Made by a program: the position numbers and the translations under genes | Notes under the pieces: model-generated | What the model saw: only the letters and a program-made list of their open reading frames with translations | Database searches by the model: none | What the model was told of the DNA's origin: nothing | Origin: Leucoraja erinacea | Lineage: Eukaryota | Direction: 5' to 3' | DNA: 64,000 bases | Assembly: GCF_028641065.1 (NCBI RefSeq) | Contig: NC_073377.1 | Location: 101,618,001 to 101,682,000, forward strand | Part shown: positions 1-64,000 of the stretch, one piece after another | Position numbering within the stretch: the stretch's first letter is position 1 | Layout of the letters: each line of letters begins with the position of its first letter

Positions 1-1009
1 AAGGAAATAATAAAGACGATTATGAGGTGATGTGATAGACATGTTAATATCACTGGAAAGTATTTCTTGATAGGAAAGGATGAAAGGAAGATGAAGAAAC
101 TCTGGCTCGAGATATAGTCAATTATTTTTTTAATGAAATGTGAAAATGACAAATGAGAGCTGACAAGGCATCAAAGATCACGGATTCATTTGCACCTCTT
201 AACATTACACTTTCATTTCTTGCTATTTCCAGGATCAAATGCTTTAACAGGGAATATTAACGTATCATAAAATGATTTGCCTAAGACCAAATGCAATCTC
301 GCAAACTCTCAGTAATTTTGACAGTAGTCCTCTGATGCACTAGATGTTAAGCCAGTCTCCAAGTAAGACAGATTTTGACCTTAAATCAGGGATTTCATAG
401 TAACCTACTGGGCTCAGATGCTCACCCACCTCAAACACAACCACCTTCATGAAGATTTTTTAGGTAGTCCTCCTACAATGGCTAGTTATATTTTTCACCT
501 CGCTGCAGATATACTTTCCAGTATCTTCAGTGGCCAAGGATTCTAGGTTGATCTGCAATAATAATGACCCTTGCCCCTGCAAGAAAAAATATCCAGGATC
601 CCTTTCTCCCAGTATCCTAGGGACAGCAATGATTCCCAACAGGACCATATCAATATTTGTGCTGGGATCTTCTTTTCTGTGAGGATTTTCACACTTATAT
701 TCAAATCCCCATTAAAAAATAAATAAAAAATGCTTGCCATCATTTTAACAGTCTAATTTACAAATAATGCTATCCCAAGCACAGGTCTCCACAAATATCT
801 CTGAATTGAAAGGTACATTTTCCTAAATAAAACTGCTAGTGGAGGTAACTTAATCCACATATCATAAACCCTTATCTAGATGCCAAAATAATTATGCAAT
901 GAAGTATAATTTAAAATACTCAAAGTTATGCTGCCTCAGTTTTAAAAACAATATTGACATGTTAGTATTAATTTACATATTTAATACGTTTTCCCTATTG
1001 AGGAATTAC

Positions 1010-1170
1010 CTTTTTGCCCAAGATTTCCAGCGTCATTTGGAATTGATTTTTTCAATGGAGTTACTGAGCTCTGAATTGGTAAAACACTTGCATTTACAGC
1101 ATTACTGTTAGCTTTTGGTCTTCGCCTTGGTGCTATTGATGTCTCCGTTGGCCCTACTGCCTCACTTAAT
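1010..1170 (-). CDS. BMP2K: BMP2K exon 10
   Basis: acag|ATTAAGT...AAAAG|gtaat. Reads LSEAVGPTETSIAPRRRPKANSNAVNASVLPIQSSVTPLKKSIPNDAGNLGQK; 161 nt. Confidence 0.92.
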
Positions 1171-1866
1171 CTGTGGAAATTATGTATAATAGATTATTTA
1201 ATAGTAATGAATATTAAAGTTGATAAATAATGAAATAATTCACATTTTCACTAAACTCGACTAACAAAAACAACTGTTAGCCTTTATATGAAACTAACAC
1301 ATTCTGCATTCGCCAAATATACTGGAAAAATTGCCCAGTAGATTGTAATCGCTAACTATGAATTAAACTGAAATGCTAAGACACTAATTTAATTGGTTCT
1401 ATTATCATGGAAGGGAGTGTACGTTTTCTTTTTAAAAAGGTTTTTTAACTAGAAGTCACCCTGTTCAACATTCCTCTCAGGCAGGATAGACACCATAGCA
1501 GGTAGTAGAATGAAGGAGGTGCTGGAGGGTAGGGGCAGAAAATGCTGCATGGTTTGTGATTGAAAATTAACACTGGATCAACCCATAACTTAGCAAGTTT
1601 TGAAGTTCCTTCTGTTCATAAAAGGTTTTCATAGCCCATGTACAGAAACATGTTTAATTGCAAAACTCTGCTGCAGTTTTGATCAATTTGGCAACAATTT
1701 TTTGCAAAACTTACAATTTGGGGATTAATCTCAATCAGAGCACTGTAAGTTCAATATTAACATGTTAGTATTACTTTATATATTTAGAGCTTCATCACAC
1801 TTTATCTAAGGAGCTTCACCACAATTTTAACTTTATCAATTAATTCCTCATACATTCAGCTCTGGA

Positions 1867-2133
1867 CATAGAAACATAGAAAATAGATGCAGGAGTAGGC
1901 CATTCGGCCCTTCGAGCCTGCACCGCCATTCAATATGATCATGGCTGATCATCCAACTCGGTATCCTGTACCTGCCTTCTCTCCATACCCCCTGATCCCT
2001 TTAGCCACAAGGGCCACATCTAACTCCCTCTTAAATATAGCCAATGATCTAGCCTCAACCACGTTCTGTGGCAGCGAATTCCAGAGATTCACCACTCTCT
2101 GTGTGAAAAAGGTTTTCCTCATCTCGGTCCTAA
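1867..2133 (-). mobile_element. CR1 LINE 3' end
   Basis: FFTQRVVNLWNSLPQ motif and (catagaaa)n tail. Confidence 0.9.
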
Positions 2134-2566
2134 TCAGGTGATCAGGAAACAAGGATGTGTACACCCAAAGGTTCTTAAATGAAGCACAAGGAGAAAGGGA
2201 GAGGAAAGGTTATTTGACCAAAGGATCACAATCATAGGAATATAAAAAGGAATAAAATAAATGCAATAAATGAAAAACAAGGGTCCATGGATTGAAGATT
2301 CACTAATAAGAATCAGGAGGCAAGGGGAAACCTGTTGCTATAATTTGTACCATTCTATGAAATAACCATTATAAATCTGCACTAAGACATGCTTTGAAAA
2401 AGTTACCGCGAAGCCATTTAGGACATTGTGTGTGAAGTGGCCAGCTCAAACTGTCACTTTAGATGAGGTTAGTTTGTTGTATTACACAATTTCTAATAAC
2501 AGCTCTGAGACAATTCAATGTTATTACTATACAAAACCTCCCAAGTCCAACCTTTTGAGAACAGCA

Positions 2567-3236
2567 TCTATATAACTAAAAGTCTCATCCTGTCTGCACT
2601 GTATATTGATTTTAGAAAAAGCACTACCATATATCGCTATGATTGCTGGCCTTCTTACTCAGTCCTCCTCCGCTGAGGCAACCCCGAGGATTTTTCCGAT
2701 CGATTAAAAATAAAAAAGTTATGAATGTTTAAAAAAATCTTGAGATCAGCTGTTGCTCCTCTCGCCTGTCAATCACCAAGTAAAGGTAACGCCCCTTCTG
2801 GGAGGGGCAGGACTATAATACCCCGATAGCCTGGACATGAATCAGTCACTCTAGAAGATCGCAAGGGAGAGGCCACAACTGTGATTCTAAGCTGTGAATC
2901 AACTAAACTGTGAGTCTACAACGTACTTGCAATAAATTATTTGTTAGCCCTTAATGACAATGCAATGAGTTGCTTGGCCTGCCCTGCCTGTGCTTGAAAT
3001 TGCAATGCAAAATTGGAAATGAAATGAAAATGCAGTGAGTTGTTTGGCTGGCCCTTGAAATGGATTAACTTGACTTGAAATGGATTGTTGGCCCTGCATT
3101 CACTGTGCTTGACTTGACCCACAACATCCATGCTAGCACTCCAGAAAGCTCCCCCGCACCGACCACCAATAATGGAATTGGTGGAGATGTAGAAAATTGT
3201 CTTGCGGGACCAGCCCTCTTGTGTGAACCTGGGACT
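2567..3236 (+). mobile_element. Non-autonomous Helitron (3' tip lost)
   Basis: A|TCTATATAACTAAAAGTC start. 3120-3236 matches the reverse complement of 52430-52540 but stops before the hairpin/CTAG. Confidence 0.75.
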
Positions 3237-4503
3237 TATTAAAGTTGGCATCAAACAGGGACACTGATCATGCCCCGTGCAGTGTAGAGAGGTATCTAAT
3301 CGTTATTTCTAAATGAGTATCAATGAACAAGTTATTGGTAGAATTTTGACTCATCACTCCTATGTTATATATAACTAGGAATTACTGCATTACATCGATA
3401 ATGATGGAATGCATCAGTACGAGATGCATGAGATTTCATTCAGTTATTAATTAGTGGTGGAATCAAAAGTTCACGCCATCTCTAGGTTTTCTACCTTGTG
3501 CATTCATTTCTAGCTCTTGGTTCTTACCAACGTCTGGAACCAAGCCACGAGAACAGATACTGACAAAAGACAAAACACTTCAGAAGTGTTTATGGATCTC
3601 ATGTGTCCACTTATGACAATCATGCTGTGACCAGACCTAACCCAACGATCACTGTAGGAGCAAAATGTGAAGGCAAGGCAAGCATACAGACTATGGATCG
3701 GAAGAGGCATTGAAATAAGAAGAGCTCCAAGAAGCAGAAGAAAATATTGAATAATCGTGAAATCGGAAATAAAACAGAAAATGGTCCTCAGGTTGGACAG
3801 CACTAGAGAAAATGTTTCTATCTCCCCAAATGCAAGAAATCGATGAGGTTAGGCAGCGGATTTTACAGATTTTATTTATAAGGCATTTATTAAAATCCTC
3901 CATGGTATGATGATCCTGAAGATGGTGTTGACTTACTGATAGAAGATAGAGGTTGTGACAGAAGGACAATATTCAAGATGGAGGTCTCTGAGCAATGGAC
4001 TTCTGCATATTGGGACTTCTGCTGTTTATGATATAGATATATAGATATGAATTACTTGGACGTAAATGCAGATGGGTTAGTTAGTAAATTTGCAGATTAT
4101 ACCAAGATTACTGGAGTCGCATATTGTGGCGAAGGACATCAAAGTATGCAGCGGGATATAGATCAACTACAGAAATTAGCGGATAAATGAAAGAGAGTTT
4201 AATCCATGCAAGTGTGGGATTAAATGAAGAGGACAAGTAAATGAGGCTCTCAGAGCAAATTCGAAACGTTTTGAAAAGGAGGTACCCAGTGAATGGTAGA
4301 AAAGTTTAAATCTCTGGTAAAATAAAGACCCCAGATTACAGAGTTTAGGGGTCAGGAGATCATGCACAGCATTTCCTGAACTTCTATTCCACCTAAGACT
4401 GTACCTTGATGTCGCGCAAATCATTTATTTCTCCTTTTTCAAGTTGTAGATCCAAATTATAAATGACATCTGTTGTTGGAAGATCAAATTTAGGTATAGT
4501 TAC

Positions 4504-4583
4504 CTAGCTTTTGTTTGACTCTTCTTGGCAGCTGCCTCACTGGCAGTCATAGGTTCAGGAAGTACTGCAGGGATAGAAACATT
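4504..4583 (-). CDS. BMP2K: BMP2K exon 9
   Basis: ccag|AATGTT...GCTAG|gtaac. Reads NVSIPAVLPEPMTASEAAAKKSQTKAR; 80 nt. Confidence 0.93.
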
Positions 4584-4684
4584 CTGGAAATGGCAAATAA
4601 AATGGCAAATAAGTTAACTAGAATTTTTAATTCAATGATGAACATTAAACAAATATAAATGTGTTTTTTCCACCGACACTAATA

Positions 4685-5778
4685 CAGGTTGAACAACAAT
4701 TTTCCAGCAACTGATGGTCCGTCCACCACTCTAATCCGGACAAAATTACGAAAGCTCAGTTGAAATTCCCCGAGCAGCCACAGATACGAAACAAGTGCTC
4801 TTTCCAGTTGCGTTCCTCCGTCAAGATAGAATCAACTATGCTCTCAATCTTCTCTCCTAACTGTTTAGTAAATACAATTCAGTAAACCCTCATTTTAAGG
4901 GCCCACTTACAACAGTTGTCAGATATAGCAGACTGATCTGCCTACCTATCCCTGACTTGCACCATCTCCCCAGTCGTTTAGAGCTTCCAACCACACTCCA
5001 GACTCGCAAAGTGCACCAGCAAGCCTTTCTTCACCCACCGAAAAGACACAAATGCTGGAGTGACTCTGCGGGTCAGGATCTCTGGCGAACACGGAGAAGT
5101 GACATCGGGACTCTTCCTCAGACCGATTCAGTCGGCTGAGTTACTTCAACGCTTTTGCGTCAAAACTAGGCGCCGATGCCACAGGTCTGCACCAGCGAGT
5201 CCTTCTTCACCAGTTCACATGGCTATTTTTGCAACTCACACTGTCGCCCCTGGGGAGAGCACTTTCTTCAATGTTTCACCACCTTCAGAACACGCTCGGT
5301 CACCGTGCAGCTCCCGCTCCTTTTACCTGCTGTCACTTCCAAGGTGACTCTGGGGAAAAGGAGGAGGTGGAGGCGAGGGGGTGGGAGGAGGCAGCGACCA
5401 GAAGAGCTGTCCCCAGAGGCTACAACATAAACTGCAACAACAACAGTCACGGGAATATGTGGTGAGTGCAGAAGGGCTCTATGGGGCACTTTGCGAGTCA
5501 GGAGTGGGGTCGGAAGCCTGGGTTCTAAATCGCCGGGAAGACGGTGGGAGCTGAGGATGGGTCAGCAGATCATTCCATTCACATTTCGTTTACATTTGAT
5601 ATTTGTTTTATTTAGGTTTCTCGCACTCCATGATAGTTTAGAGACACGGGAGGAGAGTCATTATCAAGTTTGGGGTGTACTGTCGTTTCATTATCACGCG
5701 ATCTCTGTTGGTCCAGAAAAATGGGTAATCCAGAAATGCTCTGGGACCAAGGATGCCAGAAAATCAGTGTTGAACCTG
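4685..5778. mobile_element. Tc1/mariner (Tigger/pogo-like) MITE
   Basis: TA|CAGGTTGAAC...TTTTCCAGCA and TGCCAGAAAA...GTTGAACCTG|TA TIRs, with TA TSD. Confidence 0.7.
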
Positions 5779-7404
5779 TAGTCAATTTTAAATGAATACA
5801 TTTGGAATTAATACTTGAATTATCTAAACATATGGAATTTGTAGCATATGAATACATACAAAATAAGCAATTGTCACGGGCAAGGAACAGAACAGGAAAT
5901 TGGGGACAAAGTAGGCCATTAATAACAGATCATGTTTAGTATTTAATTAATTGTTTTAATTTAGGACCACATAAGACTACACACATTTTAATTGTACTTT
6001 ATGAAAATATAGCAAGCCAAATCTCACAGTTTGCTAATTACACTAATTTAATTGAATCAATGAATAGGAATGAAACATTTCAAAGGGTCATTGTTAGACT
6101 AAAGGGCAGAACTGTTGTAAATTGAGTTGGTATAATGGAACTATATGAACGTTCATTTTGGATTCCATAAATATAGTTCAGTATGTTTGAAATAGAGAAG
6201 ATAGAAACGGAGGAGTCATATAAATGAATCACACGGACTACTGGGCAAGTACAAAAAAGAATTTGAAAGGCTATATAGAAAGTTATCCTTTATCTAAAGA
6301 GTACAAGGAAACAAATGTACCAATTATAATTCCTTGTTCCTCTCCTACAATGATATTGGTGCTGGGACACCCATCCTACTCCAATAAAATTCATTGTAAA
6401 CACAAAGACAAGTTCTACATCTTTCAATAAGCATCCTGTACTCGGTATTATTTTAAGTGGTTCTATTATTCAATTTAGTTTTTATACCCATCCATTGCTC
6501 CTGGTCACATCTCTTTTGCAATTTAACCATTCCTGACTCTTATTCTATATCATACTCTTTTTCTTTTCTCCTCAACCTTGTCCTCACACCCTAATTTCAC
6601 TGTATTTGAAAACTGGGTCACCTTTTTCCAGCTCCGATATCAAAACGATCAATTTGAAACATTAACTGTTTGTCTCTCCATATATGATATCTGAGCTACT
6701 GAGCATTTTTTTAAGACCAAGGCAAAAAAGAGAGCATAGGTCATATAGTAAGATTGCTGTCCTGCACATGATTTATATGAAGACTATTTATGAATAATGG
6801 AGTATATACAGATCATCTTGTGGGGAATTCTGGAACAGGCAGTTATAACTTTACAGTGCCATTTCATTCAGAAGAGATCATTGATCTGAATCACTTCCAA
6901 AAGTTGTAGAATTTTGGAAAACTCTTTCCTCTTTCCCAGAGCCAGAATACAAAAGCACAAACATGGCATTGCATTGTAGATTGTTAAAAAAGTGTGAAGG
7001 GATATAATTTCAACGTGGGTAATTAAGAATCAAGGGTCAGCCATGGAGAATAGGCTTCAGGAGGGTATCCTGTTCCCTTATTCCTAAATGTCAATTGCTT
7101 TACAACACTCTGTAAAAGGAAGATTTTCCTTGATCTCTTTGATCAGAAAGGTGCATTTTGAGTGAAACTACAGTTGAAGGGTAGTTAAGACTTTTTAACA
7201 AGAATTTTAACACTGGGACTGTCCTTGTGTTAACAAATCAAAAGCGTGAAGATCACAAATACTGTAGCACGGGGTAGGTGAAGAAATCAAACTTGTAAAT
7301 TTTTCCCTGCCTTCAGGCTAACCTCAGGATCCACAAAACAAACACTGAATTTCACTGACATTGTTAGGTGATTTCCATCCCTTTTTGCTGATCATTGCAT
7401 ATGG

Positions 7405-7616
7405 GCTGGAGAAACTCATCGGGTGAGGCAACATCTATGGAGCAAAGGAATAGGTGACATTTCGGTCGAGACCCTTCCCCTTCCTCAGTCTGCGGAAGGG
7501 TCTCGGCCCGAAACGTCACCTATTCCTTCGCTCCATAGATGCTGCTTCACCCGCTGAGTTTCTCCAGCATTTTTGTCTACCTTTGATTTTTCCAGCATCT
7601 GCAGTTCTTTCTTAAA
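7405..7616. mobile_element. Penelope-derived fold-back insertion
   Basis: Inverted arms of the same family. 12-bp TSD cattgcatatgg at 7393-7404 and 7617-7628. Confidence 0.8.
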
Positions 7617-8058
7617 CATTGCATATGGACTCATGGGTCTTGAAAAAATGCCTGCTGCAACTTCTGCTCAATCCTCCAGAATATCCAAATTATTTTATTG
7701 TTGCTATCCTAAAATACACTTCATTTTTTATAACAATCATTGGGTGAAGGCTAATTTTATAGATTGGTTTCACAACTTTGTGCACTAGAAAACTGAATCT
7801 TACTCAGTTCTACATATCACACTCCAGCATCCAATTATGAAAAATACAAAATAATCTTAAACTTACTTTGCTTTAAATAATTGAAACTAACGTGTTTATA
7901 ATTTCATTAGTAAAGTTAGAATTTCAGATTAAATTTATATAAATTTTAAATATTACAAGATAACAAATGAATGTTGGCACAATGTGCTTTCCAGTAACTA
8001 CAACATTTCTTCTATCCATTTTATTTTAAAAGGATAACCAAATCTTCATAATGGATCA

Positions 8059-8358
<300 letters not shown>

Positions 8359-8883
8359 TCATGAACCCAACTCCAAAATTAATGCAAACTAATTTTTTTT
8401 TTTTTTTATAGACTAATAGAAAAAGGTATCAATCTAACAGATTTTTGCAACTATTCTGAGAACTTTGAAAGTGTCATAGATTGATGCGAATATATCATTT
8501 AATTAAAATTTGAAACCATATGCAATGACGATTGCACACACTCCAGTTTATAACACTCTACAATGCTTCTTCAAACTTTTAATTAGCAAAATACACTCAA
8601 GCAAAACAGAGGTTTTGGTTCTCATTATACCTAATTATTTTAGTTTCCTGTAGCTAACGCAGTTAAGATGCTATTGAATTCACTTGGAATAAAAGGTAGA
8701 TTCTCTGACTTTACCCAAGACATCGACTGGAAATTATTTCCCATCAAATGGAATTTTGAATAGTATCCTGACCTCTCAATACCAAAATGGAATCTATTAC
8801 CTGATGACATGGATTTTCATTTCTTGATTTATGTCTCCTCTTGCATAACAATAATTTAACTTCATCCTTTTTCTATCTTTACC

Positions 8884-9135
8884 CTTAGAAAACAGTTTAT
8901 ATCCACGAGTAGTTGCTCTACTCAACAGCCAAAAACCTGTAGCCTCCCTTTGATCTGGTATTTTGTTGGTTCACGTTTGATCAATGGTGTTTTATCATTA
9001 ATGTTTTATTATTATTAATGTTTAGTGTTTTCTGAGAGTTGTAACTGTCACTGTATGTCATGTTGTTATTTGTGGGCGGAGCACCAAGGCAAATTCCTTG
9101 TACGTGAATACTTGGCCAATAAACTTACTCACTTA
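8884..9135 (+). mobile_element. Rex1-like LINE 3' end
   Basis: NSLYPRVVALLN remnant; tail caaattccttgta...ttggccaataaa. Confidence 0.55.
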
Positions 9136-9455
9136 GCAATTGTCAAGGACAGCAAAAACTATAAAGGAACTTTATCTTCTGTGCATTATATATTTCTCAA
9201 CATTTGATCTGGAATATCCATAGGCATTTTTGGTAAAGCAAGTGCGTGCAAGTACCATTTTAATTTTTAAATACAAACATTTTCCCTTCAAGAATGGATC
9301 TCACTCTTAAGTTTAAGTTACCTGACCAACCACTTGCCCCAAAGTCAAAAAGAACATGGGGAATATGAAAACGATATCAAAAGCTTAAAAAATTGTGAAT
9401 AAATGTTAAAATCTTTTTGGGATTAAATCATTTACAACATTTGCTTTAAAAATTA

Positions 9456-9623
<168 letters not shown>

Positions 9624-10084
9624 CTAAAAAGAAACATAGTATTTTTCCAAAAATATCTGATCATGAATTTTAAAACCCAGCATATTCAACACTTGAAGAA
9701 AATAACTTCTACATTAAAATGTTTTTGTCAGTTAAATAAAATATTCAATATTCAAAATTATTAAAACTGTCATTTACTTTAGGTAGTGCTTGTCAATGGA
9801 AAAACAAAAATTTTATATTGATTGTTGCAGCTCATTATTACAATTTGGTTGAATATTCTTCCTTTTGGTAAATCTGATTGCATATTAGATCAAACTTGCC
9901 ACTGCTCATTAGCAACACTGCTATCAAGATGTACATCTGAACAGCTTAATGCTGTAACAATTTTAAATAGACATTGATCTATTTTGAAATAAGAAAGCTT
10001 GCAATGAAGAAAGGATGTGCAGTCGTGCAGAACGATTGAAATTACCCTTGGTGTCATCCTACAAGGCACGCAGACATTTGCAAA

Positions 10085-11205
10085 GGCTCCGCGTGGTAGA
10101 GTGTACTGGAATATTAGACCACATGAGATCAAGGAAGAGCTAGTTTACTGGATATAGTGGAACAAAGCAGAGGGTGATAGTGGAAGGTTGTTTCTCAGAC
10201 TAGAGGCATGTGACTAGTGGGGTGCCTCAGCAATCAGTTCCAGGCCCTTTGCTGTTTGTGGTTTATATCAATGATTTGGATGAGAATGTACGAGGCATGA
10301 TTAGTAAATTTGCAGATGACACTGAAGTGGATGATATTGTAAATAATGAAGATGGTTATCAAAAATTACAGCAGGATCTTGAACGGCTTGGCAGGTGGGC
10401 TGAGGAATGACTGATGGATTTTAATGCACATAAGCGTGAGGTATTGCAATTGGGAAGTCAAACCAGGGCAGGACCTTCACAGTAAATGGCAAGGCCCTAA
10501 GGGTATTATAGAGCAGAGGGATCTAGAAGTACAGGTACAGTTGCCTGAAAGTTGTGCCACAGGTAGATAGGGTGGTCATGGCTTTTGGTACATTGGCCTT
10601 CATCGGTCAGGGCATTGAGAATAGAAGTTGGCATTTTATGTTACAGCTGTGCAAGACGTTGTTGAGACTTTGGAGTAATGTGTTCATTTACGGTCACCCT
10701 GCTATAGGAAAATGTTTTTAAGATGGAAAGAGTGCAGAGAGGATTTAAGAGGATGTTGCAAGAACCTGAACGCATGAGCTTTAGGGAGAAGTTCGGTAGG
10801 CTAGGACTTTATTCTTTGGAGTGCAGGAGGCTACCAGGTGATTTTAAAGGTGTACAAGATCACAAGGGGAATGTATTGGGTGAATGCAAAGAGTCTTTTA
10901 CCCAGAGTTGAGATCATGAATCAGAGGTCATAGCTTTGTGAGAGAGAACACATTTATTTAGAACTCGAGGGACACATTTTTCCACATAGAGGTTGGTGGG
11001 TATATGGATCGAGCTGTCAGAGGAGGTAGTTGAGGAAGATAGTATAACCACATTTAAAAGGCATTTGGTACATGGATAGGAAAGGTTTAGAGGGATATAG
11101 GCCAAACGTGAGCTGATGGTACTAGCGTAGATGGGGTATCTTGGTCGGCATGGGCAAGTTGGGCTGAAGGGCCTGTTTCCATGTTGTATGGCTCTATGAC
11201 TATGA
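10085..11205 (+). mobile_element. CR1 LINE RT fragment
   Basis: SGVPQ, INDLD and KFADD motifs; ctatgactatg tail. Confidence 0.88.
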
Positions 11206-12032
11206 GGCAAGCTCGAGCATGAGAGAATGAGAAAGAAATTTAAAGACCAGGTTAGTGTCAAAAAAGATGCAATTTTTATTTTTCTCTGCAACAAAATAAT
11301 GTTTAATGGCAGATAATTTTTGACTTGACACTCGTTTACTATCAGAATACCAGCCAAAAGACGTTTAAAGAAGCAAACTATTCAGTGATAAAGTATCATT
11401 CGGTGCCACTGGGGGGCGATGGTGATCTTTATAAACAAAGTGTGATTTTACACAATATTGTAATGTAAGCTCACTTAGGGTCAGAAGTCCCCAATACCCG
11501 AGGGCAGAACCCACGTTTTCATTCTCAATGCATAATGAACTCCAAGCTTTCACTTTTTTTCTCATCCCTTTTTCAACAACTTTTCTCTCAATGTCAGCAA
11601 GACAAAGGAGATAGTGGTCTAATTCAGAAAGAGAAGTGGTACATTGACGGCTCCATTGTAATCATGTAATCTTTCCATTGACTGGATAGCACTCAACAAG
11701 AAGCTTTTCACTGCACTTTGGTACATGTGACAATAAACTAAACTTCTCTTCAGACTCTCCTTCACCAATTATCCTTTAATCTTCCATTTCCTTTCATGAT
11801 TTCCAAGAACATTGCAACCCAAGAATCAACTCCTGGACTCCAGCACTCAATTCCGACAAACAGCTGACCCTAATATCCCTTGACGCTACCCATGTAAGCA
11901 GATGTTGCCTTTCCTTAAACATTGGCCCTAGTTAATTCACATAGAATGTTATCCCATTTGCAGTCGCTAGGGTGTAGGGAGTGAAGTGAACCAAGTTGCC
12001 TCATTGCTCACCACATAACTGGCTTAAGCTCA

Positions 12033-12203
<171 letters not shown>

Positions 12204-13012
12204 TCATTTTTTTAATACAACCAGTTTATATTTGCATTCATTGGTGTTTTGCATAAATTATCACAGGTGAAACCAACTATTATAGCAGCAATAAATTGAG
12301 AGGTGTTACATATTCTGGATTATTGATTTCAAAACAATATTAAATTCTGGTGCCTTCATTTTTGATTTTTTTTAATATGACGTCAGAATTTAAAGAACAA
12401 ACTCAGCGGGACAGGCTGAGTTTGGTAAAAAGGAATAGGTGATGTTTCGGGTCGAGACCCTTCTCCAGAGATGTTGCTTGACCCACTGAATTACTGCAGC
12501 ATTTTGTGTATATCACCGTTGATGACTGGTGCTTGGCTTTCGCCGGCACCAAGGGGATTAACCGACAGCCACTAGATAAGGCGAGAGGTGCAGCTGACGG
12601 TCCCCGGCCCGTCGGGGAACGGGTTCCTCGGGAGTTGGAACAGAGTTGAGCTGGAGTTAGTGCTTCTTCTCCACGCTGGCTGTAAGCCTAGGGCCCCCAC
12701 TGCTCCGGGCTGGTATCCCGTCAGTCCAGGGTCAACCGGACATCTCCGGTCGCCCCCGGACAGGGATGGGACATTCGGGGGTGGAGTGGGAGATTCCGCT
12801 CATAAATTTGCCCCCTGGGGAGACCCGGTTCAATCCTGACTACGGATGAAACGCAGGTCTGTATACAGGCAGCAGCTCAGCTGCTGAGAATGATTTTCTC
12901 GAGTGACTTATGACCTGGGCATGTGCAGTCGGAATACCGAACTCGCTTATTGCAGCCTTCAAAATTGGTGTAAAATCCAAAAGCTTGAAGGGATTCAATG
13001 AAACAGAACTTA

Positions 13013-13198
<186 letters not shown>

Positions 13199-13279
13199 TC
13201 AAAAAGAAATTAGAGAAGTAAACTTATTCCTTAAATTGTCCTTGCAATATAATTGTTTCCAATTTAAATTATCTTATTC

Positions 13280-13905
13280 TGAGAGGTTGCCAGCAATGGC
13301 TGCCTCATCAACAGTCTGTCTGTTCCTTCCTTCTCTGGTGTTTTTTTAGTATGTTAAATGTATGTTTTAGTGTTCTTCAGCTTGTTTCATGTGGGGGGAG
13401 GGGGGTTGGGGGATTTTTTTTAAATCTCTTACCTCGACGGAGATGCAATTTTTTTCCGTATTGTATCTCCGATCATACAGTGGCCTAACATGGAGGAGTT
13501 GGCAACGTCTGCTGGAGATCGACTTCGGGTGCTCCAACCACGGGAGCCTGCGGACTTTAACATCGTGGAGCTCGCAGTCCCTGGTTAGAGACCGGCTTCG
13601 GGAGTTCCAAGCCGCAGGAACTTCAACCACCCCGACATGGGAGTTTCGATCGCCCCGACGCGGGGGGGGCTTCGACTGCCTCGATTGCGGATGGTTCAAC
13701 TGCCCCGACCGCGGGAGAATAAAGAGGAAGAAGTTTGGACTTTATTGCGTTCCATCACAGTGAGGAATGCGGGGAATCCACTGTGGTGAATGTTTATGTT
13801 AGTTTTTATGCAGTTGGGTGTTGTTGCTTTTTTTTAGTATGGCTGTATGGTGATTCGAGTTTCACTGCACCTTAATTGGTACATGTGACAATAAACTGAC
13901 CTTTG
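13280..13905 (+). mobile_element. Non-autonomous retroposon with tttcactg..gtgacaataaa tail
   Basis: GC-rich body. The tail is shared with short copies at about 11655-11740 and 47950-47990. Confidence 0.5.
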
Positions 13906-14032
13906 ATAATTGTGGAGGCAATTGGGTTATCAAGCATGCTATACAATGAGAATAGGTGCATGATTAAGTATCATACATCACTGATCCAGAGCTGCCAAGT
14001 TTTGTCAGAGCATTTCAGTATTCTAGTACCTG

Positions 14033-17000
14033 AAAATAGTAAGATTAAACGAGAACTTACCAGTTTGAAGTTTGATCTGTATTTTATGAGGAGTTACGAT
14101 GAGGGATTACGTGAAGAGCCCGCCTCAGGACGCATGTGCGGCATACTTCAAAGCAGCGGTGTGGAATCACAGATAGACACAAGTATTTGAAGTAACATAG
14201 TAAAGAAATAGAGACATCAATTTATCAGTTTGATCCATATAATGAGGGTGGGAGCGGAGGGCACGTAATCCCTCATCGTAACTCCTCATAAAATACAGAT
14301 CAAACTTCAAACTGGTAAGTTCTCGTTTAATCTTACTATTTTACTTCGGAGTCACGTGAGTGACTACGTGAAGATTTCAAAGCTCTGTGATTTCAAACCG
14401 TGTAACAGCTATTACTACACCACTGCCGAAGTCTTTGAGGGAGGAAGTGTGTTATCGTAATCAACCAATGAATCTGTTTATAGAAAAACACAATGGTATT
14501 TTTACAATAACAATGAAGAAATTTAAATGCTCCCCTGGGCTAATTTAAATATTTGCAGACTCGAATCTTTCCTGCAAATAAAAAACAGGTTTTGTCAACA
14601 GCTTATAATAAATTTTTTCTCTGAACGTTTTCACCCCCACCATTCTGCTGTAGCCAGGATGTGGTTTATAGGCACGTCCATTCTTTTGCCGTTGACGTGG
14701 AAGCTTGTCCTGTGGAATGAAACTTTGTACATGTTAGTTTTATCCCAGCAGCTTTAGTACCTGCTTGAGCCATCCCAAAATGGCTCGTTACCCGACCACA
14801 AGGTTTTTTGTGACCAACCCACAAGGCTTTTCATCTCCCTCGAATATTTAGGTTGTGTCTATGTAGGGTAATAGGGTCATGGCACATTACCGTGTTTTCT
14901 GGCGGGTAAGCCCGGATTCTATGACTGGATAAGGTGTTCCTGGTCTGGTTTGACCATTCCCTGGACAATGATAGCGATCTGGTCTGAAGCTGTGAGCATG
15001 GTGTCCAGTTGCAATAGGAGTAGTGACTGGACCCTCTGTGCTGCTCCGAGTGCCCTCAACATATGTGTTTAGAGCATAGATGGTTCAGGTTGAGGGATCT
15101 GGCTGGTGGGCATCCCCTGAGGTATGGCAGTACCACTGTGACATCCCATATATGGGTGTACCTGGTCTAGGGGTTTAGAGTTGTAATACCCTTCATAGAT
15201 TTACCACCAGCCAGTGTGACCCCATGGCCTGTTGTCCTGTAGCTGTTTTGAAAAAACAGGCAGGGCAATTCTAGCTGTGTTCATGGTACTGTAGCCGAAT
15301 CCTTCATCATGGTGAAGGTTCACCAGGAATTCCAGTTCGTAGTAACTGTATCGGTTGAGTAGGTTATCCTTGTATCCTTGCAGTACTTCTCTTGATGCTG
15401 GACAAGTGCTGTAGTCCAGTGGATGTTCAGAGGGATGCTGACATGGTGTCGACGGTTCGGTATAATAATCCCAGTCCCAGATGTGGCTTGTGCAGAATCT
15501 GCAACCCAGGAGCTTAAATTTCCCATGGCACGGATGACTTGTGCCCGGCTCCGAGTGTTAATAATTCTGGGTCACTGGGGAATACCATCGAAGTTTCAAC
15601 AACCATGTCATGGAGTATTGGGAACCATGGCCGCGTAAGTCCGTCAGGTACTATCAAAATACCTGAAGCAGAGTCCTTTTGTACTGTGCGTAGTCCCCGA
15701 CTGATGAGGCAGAAGGGAAGAAATACATAGAAATAATTTCACCAATCCAGCGCGAACGCATTTGCTGCTCCAGGGTCTGGTTCCCACGCGACATACATAG
15801 GACATCACCCAAACACCTGGTGATTTAGCGTTGATGCAGATAATCGATATCTGGCGTGTCATATAGCTTGATAGTTTTATTGAAACTTTTTTATAAAAAA
15901 CATCTAATCGATGTTGTCATTAAATTTATGTGACCTGGTGTCTGTCACTGTATTTGGCTTACCAGGCAGGTAAGTTGCTGATAGTCAAATACATCTTTGG
16001 ACACACCATTGTCAAATTGTGTTGACCAACTTGTCGCATGATACCGACTTTATGCCGCCCATATGGTTAATGTAGGCCACCACCGTAGTGTAGTCTATTT
16101 ATAACCGTACATGCAAGTGCTTTAAATCCATAAAATTCACCCAAACATTTTTAGATAATTAATGCCCAGTATAAGTGGTAACCCCACCACTGTCTTTCTG
16201 ATATTACTTCAGTGGGTAACTTCATGAGACGCTCAATGACAACCTATATGTCGTTTTTGATACTAAGGTCCGAATTATGTAGACAGAAATGCTACTATTT
16301 TCCCAATTACTCTGTTACTTGTCGAGTAGTTGGTAGTTTGTTGACCATTAATTTGTTGCTTGTTTGTGCCAATTCAACTATGTTGTCTCTTGGCAACATT
16401 TATAGTCACGTAGACTGAATTAATATGAAACCCAAGATAGTCCAGGAAAGAGCTCTATATGCTGGTAGGAACCAGACCCACCTACCTCCATGGTTATTGG
16501 CGGTTTTGTCTTTTCTGTTTTCTGAGTGCTTTGTTCTGATGACGTGCTGGCGATGTTGGGGGGAGGCGCATTTTCCAGGGGGTCCGCGGCGGGCCCTGAT
16601 CTAAAAGATCTTTGGGGATAATGCGGCCCCAAGCGTTCACCAGTCCCATATTCTAGACGTCGACTGGTGGATGCCGTGGGGTGCTGCCGCTTGGGTATCG
16701 GAGGTCGTGGTTTGCTCGTCCCGGGGCCTGCCCTCATGATGCCGAAGGTTTTTGATGCCTCTTCCATCTCCTTCAGCTTTTTGTTCAGATCTCTCCCAAA
16801 TAGCAGTGAGTCTGCCTCCGCAGCTGGGGCTTTACACAAGCCTGCAAATTTGGGATTGAGGGCAGGTCTTATATTTTCCCTCCGGAGATTGTTTAGTTCG
16901 AATTGTGTGGTACACCTTAATGCCAGCACATCCTGCTGGTATGTATTCATCTCCGTTGTCTCCACAGAACGAGCATAGGCTGTGATAGCTGACGTCAGGA

Positions 17001-18648
17001 GCCTTAGGATCCGCTGTAGCTTGAGTTTTTGTGCCCGCATAAGGGCCCCCACATTTTCCCAGATTTGGCTGTTGAGGCTTTTTTCCCTTAAGGGCCTCAC
17101 AGTTCTCTGGTGCTGTATGTTCTTGCAGCACCTCGGCGAGCACCTTCTCCAGTAGAGGTTTGTTGGATAGGTGATTAATACTGGCTGCCATTTTTTGGCT
17201 CCAGCGGTGCTCCAGCCCGTGGGGTTGCTACGAAGCGGTCCACCACACCCAACAGCTGTTCCTGTTCCTGCACCCCATGCATACTCCCGATTTTGTCCGC
17301 CTGCCCCATTTCCCGACCAGCCCTGCCCTGGTCACCAATGCTAGCCTCCTGCTCCAGCCCGTGGTATGAGGTAGCAAAGGGCAGTGCCTGACACGACACT
17401 ATGGAGGAGGTACCTGTCCTGTCTCCCCGGGAGCGCTGCTGTTCCCGGTGGACCATCTCCTCCAGGAGCTGCTAAATGCAGCTCAGGCGGCTGTCTCTCT
17501 TGTGTTTTGGTGGAGACATGTCCCCCTCCGACGAATCGGAGACGACCGGCCGCTTGGCTTCCTGGCCGCTTTCCCAGTCCGCCGTGCAGGCTCTAGCGAG
17601 ACTGGGCTTGGCTCGGTCTCAGGGATAGCGAACGCTCTGAGAGCGACGCTGCCGCCGGTTGCTGCCCCGCTGGTAGAGTTGGAGCGGGGCAGTTTCTCTT
17701 TGAGAGTTTTCTGCGTTGTGACATGATTCCTGAAAGCCTGCAAAACACAACTGCAACTCACCTCTGTTATCCAATGCCCAAGAGCCGCTCCTGCAGCTCA
17801 GGCGGCTGTCTCTCCCCTCCTGGGTGGAGAGACGTCCCCGTCCGATGTCGGAACCACCGGCCGGTTTTTACATACATCCAGCCCGCTGCTCAGGCACTAG
17901 CGGGGCTGGGCTCAGTCGCAGTGTCGGGGTAGCGGACCGCCCGCTAAGCGGTCCTACCGCCTGTTGCTGTCCCCGCAATGAGACGCTCCTCCGTCGAGCG
18001 GGCAGGTGCAGCGTTCTTCCCAGCCCGCTGCTGAAGTGCTGACGGGATGGGCTTGGCGCAGTGTCGGGAGCGGAGCGCTGGTTAGCGGTCCTGCCGCGGT
18101 GCGCTCTCTCTCTCTCATGCACTCGGGCTGCTGTTAAAGTGCAGCGCACTCCACGCCAACACTGCGGTAGTGGGTCCGCCCCTTCATCGGCTCCGATGGT
18201 CGGAAGCCTCCGCCCGCCCGCCTGCCAGCCTTCACCTGGCCAGCTACTCGAGGGGCGAGCGAGGACTGAGGGGAACCTCCTGAGAGGAACGAGTGCAAGC
18301 GCCGTCTTCTCTCCGTTGTCGCCCCTGTGTGGAGTGGTACCGCACCGGCACAGCTCCCAGTCCGTGGTCCGCCGTGTGTGCGGTCCTGGTGGCGTCTTTC
18401 CCCCCCCCTTCCGCGAACGGAACACTCCTTCCCCGGAGTCCAAGGGGGCCGCTTGCATGCCCTACGAGGAACAAGCAGACGCGAGGGGCTGTTAGAATAA
18501 AGGTAAGTACTTACCTAAAGCTTAGTTTTTCAGATTGTAGCGGGAGCCCTGTCTCCCGCCGCCGCTGTTGCCTGCTGAAACGTAATGCCGCACATGCGTC
18601 CTGAGGCGGGCTCTTCACGTAGTCACTCACGTGACTCCCGAAGTAAAA
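14033..18648 (-). mobile_element. DIRS1-type tyrosine-recombinase retrotransposon, copy A (degenerate, RT deleted), in BMP2K intron 4
   Basis: 37-bp ITRs (18585-18621 vs 14108-14144). ICR at 14262-14374 is complementary to both termini. Gag-like ORF 16420-17100 (RRENIRPALNPKFAGLC...LLFG). RNaseH, MTase and YR remnants are colinear with copy B. Confidence 0.92.
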
Positions 18649-18901
18649 TCAGTATTTTGCCGAGGAAATCAGTATTTTTACACGGTGCCATTTTGCTGGA
18701 TTTTTTTTTTTTTTTTTTAAATGTGCAGTCATACCCATGTAAGAGTACAAGAATGCATAACTTTGCTACCAATTGACATGTCTTCTACGCACTTTACTCG
18801 ACAGTGCATTCATTGCCTTCTCTTTGTATACTGCTGTTTGAATGGCTGCTTCCTGCTTTTAGCACCAGATGATGATGTAGAAGCCATTTTGGAAGCCACC
18901 C

Positions 18902-19057
18902 NNNNNNNNNNNNNNNNNNNNNNNNNNNNNNNNNNNNNNNNNNNNNNNNNNNNNNNNNNNNNNNNNNNNNNNNNNNNNNNNNNNNNNNNNNNNNNNNNNN
19001 NNNNNNNNNNNNNNNNNNNNNNNNNNNNNNNNNNNNNNNNNNNNNNNNNNNNNNNNN
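18902..19057. other. Assembly gap
   Basis: N run. Confidence 1.
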
Positions 19058-19092
19058 TTTTTATCTCCCTCCCACAAGTCTGCGCTATGTGG

Positions 19093-19186
19093 CCATAGCG
19101 CTATGTGTAAAGCCCATAGCGCTATGTGTAAAGCCCATAGCGCTATGTGTAAAGCCCATAGCGCTATGTGTAAAGCCCATAGCGCT
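19093..19186. repeat. 21-bp tandem repeat x4.5
   Basis: Identical ccatagcgctatgtgtaaagc units. Confidence 0.95.
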
Positions 19187-19353
19187 CCAGCTGGGAGCGC
19201 TATTTTTAGTTCATTCAAATTCCCATGCGTTAAACTGACAGCGCTGTTTAAACCTGGAGCGGGACAGGCAGATCAAAGCTTCCAGATCTTGAAATTTAAA
19301 ATACTAATTATTTAATCTGCTATAATTTTTAGAGGTACAGTATGACTGCATTA

Positions 19354-20384
19354 TGTAGGTATGTTGCAAAGCCTACCTGAAGCGTCGCTGAAAATCTGTC
19401 CCAGCCCGTGTGCGCGATTTTGGCGCCGTTTAGAGGGGGGCGGGTTTAAAACGCGATTTCCCCTAGGCTGTTCAAATCGAGGATGTTCAGCCTAGTTAAT
19501 TATTAACGAAAAATCGCTGGAAGATTCCGTCGCTTTAGCTATTATTACTTTTAAGGGCTTTATCTAGTTGTTATAGTAGTTTAAAAATTAACCTCTAAAC
19601 CCCCGACCGCCGGCAACCGGCCGGATCTCATACAGGGGACAACAGAAGGTAGGCTGTTTATTTTTACATTAAAAAGGGCTTCTTAAGATCCCTTTATACA
19701 AAGTTTAATGTTGCGAGTAGCTAATTTTGGCCCCATTATATCCCGCAGTATTTTTCTGGCCATTTGAGGGCACAAATCCACCGCAATATGAACGTTCTAA
19801 ACCAGCGCGTTCACAGGATCCCACTAGAAAGCTGATTTAAATGGACTATTTTACAGCAATTGAACACTAAATTCCTTCCATTTGGCCTATAAATTAATGT
19901 AAATGAGATTTAAAAATCATGTTTTATTGTGAATTATTTGGACACTTAAGCTATTTAAAAATGTTAATCATTTATTAAGAAATGGATAGATGTTTAAATC
20001 TAGTCATTGAAGTTTGAAATTAGCTACAATTGGGTAACTAACTAATTATATGCTTTAATTTCAGGTCATCCAAGTAAGATTGTTTTATATTTGTTTCAGA
20101 ATGCTTCAATCTATGATAACTGAAAATTTCATTCAGTTCTCTTAATTTTTAAGAAAGTTATGGGCTTTTGACTGTCCTCGATCACAGCTTTTTTGTTATG
20201 TCCATAGAAAATCAATAGGGAACAAGATGCTAATTTCCGAGTATGAAAATGGCCATAACGTTTTAAATACTTGAGATATGAAAGTGAATTAGGTGTCAAA
20301 TTAAACTTCTTTTTATGCTTTATCTGATGGGATAAATTGCAGACTTGATTTTTTAAAATCTCAAAATTTTGTAACATTGCTACA
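19354..20384. mobile_element. Non-autonomous DNA transposon (TIR element)
   Basis: tgtaggtatgttgcaaa vs tttgtaacattgctaca imperfect TIRs, with TTA on both flanks. Superfamily uncertain. Confidence 0.6.
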
Positions 20385-20870
20385 TTATGACTTGCATGTT
20401 TTAAGCAGCAAGATGAAACAGGAAATCGGGCTGATTTTTAAAAAATCCGTATTTTACAAAGCAAATCCGTACATCCATATTCTGATCGCATTTCCGTACA
20501 AAATACGGAAAATCCGTACTACTCTGCTGACCAAAAGCAAAAATACTCGATATCCAAAAAACTAAACTAGTATACATGGATTACTTTCATTCACATAAAT
20601 AAAACTATTTATAATTATCTTCACTTTCATTCCATATGCATGATACATCGATTCCATAGATTATACAGCTAGAATAAATGCGGAAGGTCAAATTTTGATG
20701 AGGGTATTGAGACTGCAATGAGATAGAATGAGTGGTTGAAACCTTGCGAAATGGAGTTTAACATGGGAAAGTGAGAGGGTCATGTACTTCAGAAAGAGGA
20801 ATCAAAAAGCAGATTACTTAAAGGAAATAACCCTGTGAAGTACAGAGGGATCAGGTTCTTGTGCATGAAT

Positions 20871-21180
20871 GGGCAGCATGGTGGCACAGCGACAGGGTTG
20901 CTGCCTTAAAGCGCCAACGACACTAGTTCAATCCAGACTACGAATTCTTGTCTGTACGGAGTTTGTACGTTCACCCCGTGACATGCGTAGGTTTTCTCAG
21001 AGATCTCCGGTTTCCACCCACATTCCAAAGACATACAGGTTTGTAGGTTATTTGGCTTGGTATGATTGTAAATTGTCCCTTGTGTGTGTAGGATGGCATT
21101 AGTGTATGGGGATCGCTGGTTGGCGTGGACTTAGTGGGCCAAAGAGCCTGCTTTCACGCTGTATTTCTAAACTAACTTAA
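20871..21180 (+). mobile_element. tRNA-derived SINE (HE1/V-SINE-like)
   Basis: gggcagcatggtggcacagcg head with A/B boxes and a CR1-like tail ctgtatttctaaactaa. Confidence 0.8.
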
Positions 21181-22016
21181 ATTACAAAATGACCAGGTAA
21201 ATGCAACAACTAAGATGGCATATACCATATTAGCTTCTATTGCAAAGGTTGAAGTTTAGAAATGCAATTACGATCAGCCATGATCACAATGGATGGCGGT
21301 GCTGGTTCAAAGGGCCGAATGGCCTCCTTCTGCACCTATTTTCTATGTTTCTATGATTTTCCAGTGTTGGTGGTGCATACCTGTGCATTAGTCAAGAAAG
21401 GATATCAAGCTAACTCCTAGAATGGGAGAACAGTCCTATCAAGTGGGGCCTGTATTCTTTAGAGTTCAGTAGAATGAGGGGGAGATGTTGAGATGGTTTC
21501 ACTAATGGAATAATCTAGAAAAAAGAGGACAAACATACACAGTAAATGGCTGGTCATTTAAAACAAAAGGTGCATAGAGAATTATTTTTCAGCCAAGTGA
21601 TTAAAGCTCTGGAATTATATGTCCCAGGGAGCTGTGGAAGCCAACTCATTCAAAAGATGTAAATAGGGGTAGATAATTTTGTTTTACATTTTGGGATTCT
21701 AGGCTACAGGAAATAAGGTACAGCAAAAAAGTTGATGATTGGGGTAGAATGGCAAGGCTAGTTTGAGGGGCTGACTGACCTATTCCCACTTTATTTTCTT
21801 GTGTTCTAAATAGGCTTTCAGATAGTTAGGAGACACAGGGTCGAAGGCGATTTGCCAAACTGGATTCAAAATGACCTTATTGATAGGGGGCAGAGGGCAG
21901 TGTTGGAGAGTTGTTTGCAATCCTTAATCAGTCACAGGTCCATAAGCTATAGTACAATCTGAGAAAAATCAACTTTGTATATAACATGTGATCTTTTACA
22001 ATTAAAATTATTCCTA

Positions 22017-22199
<183 letters not shown>

Positions 22200-22574
22200 T
22201 TAATACTATCAAGCTTATAGGTTTGAGACACACCTGGAATTTCAAAAGATCTTTAGACAAGCATGACAAAACATATCTATACAAAACGCTACACTGATGC
22301 AAATTATACCACAATGCTTACGTAAATTTTTTTGTGAACCTCTCGTTAATTCTGGGATGAATTGATACTAAATTCATGGCATCAACTGGAAAGGATTTAA
22401 CATTGAGTACTGATATATTTCAAGAATTCACCAAAAAAAGGTAGATAAATTAAAAATATTAAGATTTAATATCTATTAAGATTTGTGCAAAGAACCTCAG
22501 GGCAGTATCAAGGCTGTCATTGTTGACCATATATTTATATATAGTCAACAATATTATTATATATATATATATAA

Positions 22575-22605
<31 letters not shown>

Positions 22606-23124
22606 TATATAATATCAGGGACGTCAACAGACTGTGGAACCAATATTGATAAATATTGATACATTGATAAATTGGCATGCAACAAAATCTGGATTTTCAA
22701 TTTAGTAACTAGCTACAGAAATCAAAATTAAGATCAGAAGATGTGACATTGTCAGAATCAAATGGCCCATTACAAAAATTGTAAAATATTTATGCCTGAG
22801 AAAGACTCCATGCTAAATTTCAGGGCCAGCAACATTTTTCTAGTTGTAATTATGGCTTAGCACAGTAGTTATGCCTCACTCAAAGTGTCTCACCCACAAT
22901 CGTTTTTTTTGGGGGGGGGGGGGGGTTTTAAGAGAGAATAATGAGCAAAAAGTGTGTATTTATTCAATGATTTTAATAAGATTCCCATCTGCAAGGATTT
23001 CAACAACACTTCCTGTGGAGAAACTGGGTATTAGACAACAGACTCTGGTTTCCACATTTAACCAAATAAATTCTGGCTTTAGGGAAACAATGGCAAATAA
23101 CATCACTGTTATTACGGAGACATT

Positions 23125-23465
23125 TTACAAGAATGATCCCAGGAATGAGTGGGTTAACTTATGATGAGCGTTTGACAGCACTGGGCCTGTACCTGCTGGA
23201 GTTTAGAAGAATGAGGGGGGACCTGATTGAAACATACAGGCTTGAATAGAGAGGATGTTTCCACGAGTGGGAGAGTCTAGGACTAGTCACAGCCTCAGAA
23301 TTAAAGGACTTTAGGAAGGAGATGAGAAGGAATTTCTTAGGTCAGAGGTGGTGAATCTGTGGAATTCTTTGCCACAGAAGGCTGTGGAGTCCAGGTCAAT
23401 GGATATTTTTAAATCAAGGATAGATAGATTCTTGATTGGTACAGGTGTCGGGGGTTATGGGGACA
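23125..23465 (+). mobile_element. CR1 LINE fragment
   Basis: CR1 C-terminal coding similarity (ggtgaatctgtggaattct). Confidence 0.8.
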
Positions 23466-24104
23466 CCTGACACCTTCCTTTTGCAAAACCAAACCATTCA
23501 AAATTGCTGCAAATAGATCAAGAAAATTAATGGAATCAAAAAAAAGTTATCCTTTTATGAGAATCTGGAAAAAAATTTAAAAACTTCCAAGGGAGAAAGA
23601 AAGGGTAAAGGAGACATCAAAACAGAAGGTGTAGGGTTCTGTGCAAACAGAAATAGTTCAAACAAAATATTCTTCAAAGTTGAGCTGAGGAAGTGTTAAT
23701 ATGCCCAACAAAAGACAGAATGATAAACCACATTCTTACGTTGTACTTCACTGCAATAGATTATGGAAATCAGAGTGGTTGAGGAAAAGAGGATTAAAGG
23801 AATACACTGCCAGAAGCTTGGAATCATGCTTGTAGATTGAATTGTTTTAGGTAATACCAAATAAACTACATTTAATCTCCCCCACTGGCAAAATGCATTC
23901 CAAATGCAAAAGGTACAAAATGAATAAATCGCTGTTTCACCTGGAAAGTGTACTTGGGAATGCATAATGAGAAGCAATAAAAGATCCAGTGCCCAGTTAC
24001 ACAGAAAAGTGGCAGGATTAGACTATGTATTAGCAAAGAAACAAACCAGACATTTTGGGAGTCATATCTTCCTTGAGAATGATAAAGAGGTAGGAAGGGA
24101 AGAG

Positions 24105-24325
24105 TTGTGAGTCTGCGGAATTCTCTGCCTCAGAGGGCGGTGGAGGCCAGTTCTCTAGATACTTTCAAGAGAGAGCTAGATAGGGCTCTTAAAGATAGCG
24201 GAGTCAGGGGATATGGGGAGAAGGCAGGAACGGGGTACCGATTGGGGATGATCAGCCAATGATCACATTGAATGGTGGTGCTGGCTCGAAGGGCCGAATG
24301 GCCTACTCGTGCACCCATTGTCTAA
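24105..24325 (+). mobile_element. CR1 LINE 3' end
   Basis: 3' UTR ggctcgaagggccgaatggcctactc. Confidence 0.8.
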
Positions 24326-24703
24326 AGGTTGTTGGTGTATATTAGAAAACAGTAACCAAGTCCATATGATAAGGCCTTATGGATTAATTAAATTTAGTTG
24401 AAGAAGCTTCACAACACTTGCAATATGAATGTACTCTCATGTAAGTTTTAAATTACAATGTTTTTGAGTTTGAGTGCAGATATTTTTTTAAGTGTGTGAA
24501 CTTGGCCAATGTTTGCACGACTGAAGCAGGTAACAAAAAAAACAAAATACTACTAGTTCAGTCAATGCTATGTCTCAATGTATATCATTTGGCTTTGCAT
24601 GATCAGTTTATAAAACAAAAGCAATGGAATTAATGGGAAAAAAAAGAACACAAATGTATCATAAAATATTTCAAAAGGAAAACATACATAAACAGACAAC
24701 TTA

Positions 24704-24826
<123 letters not shown>

Positions 24827-25334
24827 CTAAAAAGGAAAAAGCAGAAGAGCCAATTACGAAATAAATCATAGGAATTGTTTGTCTATGCTATATATTTCTA
24901 ATCTAATTAAAAACTCTGTGCGGTGAATGACACCACAATGTCGTTGATTAATATTTCCCACCTACAACAGAGATCACTGATCGGACCTAGGGTCAAAAGT
25001 TGGCTTCTTTTAAAATGTCTCAAGTTACAAAATCAGAGTTTGGGCCAGATAAGCAATTTTACTCAAAGACTGATGAGTAATATATCATGCAACTTCCATG
25101 GGTAATGTGGGTGGTCATACATAGAGAATCCAGTTAGAGACAACTGATACATGGGGTACTTGGAATTTACATACCCAGGATATCCACATTCAACTCTATC
25201 ACACAGGCACTGCAGAATTTATGGATTTAAAATTTACCATATCCAACGAGACATAGTAAGTAATCAACTAGACGTTCACACTACTCATAGCGTCTTTCAA
25301 CATGTTGCCCCATCATATCATATCTATCATATCA

Positions 25335-26113
25335 TATTAGATTAGATTCAGATTAGATCCCTTATTTGTCATTCAGACCTTTCGGTCTGAACGAAATGTC
25401 GTTGCCTGCAGCCATACATATAATAATAAACAACAAAACACACAATAAACACAAATTAACATCCACCACAGTGAGTTCACCAGGCACCGCCTCACTGCGA
25501 TGGAGACAAAAGTCTTAAAGTTACTGTCTTTTCCCTCCTCATTCTCCCTCTGCGCTGAGGTGATATGTTGTTGTTACCCCACCGGGCAATGGTAGTCAGT
25601 CCCGCTGCTCAACCGAGCTCCGCGAACGGGCCGGTTCAAGCTCAGCGGCCCGGGGTGGTCAAAGCTGCCGCCCTCCAGTCCAGCTTACGCAGCTGTTGCC
25701 GCAGGGAGCTCCGGAGCACCAACCTGTGACCTGCGAGCTCCCGACGATGTCGTCCACTGGCCCGCGGCCGAGCCCCAGATTCAAGTCGCCGCCGCATCAG
25801 CCACCGGAGCACCGTCTCAGCCCCAAGACAGGCCACCCTCACCGGAGCGCCGTTTCAGCCCCGAGCCGGGCCGCCCTCACCGGAGTGCCGTCTCAGCCCC
25901 CAGTCAGGCTGCTGCCACTAGAACGCTGGAACGCCGCCGCAGCTCGAAGATGGCCAGCCTCACGTTGTAAGTCCTGGCTGGCTCTGCTTCCGAAGCCTCG
26001 AGGTCAGTCGCAGTTGGAGGCCGCCAGCTCCGCCATTCGGCCTCAGCGCAGACGGAGGCAGAAAAGGGGGGATACAACAGAAAGAGTCGCATTCCCCCGA
26101 AGGGAGAGACCCT
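25335..26113 (-). mobile_element. Non-autonomous retroposon, (tctaa/tctgaa)n tail
   Basis: Simple-repeat tail at 25335-25360 and a GC-rich body with internal repeats (ccgtctcagcccc x3). Confidence 0.5.
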
Positions 26114-26544
26114 TATATCTATATATCTAGTATATCTATATACTTTTAAAATTGTGTGTGCATGTGTGTGCGTGCGTGTGTGTGTGTGGTTTTGCATGTG
26201 AAACGTATCTCCCCCTCCCTCTCTTTGGGGGCTATGCGTCAGTGGATAGGGCGGTTATGGGGTAAAAGGAGCAAGTTAATAATATTAACATAATATCAAG
26301 GGGGGTAGTCAGCACAAGTTCAGAAATCCACTCCTTGGTCAATTATTTCCCCCAGATTTTGAATAAAAATGTTCACCAAACTCAATTTTTAAAATATAAA
26401 TGCCGCTTGCCAGTTGCTGACATCACAATGCCCACATGCACACAATCCAGGCCCATCTGCCTCCTGGCCCCAACTGGGCTCCCCCCGCCGCCGCCGCTGT
26501 GGCTTAAAGGCGCAGAAAGATCAAGAAAGTTCTGCAGAACAAAG

Positions 26545-27204
26545 ATGCAGGAGTAGGCCATTCGGCCCTTCGAGCCTGCACCGCCATTCAATATGTTCAT
26601 GGCTGATCATCCAACTCAGTATCCCGTACATGCCTTCTCTCCATACCCTCTGATCCCTTTAGCCACAAGGGCCACATCTAACTCCCTCTTAAATATAGCC
26701 AATGAACTGGCCTCGACTACCCTCTGTGGCAGAGAGTTCCAGAGATTCACCACTCTGTGTGAAAAAAGTTCTTCTCATCTCGGTTTTAAAGGATTTCCCC
26801 CTTATCCTTAAGCTGTGACCTCTTGTCCTGGACTTCCCCAACATCGGGAGCAATCTTCCTGCATCTAGCCTGTCCAACCCCTTAAGAATTTTGTAAGTTT
26901 CTATAAGATCCCCTCTCAATCTCCTAAATTCTAGAAAGTATAAACCAAGTCTATCCAGTCTTTCTTCATAAGACAGTCCTGACATCCCAGGAATCAGTCT
27001 GGTAAACCTTCTCTGCACTCCCTCTATGGCAATAATGTCCTTCCTCAGATTTGGAGACCAAAACTGTACGCAATACTCCAGGTGTGGTCTCACCAAGACC
27101 CTGTACAACTGCAGTAGAACCTCCCTGCTCCTATACTCAAATCGTTTTGCTATGAATCCTTCCGCTATAGGATCTTTGCCTCACGAGATGAACCATCTCC
27201 TCAT
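26545..27204 (-). mobile_element. CR1 LINE fragment inside Helitron array
   Basis: ORF YRVLVRPHLEYCVQFWSP; flanked by an 18-bp direct repeat. Confidence 0.88.
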
Positions 27205-27977
27205 AAGTTCTGCAGAACAAAGTTTCTACAGCTCCGTTCCGCTACCGCTGAACCTTCTCCTCACAGCCGACACAGCTCACGAAGCCCCGCCCACCTGCGC
27301 GATCATTCCAGCTGTGGGATCCCAGAATCAAAAGCCGCTTCTCTCTCTCTCTTCTATTGGCAGCCCGGCTCCCCCCCGGCCCGGCCCTGTCACGCTGGCG
27401 GAAGCCACAATCGACTGGTCCCCCCCCCCCCCCCCCCCGCTGCTTTTTCACCGTCCTCAGATCGCTCCGTGCCTCGGCTCGGGTTGCCGCCCCTCTCCTC
27501 TCTTCCCCCTCCCTCTCCTTCCCTCCTCACTCTCCCTCCCCCATCTCACTCTCTACCCCAACCCCCTGCCCTCCCCCACACTCGCTCCTCTAAATCCCCT
27601 TGATTCCTCCCCTTCCATCCACCTCCCCCCTCTCTCCTCCCATCACTTGCTCCCCTCCTAAACCCACCCTCCCCTCCCTCCCCCCTCCCCCGCTGTCTCT
27701 TGCCCTTCTGTCCCTGTGTCTCCCCATTCTCGCTCTGCCCTCACTCTCTACCCCACCTCCCCTCCCTCTCTAGACACGCCTGCAAGTTGGGGGCTAAGCG
27801 TCAGTGGGTAGGGCGGTTATGGGGTAAGCGAAGCAAATTAATACTATTAATATAATATCAAGGAGGGTAGTTAGCATTTGTGCGGTGGTATGGTTAGTGT
27901 GTGTGACGCTGCATGCCGTCCCCCCCAGCCCCCCCACAACCACACGTTGGGGGAACAGACCCAACGGGTCTGCACTT

Positions 27978-28110
27978 NNNNNNNNNNNNNNNNNNNNNNN
28001 NNNNNNNNNNNNNNNNNNNNNNNNNNNNNNNNNNNNNNNNNNNNNNNNNNNNNNNNNNNNNNNNNNNNNNNNNNNNNNNNNNNNNNNNNNNNNNNNNNNN
28101 NNNNNNNNNN
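27978..28110. other. Assembly gap
   Basis: N run. Confidence 1.
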
Positions 28111-31071
28111 TTGCCTTTGAAATGCACCTCCCCATGAAAACCAAACGCGGAAACGGGGAAATGTTTACATATTTCGGTAGATATTTTCCTTATGATTTCA
28201 AAAATCCACTCCTCCGTAAATTTGGTGAATTATTTCCAAAGATTTTTATGATAATTGTTCACCAATCTGATGTTTTTTTCGAATCTGACCTCTGGGCGGC
28301 TGCTGAAGTCACAATGAGGGTAAAATATTTGCATATTCTGGATTATAAAAATCCACTTCTCTGTAAATTTGGTTAATTATTTCCCGAGTTTTATACTAAA
28401 ATTGATCACCAAACTGACATTTGAAAAAAATAATAAAATAGCCGCTGGCCAGCTGCTGACGTCACAATGCCTTTGTCCCCCGCGACCAGCGGCGCAGACT
28501 TTCAATGTGCAGCCAGTTACATGGATTGAAGCCCGTTAACATGTGATCAAGTCGTCCAGCGCGCTCCGCTGGGTTTCTTGAAGTTCAACAACATGGTGGC
28601 GGCGGTCGTTATTGCAGAAAGAACGAGCAAGTTCTGCAGTTCCCGAGGTCACCGGTTCACCGGCTTGCTTTTGAAGAACTCGCACGGCCGGGCCGCTCGC
28701 AAGACCTTCGAAAAAAACCACGCAGTCTGCTTGCTCCAGCTGCCGGGAGCGAGTGATTATTGCGTTCAAGAACCAGCCCTCACCTCTGACAATGCATTTC
28801 CCCCCCCCCCCCCCCCCCCCCCTCCCTGCCTCCAAGTGCCTCTCTGTCCCGCTCCCCACTACTCTCCTACGCACCACCTCTCCCCCCCACCCTCTCTCTC
28901 TCTCTCCACCGCTCCTATCTCCGTCCCCTCTCTCTCTCTCTCTCTCTCCCCTGTGTGTGTGGGGGGTGGTTAGTGTGCGTGTGACGCCACTGACCCCACC
29001 CCCCCACCCACCCACGCAGAGGGAACGGTTCCCCCCTGGTCTAGTAACTTATCAAACTCTGGATGTTCGCTTGTGCGGATGCTTGCTTTCTTGCTTCAAC
29101 TTTTTCTTTGATTCACATCTCCTGGAAAACCTGACCGGTAACGGTGAAATCTTTACATATTCTGGTAGAGATTTACCTCGTGATTTCAAAATCCCCTCAT
29201 CTGTAAATTTGATTCATTATTTTCCCAAGTTTTTTACTAAAATTATTCACCAATCCGAGGTCTTTTTAAAATCTAACGTGCTGAAGCCAGCTGGACGATG
29301 TCACAATGCCTTTTCTCCTCACGACCAACTGCGCAGTTTTGAACACGCTGCCGGCAGGGCAATGTTTTCCAGGAGTGACGTCATCACCTCCACCCCCCCC
29401 CCCTGTTCTTCAAAAGACGCAGAAAGCACGAGCAAGTGGGCTCTGTTCTGCAGATCAGAACGGCGCTTCCAAGAGCTTCAGAGCTCTTCCAAGTTCACCC
29501 GAGGTCACGGGTGCTACGGAGCTTCCCGGCTTGCTTTTCAAGAACTTTTTCTCCTCGCGAGTAAAGTCACCCCCCTCCCCCCCCCCCCCCCCCCCCCCGC
29601 TGCTAACCGCTCCTATCCTGCTACTACTCCCCCGCTGCTATCCACTTCAACCAGGTTTCCAGAGAGATGGAGAGTGTCGGGCCTTGTACTCTCTCCCTCT
29701 CCCTGGGCTCCCTCCCCCTGCTTCTCACTCGTCCGACTCCCCTCACCTCTCCACCCCCTCCATTTCTTTCCCCCCTCCTCACTCTCCATCCCCACTACCC
29801 CCCTCCCTTCCCCCCACTCCCCCTCCCCTTCTATCTCCCCCTCCACCCTTCTTCCCCCTACTCTCCCCCCCCCCCTTCTTCTCTCTCCCCCTACCCCCTA
29901 CCCACCCTCTCCACCCCCCCGCCCCCCCCCCCCCCCCCCCCCACCCCCCCACACTAGGACTCTCCCCCTTGATCTAGTATAATATAAAACTCTGATCTTG
30001 GATGTTTACTTGTGGGGATGTTTGCTTGAACTTTTTCTTTTGATTCACATCTCCTCGAAAACCCGACGCGGTAACGGTATAATGTTTACATATTCCGGTA
30101 GAGATTTAACTAATGATTTAAAAAAATATCCTCATCTGTAAATTTGATTCATTATTTTCTGAGTTTTTTACAAAAATTGTTCACCACTCTTAACTTCCTT
30201 TTAAAATCTAACGTGCTGGATGACATCACAATGCCTTTGTTCCTCGCTGCAAGCTGCACAGAATTTTCAACGTGCAGGGGCACTGTTTTCCATTGGCTGC
30301 GAGTTACGTGGTCCAGCTGCCCTCCCCCCCCCCGGCTCTGGATTAAAGCTGAAGAACACGTGATCAAGTCCTGGACAAGCGCAGTGGAAAAGTGGCCGTG
30401 GCTGCCGTCACAGGGGACGACCTCTTCTCGGTCTCCCCCCCGATCGTCTGTCACGCTGGTGGGTGTGCTTACCCTTGCGGAAGCCACGATCGGCCAGCCG
30501 TCCGTTGCTTTTCACCGTCCTCAGATTGCTCCGGGTCTCGCTCTGGTCCACGACGGCCGCAGCCTAGCTCGGGCACAACGCCTGATGGGGAGGCCTGCTC
30601 TACGACCTGGGTAGGTGCTACCTCCACCCCTCCCCCTCCCCGGGCGCAGAGAAAGAGAAGGGGGGGGGGTGGTGGGGGGGAAGGAGAGAGGGTGGAGAGG
30701 GGGGGGGGGGGGGGGAGATGGAGAGTGCTGCACACGGCTGTGGCATGCAGCAGACACCTGAGCCGGCTCACGGACTCGCCAGCCGCCCGCCACCTGCGCG
30801 GGAGGAAGAGACCACCCCCCACTTGCACATGCAGCAGGAGGTCGAGCACTCCGTTGATAAAGTAGTCAACATGTCAAACTGTCAACATAGGCAGTCCCCG
30901 ATTGTGTCAATACTCGCACTCGGCCGGACGTTCACAGCGCAGCGCCCCCCGCCCCCCCCCATTCCCCCCCCTCTCTCCCCCCCCATTCACCATCTCTCCA
31001 CATCCACCTCCCTCCCTCCCCACCATCCTATCTCCCCCTCCCCCCCTCTGCCCCCTCCCCTCTGGCCCTCA

Positions 31072-31449
<378 letters not shown>

Positions 31450-31802
31450 TTACACACATTTAAATTATGTTTTTACAGCTCTAATTGGTCAATTCATGAC
31501 ATAATAGAGAGTTGCTTGTTGTTATATCTTATTTAATACAACCGCAATGTCAGTATTTTTTGCTGGTAACTTGAAAATACTGAGCTTTTTATCACCTCAA
31601 AAGAGCCAATTAAAAGCTTGTATCAGGATCAAGATCCTCTGTGGACTTATTCTTCCCTGCCTCCTTAGCTCAATCATCTCCTTTTCCTCAAACCTGGCAA
31701 CTCCAAGAAACTTTACTACACATTTGTTATTTCCCTTTGCCAACCATGAAATTCCCTCCCTACTAAAACACTGCAACCTCTCCTCCTTTGCAAGGGTGCA
31801 TT

Positions 31803-33000
31803 TATAGAAACATAGAAAATAGGTGCAGGAGTAGGCCATTCGACCCTTCGAGCCTGCACCGCCATTCAATAAGATATGGCTGATCATCCAACTCGGTATC
31901 CTGTACCTGGTTTCTCTCCATACCCCCTGATCCCTTTAGCCACAAGGGCCACATCTAACCCCCTCTTAAATATAGCCAATGAACTGACCTCAACTACATT
32001 CTGTGGCAGAGAATTCCAGATTCACCACTCTGTGTAAAAAATGTTTTTCTCATCTCAGCCCTAAAAGATTTCCCCTTTATCCTTAAACTGTGACCCCTTG
32101 TTCTGGACTTCCCCAACATCGGGAACAATCTTCCTGCATCTAGCCTGTCCAACCCCTTTAGAATTTTGTAAGTTTCTATAAGATCCCCCCTGAATCTTCT
32201 AAATTCTAGCGAGTACAAGCCGAGTCTATCCAGTCTTTCTTCATATGAAAGTCCTGACATCCCAGGAATCAGTCTGGTGAACCTTCTCTGTACTCCCTCT
32301 ATGGCAAAAATGTCCTTCCTCAGATTAGGAGACCAAAACTGTACGCAATACTCCAGGTGTGGTCTCACCAAGACCCTGTACAACTGCAGTAGATGATCCC
32401 TGCTCCTATACTCAAATCCTTTTGCTAAGAATGCTAACATAACATTCGCATTCTTCACTGCCTGCTGCACCTGCATGCCTACTTTCAATGACTGGTGTAC
32501 CATGACACCCAGGTCTCATTGCATCTCCCCTTTTCCTAATCGGCCACCATTCAGATAATAGTCTACTTTCCCGTTTTTACCACCAAAGTGGATAACCTCA
32601 CATTTATCCACATTATACTGCATCTGCCATGCATTTGCCCACTCACCCAGCCTTTCCAAGTCACCTTGCAGCAGCCTCCTCACAGCTAACACTGCCCCCC
32701 TGCTTCGTGTCATCTGCAAACTTGGAGATGTTGCATTCAATTCCCTCGTCCAAATCATTAATATATATTGTAAATAGCTGGGGTCCCAGCACTGAGCCTT
32801 GCGGTACCCCACTAGTCACTGCCTGCCATTCTGAAAAGGACCCGTTAACTCCTATTCTTTGCTTCCTGTCTGCCAGCCAGTTCTCTTATCCACATCAATA
32901 CTGAACCCCCAATACCGTGTGCTTTAAGTTTGTATACTAATCTCTTATGTGGGACCTTGTCAAAAGCCTTCTGAAAGTCCAGATATAATACATCCACTGG
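31803..33000 (-). mobile_element. CR1 LINE 3' part
   Basis: ORFs 31994-32812 (KFADD region, RPHLEYC), tagaaacatagaaa tail. Confidence 0.92.
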
Positions 33001-33039
33001 TGTTGTATCTGGACTTTCTGCAGATTGTATGACATCAAA

Positions 33040-33625
33040 GATAGAGACAAAAAATGCTGGAGTAACTCAACAGGACAGGCAGCATCTCTGGATAGAAGGA
33101 ATGGGTAAGGTTTCACGTCGAGACCCTTCTTCAGACTGTGAGTCAGGGGAGGGGGAGACGGAGATAAGGACGGGTAAGGTGTGAAAAAGAGACATCCAAG
33201 GAATTAGGCTCAAGGAAGTGTAGAATAGATCATTGTTAGCTCGGAGAAGACAACAAAGCATACAGAGATAAAATTTAAACAGAGGGACAGTCAGACTGGT
33301 TGGAGAACTAGGAAGGGAGGGATGGAGAGAGAGGGAGAACTAGGAAGGGAGGGATGGAGAGAGAGGGAATGTAAGGGTTACTTGAAGTTAGAGAAGTCAA
33401 TATTCATACCACTGGGGTATAAGATGCCTAAGCGAAATATGAGGTGCTGTTCCTCCAATTTGTGCTGGACCTTACTTTGACAGTGGAGGCGGCCCAGGAC
33501 AGAAAAGTCAGTACAGGAATGGGAGGGGGAGTCAAAGTGTTTAGCAACCGAGAGATCAGGTAGGTTTAGGCAGACTGAGTGGAGTGTTCAGCAAAAATGA
33601 TCATCAAGCCTATGCTTGGTCTCCC
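33040..33625 (-). mobile_element. Penelope-like element 3' fragment (GIY-YIG C-terminus)
   Basis: Minus strand encodes a KLEEQHLIFRLG-type GIY-YIG tail followed by the shared terminal repeat. Confidence 0.7.
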
Positions 33626-33653
33626 CAGCCAAACATACATTATCCACAAACTT

Positions 33654-34018
33654 TTAAGAAGGAACTGCAGATGCTGGAAAATCGAAGGTAGACAAATATA
33701 CTGGAGAAACTCAGCAGATGAGGCAGCATCTATGGAGTGAAGGAAATGGGCAACGTTTCAGGTTTGGCGGGCAGTTTACACCCCAGCGGTATGAACATTG
33801 ACTTTTCTAATTTCAGGTAGTCCCTGCTTTCGCATCCCCAGCTCTCCCTCAGCTCACTGTCTCAGCCTCTTCCTTTCTACGTCCCCTCCCGTCCCCCCCC
33901 CCCCCACCCCCCCCACATCAGTCTGAAGAAGGGTCTCGACCCAAAACGTCACCCATTTCCTTCGCTTCATAGATGCTGCTTCACCCACTGAGTTTCTCCA
34001 GCATTTTTGTCTACCTTC
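33654..34018. mobile_element. Penelope-derived element with inverted ends
   Basis: Same terminal family. 14-bp TSD ttatccacaaactt at 33640-33653 and 34019-34032. Confidence 0.8.
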
Positions 34019-35539
34019 TTATCCACAAACTTAATCACTGGATAATTGGTGATGGAAAAGGGAGCTATTCAACATCCAAGACAAGACTGTCAAGCCAGAT
34101 ATCAGCTACAGGATGCATAGGCAATACCACGTGTTTAAAACAAACTATGTGTATCAGGATTTATTACCATAGAAATATAATTGAAAAGTAACAAAGCTAT
34201 ATTAAGTCTACATTGAAATCAGTTAAACCACATTTAGAAGACTGCAAAGTGTTCTAGTCATTGGATTATAAAAGGACATTGGTGATTTAGAGAGTATCAA
34301 GAAGAGTTACAAAGAAGATATGATAAATGCTTGGATACACAGATGAAGAAAGCATAAACAGACTCAAGTTTCTGTGCCTGAGAAAAGATAGCTATAAGAT
34401 GATGCAAGAGATCTATAAAAATCTGAAACATTTTTTATTTAGTTGTTGCAGAGTTAAGGTTCTGCCCATACCAAGGGGATAGATCAGTAAATAGAAGGGA
34501 ATTCAGAAAAAAATTACATTCAAAGTGTAGTAAAAATGTAAAACTGTGTCAAAGGGATCAGCTGATGAAAATGGTACTCGCATTTAAGGGTAAGATGGAC
34601 AAGAACACAAAGGGAAAAAGGAATTGGGAGTTTTCATATATTAAGATAAGAAACAATGAGATGGGGGTCAAGTGGAACACATTCACTTGCATTCATTAGG
34701 TCTGTGGAGAATACTTGCATGACCCAAAAATGTTCTACCATTTAAAACTTTAAAACATTTTCAGAAAGTTTGCCACAAAACATTTTTTGAACGATTTACA
34801 ATAAAAACAACTCATTCTAATTTACTGTGATCAGAATATAGTTGCTGCTATTCATAGCCTCGTCCTTCTTCCCCATAATGTGTTGATCTTATTTAAATAC
34901 CAGAACAGACCTCACATGGTGAATGAAACAAAACCTGCCAAGTTGCTTTTAAAATGTTAGCCTTGCCTACAGTTCAAGACTAATTTTTAATCAACTGCTT
35001 TCAAACAGATGGAGTAATTATGAGTTAACAAAAACATGACCATTCTTGTACAGATGTTCTGTCAAGAGGAATGTGATAGTCTGGGCTTTCTGACATCCAA
35101 AGCTCTAGTGGACGTCAAGAGGCAGCCAGGCAGAAGAGACCTTTGAGCAAGCAATACAAAAGAAAATAAACATGGTCACATGGATGACTTTTCACCTTTA
35201 CGAGTTCTAACATTGGTGGATCTTCTTCCAGATGAAGGCAGACATGGAAACTCTCTTCCTGTTCACAAAACCACACTGAGATTGGTTCTATTTGCAAAAA
35301 CCATTCTGCCTCATTAATACCCATAAATCAACTTTACGTGGCAATGGAAGCTTGAACTTTCATTTTTACATCCCTTACTGCATTTCATCCGTTGATATCA
35401 ACCAGTGAACTTATTTCAAAAACTAAAGAATTGGCTTCACCCCAGGAGTTAGTAGCAGTCAACACACCCATGCTCTATCTATCTCCAACTTACAGTTGCA
35501 GGTCACATCAATTCCCCTTTCCATTCTCACACCAACCCA

Positions 35540-36157
35540 TCTCTCAGTCTTTTCCACTGCCATGACGAGGCAAAATGCAAACTAGAAGAACAGCACCTCG
35601 TATTCTGGCTGGGGTAGTGGAGAAGGCTGAAACTGGAAAATTTGATGTTTCTAGCACTAGATTGTAGCCTACAAGCCATAGGAATGAACATCAAATCTTC
35701 CAATTTCAGAGAAACTACTACTACGGTGTTACTTTCCCACTTTTTTGTTCACATTTTTCATGTCCATCTACACACTATTCTAAGTTTTTTTTCTCCCTTG
35801 GCCTTCCCTAAACCCTCCCTCATCTGCCCATCACTAATCCCCTGATCTAGTTCCACTCTGGTTTCATTTATCAGCTTCTAGTCTCTGTCTTTACCTTCCC
35901 CCTCCCCTCACCCCATCTGCCTATTGTTTTCCTCTCCATCCATTACCCAGCTTCTCTCTTAATTCATCTTTCCTCCCCACCTAGGTCGAATTGCCCATCA
36001 TCCCCCACTTCCGCAATTCCTCTGAACACCTATCAGAGCCACCCTCACCTATCATTTCATTGTTCTGGCCATATTCCCTCCATATTCGCAGTTCTAATGT
36101 TGAGTCACGACCCAAAACATAAACTATTCTTTTGCTGATGTTGCTTAACTCACTGAA
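35540..36157 (+). mobile_element. Degenerate Penelope-like 3' fragment
   Basis: KCKLEEQHLVFWLG at about 35572-35615, then a pyrimidine-rich UTR and a degenerate terminal repeat. Confidence 0.55.
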
Positions 36158-38430
36158 TAGAAACATAGAAAATAGGTGCAGGAGTAGGCCATTCGGCCCT
36201 TTGAGCCTGCACCGCCATTCGATATGATCATGGCTGATCATCCAACTCAGTATCCCATCCCTGCCTTCTCTCCATACCCCCTGATCCCTTTAGCCACAAG
36301 GGCCACATTTAACTCCCTCTTAAATATAGCCAATGAACTAGCCTCAACTACCTTCTGTGGCAGAGAATTCCACAGATTCACCACTCTCTGTGTAAAAAAT
36401 GATTTTCTCATCTCAGTCCCAAAAGATTTCTCCTTTATCCTTAAACTGTGACCCCTAGTTCTGGACTTCCCCAACATCAGGAATAATCTTCCTGCATCTA
36501 GCCTGTCCAACCTCTTAAGAATTTTGTAAGTTTCTATAAGATCCCCCCTCAATCTTCTAAATTCTAGCGTGTACAAGCCGAGTCTATCCAGTCTTTCTTC
36601 ATATGAAAGTCCTGCCATCCCAGGAATCAGTCTGGTGAACCTTCTCTGTACTCCCTCTATTGCAAGCATGTCTTTCCTCAGATTAGGAGACCAAAACTGT
36701 ACGCAATACTCCAGGTGTGGTCTCACCAAGACCCTGTACAACTGCAGTAGAACCTCCCTGCTCTTATACTCAAATCCTTTTGCTATGAATGCTAACATAC
36801 CATTTGCTTTCTTCACTGCCTGTTGCACCTGCATTCCTACATTCAATGACAGGTGTACCATGACACCCAGGTCTCATTGCATCTCCCCTTTTCCTAATCG
36901 GCCACCATTCAGATAATAGTCTACTTTCTTGCTTTTGCCACCAAAGTGGATAACCTCACATTTATCCACATTATACTGCATCTGCCATGCATTTGCCCAC
37001 TCACCCAACCTATCCAAGTCACCTTGCAGCCTCCTAGCATCCACCTCACAGCTAACACTGACCCCCAGCTTCGTGTCATCCGCAAACTTGGAGATGTTGC
37101 ATTCAATTCCCTCGTCCAAATCATTAATCTATATTACTAAAAGTCTGTTCTTGACTGGTTTTGGCCATCTGTGCTGCGATTTCCAAGAGAACGCCGCCAC
37201 CTACGGCCATCATTTTTGGCCAATTTACTCAGAACCCCCCTCCGCCATATGTGTGCCAAGGGTTTTTCCCGTCGATGAAAACTGACAGAGATATTAATGA
37301 TTTTACAAAATTCCCGATTCTCTCTGCTGCCCCAACTGGTGTCAGGGGGGACGGACTATAAAACAAGGAAGTGGTGTGCCTAAATCAGTGTCTGCAAGCT
37401 GGAGGAAGGCAGAGGGTTACATTTCTCTGAGCTGTGAATAACACTGAACACATGTCTACTCAAATGTAAGTGTCCTTAGTGGTTCTAAAACGCTTGCAGA
37501 ATGTGTCTATTGGTTCTAAAATGTTTGCAAAAAGTGTTTATTGGTTCTAAAATGTTTGCAAAAATTGTCTCTTTTGGTTCTACAATGCTTGCAGAATGTT
37601 TTTTTATGTTCTCCCCGCCCCTCCCCCCCCCTCTTTTTCCCCCCCCTCCCCCCCCATTCCTCCCCTAAACCCCCCCCTCCCCTCCACACACCCCTACCCC
37701 CTTCCCTCCCCCCCTCCCCTCCCCCCTCCCCCCTCCCCTCTCAGCACACCCTCTCCTCTCCCTCCTCCCTCCCCTCCCCTCCACCCCCCCCTAAACCCCC
37801 TTCCCTCCAACCTCCCTCCCCCTCCCTACCCTCTCCCTCCCCAGCACACCCTCTCTCCCCCTCCCCGCCCACCGTCCCCTAAACACCCTCCCCACCCACC
37901 CCCCTCTCCCCCCACCTCACCCCCTCTCAGCACCCCCTCTCTCTCCTCACCTCACTCTCTCTCTCTTCTCTCCCCTCCTCACCCACCCTCCCTCTTATCC
38001 TCCTCTCCACCCCCCTATCCCTCTTCCCCCTCTGTGTCTCTGTCTCTCTCTCTGCCTCTTCTCTCTCTGCCCTCACTCTATACCCCCGCCCCCCCCCCCC
38101 CCCCCCCTCTCTAAAGGGGACTGCAAGCTGGGGGCTATGCGCCGGTAGAAAGGGTGGTTATGGGGTAAAAGGAGCAAATTAATAATATTAATATAATATC
38201 AAGGGGGTCATTAGCGGGGGGGGGGTGAATAGTTAGTATGTGACGCTGCGTGCCGCCCCCCCACAACCGCACGTTGGCGGAACAGACCCAACGGGTCTGC
38301 ACTTGGTCTAGTATATATTGTAAATAGCTGGGGTCCCGGCAATGAGCCTTGCGGTACCCCACTAGTCACTGCCTCCCATTCTGAAAAGGACCCGTTTACT
38401 CCTACTCTTTGCTTCCTGTCTGCCAGCCAT
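36157..38430 (-). mobile_element. CR1 LINE 3' part, interrupted by Helitron 37128-38311
   Basis: ORFs 36247-37119; LINE sequence resumes exactly at 38312. Confidence 0.92.
37128..38311 (+). mobile_element. Non-autonomous Helitron inserted in a CR1 LINE
   Basis: Begins TCTATATTACTAAAAGTC and ends with hairpin cagaccc-aac-gggtctg plus CTAG. Sits between A and T with no TSD. The paralogous CR1 at about 32755-32770 shows the empty site tcattaa|tatatattg. Confidence 0.9.
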
Positions 38431-39686
38431 CAATACGGATGCGGATAGAATTTCTCCAACGGTTTGCGTTTTTGCTCAAATGACATTTACCATCTTAAGG
38501 GAGGGACTGACACGGCAGATGCACAGCATTATGCAATTTGTTGCCATGGCTTCCAGTGGTGCTGATCCACCAGCAATTAACCAGCAGATGAAGTTGCAAT
38601 AAAGAAAAATAAAGATGACTACACAGGAATATCACTCTTTCATTCATTTGAACTTTTTGTTACATAATGATTGAATTTGTCCAAAGAACATATCTTGCAA
38701 TTAAGATATAATCATACGACAATAGAATCAAAACAAAAAAATCATTCCCACTAATAAACTCATTAAGGACAAGTTCATCCAAGAGACCATCAGCAAGTGA
38801 TCACCAGTACACAACATGGAAATCCATCAGTGATAACTCTATAGGATGAGCTAGCCAAAATCCAAGATTTCACTTGCAATAATAACGTAATTGCACAGTG
38901 AAACAATTTGCAGTATTTAGGACTGGTACATTGATAATTTGTCCAATAAAGTTCAAACTTGAAAAGTAAGAGTCCCCAAATAGAAACAGCTGTGATGGGA
39001 GAAGGATTGTAAGCTGGCATCATCGACTCTGAGTGAGCAAGTCAGCTCAGCAACACAGCTCCCGATTGTTGCAACTATTGGGGATAATGGGGACCAAAGG
39101 CTCACAGAAGTTGCCTACAGCCCCATAACCGTTGGAAAATACAATCCTACCCATTCCATTAATCTCGCACAGACTTACTCATATGTAGGGGCTGTGCATA
39201 AGTAAGGGACGACCTGTACTACTCTGCTTCTTTCAGTGATCTTGATCACAATAGAATGACTGGGATGCTGACAATTATGAAGCACAGCAGTGGAACACAA
39301 TTATACATTTTATGAGATTGAAGGTAAGTACACTGAATCTACAAATACAATATGCCATCACCTGATACTATCTCTTAAAGCATCCAACTACTCAACCCAA
39401 AGTTTTCTGTTCCTCACTGACTTAATTTAGAATTATGCTCCAAACTTTAGCACAACCATGTTCAAGACAAACACGATTCTGACGGGACAGCACTTGATCA
39501 GTAATGATATAAAAAGGTCAGCATGGATTTAATGCTTAAGTCTCTACCATGAGACAAAAAAACAAAACAGATTTAACCATCAATGCTAACCCAATGCTAA
39601 TATTTTAACACTGGGTTAACATTGCATGCACGGGATGAAAACTTAATGATGGCCAATCCAGTATTAACTTCCAAAAATAAATTGGA

Positions 39687-40049
39687 CATGTCCACCACAG
39701 ATTTTCTGGCAACTAGTGGTCTGGCACCTTCTTTAATCCAGACAAAATTACGAGGACACTTGAAATCAGCCCCCAGAAGTCTTCCCGATAATGTGGACTA
39801 CTGCTCTGATTGGCGGGTCGAATATGCCCCCTGCAGCCGGGACTCTGGAACTCCGGCTCTGCTGGAACCGGCAGTTCCATTCCCATATCCGACTTCCGAG
39901 GCCGACTTTGTGGGCCGATATCTCTGCTCCCAAGGCAGCCCATTCCAATACCATTGGATTCCTCTCAGAGGCCTTCTGTTGGTCCAGCAACACAGAATGC
40001 ATAGAAAGGCTTTGCAACCAAGTATGCCAGAAAAACAGTGGTGGACCTG
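39687..40049. mobile_element. Tigger/pogo-like MITE, same family as 4685-5778
   Basis: TIR gtccaccacagattttctggca / tgccagaaaaacagtggtggacctg|ta, and a shared internal gacaaaattacga. Confidence 0.65.
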
Positions 40050-40537
40050 TACTTTAAAAAGGAAAAGTTTGTAGAGACAATTGAAAGGAGAGAAAAAGGA
40101 CAATATGCAGTACAATGAGCCAATTGTCTCTCTCCTAAACCGCTAAATTCAACCATTCCCAGTGGATCACTTAGATTTCATAGAGATCATCTTTCATTCT
40201 TTTACACCTTCAGTATAGGCTCAACATGTTCAACTGTTTGTCAGAAGACAACACCTTGACCTCATGAATCAACTTCGTGAACCTTGCTGAACCGACTCAA
40301 TCAAGCAAACCCTTAAAAATATACAGCTCACAAATGGACCTTTACACAAATTGTGGTCTCACTGTGAAGTTATTGCAAGACATCCCTTCTTTTATACAAT
40401 CTCCATTCCAGCATTGGCCAATATACTATTCTTCTTCCTAATTATTTACTGCACCTGAATGCTAATTGTGTTTCACATTCAAGGATATCTACATCCCTTT
40501 ATTGAACCAATAATCTATTCATACAAATATATTAACC

Positions 40538-41134
40538 TCAATGCACAAGTTCTTACTTGTATAGTAATCCATTACACTTTAGCTTTTTGTTTGGAAATCC
40601 AACAGCAACAAATGTACTCGTTCCTTTCATCTAGCTTGCCAGTTACATCAAAGAATATTAATAAATTAGATATGCATAACTTCTAGTAGATAAAATTAGG
40701 CTGATTCTGCATAATTGTGTTATGATTGTCTTAACATTCTGCCTCTATTTACTGAACAATGGATTCCAACATTTCTCAATGACTGACATTAAGGCCAAGT
40801 GGTCCAGTTTTCTGTTTTGTCTCCCTCTTTTCGTCAATTCACAAGTTCTTACTTGTATAGTAATCCATTACACTTTAGCTTTTTGTTTGGAAATCCAACA
40901 GCAACAAATTTACTCGTTCCTTTCATCTAGCTTGCCAGTTACATCAAAGAATCTTAATAAATTAGATATGCATAACTTATAGTAGATAAAATTAGGTTGA
41001 TTCTGCATAATTGTGTTATGATTTTCTTAACATTCTGCCTCTATTTACTGAACAATGGATTCCAACATTTCTCAATGACTGACATTAAGGCCGAGTGGTC
41101 CAGTTTTCTGTTTTGTCTCCCTCTTTTCATCAAT
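40538..41134. repeat. 296-bp tandem duplication
   Basis: 40538-40833 is nearly identical to 40834-41129. Confidence 0.95.
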
Positions 41135-44100
41135 AGTTTTTAAATTTGCAGATTTCTATTCGGCTAGAACTTTTCCCAGAACCTAAGGAACTTTGTAAGA
41201 CTACAACTAAGGACACCTCTGTTAAGCAGGTTTATCAGTATTCTATCTACAATCAAAAGTAACATCATTTTGTGGCAATTATACAAATTGTAGGAAGGTA
41301 TAAATATCAAACGTACAGCATGAAGAACCTGTTAGGGTTTTTAGGAGATTCTATACAAACAGGCATAACTGTTGAAGCTTATATATGACATTGATTTTAT
41401 ACTGCAATACATAACTGATTAGATAATTTGACTATAGTACAAATTATCTCTGGGCAATAATCCAGGGACTCATTTATAAAGATCATGAATCCTGCCATTG
41501 ATATTTTAATCCACTTGGTTTAATGTTTACATGCTTTTAATTTACACATATCTGGGATACTGAATTTGATTGACAATTTCATATTTTTCAAATGGGATCA
41601 TCAACAGGAATTTTGTTGTGAGCTACTTAACCTTTACAAAATGTGCCTATAAAATAACTAACTGAAAATGCAGGAATGGAGAACCACAGTCAAGATGTGA
41701 ATGAGTAATACAGAATATTTCTATATTCAAGTACAAATTACTTTATCCTGCAAAAGATATATATTGACAAGCTTAATACAAGCCTGCTTCTATCCTGGCC
41801 TGAACCAAATGATAGCGCAAGTCAGCTGCGCCAACATATGACCTTCAACTCAACTGAATTCCCCACTGCAAAAAGTACATTTTGCTGCAAAAGTCTAAGG
41901 ATATCATGCCAACTGACAGAACATTTTGAAATAAACCACTTAATTAGTAGAATTTTAATTCCTCCGTATTTGGGCATATAGACACAAGGCTTTAGAGTAC
42001 AAGTACATGCCTCCAGATTACAATTACTTTAACCATTACTGTACCATTTCACGAATCTGTCTAACTCTGCCTATATTCAGGTATTTTAATTCTGGCAAAA
42101 ATAATTACATTCAACTATATGTTAGTGTTGGGAATTGCTGGTCGGCGTGGACTTGGTGGACTGAAGGGCCTGCTTCCACGCTGTATCTCCAAACCAAACA
42201 AATATCTCAATGACTTGCTTGCAAACAGAAATCCAAATGTCTTTTGGACAATGCCAAAATATATATAACACATCAATATATGTATGCAAAAGTACCTGCC
42301 AGCCTATTCTACAGCACCTCTGAAACCATTCATGATAACCTATTTGCCTAAAGCAAATTGGAAATGACATAAATTGGGCAATACTATCATGGCTATTCTT
42401 AAATAGGGGGACAATCTTAAATACGGGGACAAAGGCATAGTGGTCAAGTTCCTGAACTTGTGAATAAAATTCTGGTTACTACTCCAAAGACCAGTTAAGC
42501 CAAATAAAATCAAGCAAGAATTATTTTAAAGGGGCTTGAAACTGTACCATGAAGTTACTAGATGGTTCAAACTAGACTAGGAAAGTAAATCTACCTACCA
42601 TCCATACCTTATAAATCAGTCTGAAGAGGGGTCCGAACCTAAAATGTCATCTATGTTATCCCGAGATGCTGCCTGACCTACTGAGTTACGGAACCATTGT
42701 GGGTTTTTTAAAAAAATAAATACGTTTTATTTATATGCAACTCCAGAAACTTAAATGTGGCTGACTCTTAACTGCCTGTATTGGGGCAAGAAATGCTGGA
42801 ATTATTCATGTAAGTGACATTAAGAGATCCAATTTACCCCAAGAATGTATCTTTTACAAGTAAGCATTCATTCCTATTGTGTTGATCCATTCAATAATGC
42901 AATGGGTCAGTGGAATTATAACATCAAGATTTAAATCTAACAAGTGCCAGTATTTAGATAGAAGGTGTTGCAAAAATGTTTTGCAGTCACACTCTGACAA
43001 AACAGAATGCTGCTTATGAGAAGATCACACTCAAAATATTTTGTTAGAATTAGTCTTCCCTGCACCTTTCTTGTTAATTGCAATTTGCCAAGAGGGTCTA
43101 TTCATACACTGACAATGAAGTTTCCCAGGAGGAACAAATTATGTCTCTGGAGTACAGACCAGGGATTTTTGAAAGCAGAATACAATCCTCCATTCAAACT
43201 TAAATCAAAATAAATGGAAGGCAGTGGACTAACTCAGGTTAACGATCAGTACAATACACAGGTCATGCATTGCAAGATAAAGATATGTGGACAATCTGAT
43301 CTAAGTATTGAGCTAGAAGTCAGCAATACATCTGAAAGAGTTCAACTTTAATTTAAATGTGCAGATGTTTGATTAAGCTGCAAGATCTTTCAGCAATTTA
43401 AAATTGTTCTTTGAAGAATACATGCTACAAAAGTAAGAACAGAAGAGTCACATCCAAGTTCGCTGCACTTTAGTAAATCCTTCTGTTCTTAATTTTTTTT
43501 TAAATCACAATGTTCCTTTAAAGGAATGAACATATTTTATAGCTGCAATAGGACTTATTAAAACATATCTGGTTGTCATGTGCTGAAAAGATGAATTACA
43601 CCCAAAAGACACCAGTTATTACTTTTAGAGGCATTTGGCTATGTATAAATCCACTGTACTTTTATTGTATGAGATGTTTTTAGATGCATTGATGCAATGC
43701 AGCACAACAAATCTAAAACGTTATATTTTGCTTCCAGCAAGACACAATCCCCTATAGAGGCTGACACACAAGCGTCCATTATCTGAGGTAATGTCCATTC
43801 CATTTTCTTGAATGAACATTTTTTTAGGGGAATGAGAAATGACAGTAAGGTTTAGTTTTTATTTTAAATTAACCTTTCAGTTGACCTTTTAGTCTGTCAA
43901 AATGTGATTAATAACCACTATTTACATAAACTTGAATTGCATGCCCAACAAATGATTCAAACCTCAAGGAGATAGCATTGCTGTGATGGAATATAACTCA
44001 AGTGATTGGAAACAGCAATACAGTATGTCTCCTTCACCAAAAAGACCAAAAGATGGAAAAGTGTAAAAATAGTATCAGATATCGAAAGAAAAATAATGAG

Positions 44101-44782
44101 CAAATGGGATAAAATTTAGTTTAAAAAATGGGATATGAAAAAATGAAAAATGTCCCCGTTTAGCTCAAGTTTGTCTCAAAAGTACATAATGATGCTATTT
44201 GGTACACTTCGAAGTTGATAGCCCTGCCATTATTAAAAGGCTAACCAGGCGATCCAGGCCCACTTTAATGTATTAGCATTGAACAATTTTCTGTAGGTGT
44301 TAAAATCATGAAAGATTAACTAATGCCGCAATTGAATTAAACAGTTATCCTAACACGCAGCTTTTACTGTTAAAAAAAAAACAGGAAACAGAAAGCAAAA
44401 TTCTCATGTGGTCTCATACAGTTCTCAACATATTGAAGGTGACTTCAATTAAGTCCAGTTGTTTACAACAATGATGGGAAAACTCCACTGTTAAAATCAA
44501 CAACTACATTTTCTGCCAAATGAGTGTCACAAACTTCAAAAGGACTTCTGATGGTGAGCTTATGTTAATACACTGTAAGCAATTATGTACACATTTGTAC
44601 GGTCAAGCATAATGATCAGGAAAGACAAATTAAATTCCAATGCATTTTTGGAATTAAAGCTTTCAGTCGATTAGTAAAAAGAATAAATTTTGCTGCACCT
44701 GAAATGTGCATCTACCCGTATCATAAACGGGTCTTGGAGTGAGAAACTTTACCATACCATAGAAGGTAATTAAGTTTAATAA

Positions 44783-45830
44783 AACAACAAAATACTGGAA
44801 TAACACAGTGGGTCAGGCAGCATCTGTGGAGAACATGGATAGGTGGAAGTGAGGAGAGGCAGGACAAAGCCTAGCAGGAAATAGGCGAATTTACAGAAGG
44901 CAGGGGCAGATGATGGACACAGGCCAGAGATGAAAAATCATAATAGTGGGCAGCACAATGATGTAGCGGGCAGCACGGTGGCACAGCAGTAGAGTTGCTG
45001 CCTTACAGCAGCAGAGACTCGGGTTCGATCCCGACTATGGGTGCTGTCTGTATGGAGTTCGTACGCTCTCTCCGTGGCTGCTTCGGTTTCCCCCACACTC
45101 CAAAGATGTACAGGTATGTTGGTAAATTGGCATGGTAAATGTAAAAATTGGCCCTAGTGTGTGCAGGATGTTAATGTGCGGGATCGCTGGTCAGTGCAGG
45201 CTCGATGGCCTGAAGGGCCTGTTTCCGCGCTGTATTTCTAAACCAAACATAAGATGTGCGACAAAAGGATTTTAAAGTTACAAAGCTGGAGGAAGAAATG
45301 TAGGTGAAAGGGGAAAAGGGAAATAGGTGTGTGTGGCACGGGGGGGGGGGGAAATGGTATTGTAGTTACCTAAAATTGGATAATTCAATGATCATGCCAT
45401 TGGAATGCAAGCTACCCAAGTGAAATAAGAGGTGTTGTTCCTCCAATTTGTGTGTGGCTTCAATCTGGCAATGGAGGTGACTCAGGACAGAAAGATCAGT
45501 ATGGGAATGGGAAGAGGAGTTACAATGGTCAGCAACCAGGAGATCCTGTAGCCTTGGTAGGCCGAGCAAAACGGACGTCAAACCTATGCTTGGACTCATT
45601 GACGTACAGGCCATATAGGGAACACCAGATGCAGTAGATGAGGTTGGAGGAGGTGTACGCGAGCCTCTCTTGCAGCTTTCTTCTTCCCCCCCCCCCCCCC
45701 TCCACAATCTGAAGAAGGGACCCAACCCGAAACATCACCTAAAATGTCCTCCAGAAATGCTGCCTGATCTGCTGAGTTACTCCAGCACTGATATTTTTTT
45801 TTGTAAAACAGCATCTGCAGTTCCTTGAAT
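44783..45830 (-). mobile_element. Penelope-like element fragment with GIY-YIG remnant, interrupted by a SINE
   Basis: ORF pieces TSSNLIYCIWCSLYGLYVNESKHRF and HSHTDLSVL...KLEEQHLLFHLGSL, with inverted terminal repeats at both ends. Confidence 0.75.
44948..45250 (+). mobile_element. tRNA-derived SINE (HE1-like), duplicated head
   Basis: A box tggcacagcagtaga and B box ggttcgatcc. Head repeated at 44948 and 44968. Confidence 0.8.
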
Positions 45831-45957
45831 CTGTAATTAGGTTAAACTCAAAGGTTATTGAAAGAGAAGCCCAACAATCATGGGGCAAATGGAAAGTAGA
45901 TGGAAGAATGAGTGGTGGAAAACCTATCAATGGAGCCCATTGAAGCCACAAGTTTTA

Positions 45958-46120
45958 AAAGGTGCAGACCCGTTTGGCCCGTCCCCCAAGGCAATATTCC
46001 ACCATTGACCCATAGCCCCCAACTGCGCAGGCGTAGCTGACGGGTTCCCGTTGTGATGCCAGAGATCCCCGTTTCACAAATGAAAATCAACTCAAAAAAG
46101 GAAGAACAAAAAGTTTTATA
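45958..46120 (-). mobile_element. Helitron 3' remnant
   Basis: ggtgcagacccgttt and gcaatattccacc match the 3' ends of the other Helitron copies in reverse orientation. Confidence 0.5.
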
Positions 46121-46197
46121 CCACTGTACTGATATGCATAATGCAAAGCAATAAAGCTACAAAATGGACAAAAGTTAATTGTAATTTTTTTTTTAAA

Positions 46198-47220
46198 TCT
46201 CCAAGTTTGCGGATGACATAAACCTGGGTGGCAATGTGAGCTGCGAGGAGGATGCTATGAGGCTGCAGGGCGACTTGGATAGGATGGGAGAGTGGGCAGA
46301 TGCATGGCAGGTGCAGTATGTGGATATACGTGAGGTTATCCACTTTGGTGGCAAGAACAAGAAGGCAGATTATTATCTGAATGGTGTCAGTCTTTGAAAA
46401 GAGGAGGTGCAACGAGATCTAGGTGTCCTTGTACATCAGTCACTGAATGCAAGCATGCAGGTACATTGTAGCAGGCAGTGAAGAAAGCTATTGGCATGTT
46501 GGCCTTCATTAGTGGGGAGGAGCAAAGAGGATCAACTGGCTTGCATTCACTGGTACAGAAGGCCCTGGTTAGACCGAAACCTAAGGTTATTGAGGGATTG
46601 GACAGGCTAGATGCAGAAAAATTTTGGTCTCCTAATTGGAAGACCAGGGGACATTCTTGCTATTGGCAGGAGTGCAGCATAGGTGTGAATCAGGATTTCT
46701 TTGCCACCAGGAGTGGTGGAATTCACTGGATGTATAAATGTTGAAAGAATGGATCGACTTGGCTTGTATTCACTGGAATCTAGAAGGATGAGGGGATATC
46801 TTATAAACTCTATATCAAAGGTGATTGAGGGCACAACAGTTGGACAGTGTGGGGGCTAGACTTGGCAGGGGGCAAAGTCCATTTAAAAATGTTCCCATGT
46901 TGAGGAAGAAGTCAAGAACCAGGGGTCACAGTCCTTAAGAATAAGGGGTGGACAGGCTATAAGGGTTTGGACTGAGATGCTTGTGATAATCTGTGGATTG
47001 TCTTTGCCACAGGAAGGGAGTGGAGGCCAATTCACTGGATGTATTCACTAGTCTAGTTAGCCGTTCGTACGCCTTGCAGCTAACCAGGAAAATCAAGGGA
47101 TATGCTCTCGGTCCCCCCATAAAAAATAGAAAGAAAGTAGGAACAGGGTACTGATTCTGGATAATCAGCCATTATTCGAAGGGCCAAATGGCCTACTTCT
47201 GCACCTATGTTTCTATGTTT
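46198..47220 (+). mobile_element. Scrambled CR1 LINE fragment
   Basis: KFADD region and 3' tail present, but internal pieces are out of order. Confidence 0.7.
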
Positions 47221-50099
47221 CCTGTGCCACTCGCCATACTAGCCACAAAAAATAATGTACTCAAATTCTTTACAAACCCTTTGACAGTAATACATAAAGT
47301 GTCCACAGGAAACCAACTTCTATCAAATGACCTGAAACTATTGTTTAAATACATACTAAAAGAGGCCATATCCCACTTCCATTTCAACACTGCTCCTTGC
47401 ACTGAAAACAAATCAAAAACCTTGTAATAGAATTGGTCACAGACTTTGACATGGTTGCCAATACAGTACAATATGTAAAGTGTGATTGGGGAAATTTTGA
47501 ATCCTTGGACAAGGAGGAGTGACAGGAAAAAAAGCTCTAATATGGGAGGGAAAGCAGGGAAGCAAGAGAACTGGCAGGTGTGTTGGGAAGATATTAAGCC
47601 GGTATGCAGACCGGCTGCGGGAGGCAGTGCAGTGCCTCAACAGTGGAGCGGGTCGCTGGAGGCCCTGCAACATTCTTGTGCTCGGCTGGACCGGGCGCCG
47701 CTCCAGTAGGCAAAGCACATGGACCGGGCGTGGCCGACAGCATTGGAACAGCCAAACTTGGCCAGGTTGTAATGCCACTAGGACAGCAGACCTTCATGTG
47801 GGTCAGGTCACAAACCCTGCACTTATAACTGGGACTTGAAAATTGTGCCAAACTGACAACTGCATACTGTCTCAGTGTACTACTGCTATACACTTGTACT
47901 GCATCTGAAATGCTTCTCTCATATGTATCTAAGTGTACAAAACTATACAAAAATTTCACTGTACCTTGGTGCACGTGACATGTAAAGTATCATACACCCT
48001 GTAAAGTATTAGAGGGGGCTCCCAGAAGATTCTCTAGTTTTATAATCAAACATCGGATTATACAATATTTGATATAAATTGACATTAGCAGCAAGGTAAG
48101 TAACAGCATAACAAATTTGCATTAAAATAGCAAAATATGTCCAATCATACTGAAAACACACGGTGCTCTGAAAAATGATTTATTTCCTGTATCAGGTGCT
48201 CGTCAAGCATTGAATGCAACCATCACTGTCGCTGCGAGTTACAAGTACCTCTGCCTCATTCTTTAACGATGGAAACAGAATAATCATAACCCACAACCAT
48301 TAAAACAAAGAGATAGTTTTGCTCTCACTTAGACCAAAACTTTGTGCATTTGAATGAATTTAGATATCATCTGGTATGTAACTAAAGGTTACATAAAAAT
48401 AAAATAAACTAGTCGAGTGCTGAAGACAAATTGGCAAGCCTCCACACACCAGGTGGATCACTTTGGAAAAATAACAAAAACACTTAACTAGGTGCTCAAA
48501 TTTGTGCAAACTAGAACATCATATTAATACAGGGCATTGATGTTGTAACACTGCAGAGTTAAATGACTAATTGAAGCTATCATGCAAAGAGATAAGATAC
48601 CAATACCTCATCAAAGGATAGGATAAAAGAGTAGAAAGCTCAGTCAATAGGATCTTAAAAGGAGCATTGATTTGTGCATGTAATTTCAACATGTTACCTA
48701 AGTGTGAGTATGTAATACACTGCAGACAAGACTAAAATGAAGACCATTTCATCTAATCAATGGGGCAAAAGAAACAGAATATATATTACTGAGGGAGGTC
48801 TTGTACTCAAGTGTGCTGGCACAGGAAGCAAGGTTGTAAGTGCAAGTTTTAAGCAAGCGTATGATATGTCTAGATGCATGTCTGGTGGTAAGCCAGTCAT
48901 AAATGCTTTGGATATTTGAAATCTTGAGCAAAAAACAAACTGCAAGAGGAACTCAGTGGGGTAGGCAGCATTTGTTAAGGGAAATGGATAGACATTGTTA
49001 AGGGAAATGGATATCCTTTTTCAATCTGCCCATTTTCCTTCACAGATGTTGCATAAGAGAACCAGAATTCCTCCAGTACTGATTTGCTTTCCCATCGAGG
49101 GGTAATTTTGGGGGTTATGGGACAAACATATGACACAGCCACATTTATGTTGCAACATTAACAAACAGGACAGAATTAAGAAATAAAGTTGGACAGAATA
49201 GTATGCCAAGTTTTTACAACAGCCGGGTTAACTATAAACTAATCTTTGCATCAAGGTACCACTAAAATCACTTTAATCTAAAACACAACTTTCAACCACA
49301 CTGTGTAACATGACACCAAAATGTTGAATAAAAACAAATGTCTTAATTTTATTGATATAGGTTTGAGGTAACATAACGTATGAAGAGCTCTAATTTTTAA
49401 TTGACTGAAATACAATGTTACATACACTTGTCACTGTATGTACTATGCACTGCTCTACACTGAAATGGTGTAACAAGTTATGATTTTGCCAAATAAGCTA
49501 TTTTGCACACAAAAAAATATTATACTTGCCACAAAAGTGCTAGCATAAACACTGTCAATTTCTAGTGATCAGATAATACATTTAGATGCAACTGGGTTTA
49601 AGGGAGAGAAGTGTCGGAACTCTCGTAAAGTAAACTTAACAGGCCTTATACGCAACATACAGTACAAAGAAAAGTCCAAAGCATTTTTCTACTTTATAGT
49701 AGGTTTGAACTATTATTGCGTTATTTTGCAGTGCCAGGGATGCCTCCAGCCCACCCCATCACACATTTCACATAGGTTAAAACGTTTTGTAAGTTTGATG
49801 TGTACGTGTTGGCCTGCAAAGAAAACAAAAACTGAAATTTGTCACACTTACATTAAGACACACGGCTGGCTAAGGGATCAAAAGAAGACAGCATTAAAAT
49901 AAAATTCTACACCAGAACAAAGTGGGCAAACGACTACAAAAATGGGAGGAGGGGTGACACTATCATGTTGAGTGGGGTATCTCAAGTTCAGAGAGTGCAG
50001 CACCGTGAGCCATTACCCTACTTTTAAACCTCTGGCTGACCTTTTTAAGAGTAGCTCGTCAGTAGGTAAACAAATACACGCTGGGAATGAAACCGAGAG

Positions 50100-51070
50100 C
50101 CTTTCCTGGAGGGCGCCGACGTGATGGGGTCGGGGTTTGAAGGCTGCCCACGGACGGGGCAGTGACTCCTCGGATGGGGATGAGGATTTGGCGATGGGGC
50201 AGAGACCCCCTCGAACCCGCACCCTCTCGCTCGCCCCCTCCCTCAACTGTACAAAGCCTCGGCCAACACGCCCACCCACCATTCCGCTGCCCACCCGACC
50301 TACCCTCTGCGATCAGCTCCTCCACGGTCACCTGGTAACGTCCCACGCTGAACACCCTGCCCACATAGTTGCCAGCGCTGCCCGCCGACGAGCCGCCGCC
50401 GCCGCCCCCTCCTCCAGCACCGACATATCCCGCTCCCTCGGGTTTCGATATACGCGAGAATTTCTTCATGATTCAAAAGAGAGAAAAAAAAAGCAACGGG
50501 CAACTTCCAGCAGTTGCGCCACGCCAGTCAGATGTTGCCGGCCACTGCTTCCTCTCCTGGCTAACTCGCTCCGTCCGTCTGTCCGTCTGTCGGCCCCGCC
50601 GCCTGCCCCGGGCCGGGCCGGCGGCAACTGCGCAGGAGGTGCCGGGCGGGCGGGCGCGCTCCCCCTCTTCCCCTCCCCTACCAGCCCAACGGCATCGCGT
50701 TCGGAACGGTTCAAACGGCTCGAAATTCCATCCCGTTGAAAGTTCGGAGCGAGCTCGGGGTGTGGCGCGCCCGTTGCTGCGTGAGCGAGCAGTGCAGAGC
50801 AGAGCCAGGCAATGTTAGTGCTTGTGCCGCGCTGCCTGCACGTCCGTCGCTCTAGTCGCCCAGCGATCTCTCTCTTTCACCCACAACCGACCGAAGATCA
50901 TAGATCTTTGCCCCACAACCCGCCCCGACCTGCCAGCCTCCCAACATCACCCCGCGCCCATTGGTCGGCCCGCCTCCCCACCTCCCGCCCCCTCCGGACA
51001 TCTTTGCCGGTGGTTGGCTCGCACCGTTGTCAGTCGCGCAGCCGTGGTTGAGCTTCGTTCCGCCGTCAAG
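50100..51070 (-). promoter_or_regulatory. CpG island / BMP2K promoter and 5' UTR
   Basis: GC- and CpG-rich block spanning exon 1 and about 600 bp upstream of the ATG. CCAAT on the minus strand near 50960 (ccattgg) and GC boxes (cccgcccc) around 50920-50990. TSS position not determinable. Confidence 0.8.
50304..50469 (-). CDS. BMP2K: BMP2K coding exon 1 (ATG, Gly-rich N-terminus, start of kinase domain)
   Basis: Translates MKKFSRISKPEGAG...GRVFSVGRYQVTVEELIAE-G, matching the BMP2K N-terminus as I recall it (MKKFSRMPKSEG...VFAVGRHQVTLEESLAEG). Donor G|GTAGGT after 50304; 166 nt, phase 1. Confidence 0.95.
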
Positions 51071-51315
51071 GGGCGGCGATGCGGCGCAGCGGTAGAGTTA
51101 CTGCCTCACAGCGCCGGATACCCCGGTTCGATCCTCACCTCACCTCGGCCGCTGGCCGCACGGAGTTTGTATGATTTTCTCCTGTTTCCTCCTACATTCC
51201 AAAGACGTACAGGTTTGTAGGATAATTGGCTTCGGTAAAATTGTAAATTGTCCCTAGTGTGTAGGATAGTAAGTGGGCCGAAGAGCACGTTTCTGCGTTG
51301 TATTCCTAAACTAAA
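51070..51315 (+). mobile_element. tRNA-derived SINE abutting the BMP2K CpG island
   Basis: gcgcagcggtagag...ggttcgatcc; tail ctaaactaaa. Confidence 0.8.
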
Positions 51316-52169
51316 GCCCTGCGTGACGCGGACGGAGAGCATTGGGTGGTGCTGCGGGGGTTCAACGGAGCGGACGAATGTTGCAAGTTGTTGAAACTGG
51401 CAAAAAAAAACGTCATTGCAAAACCAAGCAAGTAGGTGTTTAAAATGCTCGCAAGCACGCGAGCTGATGTCTTCAGAAACATGGTGGGCGTTTATTGCAG
51501 TGGGCGCCCACTCGCCATCGCCCAGGAAAGTTTTCATAACTTCATACAAGTTGTAATTGAAAGTTACCACAGAATTTAAAAAAAAAAACAGGCAATAAAA
51601 CTGAAATATATTTTCAAAACATTTGATAACTTTCCAGTAGTGGCTGCAAGAAGATGACATTTGGGAGATTTGCGTGTTTATTCTGCTCAGGGGATTTTCC
51701 GTTTACCACTTGGTAAACCACAACGACATATTATGCAGATTCGTAGAGCAAAGTTCTGTTGTGGTGTGTTTTACTACACATGATAATATCTGTGACTAAT
51801 CACAGCACTGTCTGGAAAAGTTGGAATTATGTTTCCTGATAGTATGACAGAGAAATCAGTCTGACACAGCAGCAGGAGTTGACCAGCTGGTACCTGAAGC
51901 CTTTATGAGCCATTTGATAAAGTTATGCTGAATCCCAATTCCACATTCATGTATACCGCCGGTAAAATTTCATCTATCAACATCTCCTTAAGAGTAACCA
52001 AAGATTCTCTTAAAGAGAATCTCTCTGTTTCCTTAAAATCCTATTTTTTAAAAGTGTTCCTTGCCCACACGAGGAAACACCTGCATATCCACCCAATCAA
52101 GCTAAAGATCTTGTATTATAATCATCCCTTCTGGGCAGTGATAACAACTTTTTACAGCCCAGGTCATCA

Positions 52170-52400
52170 CCAGCTATGATCACCCCACCATCGAAAGGAT
52201 CTATCATAGTCGCTGCCTCAAAAAGGCAGCCAACATCATCAAAGACCCACACCATCTGGCCACACGTTCATCTCACCACTGCCATTGGGAAGAAGGTACA
52301 GGAGCCTGAGAACCGTAACTTCCAGGTTCGGGAACAGCTTCGTCCCTACAGCCAATAGGCTATTAAACACTGCAACATCATAACCTATGAACTACAATAG
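52170..52400 (+). mobile_element. Rex1/Babar-like LINE 3' fragment
   Basis: RCLKKAANIIKDPHH...GRRYRSL...RFGNSF-type C-terminus. Confidence 0.65.
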
Positions 52401-52627
52401 ACTACTAGACTAAGTGGGACCCGTTGGGTCCCATGTTCACACGGGAGGGCTGGTCCCCCGACGCAATATTCCACCTCCACCAATTCCAATATTGGTGGCC
52501 AGTGGGGGGGCTTTCTGGAGCGCTGGTATGGGTTCTTGGGGTGGCAGCTCAGTCCCTCAAGCCTGATGTGCTGGCAGTTCACTCACGACTGGTGGGCTGG
52601 CAGTTGTCTCATGGCTATTCCTTGAAA

Positions 52628-52860
52628 TTCCATTTCAAGCAGGGTGCAAGGCCACCAAATTCAAATCCATTTTCCAACCATTTCAAGCCATTTTCCAATC
52701 ATTTCAAGCAGGGTGCAAGGCCACCAAATTCAAGTGCAGTTTCTTACCACTTCGAGTATGGTGCAAGGCCACCAAATTCAAGTGCAGTTTCATACCATTT
52801 CATGCAGGGTGCAAGGCCACCCCATTCAAATGCAGTTTCATACCATTTCAAGCAGGGTGA
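52628..52860. repeat. ~48-bp minisatellite (inside Helitron)
   Basis: ccatttcaagcagggtgcaaggccaccaaattcaa units. Confidence 0.85.
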
Positions 52861-53236
52861 AACCACCATAAGACCACCATAAAACCACACAAAACACCAA
52901 ACTCACAGTTCAGTAGACATTCAGTGTGTTCAGTTGATTCACAGCTCAGACAGTCGTGACCTCCCCCTCCCCCGTCATGCAGAGTGAGCCACACCCACAC
53001 TTCCGGGTTTTATAACCCCTCCCCCTCCCACCGGAAAAGGTGTGGCCTTCATGGCGTAATTGACAGGAGAGAGATTCTCAACATTTTTTAAACACTAATA
53101 ACACTTTTGTTTTTCATTGATGGGAAGAATTCTCTGCACCTGCTGAGCGGATGGGGACTGAGTAAGATGGCCAAAAATCACAGCCATAAATTGTAGCGTT
53201 TTATCTAAAATCAATATACAGTGCAAACAGGAAGTT

Positions 53237-53414
53237 ACCCAAACCACCATTTGCAGTAGTGCCTTTTAACTTCAAGCCAAAGCACCCAAACCACCATTTG
53301 CAGTAGTGCCTTTTAACTTCAACCCAAAGCACCCAAACCACCATTTGCAGTAGTGCCTTTTAACTTCAAGCCAAAGCACCCAAACCACCATTTGCAGTAG
53401 TGCCTTTTAACTTC
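53237..53414. repeat. 47-bp minisatellite x~3.8 (inside Helitron)
   Basis: Unit acccaaaccaccatttgcagtagtgccttttaacttcaagccaaagc. Confidence 0.92.
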
Positions 53415-53786
53415 GTTAACAGTGTTATTCAGAGCTCAGAGAGGCGTGACCCTCTGGCTTCCTCCATCTTGCAGAGACTGAGCGAGGCACACCACTTCCG
53501 GGTTTTATAGTCCCTCCCCCTCCCACCAGCAGGGGCAGCAGAGAGAATGGCAAATTTGAAAAAAAACATTAATATCTCTCTGATTGTTTAATGATGTTAA
53601 AAATCCTCCGGTCCCGGAAGGCGGAGGGGGGCTCTGAGCAAGGTGGCCAAAAATGGCAGCTGTAAGTGGCGGCGTTCTCTCGGAAATCACAGCACAGCGA
53701 GCCAAAAGCGGCCTGGCCGAGCACGCGGTAAGAAGTGCAAAGGAACTAATGGAATGCTCACACAGGGCCGGCTCTGATGTCTATCT

Positions 53787-54918
53787 CAATAGACAATAGG
53801 AGCAGGAGTAGGCCATTCGGCCCTTCGAGCCAGCACTGCCATTCAATGTGATCATGGCTGATCATCACCAATCAGTACACAATTCCTGCCTTCTACCCAT
53901 ATCCCCTACTCCGCTATCTTTAAGAGCCCTATCTAGCTCTCTCTTGAAATTATCCAGAGAACTGGCCTCCACTGCCCTCTGAGGCAAACAATTCCTCACT
54001 CACAACTCTCTGTGAGAAAAAGTGTTTCCTCGTCTCTGTTCTAAATGGCTTACCCCTTATTCTGTGGCCCTTGGTTCTGGACTCCCCCAACATTGGGAAC
54101 ATGTTTCCTGCCTCTAGCTTGTTCAAACCCTTAACAATCTTATATGTTTCAATAAGGTCACCTCTCATCCTTCTAAACTCCAGAGTGTACAAGCCCAGCC
54201 GCTCCATTCTCTCAGCCAATGACAATCCCGCCATTCCGGGAATTAACATTGTAAACCTACGCTGCACTCCCTCAATAGCAAGAATGTCCTTCCTCATATT
54301 TTGGGACCAAAACTGCACACAATACTCCAGGTGTGGTCTCACTAGGGCCCTGTACAACTGCAGAAGGACCTCTTTGCTCCTATACTCAACTCCTCTTGTT
54401 ATAAAGGCCAACATGCCATTCGCTTTCTTCACTGCCTGCTGTACCTGTATGCTTATTTTCATTAGGTACACAAAATTGCTGGAGAAACTCAGCGAGTGCA
54501 GCAGCATCTATGGAGCGAAGAAAATAGGCGACGTTTTGGGCCGAAACCCTTCTTCAGACTGAAGAAGGGTTTCGGCCCGAAACGTCGCCTATTTTCTTCG
54601 CTCCATAAATGCTGCTGCACCCGCTGAGTTTCTCCAGCAATTTTGTGTACCTTCGATCTTCCAGCATCTGCAGTTCCTTCTCGAAGACAACGAACTGCTT
54701 ATTTTCATTGACTGATGAACAAGGTCAGATCCCGTTGTACTTTCCCTTTTCCCAACTTGGCACCATTTAGACAATAATCTGCCTTCCTGTTTTTGCTACC
54801 ATAACCTCACATTTTTCCACATTAAACTGCATCTGCCCACTCACCCAACCTGTCCAAGTCACCCTGCATTCTCACAGCATCCTCCAGCTAGTTTGTGTCA
54901 TCTGCAAATTTGCTTATT
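53787..54918 (-). mobile_element. CR1 LINE 3' part, interrupted by fold-back
   Basis: ORF 53950-54507; (caataga)n tail at the left end. Confidence 0.88.
54464..54695. mobile_element. Penelope-derived fold-back insertion
   Basis: 189-bp palindrome 54464-54652 centred at 54558. 14-bp TSD tgcttattttcatt at 54450-54463 and 54696-54709. Confidence 0.85.
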
Positions 54919-56157
54919 TGCTTACTCGAGTTACTCAAGCTACGAAACATCGTCCGCGACCCTCTCCTGGGATCTTCGACCGAACGACTCATGTCACGGC
55001 AAACTCACTCCACCCTACCTACTAGACAACTAGCCAGGCAACTACTAGAACTACAAGTTCGTGCACCGTCGGTGATCCAATCCCAGCTCCAATGCCGCCA
55101 CGACATACAAATAAAATACTATGACAAAACCAGTTCTCCGCTTCAACCGCTCAACAAGGGACAGGTTGGCCGCTTACAGTCACTCAGAGGTTACGACTGC
55201 CTTGGAGTCATTCTGGGGTCAACCGCAGAGCCACGCTCTTACCTTGTCAGTATTGACAATGGTATCTATTGACGAACCCGCCAACACCACCTTCCGGTTA
55301 ATGAACCGGCACCTCCACGTCCTTACCCTGACCAGCCTGCAGGTCTTCCCTCACGCTCCACGAATGCCACCCCAGCGGTTTCTCTACCGGTGCCAGCGCC
55401 ATCCCTGCCTTCCCCGGCGTCTTCTCCTCCGCGTTCACCTGATAAGAGACTTGCTCCCTCAGAGAAGGATGAGGCGCACGAGGGGTAGTACCGTACATGT
55501 GCAGGTCGTGTCTGCAAGCCAAACCCGCTGATTGGAGAATTCACTGGCTTTACTTGAGCTGTGCATGACCTGTTTTGTTTTATGTGCTCATATATGCACA
55601 GGCATGTACAAGTAAAATAAGAAATGCCCACAGCCTATGCTGGTGTTTTACAATATGCTCCACTAACCACTCTATATATGCTTTACTTCTTTAAGAGGAA
55701 GGATGTAGATTAACCCTTATTAATCCCTGCAATTTATAATCTCCACTACACATATATGCATGCCACGCATTACACGATTACGGTACTACACAACTTTACA
55801 CTAACAAGGTCAGCCGGCTCTCACAAGCCACGCCAAGCTGGATATGAATGGCTTGCAGTTCAAATGTTCCAGATTACTTATGGAATAAAGATTGATCTTT
55901 CACTATGTGTGTTGTCATGGATCATTCACAAACAATATCATTCTTTGTTCTGATTGTAGTAGGGAGCAGAAAGCTGGAAGAGAGGTGAGATTAAAGCCTG
56001 GCAAGTGATTGGTGAATACAGGTGAGCAGATGGGGATTGATTATCAGATTGTTGGACAAAGGTCAGAGATCAAAAAGCGAGTTAAGGGTCTGTCCCACTT
56101 AGGTGATTAGTTAGACGATTAGGCTGCTGCCTAGGAATATCTTTCTATATCTTTCAA

Positions 56158-59100
56158 TTTTACTTCGGAGTCACGTGAGTGATTCCGTGAAGAGCCCGCT
56201 CAGCACGCATGCGTGACACATTGCGTTCACGCAGGCAACAGCGACGCAGCGGGAGTCAGGCACTCCCGCTACAAGCCTGAAGGAAAGGAACATTAGGTAA
56301 GTACTTACCTTCAGTTTAAAGTCGGTCTTTGCGTTTGTTTTTGCTCCAGGGGGAGCAAAGCAGCAGAGGGAAGCAGCCCCCGTTCGACTCCAGGGAAGGA
56401 GCCGGCAGTGGAGGGGGGAGAGGCGGCAAAGGGACCGCACACGCTGCGGTCCACAGACACGGGTGCTGCGCTGATGCCCAGTCCGCTAAAACAGCTGTCT
56501 GACCAACAGCAGCGGACTGGAGGGAAATTTAAAAACCGGCCGGCACCCCTGCAGACTCCCGACAAGGAGACTCGTCGCCCGAGAACCGCTGAAATGCCGC
56601 CCGAAAACGGCAGATAGCCTCTAACAGCAAGGTCAGGACCATCCTCGGGCTGGAGACATATACGGAAGATGGGATCAGCACTTCAAACAAGAAACAAGAG
56701 TGTCTGTTTCTCCAAACCCGAGGAAGGTCATGGAGCTAAAAACTCCAGCGAGACTTGCCTCAGGAGCAGGGGCAAGTCCGCCAAGGGAGCTAACACTCCC
56801 ACTCCAGTGCCTAACAGCACTGGCCATCTCCCTTGTCGAGGGATTGATGGGAACCAGAGCTGGGCTGGTCAAGAAGAGGGGTCACTGGCTGAACAACATC
56901 GGGAGTATGCTTGAGGTACAGGATCAGGAAAAGCTGCTGGGTGTGGCCACTATGCGGCTCCACCACTAGCGAGATGGCTTTTCAGTCTCAACTGGTGGCC
57001 AGCTTACTACCTGTTCTTTTCAAAAAACCCTCTCCAAGACAGGTAGTCATGAGGTTTCATCACGCCTCCCCTAAATTGCATTTACTCAGTGCCCACCGTT
57101 ATTGGGGGGTACATTGAGCATAGCTTTTAAAAACCCAAATATCTTAAAATGAATTTGATATCCCTGACGCGGTTATCATTTTCGCATGCTCTTTCCAGAG
57201 GGTCAGGGTAGTATGGCAAAACACCTGACCCTACTGTTCGGAGTGCTCCGCAACTTCTCAGGAAGTTATAAAACCTGCCCTCAACTCAAAAAATTTTACA
57301 GGACTGTGAAAACGCCGACCTCACAACCACAGATCCTGCTGTCTGGCTAAGTTACCAAACCAAGCCTAAAAAACTGGACAAAGTGCCCAAAATATTCGGC
57401 GCAAGAGGGCAGGGTCTGGAATGAGCACCACATGTAAACCAGTCAGCAGTATCTCTAACGCGTCCACCAGGAGGGTCTACCTCATGGTACTGGTGAAAGC
57501 TCGGGGCCTGCATGCCAATCCCGTAAGCCTTTCAGGCCAGGGCCCAGAGCAGGCCCCATGGAAAATGCACCCCCCAACATCACCGCCACGTCAGACAACA
57601 TGCAAGGTATGCACATCGTTGGACCGGCAGGAAACAGAAGAATACCCATAACCATGGAGGTAGGTGGGTCTGGTTCCTACCAACGTATAGAAAATTGGGG
57701 CTTAATACTAACAGGGGGGGGAGATTACACCTGTTTTAAGAAGCACGGGAGTCTATCACAAGTGATCAGTATATACTCAATGGCTTTAGTGGATACAAAA
57801 TACAATTCATACTAGAAAAATTGCCACCAGTTCATCATTTACCGCAGAGGGTATTTTCCCTCTCCGTTAAAGAAACGAGAGGGACAAGCTGAACTGGTGA
57901 GACTAATTACAAAGGGTATCATGGGAAACATGAACCATTGGAATTCGTATTAAATATTCGTCACTAAACCCAAAAAGATGGTGGATGTCGCATCATCATT
58001 GACTTAACTTCACTAAATATGTTTGTTAAGTATATACATTTCAAAATGGAAACGGTTGTTACTGCCAAACAACTAATTTCTAATGGATACTTCATGGCAA
58101 GCATTGATCTTAAAGATGTTTTTCTTTTTCTTTTTTATTTTGTATGGATTTATTGACATTTAATCTATTCAATTAGTTTAATCAATCTCTGTAAAGCACT
58201 TTGGTTATAAGTGATTTTGTTTAAAAGTGTTATATAAATAAATATTATTATTATTATTATTACTATTTAGTACCATTCACAAGGATCATCGCAGATACCT
58301 GAAATTTACCTGGATGGGGCAGCTATGGCAATTTAAAGCGTTACCGAATGGGTTCACATCAGCCCAAGATTATTCACCAAGATACTAAAACCAGCACTGG
58401 CAATATTCACAAGACAAAAACATATTGTCATGGCATATCTTGATGATATCTTAAAAAATAGGCAAGACCATGGAATTGACTATGTTAGCTGTATCAGCTA
58501 CCAAACAGTTATTCGAAACCCTGGGATTGTCTTACATCCAGATAAATCTAAGTTGAAGCCATCCACAATCATGGACTACTTGGGCTTCACAAATAATTCA
58601 GTCTACGTGACTGTAACATTGCCAAGAGACAAAACAGTTGAATTGGCACAATCATGCAACAATTTAATGGTCCACGTACTCCCAACTATTCGACAAGTAA
58701 CAGAGTAATTGGGAAAATGGTAGCAGCATTTCCGGCTACACAATTCGGACCTTTGCACTGTCAAAACTTACAAAGAGCAAAGGTACAGGCACCAAAACGA
58801 CATACAGGTCATTATGATTGTGTCATGAAGTTACCCACTGAAGTAATATCAGAACTACAGTGGTGGGCAAAAAACGTTTGGCATAATTTCAGCCTATTAT
58901 CATCACTAACCCTACGTCAGTTATCCAAACAGATGCCAATGCTCAAGGCTGGGGAGCAACTAACTCTATATCCAGCACAAGTAGTAGATGGACTAACCCA
59001 GAGTCATCGTTACCACTTACACTGGGCATTAATTATCTACAGATGTTGGGTGACTTTTATGGTTTAAAAGCATATGCACAAATATGCATCACTTGCATGT

Positions 59101-61186
59101 ACGGTTACAAATAGATAATACTACGGTGGTGGCCTACATTAACCATATGGGTGGCATAAAATCGGTATCATGCGACAAGTTGGTCAACACAATTTGGCAA
59201 TGGTGTGTCGAAAGACATATTTGGCTATCAGTAACTTACCTGCCAGGTAAGCTAAATACCTGGCAGACACCAGGTCACGTACATTTAATGACAACATCGA
59301 ATGGATGTTAAACCCCAAAAAATTTGCAAAAGTTATCAAGCAATATGGCATGCCAGATATCGATTTATTTGCATCAAGGCTAAATCACCAGGTACCTATC
59401 TATGTTGCTTGGGAACCAGACCCTGAGGCAGCAGCGGTAGATGAGTTCGCGCTGGATTGGGGAAATTCGTCTTCTATGCATTTCCTCCCTTCTGCCTCAT
59501 CAGTTGGGGACTACGCACAATACAAATGCTTCAGGTATTTTGATAGTACCCGACTGGCCTACGCAGCCATGGTTCCCAATACTCCATGACATGGTTGTTG
59601 AAGCTCCGATGGTATTCCCCAGTGACCCAGAGTTATTAACACCCAGTGTCGGGCACAAGCCACCCGTGCCATGAAAAAATCAAACTCCTGGGTTGCAGAT
59701 TCTGCACAAGCCACTTCTGGGACTGGGATTATCAGAACAAACCGTCGACACCATGTCAGTATCCCTCCGAATATCCACTAAAAAACAGCACTTGTCCAGC
59801 ATCAAGAAATGGGAGAAGTACTGCTTGGATACAGGGACCACCTACTAAACCGCTACAGTTACCAATGTACTGGAATTCCTGGCGAACCTTCACCACGATG
59901 AAGGACTCAGCTACAGAGCCATCAACACAGCTAGAAGTGCCCTGCCTGTCTATTTAAAACCAACTCCAGGACAACAGGCCATGGGGTCCCACGTGGTCAA
60001 ACTAATGTAGGGTATTTACTACTCTAACCCCCTAGACCAAGGTACACCCATACATGGGATGTCAGTGTGGTCGTGACATACCTCAGGGGATGGCCACCAG
60101 CCAGATCCCTCAACCTGGAACAATCTATGCTCAAAACACTCATGTTCATGGCACTTGTATCTGCACAGAGGGTCCAGTCACTACACCTATTGCGACTGGA
60201 CAGCATGCTCACAGCTCCAGATCAGATCTCTGTCGTTATCCAGGGACTGATCAAACAGAGCAGACCAGGAACACCTAATCCAGTCGTGGAATTCCGGGCT
60301 TACCCGCCAGAACCACGGTTATGTGCCATGACCCACCTACTATCCTACATAGACACAACCAAAATATTCGAGGGAGATGAAAAGCCTTGTGGGTCAGTCA
60401 TAAAAAACCTTATGGTCGGGTGACGAGCCAAACCATTGCGAGATGGCTCAAGCAGGTGCTAAAACTGCTGGGATAAACACTAACATGTACAAATTTTATT
60501 CCACCAGGGCAGCATCCACGTTGACGGCTAAAAGAATGGATGTCCCTATAGACCACATCCTGGCTACAGCAGGATGGTCGGGGAAAGACCGTTCAGAAAT
60601 CTTATAATAAGCCTTTGGCAAAACCTGTTTTATTTGCAGGAAAGATTTTACGGACTGCAAATATTTAATTTAAGCCCCGGGGAGGGAGCAATTTATTTTC
60701 TTTGTTGTTATTGTTAAAAAATACCATTGTGTTTTTCTACAAACAGATTCATTGGTTGATTACGATAACACACTTCCTCCCTCAAGGACTTCGGCAGTGC
60801 GTGTAGTAATAACTGTTACACGGTTTGAAATCACAGAGCTTTGAAGTCTTCACAGAATCACTCACATGACTCCGAAGTAAAATAGTAAGATTAAACGAGA
60901 ACTTACCAGTTTGAAGTTTGATCTGTATTTTATGAGGAGTTACGATGAGGGATTACGTGCCCTCCGCTCCCACCCTCAATAATATGGGTCAAGCTGATAA
61001 ACTGATGTCTCCTTGTCTTTACTATGTTTACTTCAATAACTGTGTCTATCTGTAATTCCACACCGCTGCTTTGAAGTATGTCGCGCATGCGTGCTGAGTG
61101 GGCTCTTCACATAATCCCTCATCATAACTTCTCATAAAATACAGGTCAAACTTCAAACTGGTAAGTTCTCGTTTAATCTTACTATT
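56158..61186 (+). mobile_element. DIRS1-type tyrosine-recombinase retrotransposon, copy B (near full length, frameshifted)
   Basis: RT motifs (FKMETV, FKALPNGF, MAYLDDIL), RNaseH (TDA..QGWGA, DNTTVVAYINHMGG), methyltransferase-like (DLFAS, FYAFPP) and YR (LALVSAQRV-like, YSTRAAS, AGWS). ICR at 60847-60959; right ITR plus extension 61084-61186. Confidence 0.93.
58119..58260 (+). mobile_element. LINE/SINE 3' tail (L2-like) inserted into DIRS RT
   Basis: tgtaaagcacttt...aaagtgttatataaataaa(tat)n, interrupting the RT between DLKD and YYLVP. Confidence 0.7.
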
Positions 61187-62351
61187 AATTAGGACACCTA
61201 ACTGTGTCGTGATAATGGAAGATGAAACTAGGAAGATCAATGCTGCAGTGTTATCCTGGAATTTCTGGAAAGCAACCTGGAAACTGCTGCAAATGAAGAA
61301 AGGAAAATCGTCAATATGCACATTTAAATTGTGTGTTCTTTTTCATTTTAGGACATTCCTACTTATTCAATATTAAAAGTATTTGAGTAACAAACTTGTC
61401 TAACTAAGAGGAATGATGAAAGGCAAGTCAAGTCAAGTGTATTTGTCACATACACATACAAGATGTGCAGTGAAATGAAATTGGCAATGCTCGCGGACTT
61501 TTGTGCAAAAGACAAACAACAAAACAACCAAACAAATTATAAACACAATCATAACACACAATCGTTCTTATTGACAAAAACCTCTAAGAATTCATTCAAG
61601 CAGTGACAGTGACAAAAAAACTGGACACAGTAGACAAATGTAGAAGACCAGAGAAGGTGAAATAAAATGTTTGCAAAAGACATTAAAAAAAATAGACTAA
61701 AGTAAGGTCATTGAACAAATTATAAACAAGACCAAAGACCTGGAAACAGTGTTTAGGGGGTTATGTCCATAGAAATCAATGAACTGGAGTGAGATGGAAG
61801 GAATTTAATATATTTTTTTAATGATTTAAGGTACAGTGTAAAACTCTGGAGAAAGAATAGAGAACAAGGAAATTTAGAAAATTCCAATTTAATTATTAAT
61901 GTTAAATGTTAGTAAGAAATCTTAGTAAGAAGTCCGTGCATCTCGCAACACAGCACGTTTGCATTTTTACACACGGCTAATGCAGTAATCTCTTTGTGAA
62001 CGTTTATGTCTGATAACAGAGATTAAATTACATTCTTATTTATAATTTAAATTCTATATATTGTGCACAATGTAGATAAGGTGCTAAATGTATGTACCTT
62101 TCATATCTTTCCTGTTACAATGCCACATATCTGATCCCATTACCATTTTAAGCCATGTGTTAGAGAACAGGAAATGACTTTGAGATTACAAGGAAATTCA
62201 ACATCAGTTGTTGAGCCAGGTTGCCAGATACTGATCAGTAGTGATCAGTACATGTTAGACCCCAGTCAGATTTTCTACACCATTAGGTCAATACTCTGGC
62301 TGGTGGCTCCATAGAGGACTGCTACCAAACTTCCTCCTGATAGGTCAGTTA

Positions 62352-62896
62352 AGGGCCTGTCGCACCAACATGCGACTGCATGCGTCTAGTGTGACCAAAC
62401 GTGGTGGCTTGAGGCGTACGGCCTTGCGGGGCTGGTCCACTTCCAACTGCGGAGCTGTCTGGAGTTGTGCAGGGCTGGTCCCGACATCACACTCACCAAT
62501 CTGGGCAGGAGGTGGGCCGACTGAATTTGGACGTCGCACGGCGTCGGGTGGTTACGTCATCACGCAACGACACGCCGGGTGGTGACATCATCGTGTAACG
62601 CCACGTGCTAATCGTACGCCGTCAAGACGCTGCATACGGTGTCGAGACTCTGCGTACACCCGTCGAGGCGCTGCGTACGGCCTCAATGCGGGTGCATGCC
62701 GACAGGTCATTACCGCGCAGAATTTTTGGACAGTGTCAGTTTTTTCGGAGCCCCGCGCGATGTCGGGACCAGCCCCACACAACTCCATACGGCTCCGGCG
62801 ATCGAAGTGGGACCGGCCCCGTGAGGCCGTACGGCTCAAGCGACCACGTTAGGTAGCGCTAGCCACATGCAGTCGCATGCTGGTGGGACAGGCCCT
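62352..62896. mobile_element. PIF/Harbinger-like MITE with long TIRs
   Basis: AGGGCCTGTC...GACAGGCCCT ends, imperfect inverted arms of more than 100 bp, flanks TTA/TCA. Confidence 0.75.
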
Positions 62897-63685
62897 TCAG
62901 TCTTTGACATCTGCATCTGTATTTTGATTTCCACAATTCCCGCTCAATGGATTCATCCACCAAATCCAGTGATAGGAAATAAATGTCCTCAACTGAGTGG
63001 CTGGAAACACTTCATCACTCAGACCCTCAGCATTATGGCCCCAACACATTATTTCAAATGAGTCACCAAACCTTGTTATAAATTTAAGTGCAAGTTATGG
63101 CTTCATTCTTTTTCTTTACTTTATCTTTAAGTCTTTATTTAAAATCTAACTGATTAAAGTATTTTAAAGTACATTTATTTTTGTTATTTCTTATTTTGTT
63201 AATAATTATTTAATTTAGTATTTGTCTGTTAAAACTGTTCCTAAATATCTTGGCTTATCAGAGATATTGAAATCTAGTTAAAGAGATTAAGCAGGGCAGT
63301 AAGCAGTCAAAAGATAAGCAGGGCAGTCATGGAGCTGGGCTTCAAGTTCCATTACTCAAGTCCAAACTGTTGCTCACACCACTCTCTGCCTCAGATGATA
63401 ACCGTAGCATTTAATCTATGGTCCAGTCTATCCCACAAGTGAGAGAAGGGGGGGGGGGGGGGGAGGAGGGGAAGCGGCAACAAGTGCAGGCAGCTGGCTT
63501 GATCAACCATATTGAGTTTGTGAAGTTCATCAATGCAGAATTTTAACTCACCTATACTTAATTCAAGGAAGTAAGAAAAAGAGAGCCAACACTGGTGCCC
63601 TATCATTACAGCATTGTAAAAAACCAATTAGTCCATCATGCGAACACTATACAAGACAAATTCAATCAGTTCTATTCTACAGCTC

Positions 63686-64000
63686 TTTCAGATTCAGATT
63701 CAGATTCAACTTTAATTGTCATTGTCAGTGTACAGTACAGAGACAACGAAATGCATTTAGCATCTCCCTGGAAGAGCGACATAGCATATGATTTGAATAA
63801 ATATTTACATTAGCATATATACAGACATAGTGTTTTTCCTGTGGGAGGAGTGTCCGGGGGGGGGGGGATTGGCAGTCACCGAGGTACGTTGTTGAGTAGA
63901 GTGACAGCCGCCGGGAAGAAGCTGTTCCTGGACCTGCTGGTCCGGCAACGGAGAGAACTGTAGCGCCTCGCGGATGGTAGGAGGGTAAACAGTCCATGGT
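63686..64000 (-). mobile_element. Rex1/RTE-like LINE 3' end
   Basis: (ttcaga)n tail; minus strand carries an NSFFPAAVTLLN-type C-terminus. Confidence 0.6.

Follow-up and report, generated by a model that had tools for sequence, protein, structure and literature searches.

Splice-like sites and a predicted donor-centred hairpin in the leaders of a DIRS1-like family of Leucoraja erinacea

Two DIRS1-like elements in a 64,000-nt stretch of the Leucoraja erinacea genome (hereafter the window) share, shortly after their starts, a perfect 16-bp palindrome that contains a consensus splice donor, and in both an acceptor-like AG closes a span of exactly 53 nt. The earlier note on this DNA read the arrangement as a conserved micro-intron with a palindromic, possibly self-masking donor that separates genomic RNA from mRNA, or else as an orientation-independent U1 site. 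Here, we ask what such a donor does in the leader of an element whose RNA must stay unspliced. The wider question is how DIRS elements express three ORFs from one RNA and retain a full-length copy for replication. The palindrome and the 53-nt span turn out to be less special than first noted, and the signals found across the family more so.

Two DIRS1-like copies in the window

Copies A and B both have inverted termini, an internal complementary region (ICR), and a right extension, and they match the reverse transcriptase (RT) and tyrosine-recombinase frames of relatives in pieces. In the relatives L064 and L083, self-comparison gave inverted terminal repeats of 64-65 nt with 88-89% identity, and the ICR is complementary to both outer ends, over 78 nt and 37 nt at 100%; the ICR is present in the window as well. 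L083, whose frames are open, matches RVT_1 (E 2e-19) and Phage_integrase (E 1e-7). Ten ORFs of the window gave no match in Pfam, and three loci gave none in Rfam at the gathering score. Judged by sequence, the window elements are ordinary DIRS1-like members. They share the inverted termini with extensions, the ICR, and the order ORF1 - RT - recombinase with the DIRS1-like elements treated in the available text of PMC3266345 and PMC7192593; what differs here is that four donor-like and two acceptor-like sites are conserved, including in non-coding subfamilies. The features of the two copies are as follows (a slash in a motif marks the splice point).

14036..18648, minus strand: DIRS1-like element copy A, an ORF-dead member of palindrome subfamily A, with termini, ICR, and rE located and each of the three frames interrupted by stops
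18591..18648, minus strand: left extension and left inverted repeat of copy A, containing donor-like CAC/GTGAGT
18540..18559, minus strand: GC-rich hairpin of the first exon, copy A, from single-sequence folds
18501..18516, minus strand: palindrome of copy A, leader donor D1 (AG/GTAAGT) plus its own complement
18462..18514, minus strand: donor-to-acceptor span of copy A, 53 nt, ending in acceptor-like site A1
18489..18495, minus strand: CTAAC (18491-18495) followed directly by AG, copy A only
17718..17750, minus strand: second acceptor-like site and ATG inside copy A, resembling the leader end of another subfamily (mosaic)
16591..16608, minus strand: decayed T-run at the ORF1 end of copy A (predicted -1 frameshift site in open relatives)
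16480..16491, minus strand: internal donor-like site D2 (ATG GAG/GTAGGT) at the ORF2 ATG, copy A
15499..15512, minus strand: acceptor-like site A2 at the recombinase frame start, copy A
14262..14374, minus strand: ICR, copy A
14036..14108, minus strand: right extension of copy A, with terminal donor-like site D3 (14055-14063)
56158..61185, plus strand: DIRS1-like element copy B, ORF-dead, palindrome subfamily B
56158..56213, plus strand: left terminus, copy B
56249..56269, plus strand: GC-rich hairpin of the first exon, copy B
56295..56310, plus strand: palindrome with leader donor D1, copy B
56297..56349, plus strand: donor-to-acceptor span of copy B, 53 nt, ending in A1
57528..57545, plus strand: decayed T-run at the ORF1 end, copy B
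57654..57665, plus strand: internal donor-like site D2, copy B
59685..59698, plus strand: acceptor-like site A2, copy B
60847..60959, plus strand: ICR, copy B
61113..61185, plus strand: right extension of copy B, with D3 (61158-61166)

The palindrome, AGGTAAGTACTTACCT, lies about 134 nt inside copy A and about 139 nt inside copy B. It is perfect at 18501-18516 and 56295-56310, as the earlier note had stated, and no third match occurs in the window at up to three mismatches (shuffle mean 0.21). The 53-nt GT..AG spans (18514-18462 on the minus strand, 56297-56349 on the plus strand) were likewise found in both copies. Finer details of the proposed intron proved not to be general. The CTAAC described as its branch point is present, 20-24 nt behind the donor and with an AG immediately after it, but it is peculiar to copy A, and the eight other copies of the subfamily read TTAC instead. 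An ATG does follow the acceptor of copy A by 3 nt, but among these eight sisters only L022 has it, and copy B has none. In the window copies, branch-like motifs are 11-24 nt away from the donor, and the alignment does not clearly equate the AG of subfamily A with that of subfamily B.

The left termini of both copies carry CACGTG and GCGCATGCG-like motifs, which overlap the donor-like CAC/GTGAGT and which we take to resemble E-box and NRF1 promoter sites. At the other end, D3 (donor-like TG/GTAAGT) stands 25 nt before the element end and is mirrored in the ICR as a donor of the antisense RNA. It could set the RNA 3' end or splice into host exons. Because D3 is constrained by ICR pairing, its conservation proves little.

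Donor, acceptor, and a predicted hairpin in the family's leaders

The leaders were surveyed with a left-terminus pattern that excludes the donor. It has 6338 matches in the genome, and the census comprises 92 of the first 100 places listed for it, chosen blind to the donor. AG/GTRAG was present in 86 of the 92 element starts, at +113 to +150 from the element start apart from one exception with a poly-C insert; conservation of the leader donor thus holds, and more widely than the earlier note knew. The perfect palindrome was found in 19 of the 92. Genome-wide there are 1380 exact palindromes, compared with 1 for the reversed control, and together with the left-terminus matches they indicate that the window copies share the motif by descent.

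The 88 donor-bearing leaders, including the two window copies, formed 37 clusters at 86% identity, and removal of five single copies broken just 3' of the donor left 32 subfamilies. When an acceptor-like site was defined as a YAG preceded by a T-rich pyrimidine tract, 14-72 nt past the donor, 25 of the 32 subfamilies had one, compared with 74 of 640 control windows; the acceptor is unclear in six subfamilies or copies. The distance from donor to acceptor ranges from 21 to 70 nt and is 31 nt or less in 12 of 74 scored copies. In open-ORF1 subfamilies, an ATG follows A1 by 2-19 nt and the span is often 22-31 nt. These counts therefore establish donor and acceptor as real and family-wide, and a length that is not conserved. 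Variable spacing had been named beforehand as the outcome that would speak against a fixed-length intron, and the census gave exactly that. Palindrome copies themselves span 42-58 nt, 2 of 19 have exactly 53, and the length shared by copies A and B is a coincidence rather than a family trait.

Consensus donor, pyrimidine tract, and YAG give the leaders U2-type ends; a workable length and branch-point position were not found across the family. According to the available text of PMC13644364, introns of about 30 nt and below are generally absent from animals, and the 21-31 nt spans of coding subfamilies lie at or under this floor. A length of 53 nt is by itself not impossible, since splicing is documented for human introns of 43, 49, and 56 nt (PMC4463651, available text). 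It falls within the 37-65 nt of the human ultra-short introns treated there, and the GT..AG ends are alike. However, those introns keep their length between species and most are G-rich, whereas the leader span is T-rich, ranges over 21-70 nt, and yielded no spliced product in this analysis.

The palindrome is predicted to fold into a 6-bp stem with a GUAC loop (-4.2 kcal/mol), and the preferred fold of copy B leaves the donor open. A scan for hairpin centres over 47 positions in the 32 subfamilies was strongest at +4 and +8 of the donor (mean z -1.31 and -1.38, with 14 and 17 of 32 under -1.5); the palindrome centre is +6. An 8-pair stem from the exon end to a CTG motif, hand-drawn from two rows and tested on 18 of the 32 subfamilies chosen for showing the stem, reached 80% pairing, with both sides changed in 4 of its 8 pairs, well above slid controls and matched by 1 of 500 and 2 of 500 shuffles. 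A partner-swap test of cognate pairing gave p 5e-5, with 2 of 10 control windows reaching p 6e-4. RNAalifold returned no consensus structure at the donor region or first exon in two alignments. Of 33 donor windows, 23 fold better in the sense than in the antisense strand. With evidence on both sides, a donor-centred hairpin in the leader is a moderately supported prediction.

Special masking of the donor by the palindrome, as proposed in the earlier note, was rejected, as opening the donor would cost 4.8 kcal/mol in palindrome leaders, below the 6.5 of other subfamilies and the 5.9 of a typical leader 9-mer. Pairing of the donor with what we take to be the U1 motif would still be energetically favourable despite the fold. 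Since the donor (about 6 kcal/mol) is no less accessible than an average 9-mer and U1 pairing is favourable, any damping would be mild at most. In most of the 32 subfamilies, single-sequence folds also place a GC-rich hairpin with differing letters 20-45 nt ahead of the donor, which is a candidate packaging signal.

The palindrome lineage

All 16 full-length palindrome copies are ORF-dead, with 4-23 stops in the recombinase alignment and with ORF1 and ORF2 broken or partly lost, and they still keep D1. The ORF1 start of L020 and L077 is absent from most palindrome copies. Sister copies are mostly 96-99% alike. The palindrome subfamilies are non-autonomous and amplified in trans, and a switch between genomic RNA and mRNA is not supported in copies that code for nothing. 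The minus strand does read AG/GTAAGT, as the claim of a donor on both strands requires, but this two-strand form is confined to part of the family.

In a weak tree of the first exon, built from 117 columns with the palindrome and L088 left out, all 10 perfect-palindrome rows belong to a single group of 13 whose support is weak (88/80). The L055 group, which is near-palindromic, stands apart, beside L020, and the shortened L068 lies inside the palindrome group; because of these two placements, a single clade of palindrome and near-palindrome rows was rejected (p-AU 0.005 on this weak tree). Perfect palindromes occur in 19 of 22 sampled copies of the tree group. Between subfamilies, neighbouring letters are only about 40-60% alike; between five subfamily representatives they are 38-46% alike (ungapped), and the first exon is 76% alike. 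These five had been selected for carrying the palindrome, which makes the 100% in the arms partly circular. The second palindrome half could be held by selection or by template-switch repair. Subfamily C, with 93 perfect palindromes among 100 listed of 172, varies too little for a comparison of the arms, and one-letter breaks recur (L043, L045, 2 of the 100 listed subfamily C copies, and the L055 group). The palindrome is confined to one ORF-dead lineage. It is best read as a derived compact form of the predicted donor-centred hairpin, and taken alone it is a lineage quirk.

A second lineage (L050, L053, L063, L082, L086, and L090) carries an ACTTACC(T)-like motif, the anti-donor, just before the leader acceptor, and several of its copies repeat leader pieces internally. 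Counting the palindrome lineage, the anti-donor has about two origins, and it carries little weight as evidence.

Splicing, expression signals, and a proposed role of the leader donor

Intron-less genomic copies, which the earlier note had suggested looking for, were not found. Exact patterns for joined D1-A1 (subfamily A, subfamilies B/C, and the 22-24 nt group) and for joined D2-A2, D1-A2, and D1 to the ORF1-end T-run had zero matches in the genome; these six patterns represent only some subfamilies, compared with 1380 palindromes and 6338 starts. A spliced RNA that was replicated would have lost the intron, so the replicated RNA is unspliced; the result also fits spliced RNA that is produced yet never packaged. 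Putative RNA contigs from four studies, placed on L064:1-4500, gave zero cover at 301-600, where the acceptor lies, and no GT..AG joint elsewhere. Two apparent spliced copies were rejected as deletions. The second element of L068, with its first exon joined about 450 nt on, is a single copy with an AGGT overlap, and L017 is similar. No AATAAA or ATTAAA hexamer occurs within 500 nt of D1 in seven of seven copies; the first stands at least 650 nt in.

ORF2 starts with ATG GAG/GTAGGT (D2). The D2 9-mer keeps 95/96 letters in 12/13 ORF-dead copies alignable there, against a background of 0.877 for columns that never vary in coding copies (a score equalled by 1.3% of 383 windows), and a 24-nt island at D2 is kept in ORF-dead subfamilies. 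The recombinase frame is conserved exactly from the phase-0 acceptor-like site A2 onward. In a survey of 13 copies (two further copies gave no match), the in-frame TAG is the site itself in 6, a stop stands at most 20 codons before it in 11, and the first Met of the frame lies at varying places behind conserved residues. A2 is retained at 49/54 in dead copies, which is not significant, and it is weakened as evidence because its AG falls within a conserved Arg codon of ORF2. Since a D2-A2 junction would preserve the frame, a spliced recombinase mRNA from which the RT frame is deleted is predicted.

Near the ORF1 end, T TTT TTA stands in the phase of ORF1, in 16 of 19 copies (L083, L066, and others) the -1 frame stays open as far as the ORF2 ATG, and the distances differ by multiples of 3. 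Frameshifting by -1 of this type occurs in HIV. The site is predicted to cause a programmed -1 frameshift that would yield a Gag-Pol fusion, and in the window copies it has decayed. The alternative that the T-run and AG form an acceptor was rejected, the frameshift site being the better fit. Given the frameshift and D2-A2 routes, D1 would not be needed for RT or recombinase expression. D1 survives in subfamilies that express nothing.

The reading that we put forward, plausible if still short of probable, is that the donor of the leader hairpin, of which the palindrome would be a compact form, works as a U1 docking site on genomic RNA, with A1 too close to be joined. That the acceptor may lie anywhere from 21 to 70 nt off suggests a donor hairpin that likely keeps the RNA unspliced, not a fixed intron of 53 bases. 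Bound to the promoter-proximal D1, U1 would support transcription to full length, as it does at the major splice donors of retroviruses. D1 would be tied up by the stem and by an A1 that lies too close, A1 perhaps acting as a decoy that diverts it, so that joining to distant acceptors would be seldom. The reason would be that splicing removes leader sequence from the RNA, and neither the ICR nor the inverted repeats could bring it back. In the palindrome lineage, the donor would be kept and paired with its own complement, as non-coding parasites gain from unspliced RNA only. The HIV-1 major splice donor lies in the SL2 hairpin. In the replication model given in the available text of PMC7192593, transcription of DIRS elements begins inside the left repeat and restoration is limited to the termini; the replicated RNA must therefore contain exon 1 and the span. 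Splicing-independent action of U1 at a leader donor is described for foamy virus (PMC3694450) and HIV (PMC6625037) in the text available, and the likeness to these retroviral donors extends to the position ahead of the first ORF, the predicted local structure, and an RNA that must stay unspliced. Unlike them, the present leaders have no nearby 5' poly(A) site, an acceptor 21-70 nt on, inverted rather than direct termini, and U1 binding that we infer.

A doubtful, if serious, alternative is that D1 and A1 are independent ordinary sites, D1 joining distant acceptors in coding elements and A1 trapping upstream donors for ORF1, be they in host exons, in the left extension, or in the right extension of a tandem or circular copy. 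The palindrome would then be incidental, having arisen when template switching perfected an ACTTAC next to the donor that resembles a branch point. The ATG 2-19 nt behind A1 in open-ORF1 subfamilies agrees with this, as do the TTAC 3' of the donor in the non-palindromic L040, L070, and L077 and the 11 genome matches to a terminus-to-terminus junction pattern, 10 of which are tandem elements; a tandem copy of the subfamily A type was not found. DIRS ORF1 was moreover exonised twice in mammals, in LAP2alpha and ZNF451, with an acceptor on the element inferred in that study (PMC4495291). An acceptor ahead of ORF1 would explain these events, and it is seen in the elements here; the available text of that paper does not locate the acceptor site, nor a donor or hairpin. 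However, A1 and D1 are kept in ORF-dead subfamilies without an ORF1 start, where trapping gains nothing, and no genomic copy matched the exact patterns that join D1 to A2 or to the ORF1-end T-run. Quite improbable is a true ultra-short intron that mRNA loses by splicing and genomic RNA keeps, at least in the subfamilies with spans of 42-58 nt. Most subfamilies have the consensus GT..AG ends and pyrimidine tract, the spliced human introns of 43, 49, and 56 nt set a precedent (PMC4463651, available text), and an RNA without the span would lack the hairpin and might not be packaged, which would account for the absence of intron-less copies. Such an intron is at odds with the 21-31 nt spans in coding subfamilies and the lack of a common length, with candidate branch points 11-24 nt from the donor, with a palindrome lineage that has no protein to express, and with zero intron-less copies in subfamilies A, B/C, and the 22-24 nt group.

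Other readings centre on the palindrome or build further on U1. The palindrome might let two RNA or single-stranded cDNA molecules pair as a 16-bp duplex, or its ACUUACCU half might dock on the universal donor of helper RNAs for co-packaging, and we give the two together little probability. The calculated homoduplex is far stronger than the hairpin (-24.4 compared with -4.2 kcal/mol, duplex energy only), but any hairpin can form such a duplex, and instead of a self-complementary sequence in an exposed loop, the 16-mer stems with itself (6 bp), with GUAC alone looped, and is exposed only in an alternative fold of copy B. DIRS-1 replicates via single-stranded cDNA (PMC7192593, available text). 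The span of a second, distant ORF-dead lineage (L050, L086, and L090 groups) contains an anti-donor, ACTTAC(C/T), that is absent from all five subfamilies whose long open frames total >1300 aa (control rate 40 of 720 windows); yet it arose only about twice, L077 and L095 also carry it, the ORF-dead groups L051/L100 and L105 lack it, and one-letter breaks of the palindrome recur. A dyad for a dimeric protein at the DNA level, or an orientation-independent U1 site affecting host transcripts, is hard to credit. Perfect symmetry in 19 of 22 lineage copies amid diverged neighbouring letters and the donor read on the minus strand would suit these two, but about four in five family members lack the palindrome and replicate, and the sense strand folds better in most donor windows. 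The protein-binding site named as a fallback in the earlier note is not favoured because the pairing persists in other subfamilies whose loops differ in size. A joint scheme for vertebrate-type DIRS elements, unlikely as a whole, would have an unspliceable leader micro-intron trap the spliceosome on genomic RNA, a second intron delete the RT frame to give the recombinase mRNA, and non-coding parasites twice evolve a U1-mimicking anti-donor, the palindrome being one, that shuts or shares the donor.

Native splice sites are not mentioned in the available text of PMC3266345, PMC7192593, and the Xenopus survey PMC9210276; in that of PMC3266345 and PMC9210276 the words 'splic' and 'intron' do not occur, and that of PMC7192593 treats only marker introns. 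Nothing on DIRS leader splice sites appears in the available text of PMC9341512 and PMC13003380, and no description of these signals was found in the main texts on DIRS splicing, introns, and hosts outside subscription reviews. The family offers precise testable junctions, namely the leader donor and acceptor, the in-phase recombinase pair, and the -1 frameshift site. That non-coding subfamilies retain donor-like sites suggests a role of splice signals unrelated to protein making. With >6000 copies, each carrying strong donors and acceptors, the family could shape host transcripts.

ORF-dead subfamilies (L046-L105) are mostly near 4.5-5 kb, internal duplications balancing deletions, with exceptions of 2.1, 1.4, and 0.24 kb, and a size constraint is possible. 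Tandem elements (L106-L116, L098) are joined exactly end to start, often from different subfamilies, and in L111, L112, L114, and L098 the spacer from the ICR to the end is inverted. The window also holds short tandem arrays at 19093-19176, 40538-41129, and 52620-53414, with units of 21, 296, 48, and 47 nt.

Follow-up and report, generated by a model that had tools for sequence, protein, structure and literature searches.

Four sites around the skate gene BMP2K, at each of which a TATA box precedes an initiator (Inr) by 29 or 30 nt, are copies of one homologous module that begins its TATA box some 230-250 nt in from the 5' end of non-autonomous Helitron transposable elements. The whole stretch of DNA analysed, here called the window, comprises 64,000 nt. 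Our suggestion, in which belief and doubt are about evenly balanced, is that the module is what remains of a promoter and first exon belonging to the Helitron lineage itself and that it is likely inert beside BMP2K. The array of TATA box, ETS-like word, Inr and splice donor would then represent an inward-facing RNA polymerase II promoter followed by a short first exon. This promoter would have driven the RepHel transposase gene of an autonomous parent, deletion derivatives would have retained the module since it borders the 5' terminus that transposition requires, and the pair of heads found upstream of BMP2K would be passengers.

Helitron elements and their common module

By its coding sequence the window covers the 5' half of BMP2K, from the little skate or a species very close to it. 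The exon-1 peptide (50469-50302, minus strand) is a 100% match to the Leucoraja erinacea BMP-2-inducible protein kinase, the best of 147 matches; a bat as the source of this DNA is rejected on this agreement with the skate protein. A tblastn comparison with the skate BMP2K protein, in which rows below 85% identity were left out, places nine minus-strand exons between 50469 and 1011, and at five exons the window is closer to the L. erinacea protein than to that of Amblyraja. Sites A and B (2814 and 37357) are intronic and antisense to BMP2K, and sites C and D (53509 and 53014) lie upstream of the gene on its sense strand (Table 1).

Table 1. Features of BMP2K and of the module-bearing Helitrons (positions in the window; a slash marks a splice or insertion junction; lengths in brackets run from the first T of the TATA box to the Inr A)
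Feature	Positions	Strand	Details
Non-autonomous Helitron A	2567..3250	+	intronic, antisense; 5' A/TCTAT; 3' end decayed, end approximate
Module A	2814..2915	+	TATAATA 2814, TCAGT (A 2844) (30 nt), no GGAAGT, ACT/GTGAGT at 2910
Non-autonomous Helitron B, complete	37128..38311	+	BMP2K intron 1, antisense; 5' TC, 3' hairpin 38283-38299, CTAG
Module B	37357..37471	+	TATAAAA 37357, GGAAGT 37367-37372, TCAGT (A 37387) (30 nt), ATG 37452, donor AAT/GTAAGT 37466-37471
BMP2K CpG island	50001..51201	-	CCAAT 50964, GC boxes 50990 and 50925, no TATA
BMP2K coding exon 1	50304..50469	-	ATG 50469; phase-1 donor G/GTAGGT
Two AATAAA signals	51491..51682	-	at 51682 and 51496; between upstream Helitron and BMP2K island
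Composite Helitron upstream of BMP2K	52405..53788	-	gene's strand; hairpin 52433-52415, CTAG/T at 52405
48-nt tandem array	52700..52859	-	3.3 copies; Helitron body
Module D, A-type subfamily	52901..53235	-	TATAAAA 53014, CCGGAAGT, TCACT (A 52985) (29 nt), ATG 52920, donor ACT/GTGAGT 52906-52901
47-nt tandem array	53237..53414	-	3.8 copies, 98%; in place of module C donor region
Module C, B-type subfamily	53420..53707	-	TATAAAA 53509, CCGGAAGT, TCAGT (A 53479) (30 nt), CAAGATGG 53471-53464; no GTRAGT donor

An earlier note on this DNA had described the sites as Helitron-borne, and this is upheld by the termini, the hairpin and an empty site. Element B begins A/TCTATA, ends CTAG/T and is inserted between A and T in a LINE-like repeat, a 93% identical paralogue of which carries the empty site (A32761/T32762); by comparison with that paralogous site the insertion made no target-site duplication. 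The 3' hairpin of B has a 7-bp stem (-6.7 kcal/mol, z -2.3) and that of the composite upstream element an 8-bp stem (-8.6 kcal/mol, z -3.7), each followed by CTAG, and the 5' boundary of the composite element is uncertain, with no clean A/TC. Element A shares a common tail with the composite element, its positions 3128-3235 being 81% like 52531-52428. In favour of a relic promoter, the module points into the element, its TATA box being separated from the 5' TC by 247 nt (A) or 229 nt (B), and module D likewise forms the head of an element.

The composite element has a more complicated build. In the sequence upstream of the TATA box, C is most like B (138/178) and D most like A (125/168), as against 101/148 to 110/156 across these groups, and in 128 contigs of DNA run X1 a canonical Helitron 5' end stands directly before module D at 53235. 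In the upstream element, therefore, heads of two different subfamilies are stacked, with the 47-nt array between them. The two sites had been taken for duplicated copies, a description that is not quite right, since the 53509 site is of the 37357-type subfamily and the 53014 site of the 2814-type; local tandem duplication of one promoter is thus ruled out.

The family is very abundant, as is marked by the contrast in summed contig depth, itself not a copy number, between the upstream element (about 1e5-1e6) and its unique flanks (15-37) in both DNA runs. None of 70 RepHel proteins, which came from a homolog search with an IMG/VR contig protein and include none named from a vertebrate, matches the window in tblastn. 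No autonomous partner having been found, the connection of the module with RepHel is one that we infer. Rfam gave 0 matches in the window, and pattern scans for copies of the module family gave 0 in the metagenome, viral and genome contig collections. Two IMG/VR giant-virus MAG contigs encode RepHel-type proteins (L001 2120-7123, L002 400-3904), which would represent either Helitrons resident in giant viruses or host sequence that was assigned to the viral bins.

Several other repeats accompany these elements. The tail of Helitron B (37811-38304) is 71% like 27508-27977 and common to other elements, while A and C/D use a different tail; the joining of the B head to the tail of another family is a case of end shuffling among skate Helitrons. 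A second Helitron-like family forms a head-to-tail cluster at 28111-31247 (plus strand), a location that on the strand of BMP2K is immediately 5' of exon 2, with CTAG ends at 29044, 29977 and 31247, a hairpin at 31220-31236, units 74-77% alike and a related piece at 26130-26520; about 250-290 nt from the start of each unit stands a conserved TCACAATG, often after a CRE-like TGAC(G/A). The elements at 14033-18650 and 56149-61186 are related, being 85% alike along 2.2 kb, and both bear inverted terminal repeats and complementary internal ones; by their resemblance we take them to be DIRS-like, the label CR1 for other repeats being likewise our assumption, and a weak RVT_1 match at 58337-58705 is the sole Pfam match among 11 ORFs. 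A 296-nt tandem duplication in intron 1 (40538-41134), 97% identical, is either recent or an assembly artefact, and 62351-62897 is a CpG-rich MITE-like element with inverted repeats of about 138 nt (84%).

Motifs, spacing and a candidate splice donor

All four TATA-Inr pairs of the earlier note are present with the spacings it gave, as is GGAAGT, an ETS-type word, after the TATA box in three of the four copies, A being the exception. The YY1-like word claimed for the 53479 copy also exists, but it occurs in only one of the four copies and continues AGG where the YY1 consensus continues GCG, and as a family feature it is rejected. Copies B, C and D fit TATAWAW and the TATAATA of copy A does not. 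In the four-copy alignment the TCACT of copy D comes out as TCA with a 2-nt deletion of TCAGTCTCTGC, or a 2-nt deletion of TCAGTCTC, so that it is not clearly a conserved Inr. The copies are paralogues, 70-80% alike (over aligned parts, B-C 80%, A-D 71% and B-D 70%), and they consequently count as one evolutionary event.

How much weight the spacing can bear is then a question of chance and inheritance. A spacing of -30/-31 is optimal for the TATA box in mouse, according to PMC1779604. The window contains 112 TATAWAW sites, and at control offsets, with a spacing range two positions wide, TATAWAW is paired with TCA[GCT]T a mean of 0.85 times per window (maximum 4). The earlier note had stressed that the spacing was kept although the spacer of the 2814 copy had diverged; between A and B or C the TATA box (6/7) and the Inr (5/5) are indeed held across a spacer matching at 9/21, which favours constraint, but when the four copies are aligned 102 of the 283 spans of 30 nt are equally constant in length, to within 1 nt. 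As to whether the motifs are more conserved than their flanks, the TATA box has 6 of 7 columns invariant, a level attained by 17 of 265 seven-column windows against a background of 130 invariant columns in 271 ungapped ones, so that within these four copies it ranks with the best-kept blocks, a rank that it shares with others such as a 14-mer at about +40 to +53. The motif pattern is real, and the spacing taken by itself is within what chance or inheritance gives.

These numbers bear on a possible, though on the whole doubtful, alternative, namely that the motifs are chance matches in the AT-rich/G-rich subterminal region of a Helitron, copied with the element and never a promoter. One independent event against an expectation of 0.85 pairs, the many equally length-stable spans, the origin of the D Inr in a deletion, the departure of copy A from both TATAWAW and the ETS word, and the single YY1-like site are all compatible with it, as are the RNA data described below, in which starts do not pile up and RNA does not increase below the TATA box. 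It accounts less well for the rank of the TATA box among the best-kept windows, for the presence of all motifs in the right order and orientation, and for what lies downstream of the Inr.

There, counted from the Inr A, both B and D have an ATG at +66 and, at +79, a GTRAGT word that fits the consensus of a splice donor (GTAAGT 37466; GTGAGT 52906), the difference between the two words being a change that keeps the consensus. The BLAST alignment of B with D stops on this donor (37471/52901), and over the 100 nt past it the two copies match at 49/81, close to the 56% (sd 7) seen between unrelated pairs. Both strands together, 128 kb in all, contain 64 GTRAGT words, or about 7% per 150 nt, a frequency to be set beside the fact that the feature was picked after the fact. 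Copy A has ACT/GTGAGT at +66, which is homologous to the B/D donor in one alignment (with ends forced) and not in others. The resulting order, that is, a G-rich box, TATA at -30/-29, GGAAGT, Inr, a 79-nt exon and GTRAGT, is that of an RNA polymerase II first exon, and taken together with the TATA box and Inr the candidate donor is suggestive of a module laid out as a promoter followed by a 79-nt first exon and its donor. The designation of these sites as core promoters is plausible, and gains from the donor 79 nt downstream, but it draws no strength from a spacing within chance or inheritance, and no start was seen. Weighing against a relic promoter are the missing RepHel match and a donor that was noticed post hoc, is absent as GTRAGT from module C and is ambiguous in A. 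That the module was once a working promoter is what we infer.

The promoter need not have been the Helitron's own. An ancestral Helitron could have captured a host promoter, first exon and donor and spread them as an exon-trap cassette, as did HelibatN3 of Myotis, which, in passages of PMC4778049, carries the promoter of NUBPL together with six codons and a splice donor, their host origin and activity both shown. The parts list of promoter, few N-terminal codons and donor is the same here, the skate module encoding an ATG plus 14 nt (MSTE/MSTQ), and the ends of the family have been shuffled, as the foreign tail of Helitron B indicates. Such a capture is unlikely, in our estimation: no seam is visible from the Helitron 5' terminus into the module in two subfamilies about 70% alike, the module is not a CpG island (o/e 0.41-0.59), and both ATGs have a pyrimidine at -3.

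The upstream heads, RNA reads and BMP2K

The view that the heads next to BMP2K are probably passengers can be compared with what is found at the gene. Exon 1 sits inside the CpG island 50001-51201, the usual location of the promoter for such a gene, and the island is likely BMP2K's own promoter. The distances from the two upstream Inr sites to the BMP2K ATG are 3010 nt (53479) and 2516 nt (52985), in agreement with the 2.5-3 kb of the earlier note, and a transcript from C or D would cross both AATAAA signals before it reached the island. The donor of module D is in phase 2 from its ATG and BMP2K intron 1 in phase 1, and an earlier ATG of module D runs into a stop; a transcript spliced from module D into exon 2 of BMP2K would thus encode no in-frame kinase, and in-frame splicing is rejected on the phase mismatch. 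Between module D and the BMP2K ATG there are six candidate acceptors, which would make an alternative 5' UTR possible.

Two RNA data sets and two DNA runs were aligned to 50000-53790 at 85% likeness, at which reads from the whole family count. Of the RNA sets, X24 is single-cell and bears the species label of the best DNA run (about 1 in 100 read), and X23 is polyA from a related species (about 6 in 100 read); neither is on record as a 5'-end library, nor is the strandedness of either. Neither set shows a pile-up of starts or ends over 50000-53790, where BMP2K exon 1 itself has a depth of only 0-0.14, so that at this locus the RNA test has no power, and the enrichment of transcription starts proposed for 53479 and 52985 is not seen in these libraries. 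The unique spacer 51397-52158 has an RNA depth below 1 in six of six bins in both sets, and no joint links the module to BMP2K exon 1 among the 15 shown of 345; the loose ends shown were 24 of 3647.

Relative to DNA, RNA does not rise below either TATA box. Per 10,000 of DNA depth it amounts, immediately below the C Inr, to 1.1 and 2.4 versus 4.5 and 3.5 upstream, and to 0.7-1.0 downstream of D versus 1.0-3.8 upstream, with 2.1-4.1 at two other repeats, a pattern that fits passive co-transcription. Together with the extreme depth of the element and the gene's own island it speaks for the heads being passengers. Strand skew in X23 is 3.1-4.0 at and below the C Inr, 2.0-2.3 below D and 1.8-2.1 above C, and in X24 it is greatest above C (4.2-7.3). 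The X23 skew at the C-type Inr could reflect some active copies. It is quite unlikely that very high-copy skate Helitrons have scattered a working unit of TATA-ETS-Inr promoter, 79-nt exon and donor, which would be an exon trap outside bats, and that some copies, perhaps the one 2.5 kb upstream of BMP2K, start chimeric transcripts.

A very unlikely reading is that the two upstream heads have been co-opted as alternative, tissue-specific BMP2K promoters while the intronic copies make antisense RNA, for although orientation and distance fit, module D has a candidate donor with acceptors beyond it, and host transcripts driven by Helitron-borne promoters are described for Myotis in passages of PMC4778049, the gene already has a CpG-island promoter region beyond two AATAAA signals, the phases differ, the upstream ATG of module D meets a stop, C has no GTRAGT donor, the spacer is nearly devoid of RNA (a weak point, exon 1 being near zero too), and with so many family copies some are expected upstream of genes. 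The alternative BMP2K start sites and the antisense RNA suggested by the earlier note find no support; for the start sites this is in view of the island, the AATAAA signals and the phases, and at an RNA depth too low to exclude them, over a stretch that takes in modules C and D.

Comparison with known Helitrons and significance

In their 5' TC, TA-rich start, 3' hairpin and CTAG end, and equally in insertion between A and T without duplication, internal tandem arrays and shuffled ends, the skate elements correspond to canonical non-autonomous Helitrons (HLE1; Helraiser/HelibatN, Heli1Xen1) as these appear in passages of PMC12001565 and PMC4778049; they differ in that the host is a skate and that they are known here without a RepHel partner. 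The likeness to HelibatN3 consists in promoter-like motifs, a short ATG exon and a donor within a non-autonomous Helitron, a possible exon trap when in sense, whereas the putative skate promoter is of TATA/Inr type, directly inside the 5' terminus and common to diverged subfamilies. A second comparison is with elements that bear a promoter of their own. In wheat Feng8, according to parts of PMC13286980, the first 966 bp are an active promoter in a GUS assay and the transposase gene is spliced, and in Xenopus Heli1Xen1, according to parts of PMC12001565, ChIP peaks lie at the presumed 5' promoter. The skate module shares with both a promoter, here putative, that faces inward and lies in the element's first kilobase, but theirs stand upstream of a RepHel ORF and no ORF follows the skate module; a TATA box is not mentioned in the main text on Feng8 (PMC13286980). 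Passages of two further reports concern expression from such elements: in zebrafish those elements that are self-expressed are the younger ones, which agrees with a decay of promoters (PMC9341512), and in Drosophila Helitrons are among the elements that supply gene starts (PMC3530677).

Helitron-borne promoters as such are already known in bats (passages of PMC4778049). A literature search by listings and words found no skate Helitron paper; the HELIANO main text has no mention of shark, skate, cartilaginous or promoter, the main text of PMC9605692 contains neither 'rolling' nor 'transposon', and PMC10468316 has 'Helitron' in a reference only. Skate genome supplements and repeat libraries may name the family. 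In print it may be undescribed; its kind is already known.

What the module means for skate biology depends on which reading is correct. As a relic, or as chance, it would be ordinary repeat anatomy in a genome reported, in part of PMC9605692, to consist of 63.6% repeats. If the module still works, skates would be the second vertebrate lineage, after the vesper bats, with Helitron-spread cassettes of promoter plus donor, on a far larger copy base than in those bats, and the module would point to an uncharacterised core promoter of vertebrate Helitron transposase genes.
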